Source of the DNA: an uncultured Paraglaciecola sp. | GTDB taxonomy: Bacteria; Pseudomonadota; Gammaproteobacteria; Enterobacterales; Alteromonadaceae | DNA: 64,000 bases | Assembly: GCF_943787955.1 (NCBI RefSeq) | Contig: NZ_CALSOK010000012.1 | Span: 2,619-66,618, forward strand | Direction: 5' to 3' | Shown here: positions 1 through 64,000 of the stretch, in pieces | Layout of the letters: each line of letters starts with the position of its first letter | Numbering within the stretch: the first letter of the stretch is position 1 | Notes under the pieces: generated by a model | The model's input: only the letters and a program-made list of their open reading frames with translations | Databases searched by the model: none | Told to the model about the DNA's origin: nothing | Position numbers and translations under genes: made by a program

Positions 1-990
1 CGATTACGAGCCGAGTTTCGTCTGTGGCATGAAGGTGATGAACTGCATCATGTAATGTTCGACCAAGCGACAAAACAAAAGTACCAAATCCATCACTTCC
101 CACCTGCCAGCCAACTGATTAATAATGTCATGGCAGATCTACTTTTGTTACTCAAACCAAACGACACTGCACGCAGAAAGCTGTTCCAAATTGATTACTT
201 AGCCACAATCAGTGGGGAAATTATTGCATCTTTGCTTTATCACAAAGAATTAGATGAAGCATGGACCGATGAAATGAAGAAGATTAGATTTTTGTTAAGA
301 AAAAAATACCGTATAGACATTATCGGTCGAGCAAAAAAGCAAAAGATCATCTTAGATAAAGATTATGTAACCGAAGAATTGATAATCAATCAACGCAAAT
401 TTACGTTTAAACAAATCGAAAATAGTTTTACCCAACCCAATGCACACGTCAATATTAAGATGATTGAATGGGCACTGGATATTACTCAAAATAGTCAAGG
501 AGACTTACTTGAGCTGTATTGCGGTTCGGGAAATTTTTCCGTTCCCTTAGCCCAAAATTTTGAAAAAGTCTTGGCAACTGAGATATCCAAAACCTCGGTT
601 GCAGCAGCGCAAGATAACATTGAGCAAAATAACATAGACAATCTAAAGATTGTTCGTATGTCGAGTGAAGAATTTGTCCAAGCACAACAGGGTGTGCGGA
701 AATTTCGACGTTTAGAAGGCATTAACCTAACTGAATACCAATGCAAAACAGTATTAGTAGATCCACCCCGTTCTGGCTTAGACGAAAGCACGGTGAATAT
801 GATTAGTCAGTATGAAAACATTGTGTATATTTCATGTAATCCGGATACATTAAAACTTAATTTAGATACATTGTTGAAGACACACACAATTACTCGGTTT
901 GCGTTATTTGACCAGTTTCCCTATACGCACCACACAGAATGTGGGGTTTATTTACAAAAAAGCGACTCACTCCTGGTTGCTGACAGTTAA
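1..990 (+). CDS. trmA: tRNA (uridine-54-C5)-methyltransferase; 5' end lies outside the window
   Basis: The frame is open from base 1 ([20 protein letters not shown]). Motifs [28 protein letters not shown] and [13 protein letters not shown] are typical of TrmA. Confidence 0.95.
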
Positions 991-1598
991 TTCGAAGTTT
1001 GTTCAGCTTTGGCCTGCAATGCGCCATTAACAACAAACCTTAATTGAAGTTTGACTCTTTCTGCAACATTGGCCTTTTGCTCATCGGACGCATCTAGTGC
1101 TTCCGCTCCAGCACTAAAAACCAATTTAACCATAGCTTCAGCTTGTAAGTTAGCAATGTTATATGGCAAGCCCGTATTAGATATAGTGTAGTCAGTGAGC
1201 TCTACATTAAAATGTTTAATTTCGCGCAGCACAGCCGCTCTAAAAGCCATTGACGTACCTGTATGCTCCCGTAATAACAAACGAAAAACATTATTATTGG
1301 CAGTTATAAACTCCATAAAAGTATCCACTGAGGTATTGATCACACCGCCACCAGAAGCAATTCTCACTCTGGCTTGACGCATTAGCTGACGTAAAGCTAA
1401 ACCTGCTTCATCAACTAAAGTTAAACCTAATTCGTCGATATCTTTAAAGTGTCGGTAGAAAGAAGTGGGCGCTATACCCGCTTCTCGTGCCACTTCTCTG
1501 AGGCTAATACTTGATAAACTTCGCTGTTCATCTAAAAGTAAAAATGCTGCCTCAATAATAGAACGCCGAGTGCGTAATTTTTGTTCTTGACGGTTCAA
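987..1598 (-). CDS. fabR: TetR-family repressor of unsaturated fatty acid synthesis, FabR
   Basis: N-terminal HTH ([21 protein letters not shown]) and [19 protein letters not shown] match FabR. Convergent with trmA, as in the usual trmA-fabR arrangement. TTG start. Confidence 0.92.
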
Positions 1599-1729
1599 TA
1601 GCTAAACCTAACGTTGGTGACTAATTCAGTGTGAACAGGATTCTAACGTGAAAAAAGTAAAACACATACTGAAGAAATATCACTCTAGATAAATATAGGG
1701 CTTGCGAAACGTAAAAGGCAACGTAAAAT

Positions 1730-1747
1730 AGCGTACACTTGTAAGCT
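1730..1747. promoter_or_regulatory. FabR operator
   Basis: AGCGTACACTTGTAAGCT is an 18-bp near-palindrome closely matching the E. coli fabA/fabB FabR operator (AGCGTACA-NN-TGT-NN-GCT type). It lies 18 bp upstream of the desaturase ATG. Confidence 0.8.
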
Positions 1748-1764
1748 GAACTTAATATTGCTAA

Positions 1765-2901
1765 ATGAAAAAACCACGTCTACTGCTCACAAATATATTA
1801 ATTTTTACCATAACTGGATTTATAGCTACTGTGTTAGTTCCCTTAGAGGCTTTAACAAATGGCTTTGATGCTTTTGAAATTATTGCATGTGTCGCTTTAA
1901 TTTACTTTTCAGGTATGTCGATTACTGCCGGTTATCATCGTTTATGGTCACATAAAGCATTCGAAGCCAACATGTTAGTCAAAGTGGTGTTGGCGATAGG
2001 CGGAGCAATGTCACTGCAGAATAGCATTTTGCATTGGTGTTCAGATCATCGCATTCACCACAGACATGTTGACGACAACGAACATGATCCCTACTCAGCC
2101 AAAAAAGGCTTTTGGTATTCTCATATTGGTTGGATGTTAAGAGAATATCAAACTCATCGTTATACAGATTATAGCAACTGCCGTGATCTTCAAAAAGATG
2201 CGGTAGTGATGTGGCAACATAAACACTATTTAAAGATTATGCTTGGCGCAAACTTTGGTGTTCCAGTTTTACTAGGTTGGCTAAATGGGGATATTTTGGG
2301 CATGCTCCTATTAGCAGGTGTTTTCCGCCTAGTAGTTGTTCATCATGTCACTTTTTTCATAAATTCTCTGGCTCACATATGGGGCAAGCAGCCTTACACG
2401 GATAAAAATACTGCTCGGGATAACGATATCCTAGCTTTTTTCACTTTTGGGGAGGGTTATCATAATTTTCATCATATATTTGAATATGATTATAGAAATG
2501 GCATCAAGTGGTGGCAGTTTGATCCAACAAAATGGTTAATCAAAGGCTTATCTCTCATTGGCTGGACCAGTAACCTTCGTCGTTGCCCAGAAGAAAGAAT
2601 TGAAAAAGCTAAGGTCGCCATGCAACTAAAGCTAGCTCAAGAAAAAGTATCTAATTTAGCCAATGCAGATGAGATATTAGCCAAAGTACAGATTGAATAC
2701 GAACTCTTAGCACAGCGTATGACTGACTACTATGCTGCCAAGAAACAACTAATGGCGATGAAGAAGCAAAACTTTAAACGCAGCTATGAAAACCTTGAAG
2801 TTCATTACAAGTATAAAGAATTAAAACAAAGTTTGGCCATACAAAAACAAAAATGGTTACACATCAATCAATTTGACTTTTTACCTGCCATGGCCGAATA
2901 A
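1765..2901 (+). CDS. Acyl-CoA (delta-9) fatty acid desaturase with C-terminal coiled-coil extension
   Basis: His boxes AGYHRLWSH, DHRIHHRH and GEGYHNFHH, plus transmembrane segments. Confidence 0.92.
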   Translation: MKKPRLLLTNILIFTITGFIATVLVPLEALTNGFDAFEIIACVALIYFSGMSITAGYHRLWSHKAFEANMLVKVVLAIGGAMSLQNSILHWCSDHRIHHRHVDDNEHDPYSAKKGFWYSHIGWMLREYQTHRYTDYSNCRDLQKDAVVMWQHKHYLKIMLGANFGVPVLLGWLNGDILGMLLLAGVFRLVVVHHVTFFINSLAHIWGKQPYTDKNTARDNDILAFFTFGEGYHNFHHIFEYDYRNGIKWWQFDPTKWLIKGLSLIGWTSNLRRCPEERIEKAKVAMQLKLAQEKVSNLANADEILAKVQIEYELLAQRMTDYYAAKKQLMAMKKQNFKRSYENLEVHYKYKELKQSLAIQKQKWLHINQFDFLPAMAE

Positions 2902-2922
2902 CCGGAAGATAATACAACTTTC

Positions 2923-2945
2923 AGGCCTCATTTTGAGGCCTTTTT
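2923..2945 (+). terminator. Rho-independent terminator
   Basis: AGGCCTCA-TTT-TGAGGCCT hairpin followed by a T run, 22 bp after the desaturase stop. Confidence 0.8.
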
Positions 2946-3191
2946 CTTGCCTATAAACTGATTTTAAGAGTGCGATAATTAGCAAAGTGGACATTACCTC
3001 TAAGACTTGTCCTTTAACTGATTGCGCAGGGACGAAATTGGTTTATTACAAGTTCACCACTACGGGTGCTGGATTATGTAAATTGTTAACCCGAAAACAA
3101 CAAACCATTCATACTAATTCGCTCAGGGAAGTATTAAATAGTATTTTTAATATCCACTAAATAATTTTTAGAATATGAATGCGGAAAATCA

Positions 3192-4061
3192 CTAAATTCC
3201 ATCACCAAATTCATGTAAACCACATTCTCTTTTTAATCCGAAGAAACGAGTATCTTGTTCATTCATACCTTCTTCCAAAGAGCGAGTACTGTGCCAATCA
3301 CCTATGGATACATAACCTTTTTCCCACAAAGGATGGTACGGCAGATTATGTTTTTTTAAATATAAATGCACATCCTTGTTCGACCAATCAATAATAGGAT
3401 AAATCTTATACTGATTTTTCAACTGCTGCACAACAGGTAAGGTTTCTCGCATGTCAGACTGACTGCGGCGCAATCCAGCAAACCAACTTTTTATTTGCAG
3501 GTCGTTTAACGCTTTTTGCATTGGCTCAACTTTATTCAATGCATTGTATCTTTCTATACCTTCTAAGCCATGCTCCCACAATTTCCCCATACGGGCTTCT
3601 TGCCATGCAGAGGAAGTATCCGAGCGATAAACCTTGAGGTTAAGGTTGAGACGTTCTGTTAACTTATCAACAAACTGATAAGTTTCAGAAAACAAATAAC
3701 CTGTATCTGTTAGTACTACTGGTACACCAGGGTATTGCTGAGTAACCATATGTAACATCACAGCGGCTTGCGCACCAAAACTTGATGACAACATAAAGTT
3801 GTGAGGTAGGTGTTCTAAAGCCCAAGCAATACGTTGTGAAGCAGACTGTTTTTCTAAGGCGATATTAGTTTGCACCAATTCGTCGCCTGAAATACTTAGA
3901 TCTGCACTGTCTGCACTTTCTGTACTTTCTGTACTTTCTGCACTTTCTGCACTGTCTGAACTGTCTGTACTTTCTGTACTGTCTGAACTGTCTGTACTGT
4001 CTATACTGTCTATACTGTCTGTAATGACTATATTGTTAGATTGAGTAGCTTGGGTCATCAT
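3192..4061 (-). CDS. cysH: Phosphoadenosine phosphosulfate (PAPS) reductase with a repetitive acidic Ser-rich N-terminal insert
   Basis: Motifs [36 protein letters not shown] and KRECGLH. The likely start is ATG at 4061 or 4058, overlapping the cysI 3' end. Confidence 0.93.
3901..4017. repeat. 9-bp in-frame tandem repeat, 13 units (TCTGYACTK consensus on +)
   Basis: Read directly from the sequence. Encodes (D/E)S(I/T/S/A) x13 at the CysH N-terminus. Confidence 0.95.
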
Positions 4062-5766
4062 AAAAGTCCTTGGCTGAGTCAAGAACAGGTTTAACCACTT
4101 GTGCTCTGATAACAAAATCACCAAAAGCTTCGTCAGCATCACGTTCTTTAGACCAGCGGGCTATTAAGCAGTCTAACTCGCGCATGATTTCTTTTTCATC
4201 GATATTTTCACGGTACATTCTAGGGATCCGTGTACCTTGACGGTCACCACCTAAATGGAAGTTGTATTTTCCAGGGCCTTTGCCCACTAAGCCAACTTCT
4301 GCCAACATAGACCGGCCACAACCATTAGGACAACCGGTCACACGGTAGATGATACTTTCATCCTGCATGCCATGCTTGGCTAATAGCCCTTCAATCTCTG
4401 TCACTGCATCAGGTAAATAACGTTCTGCTTCAGCCATCGCTAATGGGCATGTTGGCAAAGACACGCAGGCCATCGAATCTTTGCGCTGCAAACTCACATC
4501 ATCAGCCATGAGCCCGTGCTCACGTGCTAGCTGTTCAATCTGCGATTTTTGCTCAGCGGGTACACCAGCCACTATCAAATTCTGATTTGCCGTTAGGCGA
4601 AAATCACCCATGTGTATTTTTGCAATTTCAGCACAACCGGTTTTCAGTGTTTTGCCCGGATAGTCTAAAATACGGCCGTTTTCGATAAACAAGGTAAGGT
4701 GGTGTTTGCCATCTAACCCTTCAACCCAACCAATGCGATCACCGCGTGAAGTAAATTCATACGGTCGACTTTTTGCAAAACTAATTTCTGAGCGTTTTTC
4801 TACTTCCGCTTTAAAATTTTCGACACCTACACGTTCTAAGGTATATTTAGTTTTCGCATTTTTGCGATTAACACGGTTCCCCCAGTCACGTTGAGTAGAC
4901 ACCACCGCTGCTGCTACCGCCAAAGTATGTTCTAAACTAATATAACCAAAGTCATCTGCTTTGCGTGGGAAAGTAGAAGTATCACCATGAGTCATGGCTA
5001 AGCCCCCACCAACCAAGACATTAAAACCAACCAACTTGCCATTTTCGGCAATAGCCACAAAATTTAAATCATTAGCGTGGACATCTACATCATTTTGCGG
5101 CGGAATAACCACTGTTGTCTTAAACTTACGAGGTAAGTAGTTATTACCTAGGATAGGCTCTACTTCAGTTGTTTCTGATTTTTCGCCATCAAGCCAGATT
5201 TCTGCATAGGCACGTGTTTTAGGCAGTAAATGTTCACTGATTTTTTTCGCCCACTCGTACGCTTCTTGATGTACTTCAGACTCTACCGGGTTAGATGTAC
5301 ACAACACATTACGGTTTACATCCCCAGCAGTCGCAATAGAATCAACACCAACCTGATTAAGCATTTGATGCATAGATTTCACATTAGGTTTTAATACCCC
5401 ATGGAACTGAAAAGTTTGACGGGTAGTTAAACGAATACTGCCGTAGATACTTTTTTCTTCAGCAAACTTATCAATAGCCAGCCACTGCTGCGTACTAATA
5501 ATGCCTCCAGGTAACCGAGCTCTTAACATTACATTTTGAAGTGGTTCTAACTTTTGCTTAGCACGCTCTGCACGAATATCGCGGTCGTCTTGCTGATACA
5601 TACCATGGAAACGAATAAGCTGGAAGTTATCGCCAACAAAGGCACCGGTTAAATCATCAGTCAAATTTTCTGCGATGGTTCCACGCAACAAGTTACTTTG
5701 GTCTTTCAAACGTTCGTTATCAGCTAGCTTGCCTTCAACGACGAAATTTTTGTGGTCTTTACTCAT
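4036..5766 (-). CDS. cysI: Assimilatory sulfite reductase (NADPH) hemoprotein subunit
   Basis: [14 protein letters not shown], plus siroheme/4Fe-4S motifs [13 protein letters not shown] and TGCPNGCGR. Confidence 0.97.
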
Positions 5767-7574
5767 TAGTAAACGTCCTTTTGATAACGTTTGGCACGAC
5801 GCAAGTCAGAAATATACTGTTCGGCTTGTTCATCACTTTTTGCACCATGGGCAATCACAATTTGAACTAAAGCGTCTTGCACATCTTTGGCCATATGGTT
5901 GGCGTCGCCACATACATAAATGTGTGCACCTTGCTCAAGCCATTGATAAATCTCAGCGCCTTGTTCAAGCATTCTATGCTGCACATAAACTTTTTGCTCT
6001 TGATCTCTAGAAAATGCCAAGCTGACTTTATTTAATACCCCATCTTTAACAAAACGCTGCCATTCAGTTTGATACAAAAAGTCCTGCGTATAATTAGGAT
6101 TACCAAAAAACAACCAGTTCTCACCACTTGCTTCTTCAGCTTCACGTTGTTGCATGAAAGCTCTAAAGGGTGCGATACCTGTGCCGGGCCCAATCATTAT
6201 AACGGGTGTATTGCCATCATCTGGCAAGCGGAAATTGTCGTTTTTCTCAACAAACACATTGACTTCACCACCTTCATCTAAACGAGTAGATAAAAAGCTT
6301 GAGGCACCACCTTGATGGGCATACCCGTGGGCGTCGTACTCAACTAAAGCAACGGTTAAGTGCACTTCATCTTCCACTTCTGCTTGACTAGAAGCAATAG
6401 AGTAGAGTCGTGGTGTTATCATTCTTAAGGTATCAACAAACTCCTGAGCATTGAGCTTAGCTGGATACTGTCGAACAACATCGATTATTTGACGCTGAGA
6501 CAGATATTCACGCAATACAGACTTATCATCCAACAGTGCATTGAGTTCAATATTGTTTGCGTATTTAGCATATTTTGTGACAAAAGTCGGATAGCTTTGA
6601 GTTAATTCTAATTTATTGATTAAAGCGTCGTTAAAATTGTAATCATCACCTGACCAATTTACTGAGGTATCACCTTGTAAACCAAGTAAAGTAGTTATCT
6701 CATCAACTAGGTTTATATCATTTTTAAACCACACACCTAACGCATCACCTGGGCGGTATTGAATACCAGAATTTTCAAGGGATATCTCAATATGACGGAT
6801 ATCCTTAACTGAATCTCGGCCAGTAATTTTTTGGCTTTCAAGCAGGGTTGCAGTATATGGCAATTTTTTAGTGTATTGACTGGCAACTGCAGCACTAGGG
6901 TGCATATTCAAGGATGGAATAACAGACTGGGAACTCTTTGCACTCAACTCATCTTTTACTTGATGTGTGATGGTGTCGAACCAAGCCGCTACATCTGCGT
7001 CGTAATCAACGTCACAATCAACCCGGTCAGTAATTCTGGTCGCGCCCAAGTCTTGTAAACGTTTGTCAAAGTCTTTCGCTGTTTGGCAGAAAAACTCGTA
7101 ACTTGTGTCACCTAAGCCCAACACAGCAAAGTTTAAATCATTAAGTTTAGGCGCTTTTTTTCCAGCTAAAAAGCTGTGTAGTGCCACAGCATCATCTGGC
7201 GCTTCGCCAATACCGTGGGTACTGACAATAATGACTACATGACTTTCTGTTTTTAGTTGCTTCTGCTTATAGTCAGCCATGCTAACTATTGTAGCAGGGA
7301 TATTTAGCGCATCTAATTTGGCTTTAAATTCCTGTGCCACAGATTTGGCGTTACCCGTTTGCGAACCATATAAGATAGTTAAAGACTTAGCATGGCTGCT
7401 ATCGGGTTGAGCTAAAACAGTAGATTGGCCTGTTTGCGCCATCCCAGCTAAGTAGCCACTCAACCAAGTTAGTTGTTGTGGATTGAGTGAGGCCGTTGCC
7501 TGATGAATTTGAGTCCACTGGTTTTCATTTAAACCTGCGGCAAGCCCAGTGGCTTGATTTATTACTGAAGACAT
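5766..7574 (-). CDS. cysJ: Assimilatory sulfite reductase flavoprotein subunit
   Basis: Flavodoxin motif [30 protein letters not shown], and C-terminal RYQKDVY. Confidence 0.97.
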
Positions 7575-7672
7575 ATAATCGCTAATCGTTGTGAATACAA
7601 CTATAGATTAGCGACACATGTTCATAACCGGAAAGAATAAAAAATAATTTTTTATAACCAAATTAAATTAAA

Positions 7673-8422
7673 TTAAAAATGCACCTCTAATCCAGCGTAT
7701 ATCCCCTTAAATTCAAGATCTGAATAAATGTCATCTAAATCATCTAAATCCAATGTTACAGCTCGATAACCAAGATGTAACGTCAAATCTATTGCAAGGT
7801 TGCCCATCAAGCTATAAGTTATCGCAGCTTGATAATCTGATATTGTATGATCGTCAATACTTAAGAAACTACCTTCTACAAATGCACCAAAACCAGTAAA
7901 TGGAACACCAACAGCCAGCCTAGAATAAACCATAGGAACTGGTCCAGAAAACTCTTCTCTACCTGTTTCACCATCAACTGTGGCCAAAAACTCCCCATCA
8001 ATATGTTTTGCATTGAGGCCAACATCGAAACTAACTAAATCATTATCAAACAATTCGTAATATAAAATGAAATCGGTAGTTGTTAATGATACATCTGTAA
8101 AAGCATTACCATTAGCAGCAAAAACTTTGTCACCCAATGTAAACTGAGCGTCCAATATGACATCACCTTGGGTATCCATAGCAGTTCTTTGCACTTTAAC
8201 ATTTGGGATCAGCGGAATAGGATGTTCAAAAGCCACATACAGATTTGTATTTGTTTGCTTTTCGAAATTAAACTCAGTATTACTTCCGTCATTTGAAAAC
8301 CCGCCTGAAGTTTCCATATTCCAAGCTTGCGCACCGGCATATAGCCCAAGTAAAGTGTCAGCTTGGCTGGTAAAACTTACACATAATGCTAATAATCCTA
8401 GAGATAGTGTGTTTTTTTTCAT
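7673..8422 (-). CDS. Outer membrane beta-barrel protein, TIGR04219 family
   Basis: Signal peptide, ADTLLGLYAGAQAW, FEHPIPLIPN, and a C-terminal Phe. The family was recognised from motifs. Confidence 0.75.
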   Translation of the reverse strand: MKKNTLSLGLLALCVSFTSQADTLLGLYAGAQAWNMETSGGFSNDGSNTEFNFEKQTNTNLYVAFEHPIPLIPNVKVQRTAMDTQGDVILDAQFTLGDKVFAANGNAFTDVSLTTTDFILYYELFDNDLVSFDVGLNAKHIDGEFLATVDGETGREEFSGPVPMVYSRLAVGVPFTGFGAFVEGSFLSIDDHTISDYQAAITYSLMGNLAIDLTLHLGYRAVTLDLDDLDDIYSDLEFKGIYAGLEVHF

Positions 8423-8425
8423 TAT

Positions 8426-9418
8426 TTAACCTTGATTCAACAATTCGCTTAATTCAATTAGAGCAGCATTTGCACGAGAAATATAGTTTGCCATCACCAA
8501 CGAATGATTAGCTAACGTACCAAATCCACTGCCATTTAATATAATCGGGCTCCATAAAGATTCTTGCGTTGCCTCCAATTCACGAATTATTTGTTGCAGG
8601 CTAATCGTGGCATTTTTCTTCTCAAGTACATCTGCAAAATCCACTTCCACTGCTTTTAAAAAATGTATCAATGCCCAGCTGGCGCCCCTGGCTTCATAAA
8701 AATTATCGTCTAACTGCCACCAGCTGGTTTTTTCAGTCAGTCTATTTGCCGTTGGCGTAGACTGAATAGCTTGAGCATCACCTGCTAGGCTTGTATCAAG
8801 ACGCTCTTGACCAACACTGGCACTCAATCGTTGTGAAAAACTACCTAAACGTTTCTCCAGCTGTTTCAGCCAATCTCTTAAATTATCGGCCCGAGCATAG
8901 AATTGTCCCTGTTGTTGGCGGCTATCAGACAAGCTACTTCTGTAAGCATATAAATTATCAATGCCTTCTTGATACTTGGACTCAGCTGAAGGCAATAACC
9001 AGCTTAAACTGTCTATATTGAACTGAGGTTGGGCTTTGGTTAAAAAAGGATTTTCTAACGATTGACTCTGTGAACGACTAAAATCTTGACGCATCGCTAG
9101 GGCCAAATCTCGCGTCATTTCTAAAGCACCAAACTCCCAGCTAGGCATATTGTCCATCATGACACTAGGTGGCAACACATCATTTGACAAATATCCACCA
9201 GACTTGTTTAGCAAGGTCTCGCTGACTTTAATTAAACTAGTAGTAATGGTGTAACCAGCGACAACAGACTCATTTCTCTGGCTAGCTTGCTGCTGGGCAA
9301 GTAGCTCAGGTTCAAATAAATCAGGCTCAAAGCTCCAAAATACTGACAAAATCCATAACAAGAAAATAAATAGTACGGCGGTGCTAAATAGCCATTTTGG
9401 TGCAAGGTATTGTTTCAT
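8426..9418 (-). CDS. DUF2333 family protein
   Basis: N-terminal TM segment, MDNMPSWEFGAL, DNFYEARG and SPIILNGSGFG. Confidence 0.8.
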   Translation of the reverse strand: MKQYLAPKWLFSTAVLFIFLLWILSVFWSFEPDLFEPELLAQQQASQRNESVVAGYTITTSLIKVSETLLNKSGGYLSNDVLPPSVMMDNMPSWEFGALEMTRDLALAMRQDFSRSQSQSLENPFLTKAQPQFNIDSLSWLLPSAESKYQEGIDNLYAYRSSLSDSRQQQGQFYARADNLRDWLKQLEKRLGSFSQRLSASVGQERLDTSLAGDAQAIQSTPTANRLTEKTSWWQLDDNFYEARGASWALIHFLKAVEVDFADVLEKKNATISLQQIIRELEATQESLWSPIILNGSGFGTLANHSLVMANYISRANAALIELSELLNQG

Positions 9419-9426
9419 GTTTTTCC

Positions 9427-9858
9427 CTAATGATGTTTGTGCACAGACGGCCCGGCGACCTTGGCCGAGATGATAATGGACTCACCGTCTTTGGTCTGTA
9501 AACTGATGGCTACAGACTCTCCTTCTGATAAGGGTTGTTTCAGCCCAAATAACATAATGTGTAGGCCACCGGGAGCAAACTGCACGGTCTGACCTGATTT
9601 AATAACGACCTCTGACTGTTGCTCCATTCGCATCATGTCATTCACCATTATATGATTATGAATTTCTGCTTTAGTAGCAAAATCCGCCGAAGCACCAATC
9701 AAAATTTGGGTGGTGTCCGAGCTGTTTTGAATAGAAAAATATGCCGCTGTGTTAGGTACACCAGGAGGCAGTAGTCTGACAGTTGCGTCTGTGACTATTA
9801 CTTCAGCGTGAATAACACCCGTTACTAAACTACACAGCAATACAAATAATCGAAACAT
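9427..9858 (-). CDS. Periplasmic copper chaperone, PCu(A)C family
   Basis: Signal peptide, AEIHNH..MMRM, and PGGLHIML copper-binding motif. Confidence 0.9.
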   Translation of the reverse strand: MFRLFVLLCSLVTGVIHAEVIVTDATVRLLPPGVPNTAAYFSIQNSSDTTQILIGASADFATKAEIHNHIMVNDMMRMEQQSEVVIKSGQTVQFAPGGLHIMLFGLKQPLSEGESVAISLQTKDGESIIISAKVAGPSVHKHH

Positions 9859-9956
9859 AAATCACCCACGTATAAAAATTGTCTCTGATTATTCAGTAAT
9901 TTTAATTAAGATACCATCCATTAAGCACAAAAGTTTGACCTAGGTCGTTGATAACA

Positions 9957-10289
9957 TTAATGGGCAGATGTCTGCTTGTCTCTCACTAAAAGAAAAATCA
10001 CTAAGGTAAATAAGATAACCGGCCAAAATACACTTAGACCGGCAACAAACAAACCAATTCCTGCGGTAATAAAGGCGAAAGCAATAGCAGTAAAAAGGCT
10101 AAATGCGATGATAAAACCCACTACAACCAATATAGCTAGCACGCCTGTTAGTGCGATAATGGAAGTGATAGGTTCAACATCATGCTTTGCAAAGGAAATA
10201 TGCAAATCTAACCACTAGGTTACTAAGTGACCCAGGCTGTACGTCAATACCATCGATATCAACACAGCTAGGGTTATGTTTTTAAACAT
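9957..10289 (-). pseudogene. Small membrane protein of the pspA-pspC operon with an in-frame TAG
   Basis: ATG at 10289 follows an AAGGGA RBS. It reads MFKNITLAVLISMVLTYSLGHLVT, then TAG (10217-10215), then continues in frame (WLDLHISFAKHDVEP...) to 9957. Confidence 0.7.
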
Positions 10290-10299
10290 GATGCATCCC

Positions 10300-10500
10300 T
10301 TATTTGTTTGGGATCAGGATTGTGGCAGTAATATAAGCGATAGCAGTGATGGTAGGCAGTGCGATTAAACAGACTACAGCCGCTACGCGAACTAACAACC
10401 TAGGTACGCTCCAATGTTTCGCTAAACCGGCACATACACCTGACACTTTTCGATGTATTGAATCTTTGTATAATCTATTTACTTCAAAATAACGACTCAT
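10300..10500 (-). CDS. pspC: PspC domain-containing protein
   Basis: RLYKDSIHRKVSGVCAGLAKHW...AYITATILIP is the PspC domain. Confidence 0.85.
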   Translation of the reverse strand: MSRYFEVNRLYKDSIHRKVSGVCAGLAKHWSVPRLLVRVAAVVCLIALPTITAIAYITATILIPNK

Positions 10501-10576
10501 GTTTTTCTCCTATGACTTCAAGTTTCTGCAGCTAGCGACAGTGGTGGTGCGCCACTAGCGAATGGGCAAATCAACA

Positions 10577-11236
10577 CTAAGCAACCTTTGAACGCAATGC
10601 TTCTAGCTCTTGCTCAATTTGACTCTCAGATTCAAGTTGATTGAACTGTGCATGTAAGCCTGTTGACTCATCCACTAAATCATAAGCGTCAACTTGTGAC
10701 TCTAGATCATCAATTCGGCGCTCATATTGCTCAAACCGGATAATTGCATCATCAATCTTCACTGAATGAGCTTTATTCTTAATGGTCATGCGCACGGCTA
10801 CCGAACGCTCTCTAATAATCAGAGATTTTTGTTTAGCTCGGGCTTCCACTAGTTTGTCTTGCAATTTGCCCATGTCAGCTTGTAATTTAGATAGCGATTC
10901 TTCAACCACATTTAGCTCATCAGTTAAAGCTGATAATTTTTGCTGACTATGGTGCTTTTCAACCAATGCGGCTCTAGCCAAATCTTCACGATCTTTCTCT
11001 ACCGCCAAGGCCGCCTTTGCCTGCCATGCATTGATCTGTTGTTGCAATTTGTCCACTTGGCGCTGTACCTGCTTTTTTTCAGCTAGGTGAGTGGCCGCCA
11101 CTGAGCGTAACTCCACTAAGGTTTCTTCCATTTCTTGGATCAGTAACTTAATCACTTTTGCAGGCTCTTCTGCCTTATCTAAGATGGCATTGATATTGGC
11201 TTGTATTATGTCTGACACTCTCGAAAACATACCCAT
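10577..11236 (-). CDS. pspA: Phage shock protein A (PspA/IM30 family)
   Basis: MGMFSRVSDIIQANINAILDKAEEP, coiled coil, REDLARAAL and FEQYERRID. Confidence 0.92.
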   Translation of the reverse strand: MGMFSRVSDIIQANINAILDKAEEPAKVIKLLIQEMEETLVELRSVAATHLAEKKQVQRQVDKLQQQINAWQAKAALAVEKDREDLARAALVEKHHSQQKLSALTDELNVVEESLSKLQADMGKLQDKLVEARAKQKSLIIRERSVAVRMTIKNKAHSVKIDDAIIRFEQYERRIDDLESQVDAYDLVDESTGLHAQFNQLESESQIEQELEALRSKVA

Positions 11237-11308
11237 GTTGATTTCTCCAATAAAATTAATAAATTTCCTGCTGGGCTATTCCAGCACTACCAGTACTAAC
11301 AACGCTAT

Positions 11309-11325
11309 TACAAGTGTTGTGCCAA
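11309..11325 (-). promoter_or_regulatory. Sigma-54 promoter of pspA
   Basis: TTGGCACAACACTTGTA on the minus strand matches TGGCAC-N5-TTGC with one mismatch at -12. Confidence 0.7.
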
Positions 11326-11418
11326 TTTAACAAGATAGGGTAAGCAATTGATTAAATTGAGTTTTTAATTAATTATGCAATACTTAACTATTTGAAAATC
11401 TCGAGCTAACTTAACAAT

Positions 11419-11455
11419 TTAGTCAAAAAGACTAAGTAGTTAGCGAAAATCACAA
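11419..11455. promoter_or_regulatory. Two putative PspF upstream activating sites
   Basis: Palindrome TTAGTC-AAAAA-GACTAA (11419-11435) and AGTTAGCGAAAATCACAA (11438-11455), which resembles the E. coli pspA UAS. They lie about 100 bp upstream of the sigma-54 site. Confidence 0.55.
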
Positions 11456-11716
11456 TTGATATTTAATAGACTGTGAGCCCACAACTTACGACAAAGAAAA
11501 AGTGGTTAATAGAAACTAGTCACGATACCCAATATGTTTAGGCTGTTCTGATCATTCTGTGGATTTCTTGGTATAGAGCATCACCGCAATATGTTGAATG
11601 ACGCCTATAAACGATAAACAGTCCTACTATAAACATATGCCAGCAGTCCGCATCACGGCAAAAAGGGCCGTACGCGGTTGAAAATTTTGGGATGATTTTA
11701 TCTCATAAATATAAAA

Positions 11717-11871
11717 TTAGGCGAGGAACGGTCATTCGAGTAGTCGAAACCAGGTGTCTGCTTAGCCCAAGAAAGCGGACGTAGCTATTTATGGTGTTTT
11801 AGTCCCTTTGGAGCGAATAGCGGATCTTCAGCTTTATTGCTTTGATGGACGGATTCACGCGCAAAACGGTC
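11717..11871. repeat. Array A of degenerate 24-25 bp palindromes, about 46-bp period
   Basis: GTCTGCTTAGCCCAAGAAAGCGGAC (11756-11780), GTCCCTTTGGAGCGAATAGCGGATC (11802-11826), GACGGATTCACGCGCAAAACGGTC (11848-11871), and a half element ending at 11733. Confidence 0.7.
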
Positions 11872-12001
11872 ATCGAACTCGCTCATAACTATATCTCAAT
11901 ATGGCACATGGCGCATTACAGAACATCCCTATTTAACTTTAAATTAGTGGCCATATTCACCAAGCCACTAGTGTATATAATATTGACATATGGGTGAATT
12001 T

Positions 12002-13036
12002 TTAGCGTGATTTTTTATGTATTGAAAGTATATCTTCAATAACAGCGTATCCTGTTTCCAAGCGCCCAGCACCTGGACCAATTAAGGTAATATCACCTAG
12101 TAATTCTGTTGAATAAGTAATAGCATTTGTCGCGCCTTTAATTGATGCGAATGGATGTTCACTCGATACCATCTCAGGTTTAACTGATGCTAAGAACCCA
12201 TAGTTATGCTTTTCAATTGTTCCAATTAATTTCCAATGCTTCTTTAAAGAAGTGGCGTTAAAAATATCATTCTTTGTGATATGGCAAATGCCTTGACGCT
12301 CTATATCATCTAATGTAAGCGATAAATCCATTAAAAGATTCCCCAGAATAACTACTTTTGCAGCGGCATCATAACCCTCAACATCCCCTGTAGGATCTGC
12401 TTCAGCATAACCAAGTTCTTGTGCTTGTTTGAGTGCATTTTCATACCCTGCTCCTGAAGACATCTCATCTAATATATAATTTGTCGTGCCATTAAGAATC
12501 CCTTGGATTTTTGTTATTCCGGCAGCTAACACCATCTCATTACCTAAGTTTATTGCAGGAGTTCCGCTCATTACAGTGCCTTCAATGCCAATTTGAACAT
12601 TATTGCTTAATGCTATTTTACGAAGTTCAGGAAAATGTAAAGCCACCGGTCCTTTATTAGTCATAGAAACATGCATACCATTATTTAATGCCTGTTTAAT
12701 ATGACTTACTGCGGGTTCACCTGTTTGTAGATCAGTAAAAGCAAGCTCTACTAAAATATCAGCTCCACTTTTATCAATCGTTTCAGTCGCATTCCAGCCA
12801 GTGATGGGAGCCGAAGTACTTTTTAGATCTCCATGCTTTTCTAGATCAGATAATAATACTTCAGGGTCCAAACCCTTAGGGTTATAAAGACTTCCTTTAT
12901 ACAAGTCACATATCGCTACGATGCTTAAATGAATACCAAACTTTTCTATTAACAGTTGTTTTTTATCACTAATAATTTTAGTTAGGCCTTGACCAACATT
13001 CCCAAAACCGATTATTGCTAATGTGTATGTTTTCAT
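12002..13036 (-). CDS. Homoserine dehydrogenase (short form, no ACT domain)
   Basis: IIGFGNVG Rossmann motif, MTNKGP, GILNGTTNYIL, GYAEADPTGDVEGYD and GPGAGRLETG. Confidence 0.92.
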   Translation of the reverse strand: MKTYTLAIIGFGNVGQGLTKIISDKKQLLIEKFGIHLSIVAICDLYKGSLYNPKGLDPEVLLSDLEKHGDLKSTSAPITGWNATETIDKSGADILVELAFTDLQTGEPAVSHIKQALNNGMHVSMTNKGPVALHFPELRKIALSNNVQIGIEGTVMSGTPAINLGNEMVLAAGITKIQGILNGTTNYILDEMSSGAGYENALKQAQELGYAEADPTGDVEGYDAAAKVVILGNLLMDLSLTLDDIERQGICHITKNDIFNATSLKKHWKLIGTIEKHNYGFLASVKPEMVSSEHPFASIKGATNAITYSTELLGDITLIGPGAGRLETGYAVIEDILSIHKKSR

Positions 13037-13088
13037 TATGTTCTTCCTAAGTTAACTCTTTAAAATGTTGAATGATTGTTCGATGGCG

Positions 13089-14525
13089 TTACTTTCGTAA
13101 ATTAAAACAATAAGTTTTTATGTCGGTCATTTCTTTAACAGCATTCATAACACCTTCTCGGCCAACACCTGATCCTTTGACTCCACCAAATGGCATTGCA
13201 TCAATGCGATAATCACTGCTGTCATTTATCATGACGCCACCACAATCCATTGAATCTGCAAGTTCAAACGCTAACTCAAGATCATTGGTAAATATTCCAG
13301 CTTGTAAGCCAAATTCAACATCATTTGCTTGAGCTATTGCCTCTTTTTTATCAGAAAATCGATACAACACAGTGATAGGTCCAAACACTTCTTCTTTGGC
13401 AATTAAGCAGTCACTGCTTACATTTGCAAAAACAGTAGGTTGAAAAAAATTTCCCTGTCTTTTCCCACCACACAGTAATGTGGAATTTTTCTCTAGGGCA
13501 TCTTTTACCATCGCTTCAACTTTAAGAGCAGCACGATTATTAATCATTGGACCCATCTGCGAAGATTCAGATAGTTTGTCGCCCATAGATATTTTGCTTG
13601 CACGCAAACAAAACTCTGAGGAAAACTGATCATATAGTTCATCTTGAATATAAATTCTTTGAACATGTAAACAGTTTTGGCCTGCTGCCCAGAAAGCACC
13701 ACTGACACATGCTTCCATTGCCATCTCAATATTTGCATCATTCATGACTATTACTGGACAGTTACTGCCAAGCTCCATTGATACTTTCTTTAAACCTACG
13801 TGACTTAGAATTCTTTCTCCGACACATTTTCCTCCAGTAAATGAAACCATATTAATGCGAGGATCTGATACGATCTTATCGCCTATATCTATTCCATATC
13901 CTGTAACCAAATTTAAGATACCTTTAGGTAAATTTGTTTTATTAAATAGCTCTACAAGCAGTTTTGCGACAAGAGGCGTCTCATGGTGAGGCAGGAGGAT
14001 TATTGAATTTCCTGCTGCTATAGCGGGACCAATTTTATGAGCGACTAAATTTAAAGGGTCATTGAAGGGAGTAATAGCTGCAACAACGCCAATAGGTATC
14101 CGACGATAATACCCAAACCTATTTTCAGAGCCGGGAGCTTGATCAAAAGCAATAGTTTCTCCCGTTAAACGCCTCGCTTCTTCCGCGCTTATTCGTATGG
14201 TTTCCACACATCTAGAAACTTCTTTACGCGCTTCATTAATGGTTTTAATACCTTCACGAGCAATCATTTGAGCGAAGAATTCTTTTTGATTTCTTAAATT
14301 ATCAGCAACGTCATTAAGTACAGACATTCGTAAATGTGAAGACAGTTTTTTAGCTTTTTGGGCGCCTATCACTGCGGTCTCAATAATAGCGTCCACTTCA
14401 CTTAAAGAGTTGTTCACAACTGTTCCGACTAAACTGCCGTCTTCAGGGTTGAATACTTGTATCTGTGGTTGTGAGCTTTTTACATCTATAGCAGCGGAAG
14501 CAGACAAATTTTGTATTGCAGACAT
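13089..14525 (-). CDS. NAD(P)-dependent aldehyde dehydrogenase
   Basis: ITPFNDP, SFTGG, catalytic Glu (MELGSN) and Cys (GQNCLHVQR), EEVFGP, and MPFGGVKGSG. Confidence 0.93.
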   Translation of the reverse strand: MSAIQNLSASAAIDVKSSQPQIQVFNPEDGSLVGTVVNNSLSEVDAIIETAVIGAQKAKKLSSHLRMSVLNDVADNLRNQKEFFAQMIAREGIKTINEARKEVSRCVETIRISAEEARRLTGETIAFDQAPGSENRFGYYRRIPIGVVAAITPFNDPLNLVAHKIGPAIAAGNSIILLPHHETPLVAKLLVELFNKTNLPKGILNLVTGYGIDIGDKIVSDPRINMVSFTGGKCVGERILSHVGLKKVSMELGSNCPVIVMNDANIEMAMEACVSGAFWAAGQNCLHVQRIYIQDELYDQFSSEFCLRASKISMGDKLSESSQMGPMINNRAALKVEAMVKDALEKNSTLLCGGKRQGNFFQPTVFANVSSDCLIAKEEVFGPITVLYRFSDKKEAIAQANDVEFGLQAGIFTNDLELAFELADSMDCGGVMINDSSDYRIDAMPFGGVKGSGVGREGVMNAVKEMTDIKTYCFNLRK

Positions 14526-14683
14526 GGTGATATTCCTTTGTTATCTCTTTAGTGAATTATGGATAGTCTACCTAGCAGTAACGGTATACATCAGTCCTTA
14601 TATAAAGATAAGTGATTATTAATTCATTGTTTTTGTAAAATATTGATAGAATCACATCAGTAATTGCGAGGGAGTATTGAGTT

Positions 14684-15157
14684 GTGAAATTAAGTAAGCA
14701 AGATCTAAAAATATTGGAATTATTACAAATAGATGTAAAAACTTCTGTTGAGCGCCTTTCCGAAGAAGTAGGGTTATCGGCTGCAAGTATACAGCGACAC
14801 TTAAAGCGCTTAAGAGATAATAAAGTTATCGCTCAGGAAGTAGCAATAATATCGCCTGACTCTGTAAATCAATCAATGACCTTTATCATATCTGTACAAC
14901 TAAATAGAAGTTATAACGATTGTTTTAATTATTTTAAAAACAAAGTAAAAAATAATAATAATATCCAGCAGTGTTACTACATAACGGGTGAGGCGGATTT
15001 CGTTCTGGTAGTGACAGCAAAAGATATGGAAAATTTTGAAGAGTTTACTCAATTATTTTTTTTTAGTGACATTGCTGTGCTTCACTTCAAAACATCTGTT
15101 GTTATGGGCAGAACAAAAGTTAGTTTAGCATTACCCCTGAATTGTGTAGATATATGA
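14684..15157 (+). CDS. Lrp/AsnC-family transcriptional regulator, divergent from the ALDH-hom operon
   Basis: N-terminal HTH (LSEEVGLSAASIQRHLKRL) and C-terminal QCYYITGEADFVL. Confidence 0.9.
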   Translation: MKLSKQDLKILELLQIDVKTSVERLSEEVGLSAASIQRHLKRLRDNKVIAQEVAIISPDSVNQSMTFIISVQLNRSYNDCFNYFKNKVKNNNNIQQCYYITGEADFVLVVTAKDMENFEEFTQLFFFSDIAVLHFKTSVVMGRTKVSLALPLNCVDI

Positions 15158-15391
15158 AGCATGTTTCTAACATCATGATAATAAAAAGAATATAGTTTCT
15201 TCTGGTGAGATTATGACAGACACAGATCTTGCTGCGAGTTGGTCTGCACTGATGTGACGGTCGCCTTATAAACCCAAGTTTGGAGTTTGTATAACAAAGG
15301 GCGTTAGCGAGTTAGTTTTCTAAGACGTAAAGGAGGTGATAGCACCTTAGGACTAATGCTCTAATTCATCAGGATTTTTAAAAAGGCCAAT

Positions 15392-15558
15392 GACCGCTCT
15401 GGTGGCTAACTTGCCGTAAAAAAATCAGAAAACATGGATTTTGTATGCCCGCTTATGGCACAAACTTCCCCATCAGGGTAAACGCTCGACCGTCTGCTAT
15501 TAGGCTCACAGCGGCCTGATTCAATTCCCAAATGACTGCTTAGCCTAAGTAAACGGAC
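15392..15558. repeat. Array B of degenerate 24-25 bp palindromes (four elements)
   Basis: GACCGCTCTGGTGGCTAACTTGCC (15392), GCCCGCTTATGGCACAAACTTCCC (15447), GTCTGCTATTAGGCTCACAGCGGCC (15492) and GACTGCTTAGCCTAAGTAAACGGAC (15534). The last matches the 11756 element at 21/25 positions. Confidence 0.7.
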
Positions 15559-15603
15559 TGTGGTGAAATACAATTTTTTGGTAATCTATCGCAGTAATAT
15601 GGA

Positions 15604-15675
15604 CATTAACGCTGCGCTCACCGGCAAGCTTTAAGCGCAGCGAGGAGCTTGTCCGAGTGAAGCGCCTTGTTAAAT
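15604..15675 (-). other. Integron attC site (72 bp)
   Basis: The minus strand reads ATTTAAC (R'', RYYYAAC)-AAGGCGCTTCACTCGGACAAGC...GCTTGCCGGTGAGCGCAGC-GTTAATG (R'). This is an imperfect palindrome with bulges. R'' is the exact complement of GTTAAAT at the cassette start. Confidence 0.88.
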
Positions 15676-16298
15676 TTTCCATGACCCTTTATAAACTCAT
15701 ACATGACAATCTCTTCGGCTAAATATTGTCGAAGTTGTTTTTCGAGTTCATGGTCTAAAGAAGTAGAAAACTTAGGTGATATATTTTCATGTGGTATCTC
15801 GATTTCTCGCCCTATTTTTTTAGATAGAAAGTCAGCGACTAAGTCTAGCCTATTCATTGGCATTATATGATCTACGCCAATCTCACCATTAGTCATAGTT
15901 AGGAAGTCGTATTGACTTGCCAAATTTGCAAATGGCTTCCTTTTTCCTTCAGAAATATATTCTTTGATATATTCATTGTAACTCATGCCACCGGTGTAAT
16001 TTCGATGATTTGGATGATTCGGGTTTTTAATTTCATCTCTAGTTTTATAGCGATACCTGCTTTCCATCCTTTCTAAAGGATCTCTTATCAAACTGAAAGA
16101 TTCTATCTCTACATTTGGAAGCAGTTTCTTGTGCGCAGAAAATATTGTTTCAGAGAATAATTGAGCATTAATGTGTTTTAATTTGGGATGTCCCGAAAAA
16201 TTTATATTGCAAAATGGTTGTATAGCCTTTTCAATAGATGTTGATGCACACTTCGGCATGCACAAAAAAGCAATACCATACTTAGTAGACATCTGCAT
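15618..16298 (-). CDS. Integron gene cassette ORF: sulfotransferase family 2-like protein
   Basis: PKCASTS (5'-PAPS-binding-like) and IRDPLERMESRY (3'-PB-like) motifs. The ORF starts 16 bp after the attI crossover and its last codons run through attC. Confidence 0.65.
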   Translation of the reverse strand: MQMSTKYGIAFLCMPKCASTSIEKAIQPFCNINFSGHPKLKHINAQLFSETIFSAHKKLLPNVEIESFSLIRDPLERMESRYRYKTRDEIKNPNHPNHRNYTGGMSYNEYIKEYISEGKRKPFANLASQYDFLTMTNGEIGVDHIMPMNRLDLVADFLSKKIGREIEIPHENISPKFSTSLDHELEKQLRQYLAEEIVMYEFIKGHGKFNKALHSDKLLAALKACR

Positions 16299-16313
16299 AA
16301 CACGTATCCTGTA

Positions 16314-16345
16314 ATTTAACGCTTATTATCGAGCATGTCGTATAT
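16314..16345 (-). other. Integron attI site
   Basis: The minus strand reads ...CATGCTCGATAATAAGC-GTTAAAT, giving a GTTRRRY core at 16320-16314. It lies between the divergent intI and the first cassette. Confidence 0.75.
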
Positions 16346-16626
16346 GTAACTTCTCGATTTGATTTTTATTTTCGTCAATTTCAGTACTTACCTATTAATT
16401 TTTATGTGATATTTTTCACTTTCATGCCAGCAAGACCGCAAAGAATTGAAAAGCAAAAGGAGACCTGACTTTAACGCGACTTTTCTGCTTCCTATTAAAA
16501 ACTATGTGAATAATATTTTCCATAATTAAATGAATAACTTAGCGTATTTTTGAAAAACAAAACGAGACCTAAGGAATTTACATAATAGGAAGCAATCTTG
16601 GCATTATTTTAAAATATGCATTATAT

Positions 16627-16643
16627 CTGTATATAAAAAACAG
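16627..16643. promoter_or_regulatory. LexA (SOS) box of intI, one base too long
   Basis: CTGTATATAAAAAACAG is CTG-N11-CAG, against the CTG-N10-CAG consensus. It lies 23 bp upstream of the intI ATG. Confidence 0.7.
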
Positions 16644-17536
16644 TATGATTTGCAGAGGGTAATATTATGTCAAAGTCACCTTTTATAGAATATGTTCGAA
16701 CTATTTTGCGAACCAAAAGGTATAGCATAAAAACTGAAAAGGCCTACCTTCATTGGATTAGGCGATTTATTTATTTCAACGGCAAGCGTCACCCTAAAGA
16801 TATCGGTGAACTAGAGGTTGAACAGTTTTTATCACATCTTGCCATAGCGCTAAAAGTCTCGCCAACGACTCAAAATCAAGCCTTGTGCGCCATCATTTTT
16901 ATGTATCGTCATGTGCTTAATATGGACTTGACTAATATGTCCTTTAAATTTGCTAAGACGCCTGTCCGTGTACCTGAAGTATTAAGTCATAATGATGCGA
17001 TTGCTGTAATCGATAAATTACGAGGGGTTCATCATACTATTGGGACATTAATGTATGGCGCGGGATTTCGTATATCTGAGGTGCTGAAGCTGCGCGTAAA
17101 GGATTTTGATTTTGAACGAAATACTATTTTTATTTTTCATTCAAAAGGCCAAAAAGACCGTGTAACCATGTTTCCAGAATTGACTAAGACCGAGATTACT
17201 AAACAAATTCAAAAAGTGGAGTGTATTCACCAAAAGGACATTGATGAAGAGTATGGACTGTCATCACTACCACCTGCTCTAATTCGTAAATATGGGAAAG
17301 CCGCTACTAACTTATCTTGGCAATATATATTTCCTTCAACTACACGATGTGTCCCCCTTACGATGGCTATGTATGCCGGCATCACCTTCACCAAACTGGG
17401 TTTCGAAAGGCCTTAAAGAAAGCAGTGCAAGAAGCAGGCATTTTAAAACGGGTTACATCACATACCTTTCGTAAGCGTCCGGTGATCCACGCCTAGCAGT
17501 CATCCATTATTCATTCGAAAATACTTCCTCACTGTA

Positions 17537-17845
17537 ATGGGAGGTATTATGAAGCATAAAACACTAGATGAATGGCAGAAATTGATAAGCCAACAACAAA
17601 CGAGTGGGTTAGCCATTGTTGATTTCTGTAAAGAGCACAGAGTTAGCACATCAAGTTTTTATAAATTTCGTGGGCGATTACAACAGCAAGTTAACCCGCC
17701 TCGTTTTGTAAAAGCTAGCAAGTCTGCTATCGACGCGACTATTCAACCATCAGTATCTGTCAGATTGGGCGAGGTTTCGTTATCTTTTTCGACGTCTTGC
17801 GAGCCTGTTTGGTTGGCAAGTTTCGTTAAGGCACTGCAATCATGA
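17537..17845 (+). CDS. tnpA: IS66 accessory protein TnpA
   Basis: WQKLISQQQTSGLAIVDFC...SSFYKFR HTH; first ORF of the IS. Confidence 0.88.
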   Translation: MGGIMKHKTLDEWQKLISQQQTSGLAIVDFCKEHRVSTSSFYKFRGRLQQQVNPPRFVKASKSAIDATIQPSVSVRLGEVSLSFSTSCEPVWLASFVKALQS

Positions 17846-18192
17846 GAATGTTCGTTGAGCCAGATGACATTTATTTGCACCTTGAGCATGTTGATTTTAG
17901 AAAGTCGATTAATGGCTTGCTGGCGATTATCGAAAGTGAATTAACATTAAACGCATTCTCCGGTGCATTATTTATCTTCTGTAACAAAAAACAAGACAAA
18001 CTCAAACTCTTATACTGGGATAAAACCGGGTTTGCATTATGGTACAAACGGTTGGAGAAACAACGCTTCAAATGGCCTAAGTGTGGCCAACTCAAACACA
18101 CTAATTTGAGTGAGCAGCAGTTAACATGGTTGCTCGGTGGCTATGATGTCGTTGGACATCGCAGCTTGGATTACACGGCCTCTGGGTTATAA
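17842..18192 (+). CDS. tnpB: IS66 accessory protein TnpB
   Basis: VDFRKSINGL, KLLYWDKTGFALWYKRLEK. Confidence 0.93.
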   Translation: MRMFVEPDDIYLHLEHVDFRKSINGLLAIIESELTLNAFSGALFIFCNKKQDKLKLLYWDKTGFALWYKRLEKQRFKWPKCGQLKHTNLSEQQLTWLLGGYDVVGHRSLDYTASGL

Positions 18193-18269
18193 CGTACGAT
18201 CATAAGTAGCATTTAACGATCACGTTTTAATCTAATTGAAAACAGTCACTTAGGGTTATAATAAGTGAC

Positions 18270-19766
18270 ATGAATAAAGCCCAACTACGCCAACAAATAG
18301 CCGAGCTTAGCAAGCAAGTTGAACGATTAGAAAGTCGCAATCAGTTTCTTGAAGAGCAGTTTCGTCTTGCCCAACAAAAACAATTTGGGGCGAGTAGCGA
18401 AGGTCACCCTGGTCAAGGTGAATTGTTTAATGAAGCAGAAGAGCTGGTTGCTGAAACACCTGTCGAAAAAGAAGACATCAGCTACACACGCAATAAACCT
18501 AAGCGTAAACCATTACCAAAAACATTACCTCGTGAAGTGGTTATCCATGATATTGCACAGGAAGATAAAGTCTGTGCTTGCTGTAACAATGAATTGCACA
18601 AGATAGGTGAAGACAAGACTGAAAAGCTTGAATTCATCCCTGCTCAAGTTAAAGTGATAGAGCATGTTCGTCCTAAGTATGCGTGTCGTGTATGTGAAAA
18701 GGACGGCATTAGCAATCACATCAAACAAGCACCGGTGCCACCTTCAGTTATCCCTAAAGGTTATGCGACACCAAGCTTACTTAGTCAGGTAATCACCAGT
18801 AAATATCAATTTGGGTTGCCACTGTATCGTCAAGAAGCGATGTTCAAACAATACGGTATTGAACTGAGCCGCAAAACTATGGCCGATTGGATGTTGAGGT
18901 GCGCTGACTTGCTCACACCGCTATATGACCATTTACACGAATTGATACTTAAGCAAGGCGTCATTGCCGCTGATGAAACCACCTTAAAAGTCGTCAGCGA
19001 AGATAAAGCGAAATGCTATATGTGGGTGTATACCTCAGGCGCCGACTCACCTGAAGGGAAATTACCCAATACTGACATCCCAAATATCGTGCTGTACGAC
19101 TATCAATCGAGTCGCGCGGGTCAATGTGCCGTGGATTATTTACAGGGTTACAACGGGTATCTACAAGTGGATGGCTATGCGGGTTACCACAAAACCCAAG
19201 CGACACTCGCAGGCTGTTGGGCCCATGCGAGACGTAAATTCGTTGAAGCCAAAACCGCACAGGGCAAAAAATCTAGCGGCAGAGCCGATTGGGCACTTAA
19301 CCATATTCAAAAGCTGTATCGTATTGAAACGCAAATAAAAGCGAGTGCACCTGATAACAGGCGGAAAGTAAGGCAGGAAAAGAGCACTATATTGCTCAAA
19401 CAGTTCGAAGCGTGGCTGATAAAATCAGAGTCGCAGGTATTGGCAAAAAGCAAATTAGGCGAAGCCATCACCTACTGCTTAAATCAGTGGAGTAAACTCA
19501 ACACTTACACCCAATATGGTCACCTGAACATCGATAATAACCGCGCTGAGCGCGCGATAAAACCCTTCGTCATAGGCAGAAAGAACTGGTTGTTTAGTCA
19601 AACGGCCAAAGGCGCTAAGGCCAGTGCCATACTGTACAGCATTATAGAAACTGCAAAGGCAAACGGACTAACGCCGTTCGACTATATGATGCATTTACTT
19701 GAACAAGTCTCGGTTCAAAACACCGATATCGAGCCACTGCTACCATGGCGATTTGCTAAAGACTAG
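18270..19766 (+). CDS. tnpC: IS66 DDE transposase TnpC
   Basis: Zn finger CACC...[47 protein letters not shown]. Confidence 0.96.
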
Positions 19767-19990
19767 GTGGGATTGCCGGACGCTTACTACCTTTCGGCAT
19801 AGTTTCGCAACAAGATTGCTTGAAACAGGACATGACATCAGAGTCGTGCAAGAATTACTGGGGCATGATGATGTAAAAACCACGCAAATTTACACCCACG
19901 TTTTAGGTAAGCATAAATCTGGAGCAATAAGTCCGACGGATGTGAGATGAAAGACTTAAAATATTAGCACACCTATTAGCCAGACTCTTA

Positions 19991-20021
19991 GACCGCCTGA
20001 TTTTAGGCTCACAGCGGCCTG
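19991..20021 (+). repeat. 31-bp direct repeat of 15488-15518 containing one palindrome
   Basis: GACCGCCTGATTTTAGGCTCACAGCGGCCTG versus GACCGTCTGCTATTAGGCTCACAGCGGCCTG, 28/31 identical. Confidence 0.85.
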
Positions 20022-20107
20022 TCAGAGAACTTCTTTCTCAACGAATGCAGCACATTCGAGCCAGTCAGTTCTTGCTCATTAACTCAATAACAACTCTCTT
20101 TTTTCAC

Positions 20108-21052
20108 CTACTTTATCTCTGTGCTATTCGTGTCCTCGCCATTTGTAACTGTCATCGTTTTTGTGTCCCTGACATAGACCGTTTCGCGCAGCAATGCTGT
20201 GCGACCGATACAAGTCCCATGGCCGGGTGCAACGGGATTGTCCTGCATATATTTGATGAATACTTTGTCTGCGTGGCGACTTGCAACGACGTGATACTTG
20301 CCGTCTGACGTATCCAACAACGCCATAAAAGCATATTGCGGTTTGCAAATACGCGCAGCGACATTCAGGACTTCGTCCAGAACCGGGTTGAGTTCATGCG
20401 GGGATCGCGAAATAACGGCAAGGACATCAGATGTAGCAGTCTGATATGCTAGTGCTTCTTGTGTTTCGTGCAAAAACCGTGAATTTGCGATGGCAATGCT
20501 GGCTTGCTCGGCAAAAGTCTGGATCAACGCGATATGAGAGTGCAGCGGAGTATCAGCTTCCGGCCAGGCCCTAATGATCGAACCCCAGACTTTGCCATCG
20601 CTAAGTATCGGAACACCTACCATTTGGCTAAATCCAAATCTCCGAGCCGTCGCGTGATCAAGGTAAACTTCGGATTGTGCATCCAGAACACGAACCACTT
20701 TGCCAGTTTTGATCAGAACGGCCGAAATCGACTTTTCCAGTGTCGGCTGAGCCGGTCGCGACGTATGAAATTGATTGTATTCTTCGGTGAACCCGTAGCT
20801 GGAACAATAGTGATCCAAATCACTTTCATAGCGCCAGACCACACTAAATTGCTAACTACAAAGCTCAGTTGCGCTTTTTGCAATTGTGTCAAACACCTGC
20901 TGGATGTCGTTGGTTGACCTTTCGATGACGTGCAAAATTTCGACCATAGCCGCGGCTTGCGCGCGTTGGCTTGGCAGCTCAAGTTTCAGGTTTTTCACTT
21001 CCTGAATGAGTTTGATGATTGCCTTAGACTGTTTAATGGGGTCTGATTGCAT
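20108..21052 (-). pseudogene. Truncated multi-GAF-domain sensor protein
   Basis: Repeated GAF blocks (IQQVFDTIAKSATELC, QTFAEQASIAIANSRFLHETQEALAYQTATSDVLAVISRSP). There is an in-frame TAG at 20852-20854, a frameshift near 20160, and no output domain. Confidence 0.75.
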
Positions 21053-21283
21053 CGCCTAAAATCATTCAAAAAATGAACCAGCGCGCGCCAAAACTGCTCC
21101 GTTTTACATTCATGAGAACTGTAGCGATGAAACCTGTTATAGCAATCAGTTTTTCCTGAGGCTTCCATAATGAAAGCACTGGAACTCTTGTTTCCAAGTG
21201 CTGACTGATCATTTTTGTGCGATAGAGAAATCCACTGGTTTACTGCCATTTCCTACGGAAGGTAACGTAGACCATCATGTGGG

Positions 21284-22066
21284 TCAGAACGATTTTTGGG
21301 CGCGGATGTGATGCGGGCAATGTTCACCGGTCTCCAAAGGCAGGATCATGGCGGCCCAAAGCTCTTCCATTTCTTGCATGTAACTGGCCCCATGGGCACG
21401 ATCAAATGCGTCCCGTTCTTTTCCCGTCATCAACAGAAATTCGTTCTTGGCCACCTCAAAATACCACGGATTGCGATTGCGCAGACCAAATTGGGTAAAG
21501 CCTGCGTACGAAAATGCACTTTCATAGCGAGTCGGGGAAGCCATCGCAAAGTCCAAATCTTCAAGTTTGATGTAAGCCTGCATTTCGGGAGACGGGGTGT
21601 TGTCATGCGAAATCAGCCAATCAGATGCCACAAACCAACCCCCCGGCACCAAAACACGAAAAACTTCCACGGCCAGAAATTCCTTGTCCGGAATGTGAAT
21701 GATTGCGTCCTTTGAAAACACGATATCAAAGGTAGCGTCAGTGAAATCAAGCGGTCCGGGTTCAACCTGCCGGATGGTGATGTTCTTGCCAAAACCGGAT
21801 TGATCGGCACGGGCACGCGCTGCGGTACAGACGGGTTCTTCGACATCAATGCCTGTTACATGCGCCGCACTATGGTCGCGCAAAAGGGTGACAGCTATTG
21901 CCCCTGTGCCGCAGCCAATGTCCAGAACCCGTTTGCCTTTCAGATCCAAACCTTCAACAACGCGCGCAACTTTTTCAGGGCCGCCGGGCGACAAATAACC
22001 TTCGCCCCAGATCGCTTCGAGAAAAGAAGTAAGTTCGCTATCATAATGCAATTCGATATCAGCCAT
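21284..22066 (-). CDS. Class I SAM-dependent methyltransferase, phosphoethanolamine N-methyltransferase-like
   Basis: VLDIGCGTG motif [40 protein letters not shown]. Confidence 0.75.
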
Positions 22067-22146
22067 TTCAGATGTCCTCTATTTGTAGGGAATTGATATA
22101 GGCTTCGACAAAACGTTGCGCATAAACTTCCATCGACACAAAGGAA

Positions 22147-23215
22147 TATAGGTAAAATAAAACGTCATTTTTCCTAAAATTAAATTACATGATGCCTTAT
22201 ATTTTCCATATTGACATCTATTTCATATTCTTAAGGGAGTGAAATTCGGCTATTTTTCGTTTATTAATCAACTGTTTCTACGTAATTCAGAATTCAAGAC
22301 AAGCGCTTCCCGCTGTTGTGCAAACCAGCTCTGAATACTGCTTATGATGATGAACGGCTTTTATTCAAACAGACTTATCTGAGGCGGTGCTCGACTTTGT
22401 GGGGGCAATAATTCAACGACTTCGTCATTTTTTGTATTCAGGTGACTGAGTATCTTTTGGATCACCAATGGATGTGCAAATCGGCTTTACTGCCGATTTG
22501 TCAATGCTCGCTATAACCTTAACTGCACCAGCGCGATGCTCACAGGTTTCAATGTCGATGTTAAAAACCCGTTTAAGTCTTTGCGCCTAGGTCATCGATT
22601 AGTGTTTTGTGCCCGTGTTTTTTCCTGCCCTGTCGGCAAGGCTTGTTTAGTCTTATTTCGTAAAGACGGCGTTATTGTCACGCGGTGCCGACTGTTTGGT
22701 GGAGGGCCACCCCGTGGAGGGCCACCCCGTGGAGGGCCACCCCGCACAAATACGCCATGTACTAATTCATCAGGAATGAATTAAGCCAACCAGAGGTTGC
22801 CCGTAGGGTGAGAAACAGGAACGTTTCACATCTAAGCGCCTCAGATTAACGCGGGGTCTGGGTACCAAGGCCGCTAAACGGGCAATAAATTCCAGCGGCT
22901 CAAAGTGCACATGACTGTGCCGGTCACCGGTGGTGCCGTCACGGTAGGGTGTTTTTAGTTTGGAACGCACCTTAGGGTAAGTCGTTATTGCCAACCTTTT
23001 TTATGATACCCCAGAGCGGGACTCTCTTCACAATAAGCAACGGCACAGCCTTTCGAGTTTACCCCTATCCTGTGAGTTGCTCATGACACCTGCATGGAGA
23101 CTGAAGCCTGCCACATTTGCGGCACAGCCTGACGCAAGCCCCTGCTCTGCCATAGGTGCAATGTTTTTTTCGTCCTTGCTGTTTGCCTGTAGCGATGCGA
23201 TAAGTAATGGATTAC
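22147..23215 (-). mobile_element. Degenerate IS91/ISCR-family (Y2 HUH rolling-circle) transposase 3' half plus oriIS-like end, copy 1
   Basis: Minus-strand fragments in order: SITYRIATGKQQGRK, AGFSLHAGV..KLERLCR, SRSGVS*KRLAIT, LKTPYRDGTT..FEPLEFIARLAALVPRPRVNL, HGVF..PNSRHR, MT*AQRLKRVFNIDIETC. The element ends GACGTTTTATTTTACCTATA. Confidence 0.85.
22699..22743. repeat. 15-bp tandem repeat GTGGAGGGCCACCCC x3
   Basis: Read directly. It is an in-frame insertion within the transposase HGVF-APNS motif. Confidence 0.95.
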
Positions 23216-23217
23216 CG

Positions 23218-24645
23218 CTATAGCGTTTTTTTTATTTTCTTGTCGACAGCAATAAATGAAAAATTTATACACATCTCATCATTACTACCAAAACCTCCGT
23301 AAATTGGGTATTCCCAGGGATTGGTATATTCGCATTCAATGCTGATCTTGTAATCTTTTAAATCTTTTTCAGGTAAGACTTTGGGTTTGTGAAAGGTGAA
23401 ATTCCTTTGCCAGTTTAAATCCCAATTATTGATTGTTAGTAATCTTTCACGGTTACCCAATGGATCATCAAGAAATACTTTTCCGGCCTTTCCGTAGCTG
23501 TGCATATGTATATTTGCAGAGTGTAGTTCCAGGTTTTTTATTTCTTTGGATTTTATTTTAAGTATTGACAGAACCCGCCGTTGAATTTTCCTAAAATTTT
23601 CTGTTATTGAATAACTTGCTTCTTGTTTAGAGGGAATTACCATGGTTTTATTTCCCTTGCTATTTAACCATTTTCTATTTGTAATTGTTACAAAGAACCC
23701 GGGTTTTTTAACCTCTTTCTTCGTTATGAAGTGCATTGCGCTGTTTTTATCTGATTCGCCTGGAGCAAACGCTGAGTAATAATGCATTTGTGCGATGATT
23801 AATGCACCAGGTTCAATTGGAATGCCTGTGTCTTTAGGAAATTGAATGCCATTCATTCCTGGAGCCCAGTGTGAAAGAAAATTGATTCCACTATTTATTT
23901 TTCTGCTTAATCCATCTTCAAGTTTGTCTAATGCTGCACGCACACTGGGGTTGCCTAAGCGATCAGGTGCTCCCCCCCCGAAACATTCATAACCTGATCC
24001 TTCTTCCTCTGATTCCATTTTTCTTAAATGAGGAGCAATCTCGGGGGTAGCAGTAAATAATATTAAGTGGTGTATGACTTTTGCGTTTCCCGGTATGGCT
24101 CTTAACCCCGTAATATAAGTCTTCTCTTTCTCTGGCCATTCCATCAAGAAGCAGTGATAGTCGTCTTTTTTATTCTGATTAGGTAAATAACTGTTGCCAT
24201 TGTTAACAATAACTTCTTTATCTGATTTAAATGTTGAATTCTGGGCGGTATAACTGAGTATATTTTTAACTTTTATTAAAGCATTGTTTCGTGCGTAATT
24301 GTTTTCTCCCCATTGTGTGAAAGTACGTATCTCTTCTTTATTGAGAGAGTAGTCATCCTCATATTGTATATGACTTGGCTCTGCCAGCCAGGGCGGCATT
24401 CGGCGCTCTTCTACAGCCGATACCATGGCCGGTCCAAATTTGTAAGCTGTCTCAGGATTTTCAAATGAAAATGATATGCCTGATTCGGAATGACACAGTA
24501 GACAATGATTTTGAAGTATTGGGGTAATATGTTCTTCAAAGGTAATGTCGGCAGTGGCTTTTAGGCATATCAGCGCCGCTGTTGTAATGACTAAGAGTGA
24601 TTTGGTGATTCTCAACCTATCTGGCTTCCACTTGTTGCATAGCAT
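23218..24645 (-). CDS. Secreted copper type II (PHM/DBH-like) monooxygenase with N-terminal c-type heme domain
   Basis: Signal-like N-terminus, CLLCH heme motif and RMPPW. Copper ligands: IHHLILF, AQMHYY, IHMHSYG and DEMCINF. Confidence 0.8.
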   Translation of the reverse strand: MLCNKWKPDRLRITKSLLVITTAALICLKATADITFEEHITPILQNHCLLCHSESGISFSFENPETAYKFGPAMVSAVEERRMPPWLAEPSHIQYEDDYSLNKEEIRTFTQWGENNYARNNALIKVKNILSYTAQNSTFKSDKEVIVNNGNSYLPNQNKKDDYHCFLMEWPEKEKTYITGLRAIPGNAKVIHHLILFTATPEIAPHLRKMESEEEGSGYECFGGGAPDRLGNPSVRAALDKLEDGLSRKINSGINFLSHWAPGMNGIQFPKDTGIPIEPGALIIAQMHYYSAFAPGESDKNSAMHFITKKEVKKPGFFVTITNRKWLNSKGNKTMVIPSKQEASYSITENFRKIQRRVLSILKIKSKEIKNLELHSANIHMHSYGKAGKVFLDDPLGNRERLLTINNWDLNWQRNFTFHKPKVLPEKDLKDYKISIECEYTNPWEYPIYGGFGSNDEMCINFSFIAVDKKIKKTL

Positions 24646-25234
24646 TTATTAACTGACTTTTTGATTCAGAGTTGAGGTGAGATGCGTAACGAAAAACGAC
24701 TTTACCTTCTTTGTTGACCAATAAAATCAATGGTACAGCAGATACATTTAGTTCTGTTAGCAGGTTAGAGCTTGCTTCTGTATAAAAGGCATGTTGATAT
24801 TTTGAGTAGAGCGTGTGTTTTTGAATATAAGTTCTGGCATTTTCATCATTGTTATCATTGTTATCATTGTTATCATTGTTATCAATGTTAATTGATGCAA
24901 AGTTTATCAGTGGAAATTGATCTAAAATCGGATCTAAATCCCATATGATACCCGCGCAGCTATGGCACCAGGGTGCCCAAAATTGAATTAGTGTAGGGCT
25001 TTGAGGCAATTGACTTTGTTTACCCTCCACGATAGTTTTGAGACTGTGATTTTTGGGTATTCGTTGTTCAGAGATTTGGTTTTTAGAAGAGTGTTCTTGA
25101 TGCAACGGGTTTGATGGTTCTTTGGCCGCAAAGGTATTTTGAATCACAAGGGTGCTGGCAGTAATTGCCATAAACATGACTAAAGTAACTGGTACAGGCT
25201 TAAGTTTTTTCTTGGGAGTTCGTTGAGTTGTCAT
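24617..25234 (-). CDS. TlpA/thioredoxin-like periplasmic redoxin
   Basis: N-terminal TM/signal segment, LIQFWAPWCHSC, VSAVPLILLVNKEGKV. Contains (CATTGTTAT)x4 at 24847-24882, encoding NDN repeats. Confidence 0.85.
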   Translation of the reverse strand: MTTQRTPKKKLKPVPVTLVMFMAITASTLVIQNTFAAKEPSNPLHQEHSSKNQISEQRIPKNHSLKTIVEGKQSQLPQSPTLIQFWAPWCHSCAGIIWDLDPILDQFPLINFASINIDNNDNNDNNDNNDENARTYIQKHTLYSKYQHAFYTEASSNLLTELNVSAVPLILLVNKEGKVVFRYASHLNSESKSQLINAMQQVEAR

Positions 25235-25643
25235 ATCGTGTACGATTTATATGCTTGGGTTGAGTAATTGTTAGGATAATTATTATACAGAAGATGTAGC
25301 ATTAGTCTTTACCTACGTAAATTGTTTGTGGGGTCTATATTCATTATTGTTGAAATAGACTTATTTATAAGACTATCTAATGCTGCTAATCAATGGAAAA
25401 AGTATAGCTTGAAAAGGTGGGAGACGTATCCTTACACTACGGTAGAAGCTACGGTAAAGGGCAGCTATTCCATACTTGCAGATTGTCGTATTAAAGGAAA
25501 TTGGGCTAGCCTAGGTAAAACAAAGGGAAATTAATGGGTCCGTTGTAAGCGCTGGGGAGTTTTATCTTATTATGTAAAATACATTTACCAACTGCTCATA
25601 GCATTTTTTTGCTGAAAAGATTATTGAAAATTAGACTTGAGTC

Positions 25644-28600
25644 TTAGTTCCGGACCACCTTGAAATTTTCTGGACCCACTCTAGTTAGCCTATAAGTCGG
25701 TCCTACAGGAAAATCGCCTTTGATGACTTGAGTTTCACCGGTAGATCATTTCACTTCAATAGTGGATACGTTGCCAAACTCAGCCAGGCCAAAGTGAAGA
25801 GTTGGTGCATCAAATGATAGGTAGCCACCGCTGGTTTTGAGTTCTCGAATTTGCTTAAGTGAATCTTCAGGTCCGTAATGAATAATCACTTTGGTACCAA
25901 TACCAAAGTGATTCCCTATATAGTCTCACAGTTCAATATCAATGCTGTTGCCAGAGTCCATTTGATTGAGATGAAAAATTGGCAAGACGTCAAAGGGGAC
26001 TGTGATAATGTCCTGATCACCATCGCTATCTATATCGAGGAACGAGAATGCTCCTGCGGTTAGATGGCTGGTTAAACCAGCTTTTTCGGTTTGGTCAACA
26101 AAATGTTGGCCCTCTATATTGCGTAAGAATTTATTGGATGCCCATTCTTTTTTAATATTCACGCCATTAACTACATAGACATCCTGGCATTGATCGTTGT
26201 CGAGATCAGCAAAGCGTGAGCTCCAGGACCAACCGGTAACGTCCAAACCCCAATCGACAGAGTTTTCTGTAAAGCGCCCATCGGTTTCACAAGTAAACAG
26301 TAGATTTAGTCTTTTTACTACTTCGACATACGGAGTTTTTGGTTTTTCACTTTCCTTTACACGCTTCTCAAGGGTTGGCAAAGTTGGGCAAGTTCTTCCC
26401 ATCGTGTTGAAAACAACGTGCAATATTTATTTTCCTCAGCCCCTTTCAATTAAGGTCGAGCCTTGAGACGGAATAGATTAGTGGTAATGCAATCTTTTTG
26501 GTCCAGGGGGTTGCAAGGTTCAGGCTGGCAAATGGCGTGGGTGCTTATACAGCTTAATGCAAGTTGGCTCTGAGCTCACAATGTTGTCGCCATTTGTTGC
26601 TGCTAATCTCCTTGCAGGCCTTTTCATTGGGTTTGAGGTTTAAGCGTGCTCGCTGACTGGGTTTGTTGCCTGTGGTCTGGGTGAGGAAAAGCTCCAGAGA
26701 CAAGTCATTATTGATGTCAGCTGAGTCGTAACTCATGCTGGTGGAGCCGGATTTAAGTGATAGATTGTGTTCGCGCATAACCAGATTCAGTTCGCCAGAA
26801 CCGTTACCAAAAAACAGACTATCCGGCACGCCAAAATCATTTGCAAAAATGATGTCCATATCACCATCCATATTCAGATCCGAAAATAATATCAAGAGTT
26901 TTGCTCCAGGCGGATCCGGTAAGAGTTCAGCTTGGTAACCAAGAAAACTTGGACGTAATAGTACGTTTCTGGATCGGTCGGTCGTGCGTCTATGTTCTTG
27001 CGTAACATAATTGCCGAGAGCGATTTCCAGCAGTCCATCCTTGTCGAGATCTCCAAAACCGACAGATAGTGCGAAGTCAGCCTCAACTTTGGGTAAAACG
27101 TGTAACTGGGTTGGTGGGAAATGACCTTGCTGGTTATACAATACAAAATTGCCTTTTTTAAATGCAGAAAAGAACACATCCAGCCATCATTGTTAAGGTC
27201 AACCCGCGCAGTAGTGAATATGGTTGTGTCCTCGAACCCATCAAACCCGAGACTGTGTTCGACGTAGTATTGCACCACATCCATTGCATATAAGCGAAGC
27301 TCGTTGTTGACTTTGATTAATAAATCGGTGCGCCCATCGTTATATACATCTCCGGTGGCGATGCCAGCTATTTATATAAACGGTAACAAACCGTGATGCA
27401 TCGATGGACGCGGTAGGTAACCATCTATCCCCATTTGCACGCTGTCTGTGCGTCCGAAAGTTAATTCGTTGCCGCCCTGGCGATCATTATAGGGGCGGTG
27501 TTGTACCTGCAATTGTGGAGTGCTTAGAGATGGTAAATCTTGAAAGGCTAAGGCTGTAGTCTTTAGATCATTAATTAATTTGTCATCACTTGAGCGGTAG
27601 GGAGTGTTTCGCTCGATCATTGTAATCTCGGTGCCGTTGTCTTCGGAAAAGGCTTCATAAAATAATTTCAGATTACGTGCTTGCACATATTTACCAACAT
27701 AGCTCGCTGTGAATCCATCAGCAGCACCCATACCGACTAACACAACAGCAATCGTGGCAGAAACTCTCCAGGAGATTGCATTGCCAATAATTGAAAACGA
27801 ATACACACTGAAAATTCCCAGGGTAAATAACAGCACCATCACATAGCTGGCAGGTAAGCCCGCAGCATATAAAGCCGCACTTATGGCTACGCCAGAGGCG
27901 ATAGGTACCGGCAAAAATAAACCGAACATGGCCGTCAGCCTAATGAATAGCAATTTCTTCCAACGTTTCACGTATTCGATATTTGCAGTAATGGTTTCCC
28001 AGGGCAACACACTGACCAGCAATGCTCCCAGCAGGCCTGCCAGCATCATCAGGGGAATGATTACTCTTATGATAAACCACAGATTATTGGCATAGGCTTT
28101 TGGATACCACAGTGAAGTATGCAGCCAGCTATCTTCTTGTTCGATGTTGATGCCAGCGGGATTGATATCGATTTCACACTGGTCTTCATGGTTTTCCTGG
28201 GCAATGGGCCAGCGTGAAAACAAATATTGGCTCAACAGTGGGATAAGAAGTAAGATGAAGCCAGTGCAAAAATTAGTTTCTGAACCACAAAGCGCAGTGG
28301 TAATAAAGTGAACATCATGATTAACATAATCACATTTAATGTGGGCGAGCTAATCATTGTCGCCAATGTTGTCTCGATGCGTGTCCCCGCATCATGCATA
28401 CCACGAGCAATAGGCGCAAACACCCAGAGGTGCCCCAATAGCGCCCCAAAAAAAGTTATTGGCAAAATGCCCTTTAAAGTAACGTACGCGAAATAGAGGA
28501 ATTAATGTTAAAAAAGCGGCTCCCAATAACACCCCAAAAATCATTCCTTGCTGATTGGTATGAGCCCAGTTAATGTTGGTGCAGGTTACCTTTTTCCATA

Positions 28601-28790
28601 ACGGGAAGTGCGGCTTAACAGGAAATACAGCTTCGAAGCTCAATGGATCCTCAAAGCGTAGGTCAGCTATCATAGCAGTCTTTTCATTTAAAGCTGGATA
28701 GCGAGAGCCGCTCCAGAATAGGCCCATCAAAATCATGATGACCAGTAATGACAGGGTTAATTGCTTGTTATTGTTTATGACGCTCAACAT
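25644..28790 (-). pseudogene. Decayed fusion gene: permease domain, FG-GAP/CRTAC1-like repeats and ASPIC/UnbV C-terminal domain
   Basis: Fragments in register: YPALNEK..EDPLSFEA; GAPLGVC; MISSPTLNV; LFLPVPIA; FGDLDKDGLLEI; FSDLNMDGDMDIIFANDFG; WSWSSRFADLDNDQCQDVYVVNG; then GNHFGIGTKV..GGYLSFDAPTLHFGLAE, with two TGA stops, ending at 25644. Confidence 0.78.
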
Positions 28791-29058
28791 GCTCTCAGGT
28801 ATCGATTAGTATTATGCAAGGACATGAGTAACGGCTAAATGGTATTTTGTTTATGTGTATCTTATAAAGTAGCTGATTAGGTCCAGCTACTTTCATACCA
28901 AACATACAAAAGCTTAAACTTATATTGAACTATACCAATAACATCATTTGTTAATAATGCCGACATGAATTTAGTAGGAATCCTAGAAAATTCAACAATT
29001 CTGTCCCGTTTGCTATTATTTGCCCTGATTTAGCATTTAATTTATTAGTGAAAGGAAT

Positions 29059-30064
29059 ATGACAGCCAATAACAACAACGGCAGTAATCTTCAGTGGATT
29101 TTACCCTTTGTATTACTTACCGCCTTGTTGCTAGTAGAGTTACTGGTTGTGGGCCTGCGGGTGGATGCGCAAACTCTCGCAAGTAAGGACGGTGTGCTGG
29201 CATTGGTGCTGTCGAATATGGGCCACCTTCACGATTTATACTTGTCTTTGTGGTGGCCTTTCTTAATTTATTGACACCTCGTTTTAAGGTTCACATCCAG
29301 CTATTTTGGCGAGCCAGGGCCAGCGTAAAAAGTGGTATTGGTTGCTGTTGCAATGCATTGCTTTTATTTTCTCACCATTGAAATATTTGCAGGCAGTGCT
29401 GTAACGAGCGATTCGGCTTTGCTGATTGCTCTGGGATGGTTTTCGCGGCTGCTGTTATCGCCGTGTGCTCCCTTTTATATTGGGGCCGCTCAGTTTTTGG
29501 AATATTTTTTTAGCAAAAGAAAAATCAGCTTTGCTTGTAGCGGCCGCTATTGGTGTATTGACTTTTTTTGTCGCCAATTCTAACAGTTTTGGTATCCTTT
29601 GGACAAGATGACCTCCACAGTTTCTCAATGGTTTTTGGAGCTGATGTTTGATCGGGTTCATGTTGATAAAGTTAATTTAGCCCTTAGCGCGGAAGATTTT
29701 ATCGTCATCATTGCGCCAAGTTGTCCCGGGTATGAGGGCATAGGATTAATCTCCATATTTACAGGCCTTTATCCTTGGGTATTTAAGCGGGAATTCCATT
29801 TCCCCCAAGCCTTCTTACTGTTTCCCATTGGCATTATTTCGGTCTGGGTATTAAACGCGCTGAGAATTCATCACTGATTGCGATGGGCGCTACCTTTTCG
29901 CCTAAAATTGCCTTGGAGTGTTTTCATGCACCGGCAGGGTGGATCTTCTTTACTGCGAAGGCTGTTGGCTTATTCTTGCTATCTCAATGTATCAAATATT
30001 TCTCTAATGAACACGTCGTTAAGGACATGCATTCTGATGATGTTGAACTGTCAACGAATTTGAG
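29059..30064 (+). pseudogene. Fragmented exosortase (resembles exosortase E of the VPEID-CTERM type), 3'-truncated
   Basis: Multi-TM fragments with IAPSCPGYEGIGL (catalytic Cys), VLNALRI and FHAPAGW. Several stops and frameshifts, cut at the oriIS-like end. The subfamily call is tentative. Confidence 0.65.
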
Positions 30065-30724
30065 TATAGGTAAAATAAAACGTCATTTTTCCTAAAATTA
30101 AATTCCATGATGCCTTATATTTTCCATATTGACATCTATTTCATATTCTTAAGGGAGTGAAATTCGGCTATTTTTCGTTTATTAATCAACTGTTTCTACT
30201 TAATTCAGAATTCAAGACAAGCGCTTCCCGCTGTTGTGCAAACCAGCTCTGAATACTGCTTATGATGATGAACGGCTTTTATTCAAACAGACTTATCTGA
30301 GGCGGTGCTCGACTTTGTGAGGGTAATAATTAAACGACTTCGTCATTTTTTGTATTCAGGTGACTGAGTATCTTTTGGATCACCAATGGATGTGCAAATC
30401 GGCTTTACTGCCGATTTGTCAATGCTCGCTATAACCTTAACTGCACCAGCGCGATGCTCACAGGTTTCAATGTCGATGTTAAAAACCCGTTTAAGTCTTT
30501 GCGCCTAGGTCATCGATTAGTGCTTTTGTGCCCGTGTTTTTTCCTGCCCTGTCGGCAAGGCTTGTTTAGTCTTATTTCGTAAAGACGGCGTTATTGTCAC
30601 GCGGTGCCGACTGTTTGGTGGAGGGCCACCCCGTGGAGGGCCACCCCGTGGAGGGCCACCCCGTGGAGGGCCACCCCGCACAAATACACCATGACTAATT
30701 CATCGGGAATGAATTAAGCCAACC
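30065..30724 (-). mobile_element. IS91/ISCR-family remnant, copy 2 (near-identical direct repeat of 22147-22791)
   Basis: Aligns with copy 1 from TATAGGTAAAATAAAACG to GAATTAAGCCAACC, with scattered substitutions. Carries the 15-bp repeat x4 (30618-30677). Cut on the right by IS3. Confidence 0.88.
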
Positions 30725-30787
30725 TGTTGTGGTTGAATTAACCGGACACTTCAATAAAGGATTATAATCCTGTTAATTGAGGTGAAT

Positions 30788-31075
30788 ATGACTAAACGAA
30801 CAAATAAACATTATCCCGCAGAATTTAAACAAGAAGCGGTCGCTCTGGTAATAGAGCAAGACTATCCAATCGTACAAGCTGCTGCATCTTTAGGTGTGAC
30901 AGACAAACTACTTTACAACTGGGTAGCTAAGCATAAGAAACAGGCACTAGGTGATGCATTATCTGGTGATGAACGGGCAGAGTTAATTCAGCTCAGGAAA
31001 GATAGTAAACGTCTACAAATGGAGCGTGAAATCCTAAAAAAGGCCAGTGCCTTCTTCGCGAAAGAAATGAAGTAA
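30788..31075 (+). CDS. IS3 transposase OrfA
   Basis: HYPAEFKQEAV HTH; ends LKKASAFFAKEMK. Confidence 0.9.
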   Translation: MTKRTNKHYPAEFKQEAVALVIEQDYPIVQAAASLGVTDKLLYNWVAKHKKQALGDALSGDERAELIQLRKDSKRLQMEREILKKASAFFAKEMK

Positions 31076-31113
31076 GATATTCTTTTATAAGTGAGCTTGA
31101 TGCGAAGTATCCG

Positions 31114-31944
31114 GTGTCAGTTGCTTGTAAAGTGATGGAAGTGAGTTCGTCAGCATACTACGCATGGCTAAAAAAACCTGGTGAACTCATTAGCGCTCAA
31201 ATGCTAAGACTGTATCGACGAGCCAAAGCATTATTCAAGGCAAGTCGAAACAGTTTAGGCAGCAGAGAGCTTGCTAAAGCACTACGCAAAGAAGGCTTTG
31301 AAATAACGCGGTATCGCGCCATTAAGTTAATGGAACGGCTTAAATTAGTTGTGACTCAGCGAATAGCTTATAAAGTGACAACCAAGCGCAAACACAGTGA
31401 TGCTGTGGCTGACAACTTGCTAAATATGAATTTCAATCCTGTTGGACCCAATCAAATTTGGGCGGGTGATGTGTCCTATTTAAAGACTGGTGAGGGCTGG
31501 TTGTACTTAGCCATTGTCATGGATTTGTATTCACGCCGGATTGTAGGTTGGCATATATCAAAACGCATGACGCGTGATTTGGTCGAGCAAGCACTGACAA
31601 AGGCTCATAATTTACGCAAACCACCAAAAGGTTTGGTGTTTCACAGTGACAGAGGCTCTCAGTACACGAGTAAAGGCTTTAGAAATCTACTGTCGCGATT
31701 AGAGTGTCGAGCTAGTATGGGAGATGTTGGAGCTTGCTGGGATAATGCTGTTGTGGAGCGCTTCTTTGGAAGTTTAAAGCATGATTGGTTGTTTAAAGTA
31801 CCGCAGCCCACTCGAACACATATGCGAGAAGATGTTGCTAGGTACATGAAATATTATAATGTTGAGCGACTACATTCAGCTAATTTGGATCAATCGCCAA
31901 TTGAATTTGAAAACTCCTTTAGAAAAGTGTCCGGTTGGACTTGA
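31114..31944 (+). CDS. IS3 transposase OrfB (DDE), probably expressed by -1 frameshift from OrfA
   Basis: WAGDVSYL, VFHSDRGSQY, CWDNAVVERFFGSLK. The -1 frame is open back across the orfA stop. Confidence 0.92.
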   Translation: MSVACKVMEVSSSAYYAWLKKPGELISAQMLRLYRRAKALFKASRNSLGSRELAKALRKEGFEITRYRAIKLMERLKLVVTQRIAYKVTTKRKHSDAVADNLLNMNFNPVGPNQIWAGDVSYLKTGEGWLYLAIVMDLYSRRIVGWHISKRMTRDLVEQALTKAHNLRKPPKGLVFHSDRGSQYTSKGFRNLLSRLECRASMGDVGACWDNAVVERFFGSLKHDWLFKVPQPTRTHMREDVARYMKYYNVERLHSANLDQSPIEFENSFRKVSGWT

Positions 31945-32027
31945 CCAGAACAAACTTATTCAAAATGTTACTGCAAAATAAAAAATCAGAAGCTTTTTAC
32001 AACCGAACAGTTTCTTTACCAATGTCA

Positions 32028-32519
32028 CTAATTTAGCCACTGGCGTATGTATTCGATGGAATTTATACACCATTCACTGATACCATTTGGTGTTTTTACA
32101 GCAACAATGTCGTTGACTTCCTTTTTCAATAAGGGCCCTAGCCATGGGGGAGTCGATAGAAATATACCCAATAGCATCACCATAAATTTCCCTCTGGGCC
32201 GACAATTCGAAATTTTTTTACTTCGCCCATATCATTTTTAATCTCAACCCAAGCCCCAAAAAACACTTTTCCTTCCTGTTCCTTTGAATAACTGATGATT
32301 TTTAGCTCAGGTAGCAGTTTTCTAAGAAATTGAATACGCCGATCAATTTCCCTTAATTTTCTTTTTATTATATTGATAATCTGCGTTTTCACTCCTGTCT
32401 CCAAGGCTTGCAGCCCAAGTTACAATTTTGGTGATTTCTGGTCTTTGTTTAAGCCATATTTCTTCATGCTCGTCATGAAGCTTTTTATACCCTTCAGGTG
32501 TTATCAGTTTTGTTTTCAA
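32028..32519 (-). pseudogene. greB: Transcription elongation factor GreB with three +1 frameshifts
   Basis: TTG start, KTKLITPEGY..VTWAASLGDRSENADYQYNK/KLREIDRRIQFL..GKVFFGAWV..FRIVGPE/EIYG..ISIDSPMARA/LLKKEV. Extra bases at about 32357, 32190 and 32131. Confidence 0.85.
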
Positions 32520-33194
32520 GCCTGAACCTTTCTTAAAATATTTGGGTTAAATTGTAGATGTAACATTGTTCTAACTGGAATGACAAGCAATTCAGTGGGT
32601 AAGATTCTTTGCTTAATTTTAGATGAATGCTTTCTCACTCACAATTTTTCTTATTATTTAATAACATTATGAGACAACAAATCAGTAGCGATTTATCCTT
32701 ATCTTTAGTAACTATTAGCGAAGTGATAACGATGAAGTAAAAGCTTTAACACCGAGTGAAAATATAGTTATCGACTATGCTTAATATTAATCAAAGTGAA
32801 GTAGGGTTATTATCAATGGGCACTCCAAAGCCTCATGCGAAAACACTTTGAGGAGCCTAGCGTAAAAAAGTGTTGCCCATTTTTACGCCTTTATTGAATC
32901 AACTGAAATTAAGAGAGTTAGTCATACTACCTTTAACACGGCAACATATTATTTGAGGTAAATATCGACATCCAAATATACAAAGTTGAAACAGCATTTA
33001 GTCAAAAAGACAATATATTACAATCTAAATTACCTGGTTAAGTCAGGATAAAAAGCTCTTTGAAGGGCTGCAGAGTAAGGGGATAAGGTTCAGCACAGAA
33101 AATAGCTGATTATTAAAATGATAAAGTTAAGCCGGCCGCGATAACGTGTTCGTCTTTATATTAGATGTTTGTAAATAGAGTATTCACTATTGAA

Positions 33195-33959
33195 TTAAAG
33201 CTTAGGCTCTCTAGTTCCAGGTTTACCTGGATGAATGATTTGAAGTAATTCCACTTCAAATATTAAGGTTGAATGGCTTGTTATTTTACCAGTCGAGCGG
33301 GCTCCATATGCTAAATCTGAAGGCACATAAAACTTGTATTTTGCTCCCACATTCATTAATTGAACCCCTTCAGTCCAGCCTTTAATTACACGATTGAGCG
33401 GAAAGCTTGCAGGCTTATTACGTGAATAAGACGAATCAAATTCTGTGCCGTCTAACAGTGTGCCAAGGTAGTTTACTTTTACTGTATCTGTAGCTTTAGG
33501 TTTGCTGCCTTCACTATTTTTTAGTACCTCGTACTGTAAACCTGAATCAGTAACAATGATGCCAGCACGCTTTGCATTATTGGTTAAAAATTCTAAACCT
33601 AATACTTTATTTTCATTACCTATTAGAGCCTTAAGCTCAACTTTTTTTTCTCGTACAAAGCCTTCAACCGCGCGATTGATTGATTGAATTTCGTCTTTGT
33701 CTAATTGTGATTGGCCTTGTAAAGCTGCTATAAATCCTTTTACTAACAAGTATCGATTGTATTCAACACCAGCTTCTTTTTGGTTAGCTATTTTACTTTC
33801 TATAATTTGACCAATGCTAGCGCCCATAGCATAAGATTGTTTCTGTTGTTCTGTATCAAGGACTACGGTTTCTACTTTCATAAATTCAACCGTTTGTGGC
33901 TGACAAGCACTTAAGGTTAAAGCAGAGGCAATCAAAATAGTGACTAGGGCCTTTTTCAT
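33195..33959 (-). CDS. fkpA: FKBP-type peptidyl-prolyl isomerase (FkpA/Mip-like), probable lipoprotein
   Basis: Start MKKALVTILIASALTLSAC (lipobox), SYAMG, VITDSGLQYEVL-like, FDSSYSR, VIKGWTEG. Confidence 0.85.
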   Translation of the reverse strand: MKKALVTILIASALTLSACQPQTVEFMKVETVVLDTEQQKQSYAMGASIGQIIESKIANQKEAGVEYNRYLLVKGFIAALQGQSQLDKDEIQSINRAVEGFVREKKVELKALIGNENKVLGLEFLTNNAKRAGIIVTDSGLQYEVLKNSEGSKPKATDTVKVNYLGTLLDGTEFDSSYSRNKPASFPLNRVIKGWTEGVQLMNVGAKYKFYVPSDLAYGARSTGKITSHSTLIFEVELLQIIHPGKPGTREPKL

Positions 33960-34036
33960 TATAATTCTCCAACTAGCAGTATGTGATTGGTAAGCAAAAG
34001 CATATACTAAACTCCATAAGGTAAAAGAGAAACCCA

Positions 34037-35026
34037 TTGAATAAACCTATTAAAGTTATCTATTTTGTAATGTCATTAAGTGCATTGACACTCATGGGCT
34101 GTGATGATTTAAGTGATGCTCATATAAGTTCATTTCGTCATGCTGCGGGGGGGGCACATGCCTCCCACATTTCTGCAGACAATACGATTGCTGTTGTTTC
34201 TTCTATTGAAAGTGGCATTACTGTTTGGGATTTGACTACTAACGCACAGCGTTACGTGTGGCGTCATCAAGAAGATGGTAGTAATTTAGTGTCTAATATA
34301 CATATTGCCTTTGATAATTCATATGTTGTGACATCTGACAGAGAGGCATTTGCGCTTTGGAATATAGAGGTTGGTGAGCCAGAGGGATTTTGGCGAATTG
34401 ACGAGGCAAGTATTCGAGATATAGCTGTTTCAAATCAAGGTCGAGGTATTTTGGTGGGGCGCGGTAATGGTAAAGTGATGTTCTTTGAGCCTAAGACAGG
34501 AAGGCGATTAGAGTTTTTAGGCCACTAAGAAAAAGTTAATAGTGTGGATCTTTCACCTAATGGTTTTTTTGCATTAACAGGTGGCAACGATTACTTAGCC
34601 TATCTGTGGGATACACGCACTGGGCAAGTGATCCATAAGTTTGACCATTCCAGTAGGGTTACTAAAGTGTCACTAGATGATCAAGGACGTTACGCATTTA
34701 CCGCTGACAGTAAGCGTGATGCAAGAGTCTGGGACTTGGTTACGGGTAAAGATGTTAGTAACTTACAATATTCGGCAAGGCAACGAATATTCACTACAGC
34801 CGTATTTTCGGATGATGGTAAGTACCTGCTAACAGGTTCGCCATCAAGAAGAATAAATCGCTGGGACGTCAAAACAGGAGCAGAACTAAACGAATGGTTT
34901 GTTTTAGCTCGTAAAGGAAGCAAACCTGCTTCGGCTGTTGTGTATGACGTAGGTTTTATTGGTGATAGCGAAATAGTTTCGGAAAGTAGCAATGGTTTAC
35001 TAGAAAAGTGGAAGATAAAAAATTAA
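34037..35026 (+). pseudogene. WD40-repeat lipoprotein split by an in-frame TAA at 34526-34528
   Basis: The two track ORFs are in the same frame, joined by LEFLGH*EKVNSVDLSPNG in the middle of a WD repeat. Confidence 0.8.
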
Positions 35027-35238
35027 TGAGCACAGCACAGACAGATATCGAACAATTACAAATGAAAATGGCCTTTCAAGAAGACACCATAGAAAGCCTC
35101 AATCAAGCACTCATTTTACAGCAAAAACAGATGGACGACTTACAATTTCAACTCAAACAACTGGTTTCAAAAATGAGTGCCATCGAGCCGAGTAATATGG
35201 CCTCCGAAAAAGAGGAAATGCCACCCCCTCATTATTGA
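35026..35238 (+). CDS. slyX: SlyX family protein
   Basis: LQMKMAFQEDTIESLN and C-terminal EEMPPPHY. Confidence 0.92.
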   Translation: MSTAQTDIEQLQMKMAFQEDTIESLNQALILQQKQMDDLQFQLKQLVSKMSAIEPSNMASEKEEMPPPHY

Positions 35239-35415
35239 TTCAGTTAGTGAGTTCAAACATACGAAGTGATTTATTAATAATGAGCTGAGGGATCCTTGAA
35301 TTCACTTTTTAATTGGGTTATTTGTAAAACAGTGGATGGTATTAGTTTATGGCTAATATTGATTATGCAATTAGCAAAAAATAAGCAGATTGACACCATG
35401 CACTATTAAAAAAAA

Positions 35416-35622
35416 CTACTCTGGTTTAAACACGCCAATCACACTTCCACCAGAGCGCGACGCTTTGGCCACTTTTTTATCCGTCTGGGACTCTGAATAA
35501 TGACACTTCACACACTGCAATTTTTCAACGTTATTTTCAAAATAAAGCATAATGGTGTCTAGTGCTCGGCACTTTGGGCAGTTTGCTCCTGCGACAAATC
35601 GTTTTTTTATTTTATTAACCAT
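35416..35622 (-). CDS. yheV: YheV family putative zinc-ribbon protein
   Basis: KKRFVAGANCPKC..QCVKC. Confidence 0.85.
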   Translation of the reverse strand: MVNKIKKRFVAGANCPKCRALDTIMLYFENNVEKLQCVKCHYSESQTDKKVAKASRSGGSVIGVFKPE

Positions 35623-35759
35623 GGTTTAAGAAATTTATTCGGTTCATCATCTTGGTATGATACTACCATTCAAATTTGAGTGTTATCCCGTTTTAGTTTA
35701 AGTGCAACTAACAACACACTAAACGCTTGGGATAGCTAAAAAGTTCATAACAGGTTTTC

Positions 35760-37682
35760 ATGATCCAATTTTCAAATGTTTCGTTAATGCGTGGCAGTAA
35801 AGTATTGCTACGAGATGCTAATGCTGTTGTCTACCCCGGTCATAAAGCAGGACTGATTGGTGCCAATGGGTGTGGTAAGTCTACTTTGTTTGCTTTGATA
35901 AGGGGGGAGTTACATACCGAGCAAGGGGATTTTCATATTCCTAAAAATTGGCAAATCGTCTCGGTCGCACAAGAAACGCCTGCCGTTGAGCGCTCAGCTT
36001 TGGATTATGTGATTGACGGTGATAAACAATACAGAAAGCTACAATCACAACTAGCTGTGGCGGAACAAGCCCACAACGGCGAACAAATTGCTCATTTACA
36101 TGGTTCATTGGAACAAGTGGGTGCTTATGATATTGATGCCCGCGCGGCGATTATCTTAGCTGGCCTAGGTTTTGCGAACGGCGTAATGAAAAACTCAGTC
36201 TCTTCCTTTTCTGGTGGTTGGCGAATGCGTTTAAATCTAGCTCAGGCGCTACTTTGCCACTCCGATTTGTTGTTATTAGATGAACCCACTAACCACCTCG
36301 ATCTAGATGCAGTTATTTGGTTAGAAAAATGGCTGCAGCGCTATACTGGTACTTTGATGCTGATCTCTCACGACAAGTCTTTTTTGGACAGTACAGTGAA
36401 TGAAATTATCAGCGTTGAATCGCAGCAACTTATTAGTTATACCGGTAATTACGATGCTTATGAAAAACAACGTGCAGAACGTTTACGGTTACAAAGTTTG
36501 CAGTATTCAAAGCAACAAGATCAAATTGCACACCTCGAATCTTTCATTAATCGATTTGGGGCAAAAGCAAGTAAGGCTAAACAAGCACAAAGCCGTGTAA
36601 AACAATTGGCAAAAATGGAAACCTTGCTGCCGGTTATGGCGGCCTCTGAATTTAGCTTTGAATTTTTTACTCCGCCTAAATTACCTAATCCTCTAATAAA
36701 AATGGAGCAGGTAAAAGTAGGGTATGGCGATACTATTGTTTTAGAGAAGCTTCATTTAAACCTAGTGCCAGGAAGTCGCATAGGTTTATTAGGTAAAAAC
36801 GGCGCGGGTAAGTCTACCTTAATCAAATTGTTAGCAGGCGAAAAGTCACCCATGGAAGGCTTGTACGAAACATCATCCGGGTTACGTATAGGTTATTTTG
36901 CGCAACATCAATTAGAATTTTTGCGTGGCGATGATTCGCCAATAGCCCATATACAAAGGCTAGATAAAAAAGCCACCGAGCAAAGCCTCAGAGATTACTT
37001 GGGTGGTTTTGGTTTTCGTGGTGATAATGCGTTAAGCAAAGTCGCACCTATGTCTGGAGGTGAAAAAGCCCGTTTAGTTTTGGCCTTAACTGTTTATCAA
37101 AAGCCAAACTTGCTATTACTAGATGAGCCCACTAACCATCTAGACTTAGACATGCGACATGCACTGAATATTGCGTTGCAAGGATTTGAAGGCGCCATGG
37201 TCTTGGTTTCGCACGACAGGTTTTTGCTCACATCGGTTTGTGATGACTTTTATTTAGTAGACTCCAAGCAGGTGCAAGCCTTTGATGGTGACCTAGATGA
37301 CTACAAAGATTGGATCCTTAAAGGCGATAATAGCGGTGATAAAGGCACTAACACAGAAGGCGACAAATCCAATGTTAAGCCAGATCGTAAAAACATTAAA
37401 CGCTTAGAAGCAAAATTTAGGCAAGCCACCAAGCCACTGAGAAAAGCCATTGAGCAATACGAAAAAAGCATGGCAGATGCCCATAAAAAATTACAAATCG
37501 TAGAGGGGCAGCTCAGCGATACTGAAATTTACAGTGCTGAAAACAAACCTCAACTTAAACAAATATTAGCAGAACAAGCTAAGTTGAAATCCTGCCTAGA
37601 AGAGTCAGAAATGCAATGGTTAGAGGTGCAAGAGCAGATGGAAATAAAACAGCAAGAATTTGAGCAAGAAATTATCGATTAA
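35760..37682 (+). CDS. yheS: ABC-F family ATP-binding protein
   Basis: Two ABC domains (GANGCGKS, FSGGWRMR, LLDEPTNHLD; GKNGAGKS, MSGGEKAR), no TM segments, and a C-terminal coiled coil. Located between yheV and yheT. Confidence 0.88.
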   Translation: MIQFSNVSLMRGSKVLLRDANAVVYPGHKAGLIGANGCGKSTLFALIRGELHTEQGDFHIPKNWQIVSVAQETPAVERSALDYVIDGDKQYRKLQSQLAVAEQAHNGEQIAHLHGSLEQVGAYDIDARAAIILAGLGFANGVMKNSVSSFSGGWRMRLNLAQALLCHSDLLLLDEPTNHLDLDAVIWLEKWLQRYTGTLMLISHDKSFLDSTVNEIISVESQQLISYTGNYDAYEKQRAERLRLQSLQYSKQQDQIAHLESFINRFGAKASKAKQAQSRVKQLAKMETLLPVMAASEFSFEFFTPPKLPNPLIKMEQVKVGYGDTIVLEKLHLNLVPGSRIGLLGKNGAGKSTLIKLLAGEKSPMEGLYETSSGLRIGYFAQHQLEFLRGDDSPIAHIQRLDKKATEQSLRDYLGGFGFRGDNALSKVAPMSGGEKARLVLALTVYQKPNLLLLDEPTNHLDLDMRHALNIALQGFEGAMVLVSHDRFLLTSVCDDFYLVDSKQVQAFDGDLDDYKDWILKGDNSGDKGTNTEGDKSNVKPDRKNIKRLEAKFRQATKPLRKAIEQYEKSMADAHKKLQIVEGQLSDTEIYSAENKPQLKQILAEQAKLKSCLEESEMQWLEVQEQMEIKQQEFEQEIID

Positions 37683-37708
37683 CAAACTAGGTGCAGGTAC
37701 CTTTAAAT

Positions 37709-37909
37709 ATGAATAGCCCCATTACTGGTTATCACAAGGACGAAGAAAACGACTGGGTGGCTGAACTTGCATGTGGTCACTTTCAACATGTAAGACATAA
37801 CCCACCTTAGGTCAGTCGTCCTTGGGTCATCACATCAGATGGCCGAAAGTTAATGTTAGGTCATAAACTATCATCCAAAAAATGTGATTTGCTAGCCACA
37901 AATTCTTAA
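37709..37909 (+). pseudogene. DUF3565 family protein with in-frame TAG (37808-37810)
   Basis: MNSPITGYHKDEENDWVAELACGHFQHVRHNPP*VSRPWV...KKCD. The stop falls at the usual Trp of the HNPPW motif. Not listed in the ORF track. Confidence 0.75.
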
Positions 37910-38029
37910 TGTTTTTATGTTTTAGTCTTAATTCTGGCTTTAAAGATTAAAATCGCGGGTTAGATATAGATTAACAACACGCTCAATTGATGTATTCTAT
38001 GCCTATGATAATTCATATCTCTATTCTTA

Positions 38030-39085
38030 ATGTTCTCCGAGCCCCAAACCAATCAAAATGTCCGTTATGGTGAAATAGTTGAAAGTGTTTTTAGCCCACC
38101 CTGGTGGGCTAAAAACAGACACATACAAACTATTTTCCCGCGTTTTATTCAAAAACGCGCCAAGCTTGATTACCGAAAAGAAAAGTTGCCCTTACCTGAT
38201 GGTGATTTCGTTAATTTAATTTGGGCGGGTGATGTACAAAAATCATCTGGTTTAATTGCTATGTTCCATGGTTTAGAGGGCTCAATTCGCTCTCATTATA
38301 CTAACGACATGGCAGCAAACTTTGTTAAGCAGGGGTATGCAGTGGTGTTGATGCATTTTCGTGGCTGTGGCGGTGAACAAAACACAACACCTAGAGCGTA
38401 TCATTCAGGTGAAACTGAGGATGCATGGTACTTCTTGAATTGGCTTGAGCAGAAATTTCCTGACACACGCAAAGTGGCGATGGGTTTCTCTCTTGGCGCT
38501 AACATGTTGCTAAAACTCTTGAGTGAACAACCAAAACAGAGGATTATTAAGGCGGCCATGGCCGTGTCTACTCCCTTTAATTTAGCTCTTTGTGCCAATA
38601 GTATTAGTCAAGGATTTTCAAAGGTTTACCAAGCCTACTTATTAAAAAGCATGGTAAATAATTTGTTGATTAAGATGCGTAATATGGATTATGGTCAATT
38701 GTTAAAAGTAACAGAGTCCCAGATAAAGCAGTTTAAAAGCTTTAGAGAATTTGATGAACATATCACTGCACCATTACACGGTTTTGAGGGAGCAGACGAT
38801 TATTACCAAAAGTGCAGCGCACAAAATTTCCTTAAGGCCATCGCCACGCCTACTTTAGTGGTTCACGCCAAGGATGATCCTTTTATGCACAGCAGTATCG
38901 TGCCTGATGTCAAAACGTTATCACCAAAAGTGTGTCTTGAATTGAGTGAAAAGGGTGGGCATGTAGGTTTTATGCAAGGTACACCATGGCGTCCTGAAAT
39001 TTGGATTCAGCAAAGAGCCAATGATTTTTTTCAGCCCTTTATTGATGACAATGGTAATCTCTTATCTACAGGTATCCTGCAATGA
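38030..39085 (+). CDS. yheT: YheT family alpha/beta hydrolase
   Basis: NRHIQT, FHGLEGS, HFRGCGG, GFSLGANML, DDPFM, GGHVGF. Confidence 0.9.
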   Translation: MFSEPQTNQNVRYGEIVESVFSPPWWAKNRHIQTIFPRFIQKRAKLDYRKEKLPLPDGDFVNLIWAGDVQKSSGLIAMFHGLEGSIRSHYTNDMAANFVKQGYAVVLMHFRGCGGEQNTTPRAYHSGETEDAWYFLNWLEQKFPDTRKVAMGFSLGANMLLKLLSEQPKQRIIKAAMAVSTPFNLALCANSISQGFSKVYQAYLLKSMVNNLLIKMRNMDYGQLLKVTESQIKQFKSFREFDEHITAPLHGFEGADDYYQKCSAQNFLKAIATPTLVVHAKDDPFMHSSIVPDVKTLSPKVCLELSEKGGHVGFMQGTPWRPEIWIQQRANDFFQPFIDDNGNLLSTGILQ

Positions 39086-39324
39086 TTATCTCTATTGAAG
39101 ACTTAACCGAAGAGACCTTATTGAATATTATTGAAGGCTTTGTATTACGTGAAGGTACCGAGTATGGCGAAGCTGACGTTTCACTCGAAGAAAAAGTGCT
39201 GCAAGTGCTGGCGCAGCTAAAGTTAGGTGACGTGCTTTTAGTCTATTCTGAATTACATGAAACAGTGAATATCATCCCCAAGCAACAGCTCGGGGAATGT
39301 GAATTACCAGAGAGTCAACAGTAA
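39082..39324 (+). CDS. yheU: YheU family protein (UPF0270)
   Basis: LNIIEGFVLREGTEYGE; overlaps the yheT stop. Confidence 0.9.
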   Translation: MIISIEDLTEETLLNIIEGFVLREGTEYGEADVSLEEKVLQVLAQLKLGDVLLVYSELHETVNIIPKQQLGECELPESQQ

Positions 39325-39340
39325 TAGAGTGACAGCGGGT

Positions 39341-39934
39341 TTAGTGAGCCACAAAAACTAAGTTAAAGTTGACTGGTACTGTTAGTCCAATGCCACTTAA
39401 TCCCGCCAATTTTTGCAATATTTCAATCCCGGAAGTTAAACCAAAATCTGTAGCCGATATTAAGATTGGTCGGGTGCTGGTAGCTACAATGCCATTATCA
39501 GCTTTGCGTGTGACCTGTATTGTTGTGCTAATGGTTTTGCTGATACCCATAATGTTTAACTCGGCTGGTAGCGTCAATAATATCGAATTGCCCTTTGCAA
39601 GACGCAAGACACTCTCAGGTAATTGCGCAGTTAAATTAGCCGAAGGAAACTTGTCCACTAAAAACAGTTTTTCTCGCATACGGGTATCGCGGATTTTGAT
39701 GCCTGAGTCTATACTAGCGAGGTCAATTTCAATCTGTAATTCCCCTTCAGGATTAAATTCACCTTTTAGTGATGTGAACTGTTGAATTTCACTAATATGT
39801 TCATTTTTAGTTGATACAAAACTTAAGCTAGATTCGTCCTTAACTAACATCCAGTGGGCGCGAGCTGATGAACTGAGTAAAAAAATACAGATAAAAATAA
39901 TGCTTGATAATAAAACTTTCAAAGAGAACTCCAT
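39341..39934 (-). CDS. YceI family periplasmic lipid/polyisoprenoid-binding protein
   Basis: Signal peptide, SSLSFVSTK, IDLASIDSGIKIRDTRMRE. Confidence 0.85.
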   Translation of the reverse strand: MEFSLKVLLSSIIFICIFLLSSSARAHWMLVKDESSLSFVSTKNEHISEIQQFTSLKGEFNPEGELQIEIDLASIDSGIKIRDTRMREKLFLVDKFPSANLTAQLPESVLRLAKGNSILLTLPAELNIMGISKTISTTIQVTRKADNGIVATSTRPILISATDFGLTSGIEILQKLAGLSGIGLTVPVNFNLVFVAH

Positions 39935-39952
39935 TAGTTAGAAATAATGCTG

Positions 39953-40798
39953 CTATATGGATTGATTGTCGTTGCCAAATTCACATTTAACTATGTTTTG
40001 CCAATCAACATTTTGATCACCCATAATAAAAAAATCAGGATTGATAACGCTTGTCCGCAAGTTGTAGCTCAGGGGAGCGAAATCATGTGCTAATATTTTG
40101 CCTCCGGCTTCGACCACTATGCATTGAGATGCACCCGTATCCCATTCCCCCGTTACGCCAAATCGTAAGAATACATCCGCTTTACCTTCAGCAATAAAAC
40201 AGGCTTTGAGAGAACAACTTCCTGCAGGCAAGGTTTGATAAACACGGTCTTCATTTAGGCTGGATATCACTTTTTCGCGAGGTTGCCTGCGGCTGATTGC
40301 AATAATCAGTGGGTCCTCGTTTGGTGCTTCTAAATTACGCACGAAAATTTGTTTGTTCTCTACTGGGCATTCTTTAAATGCGCCATGACCTTTCAAAGCA
40401 GAATACAACGTTTCACCTGTGGGCCAGTAAATGACACCCATAATAGGTACATTATTTTCTATCAAAGCAATGTTAACAGCAAAATCACCACTTCGGGCGA
40501 TGAACTCTTGAGTGCCATCAATAGGGTCGATAAGCCAATACCGTTCCCAAGTTTTACGAAGTGTTAGTGAGCCAATTTCAGTCTCTTCAGACATAATTGG
40601 AATGTCTGGTGTTTCCTTTTTTAACATATCCATAATGACTTCGTTGGCTTTGTAGTCTGCTGTAGTGACAGGAGAATCATCTTCTTTTTGAAAACTGGTA
40701 AAATCACCACTGTCGTATATTTCTAATACTACTTTACCTGCTTTGACTGCCGTCCTTTTGGCTATATCAAAAAGCTGTTGTGCATTTTCTGTTGGCAT
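39953..40798 (-). CDS. cysQ: 3'(2'),5'-bisphosphate nucleotidase
   Basis: SPVTTADY, MSEE, WLIDPIDGTQEF, WDTGASQC. The likely start ATG at 40798 overlaps the nudE stop (TAATG). Confidence 0.92.
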   Translation of the reverse strand: MPTENAQQLFDIAKRTAVKAGKVVLEIYDSGDFTSFQKEDDSPVTTADYKANEVIMDMLKKETPDIPIMSEETEIGSLTLRKTWERYWLIDPIDGTQEFIARSGDFAVNIALIENNVPIMGVIYWPTGETLYSALKGHGAFKECPVENKQIFVRNLEAPNEDPLIIAISRRQPREKVISSLNEDRVYQTLPAGSCSLKACFIAEGKADVFLRFGVTGEWDTGASQCIVVEAGGKILAHDFAPLSYNLRTSVINPDFFIMGDQNVDWQNIVKCEFGNDNQSI

Positions 40799-41361
40799 TA
40801 ACGGGACCTCTTCCATTTTTCAGCAAGTAACAATGCCGCGATACATCTAGCCTCTACAAAATCATCTCTGGCTAATAATGCATCTATGTTATGAATCGAC
40901 CATTTAACTACTTCTAGCGGTTCAGGCTCATCACCGGGTAGTACTTCAGGATATAAATTTTCTGCAATAAAAATGGTCATTTTGGCATCAAAAAATGCTG
41001 GGGCCATATTCACGCTATGCAATGGATGTAATATGTTTGTCCCAAAACCTATTTCTTCTTTTAATTCTCTGTTGGCGGCTACTTCTGCTGACTCACCGGG
41101 GTCTATTAACCCTTTGGGGAAGCCTAATTCGTAAGTATGAGTGCCTGCAGCATATTCTCTTACTAACAAAAATTCATCATCATTGATAAAAGGCACCACC
41201 ATTACAGCGCCTCTGCCACTGCCAGCCATGCGTTCAAAAATGCGAGTTTCGCCGTTTGAAAATTCTAAATCGACCTGCTCGATCTTAAACAGCCCGCTTT
41301 TGGCAACTATCTTACGAGAGTGAATTTGTGGAAGTGATTTTTTATTGTTTGTGTTGCTCAT
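40798..41361 (-). CDS. nudE: ADP compounds hydrolase (Nudix)
   Basis: REYAAGT, FPKGLIDPGE..AANRELKEEIG Nudix box, EGDEPEP-like motif. Confidence 0.93.
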   Translation of the reverse strand: MSNTNNKKSLPQIHSRKIVAKSGLFKIEQVDLEFSNGETRIFERMAGSGRGAVMVVPFINDDEFLLVREYAAGTHTYELGFPKGLIDPGESAEVAANRELKEEIGFGTNILHPLHSVNMAPAFFDAKMTIFIAENLYPEVLPGDEPEPLEVVKWSIHNIDALLARDDFVEARCIAALLLAEKWKRSR

Positions 41362-42081
41362 GAATTTTTCACGTTAATATAGTCGCTGATTTCGTCTGTT
41401 ACAAAAGTAAATTGAATTTTAAATCGATGAATTATTTAGTATTTTAAATATACCTGTTAAATAGAGGACATGCCACTTGTCAAAGCTTGCTTGGAAAGAT
41501 ATTCACACTGTGTTGCTTGATATGGACGGCACCTTACTCGACTTGCACTTCGATAATCATTTTTGGCTAGAACATATGCCCAAAAAATTAATGGAGAAAC
41601 ATGGCATGTCGTTATTAGCGGCCAAAGAGATGATGGCCATTGAGACTGAACAGGTCATGGGAACTTTGAGTTGGTATTGCTTAGATTTTTGGGCAGACAA
41701 ACTTGATGTCGATATTATGGGGGCTAAACGCGAGATGGAACACCTTATTAGTATACGTGAAGACAGCTTACCTTTTATTAATGCCTTAAAAACTTCAGGG
41801 CGAGACGTAATATTGGTCACTAATGCCCATCCTGACAGCTTATCATTAAAGGTAGAGCATACTCGACTAGACAACCATATCGACCAATTAATATCGACTC
41901 ACGAGTTCGCCGTCACCAAAGAATCGCAAGTTTTATGGCAAAAGCTTCAGGTAAAACTTGGTTTTAATCCGCAACACACACTATTTGTTGATGACAGTTT
42001 GGGCATACTAAAAGCGTAAGCGTCCGGTGATCCACGCCTAGCAGTCATCCATTATTCATTCGAAAATACTTCCTCACTGTA

Positions 42082-42390
42082 ATGGGAGGTATTATGAAGC
42101 ATAAAACACTAGATGAATGGCAGAAATTGATAAGCCAACAACAAACGAGTGGGTTAGCCATTGTTGATTTCTGTAAAGAGCACAGAGTTAGCACATCAAG
42201 TTTTTATAAATTTCGTGGGCGATTACAACAGCAAGTTAACCCGCCTCGTTTTGTAAAAGCTAGCAAGTCTGCTATCGACGCGACTATTCAACCATCAGTA
42301 TCTGTCAGATTGGGCGAGGTTTCGTTATCTTTTTCGACGTCTTGCGAGCCTGTTTGGTTGGCAAGTTTCGTTAAGGCACTGCAATCATGA
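42082..42390 (+). CDS. tnpA: IS66 TnpA
   Basis: Translation identical to 17537-17845. Confidence 0.88.
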   Translation: MGGIMKHKTLDEWQKLISQQQTSGLAIVDFCKEHRVSTSSFYKFRGRLQQQVNPPRFVKASKSAIDATIQPSVSVRLGEVSLSFSTSCEPVWLASFVKALQS

Positions 42391-42737
42391 GAATGTTCGT
42401 TGAGCCAGATGACATTTATTTGCACCTTGAGCATGTTGATTTTAGAAAGTCGATTAATGGCTTGCTGGCGATTATCGAAAGTGAATTAACATTAAACGCA
42501 TTCTCCGGTGCATTATTTATCTTCTGTAACAAAAAACAAGACAAACTCAAACTCTTATACTGGGATAAAACCGGGTTTGCATTATGGTACAAACGGTTGG
42601 AGAAACAACGCTTCAAATGGCCTAAGTGTGGCCAACTCAAACACACTAATTTGAGTGAGCAGCAGTTAACATGGTTGCTCGGTGGCTATGATGTCGTTGG
42701 ACATCGCAGCTTGGATTACACGGCCTCTGGGTTATAA
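42387..42737 (+). CDS. tnpB: IS66 TnpB
   Basis: Translation identical to 17842-18192. Confidence 0.93.
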   Translation: MRMFVEPDDIYLHLEHVDFRKSINGLLAIIESELTLNAFSGALFIFCNKKQDKLKLLYWDKTGFALWYKRLEKQRFKWPKCGQLKHTNLSEQQLTWLLGGYDVVGHRSLDYTASGL

Positions 42738-42814
42738 CGTACGATCATAAGTAGCATTTAACGATCACGTTTTAATCTAATTGAAAACAGTCACTTAGGG
42801 TTATAATAAGTGAC

Positions 42815-44311
42815 ATGAATAAAGCCCAACTACGCCAACAAATAGCCGAGCTTAGCAAGCAAGTTGAACGATTAGAAAGTCGCAATCAGTTTCTTGAAGA
42901 GCAGTTTCGTCTTGCCCAACAAAAACAATTTGGGGCGAGTAGCGAAGGTCACCCTGGTCAAGGTGAATTGTTTAATGAAGCAGAAGAGCTGGTTGCTGAA
43001 ACACCTGTCGAAAAAGAAGACATCAGCTACACACGCAATAAACCTAAGCGTAAACCATTACCAAAAACATTACCTCGTGAAGTGGTTATCCATGATATTG
43101 CACAGGAAGATAAAGTCTGTGCTTGCTGTAACAATGAATTGCACAAGATAGGTGAAGACAAGACTGAAAAGCTTGAATTCATCCCTGCTCAAGTTAAAGT
43201 GATAGAGCATGTTCGTCCTAAGTATGCGTGTCGTGTATGTGAAAAGGACGGCATTAGCAATCACATCAAACAAGCACCGGTGCCACCTTCAGTTATCCCT
43301 AAAGGTTATGCGACACCAAGCTTACTTAGTCAGGTAATCACCAGTAAATATCAATTTGGGTTGCCACTGTATCGTCAAGAAGCGATGTTCAAACAATACG
43401 GTATTGAACTGAGCCGCAAAACTATGGCCGATTGGATGTTGAGGTGCGCTGACTTGCTCACACCGCTATATGACCATTTACACGAATTGATACTTAAGCA
43501 AGGCGTCATTGCCGCTGATGAAACCACCTTAAAAGTCGTCAGCGAAGATAAAGCGAAATGCTATATGTGGGTGTATACCTCAGGCGCCGACTCACCTGAA
43601 GGGAAATTACCCAATACTGACATCCCAAATATCGTGCTGTACGACTATCAATCGAGTCGCGCGGGTCAATGTGCCGTGGATTATTTACAGGGTTACAACG
43701 GGTATCTACAAGTGGATGGCTATGCGGGTTACCACAAAACCCAAGCGACACTCGCAGGCTGTTGGGCCCATGCGAGACGTAAATTCGTTGAAGCCAAAAC
43801 CGCACAGGGCAAAAAATCTAGCGGCAGAGCCGATTGGGCACTTAACCATATTCAAAAGCTGTATCGTATTGAAACGCAAATAAAAGCGAGTGCACCTGAT
43901 AACAGGCGGAAAGTAAGGCAGGAAAAGAGCACTATATTGCTCAAACAGTTCGAAGCGTGGCTGATAAAATCAGAGTCGCAGGTATTGGCAAAAAGCAAAT
44001 TAGGCGAAGCCATCACCTACTGCTTAAATCAGTGGAGTAAACTCAACACTTACACCCAATATGGTCACCTGAACATCGATAATAACCGCGCTGAGCGCGC
44101 GATAAAACCCTTCGTCATAGGCAGAAAGAACTGGTTGTTTAGTCAAACGGCCAAAGGCGCTAAGGCCAGTGCCATACTGTACAGCATTATAGAAACTGCA
44201 AAGGCAAACGGACTAACGCCGTTCGACTATATGATGCATTTACTTGAACAAGTCTCGGTTCAAAACACCGATATCGAGCCACTGCTACCATGGCGATTTG
44301 CTAAAGACTAG
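42815..44311 (+). CDS. tnpC: IS66 transposase TnpC
   Basis: Translation identical to 18270-19766. Confidence 0.96.
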   Translation: MNKAQLRQQIAELSKQVERLESRNQFLEEQFRLAQQKQFGASSEGHPGQGELFNEAEELVAETPVEKEDISYTRNKPKRKPLPKTLPREVVIHDIAQEDKVCACCNNELHKIGEDKTEKLEFIPAQVKVIEHVRPKYACRVCEKDGISNHIKQAPVPPSVIPKGYATPSLLSQVITSKYQFGLPLYRQEAMFKQYGIELSRKTMADWMLRCADLLTPLYDHLHELILKQGVIAADETTLKVVSEDKAKCYMWVYTSGADSPEGKLPNTDIPNIVLYDYQSSRAGQCAVDYLQGYNGYLQVDGYAGYHKTQATLAGCWAHARRKFVEAKTAQGKKSSGRADWALNHIQKLYRIETQIKASAPDNRRKVRQEKSTILLKQFEAWLIKSESQVLAKSKLGEAITYCLNQWSKLNTYTQYGHLNIDNNRAERAIKPFVIGRKNWLFSQTAKGAKASAILYSIIETAKANGLTPFDYMMHLLEQVSVQNTDIEPLLPWRFAKD

Positions 44312-44559
44312 GTGGGATTGCCGGACGCTTACCTAAAAGCGGCTCAGGACTTCGGTATTAAACACCTTCTGGCTGTTAGCAACCCTGATAGTCAGCAACC
44401 TGTTAGAGAGATCAGCGAGTTTCCATCAATACAGGACTATCGTTATTTGCTGGACGATATAGAAGCGAACCCGTTTATTAATTGAATTGGGATTAGGACA
44501 AATTAATTAAACGCTCAATAACCATAAATCATAGTGATTGTAAAACTGTCTTAACTGTT

Positions 44560-45303
44560 TTAAAACTGAATCGGATAATATCCATCAGCATCAGCTTTAC
44601 CAAAAAACTGTGCGGCCTGATGTACTTCTTTTGGTAAGCTGGCTTCGGGTTTAAAGCGTCCTATAATTTTAAAGTTCATGTTGGCTGGAATAATTGTTTT
44701 AGCCGTCAAACCAAAACGGTTAGGTGGTTTAACATCGACCACTACACTGCCATTTTCACAGCTTAAGTTAGCATTAAAGTTACCTAAGTCAATCACGCCA
44801 GTGATGCCAGTAAAGTTAGCGTTTAACCATTGGCCTTTACCTGTAAATTTTTGACATCCAGCCTCATAGTCGACTTCATCTAGCTGCACCTTGAAACGTC
44901 CGTCAGCTTGCACGGGAATAGGTAATGGTAACAAACTGATCACTAAGTCGGTGGGTATGTAAGCCAGTAAGTTTTCTACTTCTAGATGCTGGCCTTTAAA
45001 ACTAATATATCCGTTTGCTGATATTTGTTCGACATCACGTATATTGCCGACTTTTAGCTGTGCGCTTATCTCGCCTAATAACAATGGGAAAAAAGAAAGT
45101 GTCCAGTTGACATCAGACACCGGCAAGCTATTTATTTGTGCTCTTTGCGCATGACCATTCCAAATGGTGCCCGATATGCCACCCACACTAATTCCTTTGG
45201 CCAGCTGAATTTTCGATAAAATATGGACTGCAGGTAAGTTAACAATTAAAAATACAAAATAAACCACAAGGCATAAGCTGCCCCATTTCAAAACTGACTT
45301 CAT
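44560..45303 (-). CDS. gspN: Type II secretion system protein N
   Basis: N-terminal TM, GTIWNG; last gene of the gsp operon. Confidence 0.85.
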   Translation of the reverse strand: MKSVLKWGSLCLVVYFVFLIVNLPAVHILSKIQLAKGISVGGISGTIWNGHAQRAQINSLPVSDVNWTLSFFPLLLGEISAQLKVGNIRDVEQISANGYISFKGQHLEVENLLAYIPTDLVISLLPLPIPVQADGRFKVQLDEVDYEAGCQKFTGKGQWLNANFTGITGVIDLGNFNANLSCENGSVVVDVKPPNRFGLTAKTIIPANMNFKIIGRFKPEASLPKEVHQAAQFFGKADADGYYPIQF

Positions 45304-45779
45304 GATTTCCCTAGTTTTAAACGACGAATTTTAACTTGCCCAGGCAAATCAGATGCTGTGATATCAATGTCTAATATGCTGACTCCCGTTTTTTCCATGG
45401 ACTGTAACCAACTCAGTATGTCATTAAAGGGGGCTTGATCAATCCAAACTTGTAATTCGTCACCTTGAGGTTGCATCCGAGAAATAGCAATTTTCATGCG
45501 GCTAGCTGATTGATTTACTGCTTGAGGCAAGGAACCAGAAAAGCGCGTGTTGTTGTCACCACTACTGCGCAGTTGAGCAGCTCGATTAGCATTTTTCTGT
45601 ACCCATGCAAGTAATTCTGTTTGATTGTTAACGGCGGATTGACCTCGCTCTAGTGAAGTATTTAATGGCGACCAAATACCCCAGTAAAATATCGCTACTA
45701 TTACTAACACCGCTGAAATAATCACTAAGCGTTGTTCACGCTCACTTAGTTGTAAAAATGTACTTTTTAGCTTGTCCAT
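45300..45779 (-). CDS. gspM: Type II secretion system protein M
   Basis: LSEREQRLV..YWGIWSP; position in the operon. Confidence 0.9.
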   Translation of the reverse strand: MDKLKSTFLQLSEREQRLVIISAVLVIVAIFYWGIWSPLNTSLERGQSAVNNQTELLAWVQKNANRAAQLRSSGDNNTRFSGSLPQAVNQSASRMKIAISRMQPQGDELQVWIDQAPFNDILSWLQSMEKTGVSILDIDITASDLPGQVKIRRLKLGKS

Positions 45780-45780
45780 A

Positions 45781-46989
45781 TTAACTCCTAATCGACAACG
45801 AGCCGATTACCTGATTGTCTTTTTGATTAATAGAGCCTTGCTCAACGGTAAACCCTTGGGCTTCTGCTTGACGCTTAAACTTGTCTAAGGCATCAAAATT
45901 ATTGGCAACAACTTGAATACGCAATTCTGCCCGACTACTGTCAAAGCGTATAGTTTGAGGTTTAACCTGAGATGCTGAAAATGCGGGCTCGAGTTGACTC
46001 AACATAATTAACATCGATGCACCACCACCACTTTGCTCTAAGGTTTTCATTTGGCGCGTCATGGTGGTTCTGAGATCGCGATATGCCCCTGCCTTAGGAA
46101 ATGCACGTTTGTATTCGCTACTAACCTGTGCCTTTAAAGTGGCTAGTTGCTCATTCAGTCGATTTTGCTCTAGGCTTTTATCAATCAAAGTGGTGAACAA
46201 TGCAACCACTGCCAAAACCGCGGCTAAACGCCATTTTTTCCATTGACCGCCAACTTTGTTGCTTATTTTGTATTCGCCTTGCAACAAGTTGAATGTCGCT
46301 GATTTCACCCCTTGTGCTAGCACCTTCATGGGTAATTCAAGAGGCATAACCGACACATCAAGATTCTTTATATTAGTCAAATTTGTAGCAGAATAGTCAT
46401 TAACTAAAAGTGCTTGTTCGGTGTGTTTAGCGTGTTGTCGAGCCAGATGGTTAATGGCTTGGATTAGCCAGTCTCTCTCACCCTGTAAGCCTGCCCAATC
46501 ATCTTTGCGGACCAACAGCTGCTCACCCAACGCTAAGATAGACCACGCATTTTTATCTGCTAATGGCAAAGCTAAAACGTCGGGTATGAGTTGATCGCAG
46601 GCTAATCCAGCCTGTTCAATTATACTCAGCCAACTTATTAGTTTTTCTTTGTTTACTACGGCGACTGCCTGCTTATTTCCATCTTTTGGGCCAAAGGCAA
46701 AAAATTGCTGAGAAATATCGCCACTTATTTCTTCTTCTAAGATAAACGGAATAGCGGCTAAGGCTTTACGTCCAGCTTTAGGGGGTAACTCCACCCATTT
46801 AAGTAAAATGTCGCTGGTGGGCACTAAGGCACAAATCGGTCTTCTACCCGCCCTGTCTGCTAAAGTGGCCAATTGAGCCGCATCTGGCAATTCACCAGAG
46901 GCAATAATGTCGTTTTGTTGGCTAGACCACACAATCCAATGAATCGGTTCATCTGGATTGGCACCTAGGCGCACTACTAACTGTTCCAT
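45781..46989 (-). CDS. gspL: Type II secretion system protein L
   Basis: AIPFILEEEI, IPDVLALP, FNLLQGEY. Confidence 0.92.
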   Translation of the reverse strand: MEQLVVRLGANPDEPIHWIVWSSQQNDIIASGELPDAAQLATLADRAGRRPICALVPTSDILLKWVELPPKAGRKALAAIPFILEEEISGDISQQFFAFGPKDGNKQAVAVVNKEKLISWLSIIEQAGLACDQLIPDVLALPLADKNAWSILALGEQLLVRKDDWAGLQGERDWLIQAINHLARQHAKHTEQALLVNDYSATNLTNIKNLDVSVMPLELPMKVLAQGVKSATFNLLQGEYKISNKVGGQWKKWRLAAVLAVVALFTTLIDKSLEQNRLNEQLATLKAQVSSEYKRAFPKAGAYRDLRTTMTRQMKTLEQSGGGASMLIMLSQLEPAFSASQVKPQTIRFDSSRAELRIQVVANNFDALDKFKRQAEAQGFTVEQGSINQKDNQVIGSLSIRS

Positions 46990-47067
46990 AAGGTCTATAT
47001 ACCTTGTTGCTTATAATGGATTAAAAAAGCTATTTTGTTAAAAGCCAGCTCGTTAAAAACTAGTCTG

Positions 47068-48054
47068 TTAAAAGCCACTAAAGTCACGCCTGATGATACT
47101 GACATTATTACTTGGGTCGACCTTAAACAAGGTTTGCATAGCAAAAGTAGCATCATTGTACTGGGCCTTAGTGTGTAAAATAAAATGGAATGTTTTTACT
47201 TTTAAGCGTTTTTGTTTATCACTGCTCAGTTTCAAGGCTTGGATACTGGGTAAAGCCAAAAAGCTTGCGACATCTTTAAACCCCTCAGGATCTCGACTGG
47301 CCAGTACGGAATTAGTGTCAGATAAACTGAGTCCAGTCGCGGCAGCAAGAACGGCAGCGTTTTCTTCGCTTACCGTGTTGACGTTAATTTCAAATAAATT
47401 ATTATTGGGTAGCACACACGCTAATTCTAATAATTCTCTCAGCCAAGTCATTTCTACTCCGTTAATCAAACGCAATTCTGACTTATCAACCATATAGTTA
47501 TTAGCTGCAATATAGGGGAATTGACGACTTTCGTATTCGCTGTCTTCGGCTCCAACATCCTGCGGGTTGTTGTCTGTGTCTAACCAATCAACAAGTGAGT
47601 CTCGCACTAAATCACGGTTATAACTAGGGATCTCTGGTTCAATATTATCTAATAAGTCCATAAAAGCCTCTTTCCGAGCAGCCAGCAAAGATGTACCGCC
47701 TTCCCCAGAAGTAGCAACCTTTAACGCATTCAGATTAAAACAGCTTTGCATATCAATTAGCTGTGCTTGAATGCCTCCACCTTCAATAGGGTAGATAAAC
47801 TCTTGATTCCATGGCTGTTCAAGGTGAATAACCTCACCATCTTCTTCCATCAGTTTTTGAATGGATTTTCGCGCATATTGCTCAGCGCCCATGGCATACC
47901 AATAGGCCTGATTGTTGTCTTTTATGTTGGAGGAACGTTTAATTTGTAACTGTAAACGGCCACCCATTTCTGTCGCCAGTACACTTACAATAGCCACAAT
48001 TAATAACACTATGATTAAGGCAACCCCTTGCTGCTTGGGTTTAATATATATCAT
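47068..48054 (-). CDS. gspK: Type II secretion minor pseudopilin K
   Basis: QQGVALIIVLL, DMQSCFNLNAL, INVNT. Confidence 0.93.
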   Translation of the reverse strand: MIYIKPKQQGVALIIVLLIVAIVSVLATEMGGRLQLQIKRSSNIKDNNQAYWYAMGAEQYARKSIQKLMEEDGEVIHLEQPWNQEFIYPIEGGGIQAQLIDMQSCFNLNALKVATSGEGGTSLLAARKEAFMDLLDNIEPEIPSYNRDLVRDSLVDWLDTDNNPQDVGAEDSEYESRQFPYIAANNYMVDKSELRLINGVEMTWLRELLELACVLPNNNLFEINVNTVSEENAAVLAAATGLSLSDTNSVLASRDPEGFKDVASFLALPSIQALKLSSDKQKRLKVKTFHFILHTKAQYNDATFAMQTLFKVDPSNNVSIIRRDFSGF

Positions 48055-48683
48055 ATGCCATTGGCCAAGATAAATTCACGACGAATTTCACCAAAGGTTT
48101 TGCTGACTAAGGTAATAGAAATCGCAATAGGTATGTTTGCATTAGAGTAGCTTTCTTCCCATTCTTCAGGCTTTTCTAATTGCTCAACCTCAGTTAAAAA
48201 ACTGACTCGAAAATCTTCAATATCTGACAACAGGATTTTTATTTTAGGCTCGTAGCCAATCACGTTGTCTACATAATTGCCGTACAAACGTTGCAGTTGT
48301 TCTTCCTGTAAACGATAACCAATAGCTTGCAGTGTGCTGCGAGGTAACAACATTTGTGGGTTATGCCAGCCTGCTCGCACAAATCCAAGGCCGTCAGCAT
48401 CACTGTTTAGTACATCTTCGCCACCGGATATTACTGCACTTACTGGCTCGCCATTAACACGTAAAGCACGAGGCACAATCTGCAATATATCTCGTTCAAT
48501 AGTCAGCATGGCTCTTTGTAATTCTTCCAATTTAGCGAAGCGCTCAGAAGACAGTTGGTCGCTGTTAATTACCGAGTTAAGCACACCGGTACTCGCCAAG
48601 CCGATAAGTGTAAAAATCGCCATAGCCACCATTATTTCTATTAGGGTAAACCCGCGTCTATGACTATTTGGCATACTAATCAT
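48051..48683 (-). CDS. gspJ: Type II secretion minor pseudopilin J
   Basis: RGFTLIEIMVA prepilin motif, GWHNPQMLLPRS. Confidence 0.93.
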   Translation of the reverse strand: MISMPNSHRRGFTLIEIMVAMAIFTLIGLASTGVLNSVINSDQLSSERFAKLEELQRAMLTIERDILQIVPRALRVNGEPVSAVISGGEDVLNSDADGLGFVRAGWHNPQMLLPRSTLQAIGYRLQEEQLQRLYGNYVDNVIGYEPKIKILLSDIEDFRVSFLTEVEQLEKPEEWEESYSNANIPIAISITLVSKTFGEIRREFILANGI

Positions 48684-49084
48684 TTTGTTGTTTGCTTAGC
48701 GATAAAGGTACTTGCCGAGGTCACAGTGCCTTGGTATTGCTCGTCCAAGCCAACAGACACAAGCACTTGCACCATGTCATTATCGTTGGTTTTAGTGACT
48801 CGCTGTTGCCAGTACCATTTTTGGCCACCCATTTCTTGCTCGCCTTTCTGATTGTTTTTGACCGGCCAAGTCGTATCTATGTGAAGTTGTGTAAGGCGAT
48901 TGTTGGCAACCCAAGTGGCAAAGGTAATATCTTCAATTTGTGCAACCCCTGTCAGATGATCGCTTGCTGCCTTCATGATAGCAGTGCCTGTTAGCGCAAA
49001 AATGAACATCGCTATCAAGACTTCAAGCAAGGTCATCCCAGATAGGTATTTGACTTTTTTTGTATGTAGACTGTTAGGGCGCAT
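48680..49084 (-). CDS. gspI: Type II secretion minor pseudopilin I
   Basis: GMTLLEVLIA, ATWVANN. Confidence 0.92.
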   Translation of the reverse strand: MRPNSLHTKKVKYLSGMTLLEVLIAMFIFALTGTAIMKAASDHLTGVAQIEDITFATWVANNRLTQLHIDTTWPVKNNQKGEQEMGGQKWYWQQRVTKTNDNDMVQVLVSVGLDEQYQGTVTSASTFIAKQTTK

Positions 49085-49706
49085 CCAATGGCCCTTCGCT
49101 TGTCACAGGGGTGCTATCTTGGCCATCAATACGATAATAGGCAGCTAGCTCATTACCAAATTCAGGCTCGTAGGCTAGAGTGATTGAAAACGGTGTGATT
49201 TCGCCACTAGAAAAAATAAATATTTGTGGCGGATCGAGTTTTTTTTCTTCTTCTTCTTCACTACCTATTTCTACCCCGTCATTAGATACAGAAAGCTCCT
49301 CATCAAATACGTCGCTACTGAATAAACTGTCTTCGGTTTCCCAAGGTAGGTCTGTTAAAGACAACTCCAAGCTGAATAAGTCGGGTAATCTGTGCTCAGC
49401 AAAAGTGTCATCCTGTTCCAGCTTTTGCCATTCCTGCTCTTCATCTAGATACATAAAATAATAGCTGTTGTCATCATCTTCGACCCGCAAACCCAATTGC
49501 CTTTGGTTTAGCACCGCGAAGTCTGACGCCATGTTAAATACTACTTGTAAGCGTTGAGTTTGTTTTTTGAGCAATTCCTGTCCATTTTCGCCAGAATAAC
49601 CTAGTACCACTGCGCCTGTTGCCAACCCCATGATAAGCAACACCAACATCACCTCTAGTAGTGTAAAACCAGCATGTTTTGCAAAAGGTGTAGGGCGAAA
49701 TTTCAT
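49074..49706 (-). CDS. gspH: Type II secretion minor pseudopilin H
   Basis: GFTLLEVMLV, IFSSGEITPF. Confidence 0.92.
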   Translation of the reverse strand: MKFRPTPFAKHAGFTLLEVMLVLLIMGLATGAVVLGYSGENGQELLKKQTQRLQVVFNMASDFAVLNQRQLGLRVEDDDNSYYFMYLDEEQEWQKLEQDDTFAEHRLPDLFSLELSLTDLPWETEDSLFSSDVFDEELSVSNDGVEIGSEEEEEKKLDPPQIFIFSSGEITPFSITLAYEPEFGNELAAYYRIDGQDSTPVTSEGPLDAP

Positions 49707-49727
49707 GTTAGCTGGTAGTCAATTTAA

Positions 49728-50186
49728 TTAATTCAAGTAGTCGTTTAGATTCCAGTTACCAATATCATCTTCGGTGCCGGGCTCGCCGTCTGGGCCGTTA
49801 GAAAATATGTCAATCTGGCCTAGTTCACCTGGGCTAAGCAATTGGTACGGGTTGTTCCAAGGATCATTAGGTAGGCGCGTGATATAGCCATTTGCTCGGT
49901 AGTTACGAGGGATTGGGTCGACAGTTGGTTCGCTGACTAAGGCTTCTAAACCCTGCTCTGATGTGGGGAACACATTGTTGCTTAATTTATATTGGGTTAA
50001 CGCATTTTCTAAACTTTGGATATCAATGGCAGCGGTTTTAATTTGCGCTTCTTCTTGGTTGCCCAATATTTGCGGTGCAATCATGCCCGCCATAATACCG
50101 ATAATCAGCAATACCACCATGACTTCAATTAGGGTGAAGCCTTTGTTCTTTCGTTTGTTCTTGTTTAAAGAGTCAAGTTGTTTCAT
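49728..50186 (-). CDS. gspG: Type II secretion major pseudopilin G
   Basis: GFTLIEVMVV, FPTSEQGLEALV, LPNDPWNNPY, DDIGNW. Confidence 0.96.
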   Translation of the reverse strand: MKQLDSLNKNKRKNKGFTLIEVMVVLLIIGIMAGMIAPQILGNQEEAQIKTAAIDIQSLENALTQYKLSNNVFPTSEQGLEALVSEPTVDPIPRNYRANGYITRLPNDPWNNPYQLLSPGELGQIDIFSNGPDGEPGTEDDIGNWNLNDYLN

Positions 50187-51406
50187 TAGATATTCACCAT
50201 AGAGTTTAATGCCATAATAGGTTGTAGGATCGCCAGTACAATAAACAGGACTACTGTTGCCATAGTCACAATTAAAATAGGCTCGAATACTTTGAGTGAT
50301 ACACCTACCAAAGATTCAAATTGTCTGTCTTGATTATCTGCTGCACGTCCCAGCATTTGTTGTAATTCACCACTTCGTTCACCTGATGCGATCATATGCA
50401 TCATCATAGGTGGAAACATTTTGGTTTGTTCTAGCGATGCTCGCAAGCTCGAGCCTTCTTTTACAAAACCTGCAGCCGTGTTGACCGCAGCCCTTATCTG
50501 TAAGTTCTCAAGTACCTCACTAGCAATGCGCATACTTTCTAATAGTGGCACCGCACTTGAAGTCAAAATACTTAATGTACGAGCAAACCTTGCGGTATTT
50601 AAGCCTTTTGATAATTTGCCAATAAAGGGTAAACCCAGAATAAATTTGTGATAGCGCTTTTTCATGACGGGTTGCTGTAACACTCTATTGACGATCACTA
50701 TTAAAATCACCAACACTATGCCCAGTGCTAAGCCATAAGCTTGTAAAAATTCACTTACATCAATCAGTATTTGCGTAATGGAAGGCAAGTCTTGACCCAT
50801 ATTTTGAAACTGTCCAACAATTTTCGGAACCACTACCGTTAACAGCAATAAAACGATAGCAAAGGCAAAAAACATCATGATGCTTGGATACACCATAGCC
50901 TGCGTAATTTGGCTTTTTGTTTGTTGACGTTTTTCGGTGTAATCGGCCAAACGATTAAGTACGGTATCGAGATGTCCTGATTTTTCACCTGCGGCAACCA
51001 TCGCTCGAAATAAATCATCAAATACGTGGGGAAATTCTGCCATAGCATCAGCTAACGTATGGCCTTCAACGACTTTACTGCGCACAGCCATCATCATATT
51101 TTTTTGACGGGGTTTTTCACATTGCTCGGCAACGGCTAACAAGGCCTCTTCAATAGGTAAAGACGCCTCCACTAAGGTGGATAGTTGGCGGGTAAGTAGA
51201 GATAAATCAGCTGCAGATATAGTGTTTTTAAATAAGCTGAACCCTGCTTGTGACTTGCGTTCTTTTTCAGCCACTTGATCAACTTGCATGGGTATTAACC
51301 CTTTTTCACGCAATTGTTGACGTATTTGTCTTGGGTTATCCCCTTCTAAAACCCCATTTTTGGTTTTGCCACTTTTATCCATGGCTTGATATGCATAAGC
51401 AGCCAT
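50186..51406 (-). CDS. gspF: Type II secretion inner membrane protein F
   Basis: MVAAGEKSGHL, MIASGERSGEL, FEPILI. Confidence 0.96.
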   Translation of the reverse strand: MAAYAYQAMDKSGKTKNGVLEGDNPRQIRQQLREKGLIPMQVDQVAEKERKSQAGFSLFKNTISAADLSLLTRQLSTLVEASLPIEEALLAVAEQCEKPRQKNMMMAVRSKVVEGHTLADAMAEFPHVFDDLFRAMVAAGEKSGHLDTVLNRLADYTEKRQQTKSQITQAMVYPSIMMFFAFAIVLLLLTVVVPKIVGQFQNMGQDLPSITQILIDVSEFLQAYGLALGIVLVILIVIVNRVLQQPVMKKRYHKFILGLPFIGKLSKGLNTARFARTLSILTSSAVPLLESMRIASEVLENLQIRAAVNTAAGFVKEGSSLRASLEQTKMFPPMMMHMIASGERSGELQQMLGRAADNQDRQFESLVGVSLKVFEPILIVTMATVVLFIVLAILQPIMALNSMVNI

Positions 51407-52969
51407 TTAATCTTCCCTTGTGACTCGCAGCACTTCTTCAAGTGAGGTAAAACCTAACAATACTTTGCCACAACCATCATCACGAATACTGGGTGTGTTT
51501 TGGCGAATATATTTTTCAATCGCTTGTTCACCATGGCCATTATGGATCAGTTCTCGTATCCCTTCGTCTACTACTAACAACTCATGAATGCCTGTTCTGC
51601 CACGATAGCCTGTTTGATTACACGCTGCGCAGCCTTTAGGTGAATGAATGGCATGATTAGAGGCATCTGTAAGTTTTATGCCTAAAATATCACACTCTTG
51701 TTCGCTAGGACTATGTGGGGTTTTACAATCGGGGCATAGAGTACGCACCAAGCGTTGGGATAAAACGGCCAGCAAACTAGAGGATAATAAGAAGGGCTCA
51801 ATACCCATATCTTCTAAACGCGTGATCGCCCCAGCAGCGGTGTTGGTATGTAAAGTCGACATCACTAAGTGACCGGTCAAACTGGCCTGTACACTGATTT
51901 GTGCGGTTTCCAAGTCGCGAATTTCTCCGACCATTACAACATCGGGATCTTGACGCAATATGGCTCTTAATCCGCGAGCAAAAGTCATATCCACTTTTGC
52001 ATTTACTTGGGTTTGGCCAATGCCTTGTAAATCAAACTCTATGGGATCTTCAACCGTTAGGATATTACGGTCTTTAGAATTAATTTCACTTAACCCTGCA
52101 TACAAAGTGGTGGATTTACCTGACCCAGTAGGACCTGTGACCAAAATAATGCCGTGGGGTTTACGTACTAAGTTAGAAAAGAAATCACGGTTGGTTTGAG
52201 TCATACCTAAATCTTGCAGGTTTAGGCGCACGTTGTTTTTATCGAGTAAACGTAATACTACACGTTCGCCATGACTAGATGGCATAGTCGATACACGCAC
52301 ATCAACGGCTCTACCTGCAATACGCAAGGTGATACGACCATCCTGTGGAACACGTTTTTCGGCAATGTCCATTTTCGACATCACTTTGATACGGGATACC
52401 AACATCGAGGCCATTTTACGATTTGGACGTAAAATTTCTCGTAATACCCCATCTACTCTAAACCGCACTAAAAGCTGGGTTTCGAAGGTTTCAATATGAA
52501 TATCTGACGCACCTTCCTTGATCGCTTCACCTAGCATGGCGTTGATGAGTTTGATAATGGGGGCGTCATCTTCGCTTTCTAATAAATCTTCGGTGTTGGG
52601 TAAATCTTCAGCGAGACTAAACAAATCACTTTCATTGCCAATGTCTTCCATTAATTGTTTGGCCGCGGATGAATCACGTTGGAAAGCATTGGTTAAGAGA
52701 GACTCAAACTTATCAAGTTCAATTTCTTTAAGACGAAATTCAGCACCTAAAAAGCGTCTAACTTCGGCAAATACCTGAAATTCAGTATCTTGGGTATGAT
52801 ACAAAATTGCAGGCTTTTCACCTGTATCAAGCAATACTTGATGACGCTTGGCAAAACTAAACGCCAATTGTTTGTGCTCAGGCTCGTCAACAGGCATATC
52901 GAGATCAGTGCCTGACTCTAGCAATGCCTGCTCCTCGGCATCAGTAGCGCTTAAGTGGCCGGCCGGCAT
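51407..52969 (-). CDS. gspE: Type II secretion ATPase E
   Basis: [36 protein letters not shown]. Confidence 0.97.
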
Positions 52970-52971
52970 AA

Positions 52972-55047
52972 CTAGTTGTTACCCTTTTCTTTGTCTTTGT
53001 TCATAATATAATCTTCAAATGACGGCGGTAAACTGAGTTTGTCATTCCACTCTGGTAAGGTCGGGCCTTCAGTATTTGGCATCAATGGAATACCTTGTGA
53101 TTGGCGTTTCAATTGCTCAGCACGAATATACTGGTATTTTTTATGACTAATTTCATTCATGGTGACGCCATCACGTATAATGGTTGGGCGAATAAATACC
53201 ATCAAATTACGTTTGCTTACACTAGTAGACGTCGATTTAAACAAGTTGCCAAGGATGGGGATATCTCCTAATAATGGGACTTTAGAGACACTTTCTTGTA
53301 CCGCATCATCGATTAATCCCCCCAGTACTATTGTACCGCCATCATCTACTATGACAGAGGTTTTAATCTCACGCTTATTAATAATAACGTCAACTGACGT
53401 TGCACCGCTGACGCTAGACACTTCTTGCTCAATTAACAGTTGTACCGCGTCACCTTCGTTAATTTGTGGGGTCACTTTTAACTTGATACCCACTTCTTGA
53501 CGGTCGACAGACTGAAATGGGTTGGCGTTATTTGAGCCTGTTGTCGAACCTGTAATAATAGGCACTTCTTGACCGACTATAAAAAATGCTTCTTCGTTAT
53601 CCATAGTGGTAAGGTGGGGAGTAGCCAGAAGGTTCGAATTAGTATCAGTACTCACTGCTTGAAGAACCGCGCCCCATCCATCTTTTACGCCTCCGAGTAA
53701 CAAGCCATTTACGCCGCCAAGTAAAGAGGCTAAACCGGATAAGTCTCCGAGTTGAGATTTTTCTGTAGGTACAACTACCGTATCACCGTTAGAGGTTGTG
53801 GTAATGGAATCTACAAGTATTTTGTCTTGTGCTTGATTAACGCCAACAGCGAGAGAACCTATGCCCACCACTCCATTATTAAATTGTGTGCCACCACCTT
53901 TTTCATTAGCCCATTGCACGCCTAACGTAGTGCCGTCACCTTCAAATACTTCGACAATAATAGCCTCCACTAGTACTTGCGCGCGGCGCACATCTAGTTG
54001 ACGTATTACGTCTTCCAGTGAACGCATCATATCTGGCTCAGCCGTTATCACTAGTGCGTTTGAGTCTTTATGAGAATCAATACTAACATCGCGATTAGTG
54101 CTTTGGCGGCCCTTAGTTGAGCTTTTCTCTTCAGCTTGGATACTGGCACTGACACCCTGTAACACTTTGACTAAATCTTCCGATTTAGCGTAATTCAAAA
54201 AGATGACACGGGTATTACCACTGGTTTCTAATTCAGAGTCCATTCGCTCAACTAAATTAATTAAACGTTTACGGGCTTTGACGTCACCACTGACAATAAT
54301 ACTATTAGTTCTATCATCGGCTACGACTCTTGGATCAGATTTACCGCCTGAGTTCGACTTGCCTTGAGATTTATTAACACTATCGATAATACGCACCAAA
54401 TCGGTGGCAGACGCATATTTTAATTTGATGATTTCGACTTCTTCGTCGCCTGCTTTGTCGACACGTTCAATTATTTCCACTAAGCGATTAACCACGGCAG
54501 CACGGCCAGTGAGCATCATCACGTTGGATGCATCGTGACTGACCACATTACCGCCGCCAGCTGTATCGTTCAGTTGGCGCAATAGTGGTGCAAGTTCTCG
54601 AACAGGTACGTTATATACAGGCATAACTCGGGTGATCATTTCATCACCATCAAAAGGACTGCCTTCCACTACCGGTATATTCGAGGATTTTGCATCTTTG
54701 GAGCGTATAACTTTGATCACACCACTGGACATTGTGACCGCTGAATAACCGTAAACTTGCAGCACGTTTAAGAAAAACTGGTAATATTGATTTTCATTAA
54801 GCAAGTCATAACTGCGCACGGTTATTTTCCCCCGCACATTAGGATCAACAATAATGGTTTTCTTGAGGTTTTTACCCACAATATTAATAAATTCACTGAT
54901 TTCAGTGTTTTTAAAATTTGGAGAATAGTCCGCTGCGGCCACTAGGCTCGAAACAGCAAATAACGCACTGCCAACAATTAGGAGTAATCCTTTAAATAGT
55001 CTAGGGCGACTGCTAACAAGCAAGCGATTGCGTAAGGTACACATCAT
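52972..55047 (-). CDS. gspD: Type II secretion secretin D
   Basis: [37 protein letters not shown]. Confidence 0.97.
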
Positions 55048-55991
55048 ATTTCTGGTTCCTCTTCCCCTTGGGGCAGATCAAGGTAAATAGTAATAAGTTC
55101 ATCTTCGCGTTGTACAGAAATTTGCAAAGATTGTAGTTCTTTGAGCATATTCATTGCTTCTAAGGCTTGTTGCATATCAGTTAAATCTAAGCCATTTATG
55201 TCAGTAATGACATCACCTGATTTTAACCCGGCAGCTTTAAATAAAGCAGGCTTTTTACCGGGGCTAACGCGGTATCCCAAAAGTTCACCATTAGGTCGAT
55301 GTGGCGATACAGCAATGTAGTCAATAAAGCTGGCTGGTTGGTCCTGTAATTCTTTACTAGCTTGAATGGCATCGTCAGACAATGTTCGGCGCCCTAGGTC
55401 TCGAGTATTGGGTTGCGAAATTGTCACTGGCGCTTGAATAGGTTGATTAATCGATTGGTTGGAAATTTTATTATAATCCACACCATCTAACATCAGAGTT
55501 TCACTGCTAGAGCCATTTTTTATAATGACTCTGTCGGCATACACTTCCTTTAATGAAGCATTAGTGCCTTCAATTTTTTCACCAATACCATAGGTTTGTT
55601 GTTGGTTACGATTTTTTATTATTGCAGCGCCTTGATCTTTAACAGAGCTGGAAACTACACCGGTTAAAGTTAAATTAAGTCGAGTCACTGGTGCATCTGT
55701 CACTTCCTTTTCTTCGATTGGTTCGGCATTATAATCACCAAACAGGTTAAGCCGCTTGATATCAGCCAAGTTTAATCTGTTATTAGAATTTTTTAGGATA
55801 ACGGGTTGACCACTCGATATGGTTTTTAACCTGCCATTATCAGCAGGTTGAGGCCACACACGCCAAGTTAATTCTGCTGCATAAGAAAGTAGAAAAATTG
55901 CCAATAGTGCAACGGCCAAAAAATTAATTTTTTGTTGGTTTTTGACTAGTTGGAGCCATAATTGATTAGCGGTATAATTAACGACAGTCAT
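55044..55991 (-). CDS. gspC: Type II secretion protein C (with PDZ domain)
   Basis: APVTRLNLTLTGV, GYRVSPGK..GLKSGDVI. Confidence 0.94.
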   Translation of the reverse strand: MTVVNYTANQLWLQLVKNQQKINFLAVALLAIFLLSYAAELTWRVWPQPADNGRLKTISSGQPVILKNSNNRLNLADIKRLNLFGDYNAEPIEEKEVTDAPVTRLNLTLTGVVSSSVKDQGAAIIKNRNQQQTYGIGEKIEGTNASLKEVYADRVIIKNGSSSETLMLDGVDYNKISNQSINQPIQAPVTISQPNTRDLGRRTLSDDAIQASKELQDQPASFIDYIAVSPHRPNGELLGYRVSPGKKPALFKAAGLKSGDVITDINGLDLTDMQQALEAMNMLKELQSLQISVQREDELITIYLDLPQGEEEPEI

Positions 55992-56106
55992 TGCCTCTTG
56001 GTGGGATAAATAATATTAACGTGTTGATGATAACCACTAGGAACAAAAGGAACAACTTTAATCCACCTTCGTTACAAAAAAACTACAAAGCAAAACTAAA
56101 AGGGCC

Positions 56107-56511
56107 TTGCCGGTGCAAAATAATCTTAAAGAAGGTCAAAGTGTGCGTTTAGACAAGTGGCTTTGGGCTGCGCGTTTTTATAAAACTCGCTCTATAGCCA
56201 GAGATGCGGTGCAATCTGGTAAGGTGCAGTACAACGGACAACGCAGTAAACCTGGAAAAATAGTAGAATTGGGGGCTAGTATAAAGATACCCCAAGGATC
56301 CGACCTAAAAGATGTTGTGGTACTGCAGATGAAAGAACAGCGCCTAGGCGCACCACTTGCGCAATTAATGTATAAAGAAACCCCAACCAGCGAAACGTTA
56401 CGCGCAAGTAATGCAGAAGCAAGAAGATTGAGCGCCTTTCACAGCCCAAAACCTGACAACCGGCCAGACAAAAAACAACGCCGCCAAATTATTCAATTTA
56501 AACAACAGTAA
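56107..56511 (+). CDS. hslR: Ribosome-associated heat shock protein Hsp15
   Basis: VRLDKWLWAARFYKTRS, RPDKKQRRQ. Confidence 0.95.
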   Translation: MPVQNNLKEGQSVRLDKWLWAARFYKTRSIARDAVQSGKVQYNGQRSKPGKIVELGASIKIPQGSDLKDVVVLQMKEQRLGAPLAQLMYKETPTSETLRASNAEARRLSAFHSPKPDNRPDKKQRRQIIQFKQQ

Positions 56512-56536
56512 TACTTAAGGTAATAAGGTAAACAAC

Positions 56537-57427
56537 ATGGCTTTTGACCAACTTCATCGATATTTATTCAATCAAGGCAATGTAAGAGGAGAAATGGTGC
56601 GTTTAGAAAAAAGTTTTCAGGCCATTTTAGACTCTTACCCCTATCCACCTGTTATCCAACAACTTCTGGGTGAACTGATGGCTGCTGCTAGTTTGTTGAC
56701 CGCCACATTGAAGTTTGAAGGTGATATTGCCATCCAAATCCAAGGCGAAGGGCCACTCAGTTATGCCGTTATTAATGGCACTCACAATCAGCAGTTAAGA
56801 GGTGTCGCTAGGTGGGATGAAGCGTTGCAAACTTTGCCAACTGAATTTGGTCAGTTGGTACAAAAAGGTGTGTTGGTGATCACAATTACTCCTGAACAAG
56901 GTGAGCGTTATCAAGGCATGGTGGCGCTGGATAAACCTACTTTAGCAGAATGTATTGAAGGTTATTTTGAGCAATCAGAGCAATTGGCAACTAAAGTCAT
57001 ATTGCGCACTCAGCTTAGTGAACAACCCGCAAAAGCTTGTGGCATGTTTTTACAAGTTTTGCCCCTTAGCAGTGAATCTACCCAGAAAGCGGATACAGAC
57101 TTTGAACACCTTAGTGCTATTACCGATACTATAAAAGACCAAGAGCTGTTTAACTTGCCGGCTGAAGATATTTTGCACCGTTTATACCATGGTGAAGATA
57201 TTGAACTATACCCCGCCACTAAAGTGGTGTTTAAGTGCAGTTGCAGCAAAGAGCGAAGTGCCGCAGCTTTGGCTGCAGTAGGTAAAGAAGAGTTACTTGA
57301 TATAGTAGCCAAAGACGGTGATATAAAAATGAACTGCCAATACTGCCACACAGAATATAGCTTCGATGCTATTGATGTGGAAAGTATTCATGCAGGCACT
57401 TTTAATCTTCCCGTTGGACAGGGCTAG
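56537..57427 (+). CDS. hslO: Hsp33 redox-regulated chaperone
   Basis: RYQGMV, CSCSKER, CQYC zinc motif. Confidence 0.95.
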   Translation: MAFDQLHRYLFNQGNVRGEMVRLEKSFQAILDSYPYPPVIQQLLGELMAAASLLTATLKFEGDIAIQIQGEGPLSYAVINGTHNQQLRGVARWDEALQTLPTEFGQLVQKGVLVITITPEQGERYQGMVALDKPTLAECIEGYFEQSEQLATKVILRTQLSEQPAKACGMFLQVLPLSSESTQKADTDFEHLSAITDTIKDQELFNLPAEDILHRLYHGEDIELYPATKVVFKCSCSKERSAAALAAVGKEELLDIVAKDGDIKMNCQYCHTEYSFDAIDVESIHAGTFNLPVGQG

Positions 57428-57497
57428 TTGCATATTAACATTTGATGATAACGTTTAGTTTGGGCTTGGATTGGCTCTGAGATGTAAAGAAAAGCGA

Positions 57498-57527
57498 CTG
57501 ATACTTTAAAGGATAGTAAAGTATCAG
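57498..57527. terminator. Hairpin between convergent hslO and the MBL gene (possible bidirectional terminator)
   Basis: CTGATACTTTA-N8-TAAAGTATCAG is a perfect 11-bp stem, but lacks a clear U tract. Confidence 0.45.
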
Positions 57528-57574
57528 AGTGAAATCCGATGCCTAGTTTCTTGGCTAAACCTCATTTTATTTGA

Positions 57575-58543
57575 TTAATCTAGACAAACACGTTCACCGC
57601 GCTTCGCGATTTTGAAACCTTTTTGTTGAACCGAACTGTATTGTTCGCTTGAAGAATATCTAATTTTATTACTATGATTGATATGAAAAAATCGAACCTT
57701 TTTTTGTTCAGTCAAAGGCAAGTTTTTGAATCGAGTCATTGAATCTGCTACGCGAGGATGAGGGATCTTTGACATATCTCGCCCTGGCAATTCATTGTTA
57801 TCGAAGAACGTAGCATCAAGGTATGCCACGTCAACTTGAGATATCATATCCTCAATACGGGTATTAAATTCGGTTTCCCAGCGATTCCAATCGTCAATGT
57901 CGGGCAAAAACAGTACACTTTTTGACGGGCCTTTAACAACATAGCCAGCTGTTTCAGAATATTCGTCGCGATGAGGCACCAAGTAAGCAGTTACCGATAA
58001 ATCATCATTAAACACGACAGGTTTTTTGGGCATCATTGAGATCAGGTCAATGTTTTTATAGTTTACTAGTTGATCCCACGGGCCATTGTTTTCCAAATAA
58101 TTTTGCATACGTGGTAATGGAAAAACGTTAAGTCCTTGGGTACCAATAGATTCATGTCCTGCGAACATCAAACCAGCATAATGACCAATATGTGCGTGTG
58201 TTAAAAATACAGCAGATAATCCGAGCGGCGCATTGCCGCCGTCACTCATACTATCAAGCAGATTCATTTGTTCTCGTAAGTCAGGAGTGGCCTCAAAAAG
58301 ATAACGGTTAGAATAACGATGATCGACTAATGCCCCTGATGCCGCCCATAATTTTAGAGAAGGGTTTACCCAAGCTGGATCATCTGGGTTCCCAATTTGG
58401 GGAGCTCCTCCGTCCTGCCCTATGCCTAGAATAACAAATTCGACGTCACAGGATAAAGAAGCCTGTTGATCCACAGAGGAAAGATCTGCGCAGCCTGCTG
58501 TCATTAAAGTCGAGGTGAATAAAAGAAGTCTGTAAAATTTCAT
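57575..58543 (-). CDS. Metallo-beta-lactamase-fold lipoprotein, PqqB-like
   Basis: Start MKFYRLLLFTSTLMTAGC (lipobox), LGIGQDGGAPQIG, FLTHAHIGHY, VPHRDEYSE, DATFF, IPHP, HINHSN. Confidence 0.75.
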   Translation of the reverse strand: MKFYRLLLFTSTLMTAGCADLSSVDQQASLSCDVEFVILGIGQDGGAPQIGNPDDPAWVNPSLKLWAASGALVDHRYSNRYLFEATPDLREQMNLLDSMSDGGNAPLGLSAVFLTHAHIGHYAGLMFAGHESIGTQGLNVFPLPRMQNYLENNGPWDQLVNYKNIDLISMMPKKPVVFNDDLSVTAYLVPHRDEYSETAGYVVKGPSKSVLFLPDIDDWNRWETEFNTRIEDMISQVDVAYLDATFFDNNELPGRDMSKIPHPRVADSMTRFKNLPLTEQKKVRFFHINHSNKIRYSSSEQYSSVQQKGFKIAKRGERVCLD

Positions 58544-58926
58544 GAAATATCCTCTGATGTCTATGAGTAAACATTGCAATATCTTTTCTCTTTCGCCATT
58601 CCACATAAGCTTGCTATCCACTTCGCAGCTATATATTTCTTGACGATTATTGCGCCATTGAATCATGTGTTCGGGTATGACATAGCTAAAAACTCGTTGC
58701 TGTCTTTATTACACTTTTTTATTTCGAATGCTGTTTGATTTTTTACTTAATGGATAAATTATGTTCAATATTAAATTGAAAACATAACACATATTAACTA
58801 TTACAATGGGTATCTGTGAAATTTTTCAACAACTCGGCAAGTCTATATGGCCTTATTAACTCTGTTCTGTGAAGAAAACACACAAACAGGTTAAGATATT
58901 TAAATACTGTCACACTATTGAGCAAC

Positions 58927-59565
58927 ATGAAGAAAATTGATATTAATACTTGGTATAGAAAGGAACACTTCGAATTTTATTCTAGGTTCGAACAGCCTTT
59001 CTTCAATGTGTGTGCAACAGTTGATGTCTCTAAAACACTTAATTATTGTAAAGAAAATCAGCTTTCTTTTTTCATCTGTGCTTTGTTTCTTCTTGGTTAC
59101 ACGGCCAATCAAATAGAACCATTTAGGTTTCGCATAAACAAAAATGAAGTCGATGTGTATGATGAATTAGAAATAAGCTGCACTGTGTTAAACAGTGACG
59201 AAAGCTTCAGTTTTTGTGAGTTTGGGGCCTGTAGTCACTTTGATTTATTTTATCAACAGGCTGATCAACAGCTCACTAAACTAAAAAATGGTCATATATC
59301 CTTAGAGTCATCCAATACAAAATCCAATAATATATTCTGTTCTGTTTTGCCTTGGTTACATTTCACAAGTTTTTCTCATGCCCTGAAACAAAGTAAACAT
59401 GACTCGGTGCCCAGAATAGTGATGGGTAAATACAAAAAAAGTTATAACGAAATAGCGATGCCTGTATCGGTTGAAGTCCATCATGCACTGATTGATGGCT
59501 TACATGTAGGCCAATATTTCGAAAAGCTGCAACTGAATTTCAATCATTTCTTTGAACTCGAATAA
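58927..59565 (+). CDS. CatA-like O-acetyltransferase (chloramphenicol acetyltransferase family)
   Basis: IDINTWYRKEHF, SVLPWLHFTS, VHHALIDGLH (catalytic HHxxxDG). Confidence 0.85.
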   Translation: MKKIDINTWYRKEHFEFYSRFEQPFFNVCATVDVSKTLNYCKENQLSFFICALFLLGYTANQIEPFRFRINKNEVDVYDELEISCTVLNSDESFSFCEFGACSHFDLFYQQADQQLTKLKNGHISLESSNTKSNNIFCSVLPWLHFTSFSHALKQSKHDSVPRIVMGKYKKSYNEIAMPVSVEVHHALIDGLHVGQYFEKLQLNFNHFFELE

Positions 59566-59663
59566 AATGCTTATTCAAAGTGTTTTGAGGTGTATTAGAA
59601 CCAAAAGTTTTTCGTTATTATTTCTGCTCAGTAAACATGACAACCGATAAATCTCGATTAGCA

Positions 59664-59980
59664 GATGTTCAGTAAAACTATTTTCTTTTTCTGTTGTATG
59701 GCCTTAAATAAACCTTCTAATTACACATACTCGCCATCAGCTACAGTAAAATCAGGTTCAACAAGTTCATTATTTTCAGGGTTAAGTACATATTGGTCAA
59801 TTGAAGGTAGGCGGTTAACACCATTTTTTCAGTTTCAGTTTCAGTTTCAAAGTCACTGGCTCGGCAGTCAGATGAATGCGGTGATATTGTCAATATCTGC
59901 TGTGGTGAATTTTTCACCAAAAGCGATCAAGCTTATATCTTGGCGGCCATGCTCAACAGCATAGCCAATAAACTGATGTC
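59664..59980 (-). pseudogene. Degraded internal fragment resembling a cytochrome c/rhodanese-domain protein
   Basis: One minus frame reads YAVEHGRQDISLIAFGEKFTTADIDNITAFI*...LPSIDQYVLNP..PDFTVADGEYV*..AIQQKKKIVLLN, with several stops and a (TTTCAG)x3 microsatellite at 59827-59844. The family was recognised from memory only. Confidence 0.4.
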
Positions 59981-59991
59981 CTTAAGTCTGG

Positions 59992-61293
59992 CTAATTCAT
60001 CACCTGGTAACCAATAAACACGGTAGCAATTAATCCCCCTTGGGCATGATTTTGCAATGTTACTTTTCCAGAGTGCATTTCAACTATGCGCTTGATGATA
60101 GCTAAACCTAGCCCCGAACCTAAGCTTCCACGTGCTTTGTCGCCTTGAGTGAAAGGTTCAAATAGGCTTTGGATTTGCTCTTCTGGGATACCTGGGCCAA
60201 AGTCGCGTATGGCAAAGCATAGCTGCTTTTCTTTTTTATTATGCCGAGAAGTAATTTTGATATTGTTACTGCCATAACGAAAGGCGTTTTCGATTAAGTT
60301 ATCTAACACTCTTTTTAATGCCACTCGCCTAATTAATGTTGTGGGTAGTGGCTCAAGATCTAACGTAATTCTATGGTTTTCTTCTATATTCCTGACTTGT
60401 GTGGCGTCCTTTATCAGGTCATTTAAATTACTTGCTTGCATACACTCTTGTTGGTCTTGGCGTACATAATCGATAAATTGATCAATGATTTCGTTCATAT
60501 CTTCAATATCGTGGACGATGCCTTCTTTCACCCAGTCTTGTGATTCAGGTAACATTTCTGATGCTAATCTGATACGAGTAAGAGGTGTGCGTAGATCGTG
60601 AGATATGCCAGCGGTCAATAATGCTCTGTCATCTTCGAGTTGTTTAATGCCTTTGGACATTTGATTAAAGGCATGGGTGACGGCTATTAATTCACTTGAG
60701 CCTTCTTCTTTTAGTGGTTTAGGCACTTGTCCTCGCCCTACTAACAAGGCTGCATCTTGAAGGGCTTTTAAAGGACGGTTTAATCGCCGTACAAAAATTA
60801 AACTACCACCCACACTTAAGATGCCAATCATCAATAAGTAAACTAAATGAGGTGAACCGTCTCCTTGTCCCAACCCCACCATGGGAATAGTGATCCAAAT
60901 GTCGGGATTTTGTGGTGGATTGATCCAATATAAATAAGGTTCACCATGGGTGATCCTAACTTGCGCTTCGCCACCTAAACTATCTGATATTTGCCTTGAC
61001 CAAAATTGATAGGGGGTGGCTTGCTCTAAACCATTTTTAATGGCTTGTGACTGGGTGTATACCTGCATACCAGCCGCTTTTAAAAAACGCGGGTCGAGTT
61101 CTGGGTTTTGGCTGCTGATGTCTTCAACAAAGGCTAGTTTGATTTGTGTCGCAAGCAAATTATTGATTTGTTGCACATTAGGGCTAACAAAATAAAAGGT
61201 CACAGAGACCAGAGATACTATTTGGTTGATAAACAGTAAGATGCTAATCAACAAAACGGTTTGGCCAAAGGCACTTTTGGGTAGGAACTTCAC
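59992..61293 (-). CDS. envZ: Osmolarity sensor histidine kinase
   Basis: [12 protein letters not shown] domain, [30 protein letters not shown]; downstream of ompR. Confidence 0.92.
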
Positions 61294-61325
61294 TTAGTAT
61301 TAAGCACGGACGTTAAGCACGGATG

Positions 61326-62051
61326 TTAAGCCGCGCTGTCACCATCTGGAACAAACACATAACCAAGGCCCCAAACAGTTTGAATGTAACGTGGATTTGC
61401 AGGATCTTCTTCAAGCATGCGACGCAAGCGGGAAACCTGTACATCAATACTGCGCTCCAGCGCACTATAGTCTCGACCTCGTGCTAGGTTCATCAGTTTG
61501 TCACGGGACAGGGGCTCTCTAGGATGAGTAACTAAAGATTTGAGCACTGCAAATTCACCACTGGTGAGGGTCATTGCTTGGTCTTCGGCAGTCATTTCTC
61601 TAGTGCCAAGATTAAGTGAGTACTTACCAAATTCAATAATCTGTTCTTCAAGAGAAGGTGCGCCTGGTGCTTCGGTGGTTTTACGGCGCAGAACTGCTTT
61701 GATTCTGGCAAGTAATTCTCTGGGGTTAAAGGGTTTGGGTAGATAATCGTCTGCGCCCATTTCTAGGCCAATAATACGATCCACTTCATCACCTTTAGCC
61801 GTCAGCATTATTATGGGGATCCCGTTTTCTTTTTGACGTAAGCGACGACAAATAGATAAGCCATCCTCACCGGGTAACATCAAATCAAGCACCATAAGAT
61901 GAAAATTTTCGCGCTCTAACAATCTATCCATTTGTTCAGAATTAGCAGCGGTTCTGACTTGAAAACCTTGTTCAATTAAGTAGCGTTCCAATAAACTGCG
62001 TAAGCGCATATCGTCATCGACTACTAAAATCTTTGTTGTTTCCTGTCCCAT
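61326..62051 (-). CDS. ompR: Response regulator OmpR
   Basis: VDDDMRLRSLLERYL, LDLMLPGEDG, ERSIDVQVSRLRR, QTVWGLGYVFVPDG. Confidence 0.96.
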   Translation of the reverse strand: MGQETTKILVVDDDMRLRSLLERYLIEQGFQVRTAANSEQMDRLLERENFHLMVLDLMLPGEDGLSICRRLRQKENGIPIIMLTAKGDEVDRIIGLEMGADDYLPKPFNPRELLARIKAVLRRKTTEAPGAPSLEEQIIEFGKYSLNLGTREMTAEDQAMTLTSGEFAVLKSLVTHPREPLSRDKLMNLARGRDYSALERSIDVQVSRLRRMLEEDPANPRYIQTVWGLGYVFVPDGDSAA

Positions 62052-62195
62052 AACCTAATCCCAATCCCTATATGTTGCTTAATTGAATACATTACATGTG
62101 AAAGCCCGTTAATTCAAAAGGTTGCCATGGCTGTCAAAGCATTTGGATTGTTACAAAGTTTGTCACAGGCGATAACATTGATAGTGAAAATGAAC

Positions 62196-62396
62196 TTAAA
62201 AGAATTTTTTACCTGTTAAAGCGACATACATAGCGAAAACACCTACCAATGAATAAATCACTTCAAAAAAACTGATCTCGCCCGCTGTTTGGTTGATGAG
62301 CATTGAAATAATCATAGCGGCCAAAAGTAATGATGGAACAGCAATAATACCAATCAAAACCCGAATTTTAAAAGAAAGCTTTGGTTCATGATTCAT
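62196..62396 (-). CDS. Small two-TM hypothetical membrane protein
   Basis: 66-aa ORF with two hydrophobic segments, co-oriented between prk and ompR. Confidence 0.6.
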   Translation of the reverse strand: MNHEPKLSFKIRVLIGIIAVPSLLLAAMIISMLINQTAGEISFFEVIYSLVGVFAMYVALTGKKFF

Positions 62397-62411
62397 TGGC
62401 TATTGTCCGGT

Positions 62412-63314
62412 TTACTTTTCACTGACCCAGTCCATTTGAAAATCTGCACGGCGTTTCTTATCCATCAACTCTTCTAAAAGTGGCATTAAGATAAGCTCCA
62501 TGGCCAAACCCATCTTTCCACCGGGTACGACTATGGTATTGATACGCGACATAAACGCACCATCAATCATTTTGAGTAAATAGGGGTAATCAACACTTTT
62601 CATTTCGTGGCGAAAACGCACCACTACAAAACTTTCGTCTTGGCTGGGTATTTCCCGAGCACTAAAGGGGTTAGATGTATCGACTGTGGGTACACGCTGA
62701 AAGTTGACATGGGTGCGTGAAAATTGTGGTGTGATGTATTTAAAATAATCGTCAAGGCTACGCACTATGCTGCTCATGACAGCTTCGCGAGAATGACCTC
62801 TGTCTGTGGTGTCCCGGACAATTTTTTGGATCCACTCCAAGTTGACTATGGGCACCATGCCGACTAGCAAGTCAACGTGTTTGGCCACGTCTACTTCGTC
62901 GTTGGCTACCCCGCCATGCAAACCTTCATAGAACAGTACGTCGGTGTTTTCAGGTAAGTCTTGCCATGGGGTGAAGGTCCCGGGCATTTGATTAAAGGGT
63001 ACGGCTTCATCAAAAGTATGCAGGTATTGACGATGTTTGCCCATGCCAGTTTGTGCATATTCAGTAAACAAAGATTCGAGCATTTCAAAATCGTTGGCTT
63101 TGGGGCCAAAATAACTGATGTGTCGACCTTGTTCTTGCGCCTTGCGGATCGCAACTTCCATTTCAGGACGTGTGAACCTATGAAAGCTGTCTCCAGCTAC
63201 TACCGCTGCATTGACTGACAAGTTACGAAAAATATGCCGTATAGCATTGGTTGTCATAGTTGTGCCTGCACCAGACGAACCAGTGATGGCGATTATGGGA
63301 TGTTTAACTGACAT
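62412..63314 (-). CDS. prkB: Phosphoribulokinase family protein (PrkB-like)
   Basis: IAITGSSGAGT, FYEGLHG, NLEWIQK, INFQRVPTVDTSNPF-like motif, VVPGGKM. Confidence 0.92.
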   Translation of the reverse strand: MSVKHPIIAITGSSGAGTTMTTNAIRHIFRNLSVNAAVVAGDSFHRFTRPEMEVAIRKAQEQGRHISYFGPKANDFEMLESLFTEYAQTGMGKHRQYLHTFDEAVPFNQMPGTFTPWQDLPENTDVLFYEGLHGGVANDEVDVAKHVDLLVGMVPIVNLEWIQKIVRDTTDRGHSREAVMSSIVRSLDDYFKYITPQFSRTHVNFQRVPTVDTSNPFSAREIPSQDESFVVVRFRHEMKSVDYPYLLKMIDGAFMSRINTIVVPGGKMGLAMELILMPLLEELMDKKRRADFQMDWVSEK

Positions 63315-64000
63315 TCAACGCACTTTGCTGCTTAATGGATGTCATTTATAAGCAAGCTTGCTACTCGGGTCAAGAACTAGTTGACTGAAAGAGTTACTGC
63401 TTTACTGTTTTTAAATCGGATCATTGCAATGTGGGCCTGCTATAACAGCCTTTTTAGTGTGACGATTATCCATAATGCTAAACATCATCCGGGTTTCATT
63501 TTGGTTAATATATAACCTATGCGCCGCCTTTCCAGTTCGCCCTATTCTTACAGAATCATTTTACCATCGTTATAAGTTTGTTTCACTTTCAGTTTAAATG
63601 TTTGTCACTTTGGATGAGCATGTCCAGAAAAATGTAATGTCAGGCTCAGTTATGATCAACAAAATACTCAGTGCAGCCAATAAAATTCTGTACTCTTACT
63701 TAAGGCATGCACTTACATCTTCATGGGATGGTCTGTGCAGCTAATATTGCCGGTGCAGTTCTATGTAGTGGCGAATTGGCTAGTCACATAGGGTTAGATT
63801 GACATGTGCATATTCACAATGCTCTTTATGACGTTCGTAGAATCGCGCAGGCACATAATCAGTGGATGTGACAAGGGCAGTCAAAGCTGTCTCTGTTTCA
63901 CACAAAAAGCACTATTTATTAGCTATTACTGCCACTATCACGAAATAAAATTCGCTATGCTGGGGTCATATCCTGTTCTATTAAGAGATAAAATATATAA

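Follow-up and report, generated by a model that had tools for sequence, protein, structure and literature searches.

Do the short repeated sequences at the borders of a variable chromosomal region mark a system by which gene modules are gained and lost? The question is raised by positions 11604-20049 of the window, the 64,000-nucleotide stretch of marine Paraglaciecola chromosome analysed here. This region carries hom-ALDH-Lrp and a small integron, and comparison with the loci of relatives showed that it is missing from them at the same place. A sequence-only reading had described nine palindromes there and taken them for candidate sites of a gene-shuffling system acting above the integron. 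We find that four or five of the nine are real, lineage-specific border sequences beside exchangeable gene modules.

Results

The variable spot lies between the promoter side of pspA and a flank that leads, in relatives, to dus-recQ. Within the window, composite junctions at 11709-11827 (S_A) and 15441-15558 (S_B) and a half site at 19991-20021 border hom-ALDH-Lrp and the small integron. The modules and their flanks are as follows.

11781..15440, no strand assigned: cargo module 1, with hom, aldehyde dehydrogenase and Lrp/AsnC regulator (by Pfam)
12002-13036, minus strand: hom (Pfam)
13089-14525, minus strand: aldehyde dehydrogenase (Pfam)
14684-15157, plus strand: Lrp/AsnC regulator (Pfam)
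15559..15609, minus strand: conserved platform flank between B4 and the last attC; together with B4, 89.6% identical to L031 13447-13523
15610..16319, minus strand: single integron cassette, with a sulfotransferase gene (15618-16298; Pfam) and a true attC (~15604-15675; attC fold)
16320..19950, plus strand: attI and intI pseudogene (Pfam), intI parts at 16667-17469 and 19788-19950, in-frame stops by translation
17470-19787, strand not given: IS66, interrupting intI (IS limits)
20050..20137, plus strand: R2, conserved chromosomal flank, 87.5% identical to L011 and 91-96% to L023/L024/L025

Cargo module 1 is missing at the same locus in the relatives L011, L013 and L016, and an AFG1-ATPase module takes its place in L023. 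R2 runs on into small ORFs, dus and recQ in relatives, and homology to P. psychrophila begins only at ~20047-20050. Defence-island cargo was considered and rejected, PADLOC giving no match for module genes except a methyltransferase.

The nine elements lie at the coordinates first reported for them. They belong to the following blocks, all on the plus strand.

11709..11733: A1, degenerate copy of the core end (TTAGGCGAGGAACGGTC), then linker ATTCGAG...; matches the core 3' half at 14/17 pattern positions (3 mismatches)
11734..11755: linker R1-A (ATTCGAGTAGTCGAAACCAGGT), between core end and hairpin; related linkers elsewhere
11755..11780: A2, imperfect 8-bp-stem hairpin, first left-end block of the hom module; 22/26 to B4
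11802..11826: A3 box (GGAGCGAATAGCGGATC), second left-end block, at a conserved offset
11847..11871: A4, weak block; 14/25 to A1, by-eye likeness to 11640-11663 and to an L019 block
15392..15416: B1, unsupported as an element; 15/25 to B2, not palindromic, not conserved at other loci
15441..15518: conserved ~78-nt unit with a sharp right edge after GGCCTG; B2 is its 5' part L1, B3 its 3' core
15488..15518: B3 core, direct repeat of C; 27/31 to 19991-20021
15519..15532: linker R1-B (ATTCAATTCCCAAA), conserved in L019
15533..15558: B4, A2-type block, outer end of the integron platform; 22/26 to A2, does not fold
19991..20021: C core, direct repeat of B3, ~40 nt past the intI stop; 27/31 to B3
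20022..20049: 28 nt travelling with C, present in the two integron copies and the L023/L025 hybrid sites

Only two similarities among the nine elements exceed chance. A2 (11756-11780) and B4 (15534-15558) do share the 21/25 bases first noticed (22/26 when extended), and B3 and C agree at 22/25 positions (27/31 over 15488-15518 versus 19991-20021). Their pair scores of 32 and 47 lie above shuffle maxima of 24 and 26, respectively, and both pairs also exceed the background of window 25-mers. The remaining five elements are weak: their top identity to any other element is 14-15/25, with p values, for pairs picked post hoc, of ~0.02 (A1, A4) and ~0.003-0.005 (A3, B1, B2).

These tests bear on the original description, in which a single 24-25-bp palindrome occurs nine times, forms periodic arrays and serves each time as a tyrosine-recombinase core site. 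The arms GTCYGCT / AGCGGNC do repeat in A2, B3, B4 and C. However, five of the nine elements are not significantly related, Tandem Repeats Finder reported no array at A or B, and the arms are 9-11 nt apart, not 8; tyrosine-recombinase core sites have a 6-8-bp spacer flanked by two inverted arms of 9-13 bp. Palindromy was largely at the level of shuffled sequence and exceeded background in A2 alone (p=0.027, marginal); A1 is not palindromic, and neither dyad symmetry nor folding was significant against background and shuffles (fold z -1.4 to +1.0, A2 being best at z=-1.4). The conserved entities, moreover, are 78-120 nt long and asymmetric. We therefore regard the nine-palindrome description as highly improbable; from the conservation pattern across genomes, the arrays are rows of different conserved blocks and not copies of one palindrome.

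What the same reading had ruled out stays ruled out. CRISPR is contradicted by the dissimilar blocks, the lack of a tandem array and the absence of cas among annotated ORFs, and no terminator-like site occurs at A, B or C. Nor are the elements attC-like: RYYYAAC/GTTRRRY ends and a single-strand fold are absent, the cassette strand of 15440-15609 holds no AAC and the plus strand no GTT, and the composite B site folds at z=+0.28 and -0.05 versus -2.5 for the true attC, which ends in ATTTAAC...GTTAATG.

The blocks themselves recur at other loci. Using nhmmer, the ~78-nt unit was found in L019, L023 and L025 (E 1e-23 to 1e-25), with a second, diverged copy in L019. Folding gave no significant structure in the unit, conserved structure and covariation included, and it matches neither tRNA/tmRNA nor any Rfam family, so that no known RNA was found as an att target. 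A small protein-coding gene over the unit was also rejected: in three frames read at four loci, neither start nor frame was consistent, nor was any codon-position bias. Beside the unit, L023 has a short piece in common with L043.

At the left end, A2 and B4 head a ~95-nt conserved block that takes in the A3 box. L023 conserves A1, A2 and the A3 box, and L019 the latter two, all at unchanged offsets, with GAGCGAwwAnCnG following the hairpin equally far in both. The joint of AGGAACGGTC with ATTCGA is kept in L023 at the equivalent junction, and linkers related to R1-A precede the hairpin in L023, L031 and loose metagenome contig ends (ending in TAGCCGACC, directly before GTCTGC). Other contigs break at 11756, the edge of A2. 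Near the A4-like block at 11640-11663, BLAST matched L019 1764-1815 to window 11612-11663. In metagenome X20, the 31-mer 15514-15544 has 6-7 times the word depth of its flanks and at least four different flank contexts. An inverted relation of A2/B4 to B3/C (REPIN or TIR) was rejected, the two having only the 7-mer AGCCTAA/TTAGGCT in common, which is not significant.

Copies are confined to module borders and not scattered evenly like REPs. In the profile scan of 673 kb, the left-end HMM (11734-11827) matched only A2/A3-box sites and B4-type sites. The unit and left-end HMMs gave no further match in the rest of the window, in L026/L027/L030 or at relatives' loci; the remark that core regions hold no elements is thus borne out within the window by pattern and profile searches. 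No copy was found in ~140 kb of other DNA from this genome, nor any match in plasmid and viral collections, and among 185,579 species genomes none contains the exact 19-mer, two chance matches aside.

This distribution also bears on a reading of the blocks as ordinary regulatory or protein-binding DNA in cis (operators, nucleoid-protein sites, small-RNA genes) that belongs to neighbouring genes and stands at borders incidentally. The half-site-like motif ARCGGNC clusters at array A (three matches in 160 nt versus at most two in 60 Markov simulations), the blocks stand between convergent genes or upstream of pspA, and a metatranscriptome contig covers the B region. But the same blocks stand beside unrelated genes in L019, L023, L025 and L031, L011, L013 and L016 have none of them upstream of pspA, and Rfam matches, conserved structure and terminators are lacking. 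A regulatory origin is therefore very unlikely.

Relatives differ by the presence or absence of modules at these borders. In L024 the order is attI-intI-C-R2-dus-recQ, with the integron present; in L023 and L025 it is unit-R2-dus-recQ, with one hybrid site and no integron. The hybrid site, which also occurs in run X11, consists of a B-type left flank, the core and a C-type right flank. Since the right flanks of L023/L025 and L024 are ~96% identical between what are different lineages, not isogenic strains, these orders place the junction within the core. An A/T marker just left of TTAGGC always follows the right-flank type, which puts the exchange point left of the 19-nt identical block. Of the empty-site alleles proposed as a check, in which one element replaces a module, L023 and L025 are candidates: a single hybrid site stands there without the integron, but they carry other cargo on their left, and no fully naive site was found.

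Cargo is also replaced between constant borders. L023 reads A1'-A2'-A3', then the AFG1-ATPase module, then the unit; in L019, other cargo is enclosed by two directly oriented units that lie 1.5 kb from each other; and two metagenomic contigs have different cargo inside these borders. Taken together, the comparative data favour a role of the elements as module borders. The earlier placing of the elements at such borders is supported.

The integron behaves as a platform with fixed flanks. Contigs omit or replace exactly the cassette stretch 15610..16319, the platform flank directly adjoins attI in cassette-less contigs (joint 15612 to 16317), and its counterpart in L031 stands beside a different cassette. 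An IS-free intI allele occurs in L024 and in metagenomes. Integron 2, a second copy at another locus of the same genome, has a ParE/ParD cassette and 99.8% identical intI/attI. It is flanked by a C-like core (L031 9076-9106) and the 28 nt on one side and, on the other, by a B4-like block (L031 13501-13526) and the conserved flank, each placed as in the window. Its outer junction holds at best a very diverged core, and a search via PhoD neighbours recovered no clean empty site, giving one junction only at a rearranged locus. Identity between the copies is 99.8% in the centre and 90-94% at the ends, a pattern suggestive of gene conversion and not of a single clean move. The elements are not a generic part of the integron lineage: five related integrons are without them, and none has the C core downstream of intI. 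A literature search on Paraglaciecola integrons returned nothing relevant.

We tentatively favour a model in which the elements are the conserved ends of a small, lineage-specific family of cargo modules, stacked head to tail at the variable spot. A module would start with an A2/B4-type block, followed in cargo modules by the A3 box ~30 nt later, and would end with the ~78-nt unit, whose last 19-31 nt form the B3/C core. Where modules abut, right end, short linker and left end would make up a composite ~120-nt junction; the outermost module would be the integron platform, closing in the half site C. Modules may be gained, lost and swapped by conservative recombination at their borders, much as happens at the att sites of tandemly accreted integrative elements, with the crossover most simply at the shared core or immediately to its left. 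The enzyme responsible would work in trans from a gene outside the window; IntI is an unlikely candidate.

That the elements are recombination sites or scars, as initially suggested, agrees with their border position and with the presence and absence of modules. Recombination at the elements, its site-specificity and the position of the crossover are inferred: no excised circle, target duplication or precise repeated crossover was found, and assembled contigs of public runs, which drop rare forms, contained no circular or excised form. No recombinase could be tied to the sites, since intI is a pseudogene and the annotated genes of the other modules include none. The proposed ties to intI, xerC-like or IS91 genes did not materialize. 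The window contains no dif-like site and no 28-bp XerC/XerD-type site, and the IS91-like rolling-circle end, a 602-bp repeat near the units in L023/L025, is unrelated in sequence and was rejected as the mover.

The same facts could follow from low-copy, lineage-specific intergenic repeats (decayed MITE/REP-like sequences or a duplicated flank) that have no dedicated enzyme, short homology at the edges of accessory DNA feeding RecA-dependent or slipped deletion, duplication and swapping. Similarity breaks at several positions (in the core, at the hairpin's left edge and inside B4), as could equally well result from repeated homologous exchange; the uneven identity of the two integron copies points the same way. 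The C of the window is compatible with an origin by deletion, with an intI-proximal core-like sequence (L043: GTCCGCTATAGG) at one end and a unit core at the other, and recombinase, target duplications and terminal inverted repeats are all lacking. In one population IS66 sits inside the B3 core, which is hence not essential there. On the other hand, the shared identical stretch measures only 19 nt, a poor RecA substrate, and the hybrid marker of L023/L025 fits an exchange left of this stretch, not inside it. Left-end blocks hold fixed offsets in three modules with unrelated cargo, suggesting selection on an organised site, and copies occur at module borders only. We consider enzyme-free exchange a real possibility, if a somewhat doubtful one.

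Alternatively, platform and cargo modules might be non-autonomous transposon-like units, akin to Tn402-type (IRi/IRt) or MITE-flanked integron mobilization units, with A2/B4 as left and the B3/C core as right terminal repeat and the transposase elsewhere. At two unrelated loci the integron is enclosed by one and the same pair of end types, the several short blocks at ~45-nt spacing at the left end are reminiscent of multiple transposase-binding sites, and the ends of the L023 AFG1 module form a 15-nt inverted repeat that is significant (p=0.002). In four of the five modules, however, the inverted relation of the end types is not significant (p=0.16-0.58). Target-site duplications flank no module, no transposase is associated, and the IS66, IS3 and IS91-like elements of the window have unrelated ends. 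Transposition is therefore improbable.

Discussion

Tandem accretion and integrase-less elements are exemplified by the CIMEs beside ICESt1/ICESt3 of Streptococcus thermophilus and by the tycheposon arrays of Prochlorococcus islands. With the att sites of such accreted elements our module borders share direct repeats of a short core flanking a module (B3/C, 27/31, around the integron), recombinase-less modules in series at one chromosomal spot, internal junctions that look like a complete site next to an outermost hybrid C that is core only, and relatives with a single site or different cargo. The likeness is weaker for the hom module (A2/B4 22/26; A1 the core 3' half at 14/17 pattern positions). 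Unlike those systems, the locus has no integrase, tRNA or other known target gene; its site is ~120 nt long, asymmetric and unrelated to known att sites, and one module is itself an integron platform.

Other mobile systems resemble the locus in part. Like REP/BIME/REPIN sequences, the elements are short, imperfectly palindromic, extragenic, lineage-specific and sometimes paired, but they are not scattered, have a low copy number and form no stable hairpin; Pfam runs on the ORFs lying at roughly 3-31 kb of the window revealed no RAYT (IS200/IS605-like) gene. As with integron attC sites and cassettes, modules have a conserved site at one end, in one orientation, beside a true integron, but RYYYAAC/GTTRRRY ends are lacking, fold z is ~0, and the modules are multi-gene, one containing the integron itself. 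Tn402-type class 1 platforms are bounded by IRi/IRt, and MITE-flanked integron mobilization units also exist. Both share with our locus an intI-attI platform with fixed sequences past the intI end and past the cassette array at more than one locus, whereas significant terminal inverted repeats, 5-bp duplications, tni genes and sequence likeness to IRi/IRt are missing here. The pdif (Xer) modules of Acinetobacter plasmids are small cargo with short recombination sites, shuffled between replicons. Small cargo bounded by short sites is common to both, but the present modules lack a 28-bp XerC/XerD-type site, are chromosomal and have direct, not alternating, borders.

A bolder version of the border-module model would see a cassette-like system above the integron in marine Alteromonadaceae, in which multi-gene modules and a whole intI-attI platform, with ~95-nt left and ~78-nt right ends, would be captured and stacked at composite ~120-nt sites by a dedicated putative recombinase. 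We think this unlikely.

Chromosomal integrons are usually regarded as sedentary. The present genome has two copies of one platform, both within the same non-integron flanks, and close relatives either have or lack the platform at a defined junction. Should these flanks be true recombination sites, they would account for the relocation of whole integrons and small metabolic modules in abundant marine bacteria with neither plasmids nor transposases involved, and flexible genomic islands could be scanned for what would be a new class of site. Should they be no more than short repeats feeding homologous exchange, the locus still offers a clean example from nature of a variable region structured by tiny repeats.

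Host and locus layout

A Paraglaciecola species is the source of the window; its PspA shares 89% identity with the P. psychrophila protein, and the named matches are mostly from Paraglaciecola. The host organism is common in marine metagenomes, and the hom protein occurred unchanged in 76 blocks of the metagenome collection, with an identical arrangement in every one. The locus is laid out as follows.

cysH/I/J, DUF2333, a PCuAC-domain gene and pspA (10577-11236, minus strand), then array A (elements A1-A4, about 11709-11871)
hom, aldehyde dehydrogenase and Lrp-type regulator genes, between array A and array B (elements B1-B4, 15392-15558)
a true attC with a sulfotransferase cassette, then attI, after array B
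an intI pseudogene (in-frame stops), split by IS66 at 17470-19787, after attI
element C (19991-20021), then a GAF-domain gene, after the intI pseudogene

Different DNA precedes pspA in the relatives L011 (P. psychrophila), L013 and L016, in which homology to the window ends at about 11455-11603 and resumes only at 20047-20137. Positions 11604-20049 are thus accessory DNA in a variable spot, bordered in the relatives by pspA on one side and, on the other, by small ORFs with dus and recQ behind them. The GAF-domain gene has its final ~10 codons (20108-20137) inside the flank that leads to the small ORFs, dus and recQ in three metagenome loci (L023, L024 and L025); dus-recQ is absent from the window, whose genome carries another rearrangement, or an insertion, at ~20137.

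Other repeats were recorded. A 602-bp repeat (22144-22744 and 30062-30663, 98.8% identical) ends in 3-4 tandem GTGGAGGGCCACCCC; copy 1 adjoins an IS91-family (Y2) transposase remnant (22770-22994, minus strand), an IS3-family element (30782-31944) comes after copy 2, and fragments of the repeat lie near the conserved unit described below in L023 and L025. The cysI/cysH junction (3901-4023) holds 13.7 tandem copies of TCTGTACTG, a ~125-nt stretch missing in relatives, and the cysH ORF has 316 aa versus ~250 aa there. The methyltransferase at 21284-22066 matched the PADLOC 'mad2' model (E 1e-19); the module genes tested with PADLOC gave no further defence-system match.

IS66 (tnpA/B/C) is present in two identical copies (17470-19787 and 42015-44332) with a duplicated target sequence of ~8-9 bp, and word depth suggests that a genome holds ~7-8 of them. 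L024 and the metagenome runs X20, X13 and X11 have an intI allele free of the IS. Contig L004 joins the two IS66 contexts differently, by inversion or assembly chimerism. At the cassette (15610-16319), metagenome contigs either join 15612 straight to 16317, giving a cassette-less platform, or have different cassettes following 15612. The population thus varies in cassette content precisely at the attI/attC crossover, although the window's intI is a pseudogene.

The nine elements are not copies of one palindrome

All nine sequences that the sequence-only reading had described as copies of one periodic palindrome are present where it placed them. Their description as such does not hold: five of the nine show no significant relation to another element, palindromy exceeded background in A2 alone (p=0.027) and TRF detected no array. 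Only two pairs were clearly above chance, A2 with B4 (22/26) and B3 with C (27/31, consensus GACCGyCTGnTnTTAGGCTCACAGCGGCCTG), and the best partner of each remaining element reached merely 14-15/25 against a background of window 25-mers. None of the nine folded better than its own shuffles (z -1.4 to +1.0), nor did the whole B region (z ~0 on both strands); the true attC, which lies 60 nt from it, does fold (z=-2.5). No terminator-like site coincided with an element, and searches for Rfam, tRNA and dif-like matches gave none. A mildly unusual cluster of the right-arm motif ARCGGNC lies at array A, with three copies in 160 nt versus at most two in any of 60 simulations. As attC, REP/REPIN, CRISPR, terminator, dif/pdif or TIR transposon, the elements failed the defining tests of each.

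A conserved unit at composite junctions

When metagenomes were scanned for exact matches to the 19-mer common to B3 and C, seven loci were returned: two GC-rich chance matches, a strain variant of the window locus (L020), an intI-C locus without IS66 (L024) and three new contexts (L019, L023 and L025). Their alignment showed that B2 and B3 form a single conserved unit of ~78 nt (15441-15518), with a sharp right edge immediately 3' of GGCCTG. Only two sequence types follow this edge. In window B, L019 and the diverged A site it is a short linker starting ATTC, with an A2/B4-type block behind it; in window C, L023, L024 and L025 it is TCAGAGAACTT..., which runs on into the conserved flank of the chromosome. 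The base before TTAGGC is A when the ATTC linker follows and T when the chromosomal-type flank follows, regardless of the left side; exchanges therefore fall to the left of the 19-nt identical block, not within it.

Left junctions were compared for three modules with unrelated cargo, namely hom (window), an AFG1-like ATPase (L023) and an unknown ORF (L019). They have in common a linker, a hairpin block and, ~30 nt past the latter, the box GAGCGAwwAnCnG, which corresponds to A3, always in this order. Given such fixed offsets across loci, each array is made up of distinct conserved blocks in a row rather than of copies of one palindrome. That the blocks are purely regulatory sequences is very improbable, since the recurrence of these blocks beside unrelated genes would be left unexplained.

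HMMs of the unit and of the left end matched only these sites in 673 kb of fetched, much of it redundant, DNA. Block-like sequence was absent from the remaining 56 kb of the window, in agreement with the earlier observation of none in core regions, from ~86 kb of further host DNA (L026, L027, L030 and L031 away from the integron) and from the relatives' loci. A search of 185,579 species, with one genome each, gave no exact match to the 19-mer bar two chance matches. By this restriction the distribution is not REP-like, and the even scatter named beforehand as evidence against a recombination system was not observed. In five integrons from related species, whose IntI is 79-93% identical, only attI-intI is shared with the window; the border blocks are absent from all five.

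Module borders vary among loci

The proposed position of the elements at module borders is supported by presence and absence among related loci (L024 versus L023 and L025), by a cargo swap in L023 and by the flanks of a second integron. B3 and C flank the integron as direct repeats. L024 reads attI-intI-C-flank-dus-recQ, and L023 and L025 read unit-flank-dus-recQ with a flank 96% identical to that of L024 and no integron, that is, with one hybrid site each; the hybrid form was seen again in run X11. L023 has different cargo within the same borders as the window: a pspA-upstream fragment beside A1'-A2'-A3', then the AFG1-ATPase module, then the unit. L019 carries two units 1.5 kb apart in direct orientation. 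In one rich metagenome, word depth in the middle of the B junction (15514-15544) was 6-7x that of its flanks, with at least four flank contexts, and the junction is thus multi-copy or multi-context in the population.

Two further contigs touch the unit. Positions 1237-1363 of L043, 3' of intI in a related integron (IntI 88% identical), are 80% identical to L023 8949-9075 just left of the unit; the similarity extends over the unit's initial ~20 nt, after which L043 runs into linker-like TTCGAAAG... It is a hint that an integron was once present here in L023 and that the unit's middle can be missing. In a contig of run X16 the right end of IS66 abuts the middle of the B3 core (15505), which indicates that some members of the population carry IS66 within the core.

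The second integron was found in the same assembly by sampling the genome via the multi-copy IS66 (L031/L033/L035). It spans L031 8990-13560 (cf. window 15536-20049), its intI/attI is 99.8% identical to the window's and its cassette encodes a ParE/ParD toxin-antitoxin. IS66 sits near the intI 3' end, versus codon ~250 in the window. Beyond intI follow a C-like core and the same 28 nt as in the window, and beyond the last attC a B4-like block and the same ~50-nt flank. Identity between the two integrons is 99.8% in the middle and only 90-94% at the ends, a difference that points to gene conversion. At the outer junction the core is badly diverged at best, and the empty site was not recovered.

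Mechanism

The best explanation, which we put forward tentatively, is conservative recombination at att-like sites combined with tandem accretion. It would leave the four features seen here: direct core repeats on both sides of a module, an apparently complete site where modules meet but a half site of core alone at the outer edge, cargo with no recombinase of its own, and presence or absence among relatives. The modules are improbable as transposon-like units: four of five have no significant terminal inverted repeats, and target duplications are lacking.

A serious rival, and quite a possible one, is exchange, homologous or by short homology, between border repeats of low copy number. No recombinase is linked to the sites, circles and precise deletions were not seen among assembled contigs of public runs, where rare forms stay hidden, and the sites have no dyad symmetry. 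Together with similarity that breaks at several positions, the uneven identity of the integron copies with its sign of gene conversion, and the badly diverged core and unrecovered empty site of integron 2, this counts against a dedicated system and gives the rival its weight.

In behaviour the closest counterparts are the att junctions of accreted integrative or cis-mobilizable elements; unlike these, the window's elements have neither integrase nor target gene, and their excision is putative. The elements may, though this is unlikely, represent a capture-and-stack system whose composite ~120-nt sites serve multi-gene modules, including whole integron platforms.

Follow-up and report, generated by a model that had tools for sequence, protein, structure and literature searches.

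To our knowledge, the catabolism of homoserine by a homoserine dehydrogenase (Hom) together with an aldehyde dehydrogenase (ALDH) is documented only in soil and plant-associated bacteria, through the use of canavanine or pea exudate. The lower ectoine pathway of DoeD and DoeC (Atf/Ssd) has an AsnC-type regulator, DoeX. In Pseudomonas, where HD and one ALDH are encoded in the same operon, purified HD with either of two ALDHs and aspartase turns homoserine first into aspartate and then into fumarate, and activity on L-aspartate-4-semialdehyde has been shown for the Pseudomonas AH and AC enzymes, MBJ2347000.1 and MBJ2347154.1, only (PMC9533460). The short Hom of Arthrobacter nicotinovorans, AnHSD, oxidizes homoserine with NAD+ only, and WP_011654697.1 (pRL80071) has been assigned to the same class (bioRxiv 10.1101/2021.02.09.430557); Liang et al. 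tied a GxGxxN motif to such NAD-only oxidative activity. The Hom on pRL8 adjoins a plasmid homoserine catabolic cluster (PMC10228743). At this locus of Rhizobium johnstonii 3841, we found Hom, ALDH, homoserine kinase, an Lrp/AsnC regulator, and an ABC transporter, while the pRLG201 locus holds a PLP enzyme, Hom, ALDH, and an Lrp regulator. An abgB-thrA-adh operon has also been described within putative ectoine catabolic clusters of Bacillota (PMC13188858).

The locus studied here lies in a 64,000-nucleotide stretch (the window) from an uncultured Paraglaciecola sp. Two genes on the minus strand form an operon, with the ALDH gene upstream (13089-14525, 478 aa) and the Hom gene second (12002-13036, 344 aa). 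They are spaced by 52 bp, with an AGGAAG ribosome site ahead of Hom. An Lrp/AsnC regulator gene with a GTG start (14684-15157, plus strand, 157 aa) is divergent from the operon, across a control region of 158 bp (14526-14683). All three genes are taken to be intact, because their lengths equal those of their orthologs (344, 478, and 157 aa). An intact operon of ALDH and ACT-less Hom beside a divergent Lrp/AsnC gene had been recognized in a preliminary description, and the reading frames bear this out, as they do its remark that thrB/thrC, metA, and asd are absent nearby: none was among the ORFs scanned at 7.7-19.8 kb. The decay it saw among the neighboring genes is real on the right, where a truncated integron integrase and IS66 follow the module, but not on the left, where the psp genes look intact.

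Hom is classified as a monofunctional, ACT-less homoserine dehydrogenase (EC 1.1.1.3). It carries PF00742 (Homoserine_dh) and PF03447 (NAD-binding) domains, gives no match to an ACT domain, and passes the NCBIfam equivalog NF004912 with 414 bits (cut-off 373). Its catalytic block, TNKGP / GILNGTTN / GYAEADPTGDVEG.DAA.K, is kept in rhizobial catabolic Hom proteins and in solved Hom structures; in alignments with orthologs, the rhizobial enzymes, and structures 4ydr and 3do5, the TNKGP lysine, GILNGT, EADP, and D...K are invariant. The dinucleotide-binding motif, in contrast, is GFGNVG in the window protein and all marine orthologs and GFGGVN in pRL8 and pRLG201, and motif alignment did not find the GxGxxN signature of the characterized oxidative class in the window Hom. 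Identity to the pRL8 protein (WP_011654697.1) is 46%. In the phylogeny, Hom stands apart from the rhizobial proteins, in a mostly marine clade of Proteobacteria to which Chloroflexota proteins come next; since these relatives (55-60% identity) often lack an ALDH and occur in other contexts, the Hom family alone fails to dictate a catabolic role. This is the second Hom of the genome, alongside thrA, and it is supernumerary because a biosynthetic thrA-thrB (contig C2, with a thrA-like frame of 831 aa) and asd (contig C10) are present. The ALDH gene is adjacent, 52 bp upstream. We propose that Hom works in the oxidative direction, from L-homoserine to aspartate semialdehyde.

The ALDH matches PF00171 end to end (residues 16-471, E 8.6e-147) and retains the catalytic residues N155 (in PFND), E251 (in MELGS), and C285 (in GQNC), as well as an EEVFGP motif. 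It reaches none of the NCBIfam equivalog cut-offs, and its closest solved relatives are ALDH21, lactaldehyde dehydrogenase, SSADH, and GapN. In the phylogeny, the 38 ALDHs whose genes lie in an operon with this type of Hom all fall into one clade (SH-aLRT 100), a grouping that was set after inspection of the tree and is descriptive only. This clade takes in the pRL8 and pRLG201 ALDHs (49% identical to the window protein) and that of Priestia (57%), and leaves outside four ALDH paralogs of the host and an Ssd-like ALDH from the ectoine cluster of pSymB. An AU test on the first set of "Hom-linked" labels had rejected a single clade; two rows of that set were mislabeled, one being a different ALDH near Hom (L023) and the other an ALDH parted from Hom by a PLP gene (L082). 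We propose that the window ALDH is a non-phosphorylating L-aspartate-4-semialdehyde dehydrogenase. DoeC had been put forward as a precedent, and this holds as a functional analogy of the last step, but not as kinship. The Sinorhizobium meliloti pSymB ALDH, which lies beside asnC-like and ehu/eut genes and by its gene position is the likely DoeC counterpart, is only 33% identical to the window ALDH and belongs to another subfamily, outside the clade. No ALDH was found at six gammaproteobacterial loci around true DoeA matches.

The regulator has an AsnC-type HTH (PF13404) and an Lrp/AsnC ligand domain (PF01037), and its orthologs (58-99% identity) hold the same divergent position in marine gammaproteobacterial loci. 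This conserved divergent synteny suggests that the protein regulates the ALDH-Hom operon. The pRL8 Lrp protein gave no tblastn match to the window regulator at E 1e-3. The AT-rich region at 14526-14683 probably functions in control: two elements are conserved in the orthologous intergenic regions of 14 loci, one resembling TGAT-N8-ATCA and lying near the regulator start, the other reading TAG.TAGA.TAT. There was no credible Rfam match over 11.0-16.8 kb, control region included, and promoter and terminator scans gave results at chance level only. Contigs from three metatranscriptome runs cover the module, and one of them bridges ALDH and Hom. Non-coding flanks are covered too, two of the runs belong to a study from which this DNA may itself stem, and we do not count these contigs as evidence for transcription, which contigs cannot show.

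About 17 marine gammaproteobacterial loci show synteny of the regulator, ALDH, and Hom genes, and the two enzymes keep company well beyond these. ALDH adjoins Hom in 28 of the 31 proteobacterial members of the Hom clade, the adjacency recurs in Chloroflexota, SAR324, and Gemmatimonadota, and in a set of 3,706 ALDH-matching plasmid records the best ALDH matches adjoin the best Hom matches. In other hosts, the pair lies directly behind a PLP enzyme of the Cys/Met family (NF006097), in some cases together with ectoine hydrolase- or deacetylase-like genes, and these upstream enzymes are expected to release homoserine. The values of dN/dS range from 0.03 to 0.17 over all three genes against several hosts, with the regulator lowest (0.03-0.07). 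The preliminary description had suspected that the module is under selection, and the genes are under purifying selection in the lineages that carry it.

That description had also called the module a portable unit, for which there is now good support. A block of about 3.3 kb is 93% identical at the DNA level (blastn) to two loci from Colwellia MAGs (L003 and L004) whose flanks are unrelated, and 91% identical to a Glaciecola MAG (L005). For Colwellia hornerae and Colwellia sp. C1TZA3, the identity is 87%. The alignments break off at 11972 and 15275, so that the shared block comprises the three genes, about 30 bp beyond the Hom stop, and at most about 120 bp beyond the regulator stop. The block has a GC content of 36.5%, against 40.6% for the genome, and its GC3 is likewise still foreign. 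The distribution is patchy: the module was found in 5 of the 200 further genomes sampled from the family and in none of the six sampled congeners. Colwellia hornerae ACAM 607 and Glaciecola punicea ACAM 611 are among its carriers, and near-identical sequence occurs in marine metagenomes from more than 10 studies. Judging by these matches, the module was acquired by Paraglaciecola from Colwellia-like bacteria.

An integron cassette is ruled out, as there is no attC-like inverted repeat at the block ends 11972 and 15275. A 31-nt direct repeat (11750-11780 and 15528-15558) was considered as transposon ends, but belongs to a repeat of about 100 bp (11729-11824 and 15505-15617) that is dispersed genus-wide and absent beside the module in other hosts. 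Homology to congeners stops near 11,460-11,600, about 400-500 bp left of the module, and in one fragmented relative pspA is joined, in inverted order, to sequence matching 56.5-59.2 kb of the window. No clean insertion site can thus be defined.

Taken together, these observations make it probable that the regulator, ALDH, and Hom form a self-contained, horizontally acquired module that catabolizes homoserine to aspartate. In this model, the Lrp/AsnC regulator would sense homoserine or a related amino acid and control the ALDH-Hom operon divergent from it. The short Hom, insensitive to feedback, would convert L-homoserine to L-aspartate-4-semialdehyde, which the ALDH would oxidize irreversibly to L-aspartate, a product that would enter central metabolism. 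The irreversibility of the second step may pull the first one forward, and each homoserine would yield two reduced nicotinamide cofactors. We infer what the two enzymes act on, which way the flux runs, what effector the regulator binds, and where the homoserine originates. A catabolic unit running from homoserine through aspartate semialdehyde to aspartate had been suggested at the outset, and the suggestion is largely supported by the conservation of the pair across phyla, by the placement of the ALDH in a clade with those of rhizobial homoserine and canavanine loci, and by the chemistry established in Pseudomonas (PMC9533460).

Several observations count against this reading. The nearest loci with a documented function are only 46-49% identical, Hom has GFGNVG instead of GxGxxN, its Chloroflexota relatives often stand without an ALDH, and the ALDH matches no curated equivalog. 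Moreover, no homoserine-releasing enzyme or transporter linked to the module was found. A PLP canavanine gamma-lyase, a guanidine exporter, and an ABC importer are all lacking at about 7.7-19.8 kb around it, and across the genome the best matches to the NF006097-class lyase (gamma-lyase type; 241 bits, cut-off 600), the ectoine hydrolase DoeA (65 bits, cut-off 613), and the ectoine deacetylase DoeB (98 bits, cut-off 403) remain far below threshold. For the source of homoserine, the preliminary description had proposed AHL breakdown and algal amino acids; the candidates are uptake from algal exudates and ring-opened homoserine lactone from quorum-signal turnover. Homoserine does exist in the marine habitat, since a marine bacterium draws it down from diatom co-culture medium (PMC8027193).

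The same gaps could be read to mean that the pair oxidizes another omega-hydroxy compound via the aldehyde to the acid, such as a 4-hydroxy amino acid or 2,4-dihydroxybutyrate, rather than homoserine. An ALDH without a curated equivalog and with solved relatives of varied substrates, a Hom without the signature of the characterized class, and the lack of a linked feeder or transporter, together with the absence of known feeders from the genome, would all fit. We nevertheless regard this as unlikely, given that Hom clears the homoserine dehydrogenase cut-off with its substrate and catalytic block whole, as in solved structures and the rhizobial catabolic enzymes, and that the ALDH shares a clade with those of homoserine and canavanine loci. 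It is more improbable still that Hom serves as a feedback-insensitive biosynthetic back-up, making homoserine from the semialdehyde while the ALDH is unrelated or clears excess semialdehyde. The homoserine dehydrogenase reaction is reversible, ACT-less Hom enzymes are biosynthetic in yeast and archaea, and the window Hom has an ordinary GxGxxG motif. However, a complete thrA-thrB and asd are encoded elsewhere in the genome, and an ALDH that destroys the Hom substrate from within the same operon makes little biosynthetic sense. In addition, none of the 80 loci we mapped has thrB, thrC, or met genes beside the pair, whose neighbors elsewhere are of a catabolic kind (PLP lyases, hydrolases, transporters, and amino-acid regulators).

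The surroundings of the module raise a different doubt, namely that it merely rides along in a variable region rich in junk, as passenger DNA that is intact through recent arrival and has no role in its host. The dead integron integrase and IS66, the end of congener homology a few hundred bp to the left, the foreign GC and GC3, and the missing transporter are what such DNA might look like, yet the three genes are full length, the low dN/dS against several hosts indicates that they are maintained in carrier lineages, and near-identical copies recur across marine metagenomes. We thus give this reading little credence, and homoserine catabolism is the role we retain for the module.

Here, the two-enzyme logic and its own regulator make up a 3.3-kb unit that is exchanged among polar and marine gammaproteobacterial genera. 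If the proposed role is correct, this mobility and the purifying selection suggest that bacteria of the marine phycosphere compete for homoserine or for a compound from which it is released. More tentatively, and with considerably less confidence, we can imagine the trio as an independent, mobile "homoserine funnel" that spreads among Gammaproteobacteria living in cold water in association with algae (Colwellia, Glaciecola, Paraglaciecola, Kangiella, and others). Its carriers would draw on the homoserine in phytoplankton exudate or on homoserine lactone released by quorum-signal turnover, and the Lrp-type protein would be their sensor devoted to homoserine. Other phyla might plug this funnel behind different front-end enzymes; in Chloroflexota and Bacillota, one such front end would be a PLP-enzyme route, apparently not yet described, that turns diaminobutyrate derived from ectoine into homoserine. 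The payoff is modest but practical: a testable substrate prediction for a common, mis-annotated gene pair. It gives annotation pipelines a reason against the labels "GapN" and biosynthetic "Hom" for this pair, and the cross-phylum clade of Hom-linked ALDHs offers a handy marker for the pathway.

Among the described systems, the HD-AH branch of the canavanine pathway (P. canavaninivorans, Rhizobiales) likewise has an operon in which an ACT-less Hom and an ALDH are neighbors, and its locus includes a regulator. Compared with the pair on pRLG201, and not with the assayed Pseudomonas proteins themselves, the window Hom has an identity of 46% and the window ALDH one of 49%; pRLG201 is a plasmid of a strain with a characterized gamma-lyase, and its ALDH falls in the clade of the window ALDH. 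The HD-AH branch also has a canavanine gamma-lyase, a guanidine exporter, an ABC importer, and an aspartase, all four of which the window module lacks, and its gene order is Hom-ALDH, whereas the order is ALDH-Hom in the window, whose host is marine. With the AnHSD/pRL80071 class, the window Hom has in common a length of about 345 aa, the missing ACT domain, the catalytic motifs, an ALDH neighbor, an Lrp/AsnC gene in the locus, and a genome that encodes a biosynthetic Hom too; they differ in the GFGGVN of the rhizobial proteins versus GFGNVG, and the pRL8 regulator is not close to that of the window. The abgB-thrA-adh operon of Bacillota carries the same Hom-ALDH pair, and on Priestia megaterium pBMV_1 the two proteins are 49% (Hom) and 57% (ALDH) identical to ours, with the ALDH in the same clade. 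In that setting, ectoine-hydrolase-like, cyclodeaminase, Cys/Met-family PLP, and M20 genes precede the pair; the window module has no such genes. The likeness to DoeD/DoeC would lie in a non-phosphorylating ALDH that converts aspartate semialdehyde to aspartate and in an Lrp/AsnC-type regulator; the semialdehyde comes from a diaminobutyrate transaminase in that pathway, but would come from Hom here. The two-step pathway of Hom and ALDH is thus a known one, to which this locus most likely adds a new marine, mobile member.

The three genes of the module are intact and arranged as the preliminary description had it. The aldehyde dehydrogenase (ALDH) gene (13089-14525, minus strand, 478 aa) lies 52 bp upstream of the gene for Hom, the homoserine dehydrogenase (12002-13036, minus strand, 344 aa), which is preceded by an AGGAAG ribosome site. 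The pair is divergent from an Lrp/AsnC-type regulator gene (14684-15157, plus strand, 157 aa), with an AT-rich spacer of 158 bp between regulator and ALDH. Hom combines an NAD-binding with a catalytic domain, lacks an ACT domain, scores above the NF004912 equivalog cut-off (Pfam, NCBIfam), and retains the substrate/catalytic block of solved Hom structures. The ALDH matches PF00171 over its full length (Pfam), keeps the catalytic Asn, Glu, and Cys, and is below every curated equivalog cut-off in NCBIfam (top match lactaldehyde dehydrogenase, 499 bits vs 650). The regulator combines AsnC HTH and ligand-binding domains (Pfam, NCBIfam). Given that the host, a marine gammaproteobacterium of the Paraglaciecola type (26 contigs, 4.23 Mb), has biosynthetic thrA-thrB on contig C2 and asd on contig C10, the module Hom is an extra copy. 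The module ALDH, too, has relatives elsewhere in the genome. Its nearest genomic ALDH paralogue (C24:65202-66432) is broken into four reading-frame fragments, with piecewise identity of 33-56%, and looks like a frameshifted pseudogene.

Both Hom and ALDH have many marine relatives, and the two sets of relatives sit on contigs of matching size. In a locus scan using one genome per species, which returned 80 loci, the regulator/ALDH/Hom trio was syntenic in about 17 marine gammaproteobacterial loci at 58-99% protein identity, with hosts including Colwellia, Glaciecola, Paraglaciecola, Litorilituus, Kangiella, Nitrincolaceae, and Pseudomaricurvus; the genes around the trio vary between loci. Of the 31 rows in the proteobacterial clade of the Hom tree (SH-aLRT 100), 28 have ALDH adjoining Hom, and a contig end cuts one of the remaining three. 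Beyond this clade, the Hom/ALDH pair is present in Woeseia, SAR324, Gemmatimonadota, and some Chloroflexota, mostly in the order Hom then ALDH. Pseudomaricurvus alkylphenolicus carries two diverged ALDH-Hom-PLP enzyme copies in separate places on one scaffold (L014 and L037), with Hom proteins 69% and 58% identical to the module Hom.

The proposal that the module is a portable unit under selection is supported. Its DNA is 93% identical to two Colwellia MAG loci over 11972-15208/15275, 91% identical to a Glaciecola MAG, and 87% identical to two Colwellia isolates, with homology ending within about 30 bp of the stop codon of Hom on one side and about 120 bp of that of the regulator on the other. 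Occurrence is patchy: the module turned up in 5 of 200 further genomes searched across the family and in none of six sampled from the genus, and the Paraglaciecola arctica copy is only 71% identical. GC content is 36.5% (GC3 24-27%), compared with 40.6% genome-wide and a GC3 of 34-39% for adjacent genes. Near-identical sequence is found in marine metagenomes from more than 10 studies. Pairwise dN/dS is low for Hom (0.12-0.17), ALDH (0.08-0.17), and the regulator (0.03-0.07). No attC site, inverted repeat, or transposase could be assigned to the module itself.

A duplicated integron segment begins some 230 bp away from the module, which lies in a region where congeners cease to be homologous. 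Window 15505-16803, spanning a cassette, attI, and the first part of intI, is 99.3% identical to C17:63675-64978, and 16317-17471 is 99.8% identical to C23:55990-57143, reflecting either several integron copies or a strain mixture in the assembly. On either side of the module, at 11729-11824 and 15505-15617, stand direct copies of a dispersed repeat of about 100 bp with the core CTGCTTAGCCYAAGWAARCGGAC. The repeat recurs on C10, C17, and C23, with about five copies in the host genome and many in congeners; several of the copies end at a GTTAATG-like site adjoining attC. One fragmented congener (G503, locus L116) has the pspA region next to inverted sequence that is 45 kb distant in the window (9951-11330 and 56492-59152), and the region from about 11.5 to 56.5 kb, with the module, integron, IS66 copies, and ISCR relics, may be a variable or rearranged island.

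What feeds the pathway may differ between hosts. In several, the Hom/ALDH pair comes after a PLP enzyme of the Cys/Met family that matches the NF006097 equivalog at 680-700 bits, and in five Chloroflexota/Acidobacteriota loci (L033, L036, L047, L056, L068; all MAGs) and the Priestia megaterium plasmid pBMV_1 (L084) this trio sits amid DoeA-like, DoeB-like or M20, EhuB, EutB, and cyclodeaminase genes. The trio occupies the place expected for DoeD/DoeC in these putative ectoine clusters, which suggests an undescribed branch from diaminobutyrate through homoserine and aspartate semialdehyde to aspartate; abgB-thrA-adh has been listed in such Bacillota clusters, with the chemistry not assigned (2026; PMC13188858). 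A profile search of the host genome found none of these PLP/ectoine-type front ends, and no transporter is linked to the module, so the input is most simply homoserine itself. A marine bacterium depleted homoserine in the medium of a diatom co-culture (PMC8027193), and the host has three genes of the penicillin-amidase family, which includes AHL acylases; both observations are circumstantial and point to no specific source. In Woeseia and related MAGs (L038, L053, L075), a metallo-beta-lactamase-fold hydrolase adjoins the ALDH-Hom pair; its similarity to AHL lactonases is weak (54 bits, far under cut-offs), and it is a possible front end opening homoserine lactone.

Membership in the Hom family does not by itself fix the pathway. 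The next relatives of the Hom clade are Chloroflexota proteins (55-60% identity), many of them encoded without ALDH, next to a second Hom, to beta-eliminating lyases, or to an aminotransferase together with 2-oxoacid:ferredoxin oxidoreductase. Neighbours of the thrB/thrC type were absent from all 80 mapped loci, whose contexts look catabolic. At seven loci of Chloroflexia MAGs (L019, L024, L025, L027, L048, L055, L061), a same-family Hom without ALDH stands at the end of a conserved gene series that runs from PdxS and PdxT through a class I/II aminotransferase and a GntR/FCD regulator to the alpha and beta genes of 2-oxoacid:ferredoxin oxidoreductase, and that may serve a different homoserine-related catabolic route. 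Four loci of Anaerolineae/Herpetosiphon MAGs (L031, L040, L049, L064) have two tandem ACT-less Hom paralogues (36-37% mutual identity; GFGNVA in the second) after DUF3090 and a HipA-like kinase gene.

The ALDH had been likened to DoeC of ectoine degradation. A phylogeny of 44 ALDHs placed all 38 whose genes lie in one operon with a module-type Hom in a single clade (SH-aLRT 100) on a long stem, an ingroup delimited once the tree had been inspected. The clade takes in the ALDHs of the module, pRL8, pRLG201, Priestia, Chloroflexota, and Woeseia. It excludes four paralogues from the host, the unrelated ALDH encoded near Hom at one Chloroflexota locus, and the Sinorhizobium meliloti pSymB ALDH, beside an asnC-like gene and ehu/eut ectoine genes, which is taken as the DoeC/Ssd counterpart from gene position only. 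As this stand-in lies outside the clade and is 33% identical to the module ALDH, the comparison holds as functional analogy, not orthology.

Homology, conserved synteny, and the published biochemistry of relatives make a catabolic role in homoserine use the best-supported reading of the module, and probably the correct one. Pseudomonas canavaninivorans has a homoserine dehydrogenase (HD) and an ALDH (AH) in one operon; purified HD, for which NAD+ is the sole cofactor, converts homoserine to fumarate via aspartate when combined with aspartase and one or the other of two ALDHs (PMC9533460). In Arthrobacter nicotinovorans, a short Hom acts on homoserine oxidatively and does not reduce the semialdehyde; it was grouped with Rhizobium WP_011654697.1, and a neighbouring ALDH was noted (bioRxiv 10.1101/2021.02.09.430557). 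The gene for the latter Rhizobium protein (pRL80071), whose expression rises in the pea rhizosphere, is located beside the cluster for homoserine catabolism on the plasmid (PMC10228743). In a plasmid collection, the top matches to the module Hom and ALDH adjoin each other. The order on rhizobial plasmid pRL8 is Hom (46% identical to the module Hom), ALDH (49%), homoserine kinase, Lrp/AsnC regulator, and ABC transporter, while pRLG201, from a strain with a characterised canavanine gamma-lyase, has PLP enzyme, Hom (46%), ALDH (49%), and Lrp regulator. The GxGxxN motif has been linked to NAD-only oxidative behaviour (Liang et al.); the rhizobial Hom proteins have GFGGVN, whereas the module Hom and all marine orthologues have GFGNVG. 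The two-step pathway is already known, and what the module would newly add to it is a marine, stand-alone, mobile member.

Follow-up and report, generated by a model that had tools for sequence, protein, structure and literature searches.

The single-cassette integron in the window (the whole 64-kb stretch analysed here) is bracketed by a 31-bp direct repeat. Each of its two copies belongs to a different member of a dispersed non-coding family of repeats, measuring about 100-200 nt per unit, and corresponds to the core that the two members share. We tentatively favour the explanation that the integron segment has been gained or lost by recombination between copies of this repeat. Since the 31-mer is the overlap of two dispersed-repeat copies, it may mark such gain or loss, not the packaging of an integron as a cassette that an earlier note on this DNA had proposed. 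To our knowledge, the mobility of chromosomal integron platforms is poorly understood beyond the cases of Tn402, Tn7 and ISCR.

The left 31-mer (GACCGTCTGCTATTAGGCTCACAGCGGCCTG) and the right 31-mer (GACCGCCTGATTTTAGGCTCACAGCGGCCTG) are identical at 28 of 31 positions and share one orientation, as the earlier note had described. They are the sole matches at up to 3 mismatches in the window, and local alignment of the surrounding DNA does not lengthen the match. Their final 19 nt are identical and correspond to the invariant core (TTAGGCTCACAGCGGCCTG), in which inverted half-sites surround an 8-bp spacer (TTAGGC-N8-GCCTGA). The core is constrained: none of its 19 positions varies among copies in which about half of the 22 nt next to it do. 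The bracket is non-random: pure chance similarity or an assembly artefact, for which only the short length of the repeat speaks, is effectively refuted. Two matches were reached in none of 100 dinucleotide-preserving shuffles, and the identical layout of integron and repeats recurs in many independent assemblies and runs, including the assemblies L001, L003, L013 and L015, which rules out an artefact of assembly.

The anatomy given in the earlier note also holds. Without the IS, the enclosed DNA measures about 2.15 kb (against the 2.2 kb claimed) and contains intI, attI, one cassette and the later IS66, nothing else; the left repeat lies about 85 bp beyond attC and the right one about 40 bp after the intI stop (Table 1). 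The locus is an integron platform both by its IntI, which carries the IntI-specific extra segment, and by the presence of attC and attI. The attC has a folding energy of -17.2 kcal/mol (z = -2.8), L016 and L018 keep the attI/cassette junction GTTAAAT, and the runs X10, X12 and X13 contain the cassette-free joint 15612->16317, the true cassette boundaries being at about 15610 and 16320. The intI gene is dead, owing to a -1 frameshift (GTCCACCC->GTCCCCC, at 17355) and to the IS66 that interrupts it; its repaired 319-aa product scores 386 bits against TIGR02249 (cut-off 265). The IS66 element is flanked by an 8-bp target duplication (TACCTTTC, at 17463-17470 and 19788-19795) and is missing from L013, L015 and L026, being a later arrival; in L026, intI is uninterrupted.

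Table 1. Features of the integron and of the repeat copies around it, in window coordinates
Feature	Position	Strand	Basis or remarks
Copy B, degenerate third partial	11718..11783	+	aligns to window 15498-15582
Copy L, complete short-type	15436..15545 (ends approximate)	+	alignment, nhmmer, depth steps, loose ends
Left 31-mer	15488..15518	+	window search, last 19 nt = core
Spacer, copy L to last attC	15546..15603	.	within 74-bp stretch 15539-15612
attC of the single cassette	15604..15675	-	R'' ATTTAAC, R' GTTAATG, imperfect hairpin
Cassette ORF, 226 aa, sulfotransferase family	15618..16298	-	Sulfotransfer_2, PF03567, E = 1e-9
attI and promoter region	16314..16666	-	GTTAAAT junction at 16314-16320
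intI pseudogene	16667..19950	+	16667-17470 + 19796-19950, frameshift, IS66 split
IS66-family element (tnpA, tnpB, tnpC)	17471..19787	+	splits intI
Spacer, intI stop to right repeat	19951..19990	.	40 bp
Copy R, 5'-truncated long-type	19989..20137	+	31-33 nt with core, then arm b (20022-20137)
Right 31-mer	19991..20021	+	28/31 vs left, core identical

In copy L, downstream of AsnC, a conserved block (GGCACAAACTTCCCC.TCAGG) and about 22 variable nt are followed by the 19-nt core and by an arm of 22-27 nt (attcaattccc..ctgcttagcc). Copy R, upstream of the dusA side, is without the 5' conserved block, and the 3' flank of intI stands there instead; intact long-type copies are found in L025 (9067-9249) and L027 (1276-1452). 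The 31-bp extent is therefore what a full short-type copy and a long-type copy truncated on its 5' side have in common, and a target duplication is unnecessary to explain it. The third, degenerate copy B (alignment score 45, z = 4.7, with none of 500 shuffles equally good) is located at the opposite end of the HomDH-AldDH-AsnC block. L, R and B share one orientation and lie within 9 kb, with no further copy in the 64 kb. Full family copies occur in L025, L027 and L021, where two of them flank a 1.45-kb ORF module, and copies of the family were seen in at least five contexts. The repeat unit has neither inverted ends nor a significant fold, and no target-site duplication was seen at its edges in the window sequence and the copy alignment.

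The earlier note had held that a 31-mer abundant genome-wide would make the bracketing expected by chance. In communities of this organism the family has about 2-3 copies, and in the runs X12 and X13 the core depth is about three times that of the single-copy flank, which is the expectation from L, R and an integron-free allele. In sea-ice and brine runs, the word depth reaches 5,000-14,000 over the unit versus 3-30 on the flanks, so that the repeat depth in these ice and brine metagenomes is several hundred times the flank depth. The family is hugely abundant in related sea-ice communities, which speaks against the interpretation in the earlier note, and low-copy in this organism.

In L025 and L027 there is no integron, and one complete repeat copy is joined to the same dusA-side flank; the right flank of L026, which has the integron with an intact intI, is 95-96% identical to that of L025/L027 over 1.5-2.7 kb. 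Occupied and integron-free alleles are found together in the same samples, with similar depth in X13 and X10. The left flank of the integron-free alleles is different, being scrambled by IS91/IS3, and their 5' block is divergent. The search for an empty site proposed in the earlier note thus gave a match on the right side only; since the left flanks differ, no two-sided empty site was found. In L036 and L037 the gene order is dusA, 93aa, 600 bp and pspA; the lineage of the window fills this pspA-dusA gap with copy B, the HomDH block, L, the integron and R. From this gene order, the AsnC side and the dusA side are genuine neighbours.

The integron segment fills the slot between two repeat copies, and integron-free relatives keep one intact copy on the dusA side. 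Under the explanation that we favour, the exchange would take place at or beside the 19-bp core, either through short homology (Campbell-type) or by some site-specific recombinase acting in trans, and the segment would work like MITE-flanked integron mobilization units or att-flanked passenger modules, not like an IntI/attC cassette. The rarity of the repeat in this genome, its membership in a family, the right flank shared by the alleles, the flanks that are true neighbours, the constrained core, the co-oriented copies and an independent parallel in Paraglaciecola chathamensis (see below) all argue for gain or loss at the repeats. Against it, no allele was seen in which the AsnC-side flank is joined to a single copy plus arm b, and neither a circular junction nor a 15518->20022 joint was found in the assembled contigs of eight runs, such contigs dropping rare forms. 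The single-copy alleles on the dusA side agree with the claim of the earlier note that the platform moved by recombination at the 31-mers, while the missing joint and circle do not. Identities of 19-31 bp are also short for RecA-dependent recombination, and the unit encodes no candidate recombinase besides the dead IntI; the window has no homologue of the small integrase that adjoins a repeat-like copy in L028.

Alternatively, the repeat copies and the integron could have arrived separately in a plastic pspA-dusA hotspot, the repeats having no part in moving the integron and the 31-bp repeat being the mere common part of a truncated and a full dispersed-repeat copy. We consider this somewhat unlikely, although several observations suit it. 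The truncation point and the divergence between subfamilies fully account for the extent of the repeat, and the abundance of the family in related communities fits as well. The pspA-dusA interval holds all three repeat copies where relatives have about 600 bp, it is crowded with IS66, IS3 and IS91 debris and rearrangements, and the HomDH-AldDH-AsnC block itself occurs in four contexts. Moreover, both copies of the repeat seem to predate any recent insertion, which weakens gain or loss at the repeats: L031 has a diverged left copy at the same place downstream of AsnC, and at the corresponding point an intI with about 10% divergence continues into a variant of the 31-mer. The 74-bp stretch at the array end has different neighbours on both sides in other contigs, and in a diverged relative it is present without copy L directly adjoining, which weakens our favoured explanation further. 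Nevertheless, separate arrivals do not readily explain why co-oriented copies of a low-copy family lie about 40 bp and 60-90 bp from the integron ends, why the 19-nt core is identical in otherwise strongly diverged copies, or why a second, unrelated direct repeat brackets the integron of the closest IntI relative.

The proposal that the whole 4.5-kb unit is an integron cassette was rejected. The 31-mers with their flanks and the full unit fold like shuffles (z -0.95 to +0.8), so there is no attC-like fold; the border copies read ATTAGGC and TTTAGGC, without the G of the GTTRRRY core and its G|TT crossover; and the identity runs 19 nt rightward instead of stopping at the core. The half-sites of attI (attI1) are ordered GCCTAA-N7-TTAGGC, and as an integron site the 31-mer would have them reversed. 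A gene cassette, bounded by attC and mobilised by IntI, is likewise a discrete DNA unit between direct repeats, but the borders here are without the attC-type imperfect hairpin and the R''/R' boxes.

The model of the earlier note, taken strictly, would be that the 31-mers are the attL and attR of a dedicated integron-only element, a circle of intI, attI, the cassette and one 31-mer having been integrated into a single chromosomal 31-mer by a tyrosine recombinase that may have been IntI. Indeed, a direct repeat of an att-like core is present at both integron ends, as in integrative elements, the core has inverted half-sites, one repeat is 40 bp away from a recombinase gene, as att sites are close to int genes, the IntI of L026 is intact, the dusA-side single-copy allele exists and the closest relative is likewise bracketed. 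We regard this as improbable, given the reversed half-sites, the lack of an attC-like fold at the site, the lack of a circle in the assembled contigs and the IntI relatives that do not have the 31-mer. In addition, the 22 bp of left arm lying beyond the core are repeat-family sequence and not integron sequence. Since the two bracketed integrons use unrelated repeats, one recombinase cannot account for both.

Just as ISCR elements transport DNA adjacent to class 1 integrons, an IS91-family element could have carried the integron by one-ended, rolling-circle transposition, the repeat being an end of this element that resembles a termination or origin site. Remnants of the IS91 family are found in the window (22144-~23200 and 30062-30724) and immediately adjoin copies of the repeat in L021, L025 and L027. 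Within the repeat, AAACTTCC and CTCG recall the oriIS and terIS motifs of IS91. The terIS cleavage site used in this comparison is that of PMC13181058. However, relative to the transposase, the repeat is oriented differently in L027 and L021; within the window an IS91 body adjoins neither L nor R; the repeat forms no significant hairpin; and the oriIS-like end that can be recognised in the local IS91 element has another sequence (TATAGGTAAAATAAAACG). All of this makes such an origin highly improbable.

Among known systems, the closest to recombination at the repeats are the class 1 integrons flanked by MITEs, such as the integron mobilization unit (IMU) of Enterobacter cloacae and the pairs of 439-bp MITEs of Acinetobacter. 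In both situations a small or defective integron lies between two co-oriented short non-coding dispersed repeats, which would offer, putatively here, a transposon-independent way to move or lose a whole platform. In contrast to the repeat described here, MITEs possess terminal inverted repeats together with target-site duplications, and a known transposase family moves them in trans, whereas the mobility of the present unit is putative and one of its copies is truncated. Tandem accretion arrays and cis-mobilizable elements (CIMEs), which form at the att sites of integrative elements, resemble the succession B, HomDH block, L, integron and R in that modules are separated by a co-oriented short conserved core, the passenger module is without a working integrase of its own and a single-site allele exists. 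Nevertheless, no cognate integrase was identified for the unit of the window, which encodes only the IntI pseudogene, the repeat has hundreds of copies in relatives, unlike an att site, and both arms are repeat subfamilies instead of chromosome versus element.

The comparison of IntI relatives shows that this platform has moved, since IntI proteins 85-93% identical occupy unrelated chromosomal sites in different species; no plasmid-borne close relative was found for any member of this IntI group. The expectation that close IntI homologues would share the flanks was not borne out: the 31-mer was not found in close IntI relatives, their flanks differ from those of the window, and similarity to other loci of the clade fades inside the spacer between intI and the right repeat. 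In an IntI relative at 82% identity for which both flanks can be seen, a bracketing repeat is absent, which also weakens gain or loss at the repeats. The two closest IntI members are, in turn, each bracketed by short direct repeats, and it is conceivable, though doubtful, that recombination between such flanking repeats moves whole minimal integrons (intI, attI and cassettes) in this Alteromonadales IntI clade, the handles being dispersed-repeat members here and, in P. chathamensis, an unrelated repeat of 134 bp. If so, integrons would have a route between chromosomal sites and between genera that is independent of transposons and plasmids, cheap, general and open to systematic search. If the repeats are not handles, the case calls for caution, as a dispersed repeat with few copies in one genome can look like att sites.

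The P. chathamensis integron (GCA_030549145.1, locus L016) has the closest IntI, annotated as an integron integrase and 93% identical to that of the window. It is also minimal (one cassette, attI and intI) and bracketed by a direct repeat, about 100-190 bp beyond both ends. In contrast to the present locus, it lies in another chromosomal context, and its repeat is 122-134 bp long, 93% identical between copies, unrelated in sequence to the 31-mer and inclusive of a terminator hairpin. A 22-nt stretch of this repeat resembles the 3' end of ssrA (tmRNA) of E. coli.

The two 31-mers that the earlier note had described at either end of the integron are found at those positions and in the same orientation. 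They match at 28 of 31 positions and their final 19 nt (the core, TTAGGC-N8-GCCTGA) are identical; the 64 kb contain no further copy with ≤3 mismatches, and 0 shuffles yielded two. Local alignment of their surroundings gained no similarity beyond the 31-mers. The integron anatomy in the note was also correct: a cassette, a folding attC, an attI junction and an intI gene split by an IS66 element (see table). Deleting the IS and restoring one base gives a 319-aa intI product, which scores 386 bits with the integron-integrase model TIGR02249 (cut-off 265 bits). Identity of this protein is 93% with Paraglaciecola chathamensis IntI and 89% with the P. marina protein. In the window, intI is doubly dead, through a frameshift and through IS66. 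The -1 frameshift at 17355 (GTCCACCC to GTCCCCC) is also present in two IS66-free alleles (L013, L015), and is therefore older than the IS66 insertion. In an allele from another sample (L026, 96% identical), intI is intact. Upstream of intI, the window has one extra base at 16635 relative to all 8/8 runs examined, which may reflect an indel confined to the window or a mistake in its assembly.

Features of the window integron, of the surrounding repeat copies and of the repeat at the P. chathamensis locus (L016)
Feature	Position	Strand	Remark
Left 31-mer	15488-15518		direct repeat
Right 31-mer	19991-20021		direct repeat
Repeat copy L	~15436-15545		
Repeat copy R	19989-20137		arm b, 20022-20137
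Repeat copy B	11718-11783		degenerate, same orientation
Cassette ORF	15618-16298	-	sulfotransferase-like
attC of cassette	15604-15675	-	folds well
attI junction	16314-16320	-	GTTAAAT
intI	start 16667, end 19950		split by IS66
IS66 element in intI	17470/17471-19787		8-bp target duplication TACCTTTC
L016 repeat, first copy	152/163-284		
L016 repeat, second copy	2743/2758-2879		

A 64-nt motif, tGGCACAAACTTCCCC.TCAGG followed by ~22 variable nt and TTAGGCTCACAGCGGCCTG, was recovered in the alignment of the repeat copies and with nhmmer; the left 31-mer forms its right half, and the motif runs on into an arm of 22-27 nt. The third window copy (B, z = 4.7) lies at the far end of the block of homoserine dehydrogenase, aldehyde dehydrogenase and AsnC genes (HomDH-AldDH-AsnC) to the left of the integron, and a relative of this block (L031) carries a diverged left unit in the same place downstream of AsnC (z = 7). 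Another locus, L021, has two copies, one on either side of a 1.45-kb module whose single ORF has no known function. Word depth over the unit in metagenomes from sea ice and brine (runs X26, X27 and X33) is 5,000-14,000, versus 3-30 on its flanks (unit taken as L021 1854-1952, which corresponds to window ~15449-15545), and the unit shows sharp edges and many different flanks. The repeat unit is a very high-copy dispersed repeat in some cold-marine bacteria. Pieces neighbouring the unit in L021 (768-822, 1809-1853 and 1971-2060) are multi-copy too. In communities containing the window organism, the depth of the core is only ~3x that of the flank, which is accounted for by L, R and the integron-free allele. 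The exact core has two matches among 185,579 species genomes, in the unrelated taxa Paenibacillus and Planctomycetota, about the chance expectation, and is found at 7 loci (5 relevant) in JGI metagenomes; the abundant family escaped these exact-word scans, since 1-2 positions of its consensus core are different.

The copies fall into two subfamilies, a short type (arm attcaattc...; L and L021a) and a long type (arm tcagagaac... or tcaaccc...; L025, L027, R and L021b). Therefore, the reported 31 bp are what a long-type copy truncated at its 5' end shares with a short-type copy that is complete. The left edge of the 31-mer is the truncation point and its right edge the point at which the subfamilies diverge. 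An argument for site-specific exchange from "2x2 recombinant arms" was dropped, the arms being subfamily-specific parts of the repeat unit.

Other identities of the repeat were considered. The 31-mers (both strands), their 146-nt surroundings and the full unit fold no better than shuffles, and an attC/attI reading of the 31-mer, for which R''/R' boxes were sought and both strands folded, was rejected on the same grounds. Regarding an RNA gene, Rfam gave no match in the window or in the uninterrupted copy of L025 and no tmRNA match in L016; no tRNA or tmRNA gene was found. A small protein was discarded, as the frames across the unit are short and the substitutions, judged by eye, largely non-synonymous. 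The unit had no match in the phage and plasmid databases. An integron packaged "as a cassette" does not hold in the strict sense: the repeats lack an attC fold and G|TT borders, and the real cassette has its borders at other positions.

The empty site predicted from this bracket, a single 31-bp copy joining both flanks, was recovered on one side only. In L025 and L027, a single repeat copy continues directly into the window's 20022-20137, followed by a 93-aa gene, dusA and recQ. In L026, intI and the right 31-mer are followed by the same right flank as in these two loci (95-96% identity over 1.5-2.7 kb). Integron-bearing and integron-free alleles are present in the same samples at similar depth (X13 and X10). 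The left flank of the integron-free alleles differs and contains debris of IS91-like and IS3 elements, and their repeat copy is divergent in its 5' part. Neither a joint between the AsnC side and 20022 (...CTGCTA-core-TCAGAGAAC...) nor a circular junction (...CAGACTCTTAGACCGCCTGATT-core-ATTCAATTCCC...) was seen in the assembled contigs, which hide rare forms. Locus L008 was rejected as an empty site: it diverges at 20050, short of the 31-mer, and runs into high-GC unrelated genes, so it is probably a chimera or another rearrangement. In more distant Paraglaciecola genomes (L036, L037), the order is dusA-93aa-[600 bp]-pspA-pspC...cysJI; therefore, both integron flanks are true neighbours. In the window lineage, the gap between dusA and pspA is filled by the HomDH-AldDH-AsnC block, the left copy, the integron and the right copy.

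One contig, with an intI 3' end ~10% diverged, passes into a variant 31-mer (TGTCCGGTATAAGGCTCGAAGCTGCCTGTC) at the corresponding point, following ...CTTAGAC, and therefore the junction between intI and the right copy is older than this divergence or was transferred along. On low-depth contigs, the stretch beside the last attC (15539-15612, ~90% identical) has a different left neighbour, so the array end can lack the left copy as its immediate neighbour.

IntI proteins 85-93% identical to that of the window are found in unrelated chromosomal contexts (L016, L017, L018 and L040), and the 31-mer is absent from all four, so these close homologues do not share the flanks of the window integron. 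The platform has therefore changed sites, and this repeat did not accompany it in every case. Homology of the relatives to the window fades ~15-40 bp past the intI stop, and the spacers beyond the last attC and after the intI stop show no significant similarity between the window and L016. On plasmids, no IntI is >57% identical. An unrelated direct repeat brackets the P. chathamensis integron (L016), which is composed of attI, intI and a single FMN-reductase cassette. The repeat finder gave 122 nt at 93% identity and local alignment 134 nt; one copy is ~186 bp outside the array and the other 98 bp outside intI. This repeat contains a 22-mer, TCAACTCCCGCCAGCTCC(G/A)CCA, which resembles the 3' end of E. 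coli ssrA, and then a terminator hairpin; no tmRNA gene was called nearby. A Psychrosphaera integron (IntI 82% identical), also visible with both flanks, is not bracketed by a repeat, so two of the three clade members for which both flanks can be seen are bracketed. In L040 (1556-9292), the IntI relative (85% identity) adjoins a cluster of large ORFs, two with tyrosine-recombinase matches, which may be a multi-recombinase mobile element.

That the 31-mer is the dedicated att site of an integron-only element is unlikely, given that its arms belong to the repeat family, that the window and P. chathamensis integrons are bracketed by unrelated repeats, and that the half-site order of its core is opposite to that of attI. 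We tentatively favour the gain or loss of the integron segment by recombination between repeat copies, which, at or next to the constrained core, would place or remove this segment. Such a process would be akin to MITE-flanked integron mobilization units and to the att-delimited modules of accretion arrays. A chance origin of the bracket is unlikely in this low-copy genome, because a copy lies <100 bp from either end of the integron, the copies in the window are all found within 9 kb in a single orientation, and the 19 nt of the core are unchanged between copies whose adjacent sequence is ~50% diverged. The main rival, in which the integron and the repeats have nothing more in common than a mobile-DNA hotspot, seems somewhat less likely to us.

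The arrangement was recovered in independent assemblies (L001, L003, L006, L013 and L015), and contigs from public runs present three kinds of variants: IS66-free (joint 17462 to 19788), cassette-free, and with other cassettes. In the cassette-free form (X10, X12 and X13), 15612 is joined to 16317, skipping 704 bp, within a few bases of the predicted sulfotransferase cassette borders, and some contigs carry different cassettes beyond 15612. Therefore, cassette turnover has occurred in this population, despite the dead intI of the window strain. In L022, which comes from the sample that also gave L026, the AsnC side and the left copy are accompanied by another last cassette. A second IS66 copy (42015-44332), 24.5 kb from the first (17470-19787), is 100% identical to it, and in one metagenome assembly (ERZ10646654 contig_24621; L002, L007) the segment between them is inverted, joining the interrupted intI to HAD/NUDIX genes and GAF to T2SS genes.

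Other mobile debris lies nearby. Two partial copies of an IS91-family (Y2-HUH) element (22144-~23200 and 30062-30724, - strand, 96% identical) both carry an oriIS-like end (TATAGGTAAAATAAAACG) along with degenerate remnants of a transposase; a 15-nt sequence (GTGGAGGGCCACCCC) is repeated in tandem in each (x3 and x4), and the second element copy is cut by an IS3-family element (~30735-31951). Just outside the oriIS end, the sequence at 22100-22143 (GCGCATAAACTTCCATCGAC) appears to resemble the 5' block of the repeat (GGCACAAACTTCCCCATC). The region 20138-22143, with GAF-domain and methyltransferase genes, is a 48-49% GC block in a ~40% GC genome and is missing in L025, L026 and L027; repeat arm b supplies the end of the GAF ORF, namely its stop and the ~10 codons before it (junction at 20137), and L008 adds a further junction at 20050. 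The HomDH-AldDH-AsnC block (11972-15157; also loci L028, L031, L033 and L034) is 88-91% identical in at least four genomic contexts and looks like a small mobile island; in L028 it adjoins a small tyrosine-recombinase pseudogene (6640-7038) and an inverted repeat-like sequence (~7095-7150).

What the first reader, a model, noticed from the sequence alone, without database searches (positions are those of the whole stretch)
15604..16345. One-cassette integron with a clear integration signature and a sulfotransferase-like cargo
Seen: the cassette (16319-15610, 710 bp) starts at G|TTAAAT in attI and its attC R'' is ATTTAAC, the exact complement, as expected if it integrated as a circle. The ORF's last 19 or so codons (KFNKALHSDKLLAALKACR) are encoded by the attC hairpin itself. 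After R' only about 45 bp remain before palindrome array B, so any further cassettes are gone. Inference: a PAPS-dependent sulfotransferase-like gene was the last cassette captured, and could modify surface glycans in a host that also encodes cysH and cysQ.
Basis: partly seen in the sequence, partly recalled or inferred. Interest (0 to 1): 0.62.

Follow-up and report, generated by a model that had tools for sequence, protein, structure and literature searches.

The report
Dead integron with attC-encoded enzyme tail
This is a genuine but inactivated gene-capture element (integron) holding one sugar-sulfating enzyme gene whose last helix is written in the recombination hairpin itself, and whose landing pad recurs without any integrase gene in many places across related marine bacteria.

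Summary
Observation confirmed: attC 15604-15675 (38.1 bits with a model built without it), a 710-bp cassette with exact R''/attI complement, and a Sulfotransfer_2 protein resembling heparan-sulfate O-sulfotransferases. 'Further cassettes are gone' is unsupported: the same downstream cap follows a different cassette on a 99%-identical platform elsewhere in the genome. Two less ordinary points emerged. (1) The 18 attC-encoded residues form a confidently predicted helix, kept under purifying selection in homologues whose attC has decayed or vanished; most relatives lack it. This suggests a recombination site exapted into protein. (2) The ~330-bp attI platform occurs in 34 of 39 other genomes of the genus. 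50 of 64 copies examined lack intI, yet 32 of 41 testable ones carry an exact integration signature. Near-identical solo units start at the spacer of a 24-bp palindrome and end at the attI crossover. The scan noted solo attI modules and such palindromes before on other DNA (e1-6835062, e1-6602897, e1-6793253, e1-7261084, e1-6726962). My paper searches found neither point described. Verdict: new variant of a known kind; interest 0.55.

The parts
15604..15675 (-). attC site, 72 nt: R'' ATTTAAC 15675-15669, L''/L' boxes with one extra base, R' crossover G at 15610; also encodes F209-R226 and the stop codon of the cargo
15610..16319 (-). gene cassette, 710 bp; a 97%-identical protein sits in another array before a different cassette (L144)
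15618..16298 (-). Sulfotransfer_2 family protein, 226 aa; PKCASTS (5'-phosphosulfate loop, motif role recalled) and R72/S80 invariant in 44 homologues; C-terminal helix 211-225 encoded by attC
16320..16645 (-). attI platform, ~330 bp, ending ...GATAATAAGC G|TT; conserved along its length in intI-linked and intI-less copies in the genus
16627..16643 (.). LexA-box-like CTG-N10-CAG over the putative Pint -10 (putative -35 TTGGCA at 16598-16603); the window has one extra A that all four runs lack
16667..19950 (+). intI pseudogene: one-base deletion near 17354-17359 (shared with the C23 copy; no indel seen there in four runs) and IS66 insertion; intact orthologues (319 aa; 94-95% identical over the N-terminal 229 aa) pass TIGR02249
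17471..19787 (+). IS66 element, 2317 bp, with 8-bp target duplication TACCTTTC
15534..15609 (-). array cap: TTAATGTCC... then a 24-25-bp palindrome (15534-15558); ~90% identical copy after the C23 cassette, and copies after attC-like sites in C10, G005, G014
15488..15518 (+). 31-bp palindromic repeat, left copy of a direct repeat bracketing the integron
19991..20021 (+). right copy of that repeat; similarity switches here from the C23 module to a C6 module

Best explanation
An inactivated one-cassette integron on a mobile platform. SHOWN: an attC-bounded cassette joined to attI with the circular-integration signature; the neighbouring integrase is broken twice; the DNA after R' is a recurring array cap with no trace of lost cassettes; the cargo has the fold and motifs of a PAPS-dependent carbohydrate O-sulfotransferase. 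INFERRED (about 0.7): an ancestor of this gene was captured with its frame open through the attC. The hairpin-encoded peptide became a folded terminal helix and has since been kept by selection, even in lineages where the attC decayed and the gene settled in the chromosome. INFERRED (about 0.55): the attI platform is a module delimited by the 6-bp spacer of a 24-bp palindrome and by the attI crossover. It spreads with or without intI, and intI-less or dead copies such as this one gain and swap cassettes through an integrase supplied in trans. INFERRED (about 0.6): the enzyme sulfates a surface or secreted glycan using PAPS from the host cysD/cysC/cysN cluster.
For: attC and signature. Dead intI. 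Same platform, same frameshift, different cassette on C23. Cap at 10 of 48 array ends vs 1 of 81 internal junctions. Fold: VIA Z 11.7 (rmsd 3.6, 186 aligned) to heparan-sulfate 2-O-sulfotransferase 3f5f and Z 10.5 to 6-O-sulfotransferase 5t03; model pLDDT 94.7, tail helix about 98. Tail: only 1 of 104 other cassette ORFs runs 10 or more codons into attC. attC is intact in L144 and L145. Identity to an unrelated attC beyond synonymous-shuffle expectation is z 4.6 (L146), 4.1 (L114), 3.0 (L158), 2.4 (L147), 2.1 (L105). Cassette-start GTTA[AT]A lies before the ATG in 5 of 18 tail-clade vs 1 of 32 other loci. Tail pN 0.30 vs pS 0.66 in 6 pairs lacking an intact attC. In a core-only tree a 34-member clade (SH-aLRT 97.2) holds 31 motif-positive tails, with intact-attC lineages branching early and attC-less ones nested. 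Unrelated attCs read in this frame resemble even the basal tails more than real C-termini do (mean -3.5 vs -12.6). Solo platforms: 44 of 50 have an attC within 3 kb; 32 of 41 have the exact signature, shuffle mean 3.75, maximum 12. 11 of 16 near-identical solo pairs start within 3 nt of the palindrome spacer, and 15 of 16 end within -2..+7 of the crossover. Two orthologous solo loci (L068/L083, L069/L098) hold different first cassettes.
Against: No empty attI joined to the cap was found in 40 genomes (one hit, a cassette start), so the cap's origin is not shown. Tail monophyly is not clean: support 0.978 with 84 taxa but 0.19-0.55 with 217. 8 of 39 motif-positive tails lie outside the 34-clade, and tails such as P0060 and P0057 sit among short-tailed proteins. 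10 of 17 homologue loci show z<2 for attC identity. The 16 solo pairs involve only 13 copies and are not independent. A signature at a solo site could have arrived by homologous recombination from an intI-linked platform. The genome's only intact integrase (C19) is 49% identical and has a different attI, and attI is reported to be recognised only by its cognate integrase (PMC2095811, abstract start in listing). No Pc could be mapped (4 sites vs 6.2 expected). Two nearly invariant Trp (77, 81) are Arg here. Foldseek gave no hit at E<=0.001. Expression and activity are untested.
Confidence: 0.62

Rival explanations
1. Ordinary decay only. Every solo attI is the stump of a complete integron that lost intI after loading its cassettes, and this array was truncated.
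For: Decay is visible: this intI, the C17 piece, the IS3-split relic on C2, and a truncated duplicate of the C19 platform on C10 that keeps about 12 intI codons. CALINs are commonly explained so (PMC4889954 section 20). Solo and intI-linked platforms intermix in the tree.
Against: Solo-specific left arms are shared by 14 copies in 8 genomes and by 6 copies in 4 genomes with unrelated further flanks. Same-genome solo sisters are about 97% identical with different cassettes. Orthologous solo loci differ in cassettes. The cap is shared with another cassette.
Confidence: 0.2
2. Cassettes reach dead or solo platforms by homologous recombination or gene conversion between the ~330-bp platforms and the palindrome modules, not by integrase acting in trans.
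For: C12 and C23 are 99.2% identical over attI-intI but only about 90% in the cap, as expected if the platform was copied between two older loci. Only 8 of 39 other genomes have a near-full cognate intI match.
Against: Similarity between solo pairs stops at the crossover itself in 15 of 16 pairs. First cassettes are almost all unique: only one trio plus the C12/C17 pair are shared among 64 sites.
Confidence: 0.25
3. The terminal helix is older than the attC. A native tail was overwritten by, or evolved into, a compatible attC, and selection kept only a join that preserved the helix.
For: Similar tails (P0060, P0057, P0054, L116) fall outside the attC-traceable clade. Two solved sulfotransferases (1nst, 9f6z) align out to residue 226. 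Synthetic attC can be embedded in coding DNA with 3-5 residue changes (PMC7439510, passages).
Against: The attC is of a generic 72-nt type found on an unrelated cassette (L048:7677, 50 of 72 identical). Generic attC translations already resemble the basal tails. The His codon and the stop codon are pairing partners in the hairpin. 114 of 176 outside relatives have tails of 14 residues or fewer.
Confidence: 0.25
4. The cargo is no longer a working sulfotransferase, or acts on a small molecule or protein rather than a glycan.
For: Trp77 and Trp81 are replaced. No NCBIfam family, no solved relative by sequence, and no homologue in 39 other genus genomes with this query. Several homologues lie beside 2OG-Fe(II) oxygenases rather than glycosyltransferases (L110, L111, L112, L160).
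Against: The best structural matches are glycan O-sulfotransferases. Homologues L105, L109, L116, L118, L146 and L158 lie beside glycosyltransferase, capsule, nucleotide-sugar or other sulfotransferase genes (6 of the 21 homologue loci whose neighbours were scanned).
Confidence: 0.3

Closest known systems
Complete integron with pseudogenised intI, and CALIN/SALIN (Cury et al. 2016, PMC4889954; Loot et al., 10.1101/2022.09.11.507474)
   Same: intI, attI and attC-bounded cassette with G|TT crossover; LexA-type box; integrase-less short arrays common.
   Different: Those papers explain CALIN/SALIN by intI loss, IS rearrangement or insertion at attG sites, and IntegronFinder searches only class 1-3 attI. 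Here the integrase-less arrays are headed by a conserved attI platform that itself recurs as a unit. IntI is under 60% identical to all plasmid integrases found, and the platform has no plasmid match.
Synthetic attC sites embedded in proteins (Nivina et al. 2020, PMC7439510)
   Same: One DNA stretch is both a recombination hairpin and coding sequence.
   Different: Natural here, and the peptide persists in homologues after the hairpin is lost.
Delta-attI-type cassettes (PMC12901181) and gene-less promoter cassettes of Vibrionaceae (10.1101/2023.11.21.568050)
   Same: attI-derived or promoter-bearing DNA found away from the usual platform position.
   Different: The solo unit ends in attI, not attC. 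It begins at a palindrome spacer rather than G|TT, heads arrays, and is homologous to the whole intI-attI intergenic region.
Pfam Sulfotransfer_2 (PF03567); heparan-sulfate 2-O and 6-O-sulfotransferases (3f5f, 5t03)
   Same: Fold, PKCASTS loop and R-x7-S motif.
   Different: 18% and 13% identity; bacterial substrate unknown; attC-encoded last helix.

Membership tests
Integron | IntI-type tyrosine recombinase gene | tested here: met
   pieces match TIGR02249; intact orthologues score 390 and 385 bits vs cut-off 265
Integron | integrase intact and able to act in cis | tested here: not met
   frameshift shared with C23 and uncorrected in 4 runs, plus IS66 with target duplication
Integron | attI with G|TT crossover next to intI | tested here: met
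   homology between copies ends at G|TT with different cassettes beyond
Integron | attC with R/L boxes and bottom-strand hairpin | tested here: met
Integron | Pc promoter driving cassettes | tested here: inconclusive
   4 consensus sites vs 6.2 expected; a conserved TATAAT beside the LexA box is only a candidate
Integron | IntI-catalysed attC x attI recombination | not testable with these tools
   needs an assay
CALIN/SALIN | attC without nearby intI | tested here: not met
   an intI pseudogene is adjacent here; met for 44 of 50 solo sites in relatives
Class 1-5 mobile integrons | integrase near-identical to a named class | tested here: not met
   best plasmid match 57.2%
Gene-less promoter cassette | unit ends in an attC | tested here: not met
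   no model hit in 16320-16645; the unit ends at attI
Sulfotransfer_2 (PF03567) | profile score above cut-off | tested here: met
   39.3 bits vs 22
Sulfotransfer_2 (PF03567) | sulfotransferase fold | tested here: met
   VIA Z 11.7 and 10.5, top 17 rows all sulfotransferase-family; Foldseek best E 7.4e-3
Sulfotransfer_2 (PF03567) | PAPS-dependent sulfation of a glycan | not testable with these tools
   needs an assay

The most novel reading that the evidence does not exclude
Integron recombination sites are a source of new protein structure: this sulfotransferase family gained its terminal helix from an attC hairpin and kept it after domestication in several lineages. In addition, the attI platform of this genus is a non-autonomous mobile landing pad, carried by a second, palindrome-based (9-6-9) recombination system and loaded in trans, which would explain many short CALIN/SALIN arrays.
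Probability: 0.4. Interest if true: 0.78.

Novelty: new variant of a known kind. Interest (0 to 1): 0.55.

Why it matters
The element itself is a dead integron. Its surroundings bear on two open points. First, the origin of integrase-less cassette arrays: Cury et al. found 95% lack an intI pseudogene and could not search unknown attI sites; here a searchable attI heads most such arrays in one genus, which makes loading in trans directly testable. Second, how non-coding DNA becomes protein: an attC-encoded helix with a graded series from intact to vanished hairpin is a clean bacterial test case, and a marker for old, domesticated cassettes that attC scans miss.

Tried and rejected
Rfam: no match. 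My first attC heuristic missed the window site and gave many false hits; replaced by a revised heuristic and the covariance model. Single-protein locus search found no relative; the alignment search did. Sequence search of solved structures gave nothing relevant. Empty attI joined to the cap: not found in 40 genomes; the joint skipping 15612-16317 in runs X10 and X14 is best read as the C23 cassette contig, since depths equal those of the C23 allele. The frameshift as an assembly error: rejected. Third copy on C17: it has homopolymer indels, its two IS66 lack target duplications (9 other copies have them), and no joint for it was listed in four runs, so it was not used as evidence. RNA run X17 covers the cassette, but its depth follows DNA copy number, so expression is not shown. 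Strict 9-6-9 pattern: not enriched in the window (1 site at <=2 mismatches vs 0-1 in controls); it piles up only 430-515 bp upstream of solo attI (9 sites over 50 loci). cysH/cysQ as support for the cargo: rejected as housekeeping. Paper searches for solo attI, the palindromes and attC-encoded tails found no description; subscription journals are largely missing from that library and no supplements were read. Look-ups of earlier scan findings by place, by platform sequence, by cargo sequence and for the attC tail returned nothing.

Full report
OBSERVATION. On the minus strand the attI crossover is G(16320)|TTAAAT, the ORF runs 16298-15618, and an attC spans 15675-15604 with R'' ATTTAAC, the exact complement of the cassette's first seven bases. 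The bottom strand folds better than all 200 shuffles. A covariance model from 43 attC sites of other genomes, without this one, gives 38.1 bits; the next hit in the window scores 13.8. Eighteen codons and the stop lie in the attC. The protein passes Pfam Sulfotransfer_2. Its model (pLDDT 94.7) is closest to heparan-sulfate 2-O and 6-O-sulfotransferases (Z 11.7 and 10.5), though Foldseek gave no hit below E 0.001.

THE INTEGRASE IS DEAD. intI starts at 16667, shifts frame near 17354 and is split by a 2317-bp IS66 with an 8-bp target duplication. Four public runs from four studies show no indel at the frameshift, but all lack the extra A at 16635, which makes the LexA-like box canonical. Intact orthologues of 319 aa exist in two relatives and pass TIGR02249. 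The best plasmid integrase is 57% identical. The genome's only integrase above cut-off, on C19, is 49% identical and has a different attI.

NO SIGN OF LOST CASSETTES. Contig C23 carries the same platform (99.2% over 1408 nt, same frameshift, IS66 elsewhere) with a different single cassette, a ParD-like/ParE-like pair, also with an exact signature. It is followed by a cap about 90% identical to the window's. The cap also follows attC-like sites on C10 and in G005 and G014; a G026 match is partial. Caps beginning with a palindrome arm end 10 of 48 arrays with over 3 kb held downstream, against 1 of 81 internal junctions. No empty attI-cap junction was found in 40 genomes, so whether the cap is the old right arm of attI or a preferred secondary target is open. 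A third copy on C17 is doubtful and was set aside.

SOLO PLATFORMS. A DNA search of 40 genus genomes matched 37 of 39 others; by my count of the listed rows 34 reach the attI core, often several times per genome. A near-full cognate intI match occurs in 8 of 39. An attI-core pattern was found in 9 of 11 same-genus and 1 of 289 other family genomes. I fetched 60 regions, chosen from the stronger matches and favouring complete genomes; two did not reach the core and were dropped. With own-genome sites this gave 64 attI sites, 14 linked to intI or pieces of it and 50 without. Of the 50, 44 have an attC within 3 kb, and 32 of 41 with a first attC under 1300 nt have the exact 7-base signature (shuffles: mean 3.75, maximum 12). 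Homology with intI-linked copies covers the whole ~330 bp up to the LexA box. Upstream of it, solo copies share solo-specific arms: 14 copies in 8 genomes, 6 in 4, and 2 orthologues (28 sites lacked a recognisable box and were not classed). Among 16 solo pairs at least 88% identical (13 copies, not independent), 11 begin within 3 nt of the 6-bp spacer of a 9-6-9 palindrome and 15 end within -2..+7 of the crossover. Such palindromes cluster 430-515 bp upstream. Two orthologous solo loci hold different first cassettes. The window's own module is bracketed by a 31-bp palindromic direct repeat, at whose right copy similarity switches from C23 to C6. A 6-bp spacer between inverted arms is typical of tyrosine-recombinase sites (recalled); no recombinase was identified. 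Loading in trans is my preferred reading, but recombination between platforms could give the same signatures. The lead on 9-6-9 sites came from earlier scan notes, and solo attI modules were noted on other DNA; these are not independent support.

THE attC-ENCODED TAIL. Read-through this deep is rare: 1 of 104 other cassette ORFs. The tail is predicted as helix 211-225 at pLDDT about 98 and recurs in homologues 45-69% identical. Of 36 homologue loci scanned, two have an attC there (L144, L145). Of 17 with DNA, seven exceed z 2 for identity to an unrelated 72-nt attC after fixing the amino acids, and ten do not. The cassette-start motif precedes the gene in 5 of 18 tail-clade loci vs 1 of 32 others. 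In six pairs without an intact attC the tail shows pN 0.30 vs pS 0.66, weaker constraint than the core, with saturation in four pairs. Trees built without the tail put tail-bearers in one clade at 0.978 with 84 taxa. With 217 taxa (15 dropped for length or redundancy) 38 of 39 fall in a poorly supported 50-member group, and outside tails have median length 10 vs 26. IQ-TREE on the 95 closest gives a 34-member clade (SH-aLRT 97.2, 31 positive) with attC-less genes nested inside, but 8 positives and a few similar tails lie outside. Unrelated attCs translated in this frame resemble those basal tails more than real C-termini do (45% above the 95th percentile). The His codon pairs with the stop-forming GTG in the hairpin. 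I favour attC-to-protein (about 0.7) over a native helix overwritten by a compatible attC.

CARGO FUNCTION. The host has APS kinase in a cysD-cysC-cysQ-cysN cluster on C5 (cysN named from its sequence by recall). Six of 21 homologue loci scanned lie by glycan genes and four by 2OG-Fe(II) oxygenases. No homologue was found in 39 other genus genomes with this query. Two conserved Trp are Arg here. Glycan sulfation is likely but not shown, and no Pc was mapped.

LITERATURE SEEN. PMC4889954: passages and section 20. 10.1101/2022.09.11.507474: passages. PMC7439510, PMC12690207, PMC8876359, 10.1101/2023.11.21.568050: passages. PMC12901181: abstract and outline. PMC2095811: search listing. No supplements were read. 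Searches found no description of mobile solo attI platforms or of attC-derived protein helices.

VERDICT. The finding as written is an ordinary, dead integron. The dual-coding attC with its decay series and the genus-wide solo platforms make it a new variant of a known kind: interest 0.55; most novel reading probability 0.4, interest 0.78.

Noticed in passing
G000:C17:61358-67295 (L010): Copy of cassette, attI and the first ~46 intI codons between two IS66 that lack target duplications; several homopolymer indels; not seen as joints in four runs. Recent rearrangement or assembly artefact.
   Followed up: partly
L205:3640-3975 (G000:C10 ~329640-329975): Truncated duplicate of the C19 integron platform (about 12 intI codons, LexA box deleted between short repeats) heading a 3-attC array with exact signature.
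   Followed up: partly
G000:C19:118152-118160 (L011): The attI of the genome's only intact integron reads C|TT where its C10 duplicate has G|TT; its first cassette ORF also runs through most of the attC.
   Followed up: no
G000:C2:610288-611897 (L012): Relic of the same platform split by an IS3-like element, intI gone, first cassette interrupted.
   Followed up: partly
array ends in L048, L050, L060, L064, L088, L095, L098: Same sequence (GTTGAGGCTGTAGAA...) directly after the last attC, probably an attC-targeting IS (recalled, untested).
   Followed up: no
array ends in L052, L083, L103: GTTAGTGCGTCAAG... after attC, resembling a group IIC-attC intron 5' end (recalled, untested).
   Followed up: no
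window 11480-12000 and 15160-15560: Clusters of degenerate palindromes flanking a homoserine dehydrogenase / aldehyde dehydrogenase / Lrp module inserted after pspA.
   Followed up: partly
window 22770-22994: Fragment similar to an IS91-type Y2 transposase (E 8.6e-4, below cut-off) in the same island.
   Followed up: no
window 58918-59565: CatA-like O-acetyltransferase match below the family cut-offs, 39 kb from the integron.
   Followed up: no
G000 genome-wide: 30 attC hits, including further short arrays on C4, C13 (two) and C16 with no recognised attI head.
   Followed up: partly
L052, L057, L099 first cassettes: The same short (~235-bp) cassette sits first at three platforms in three genomes; may be gene-less.
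   Followed up: no
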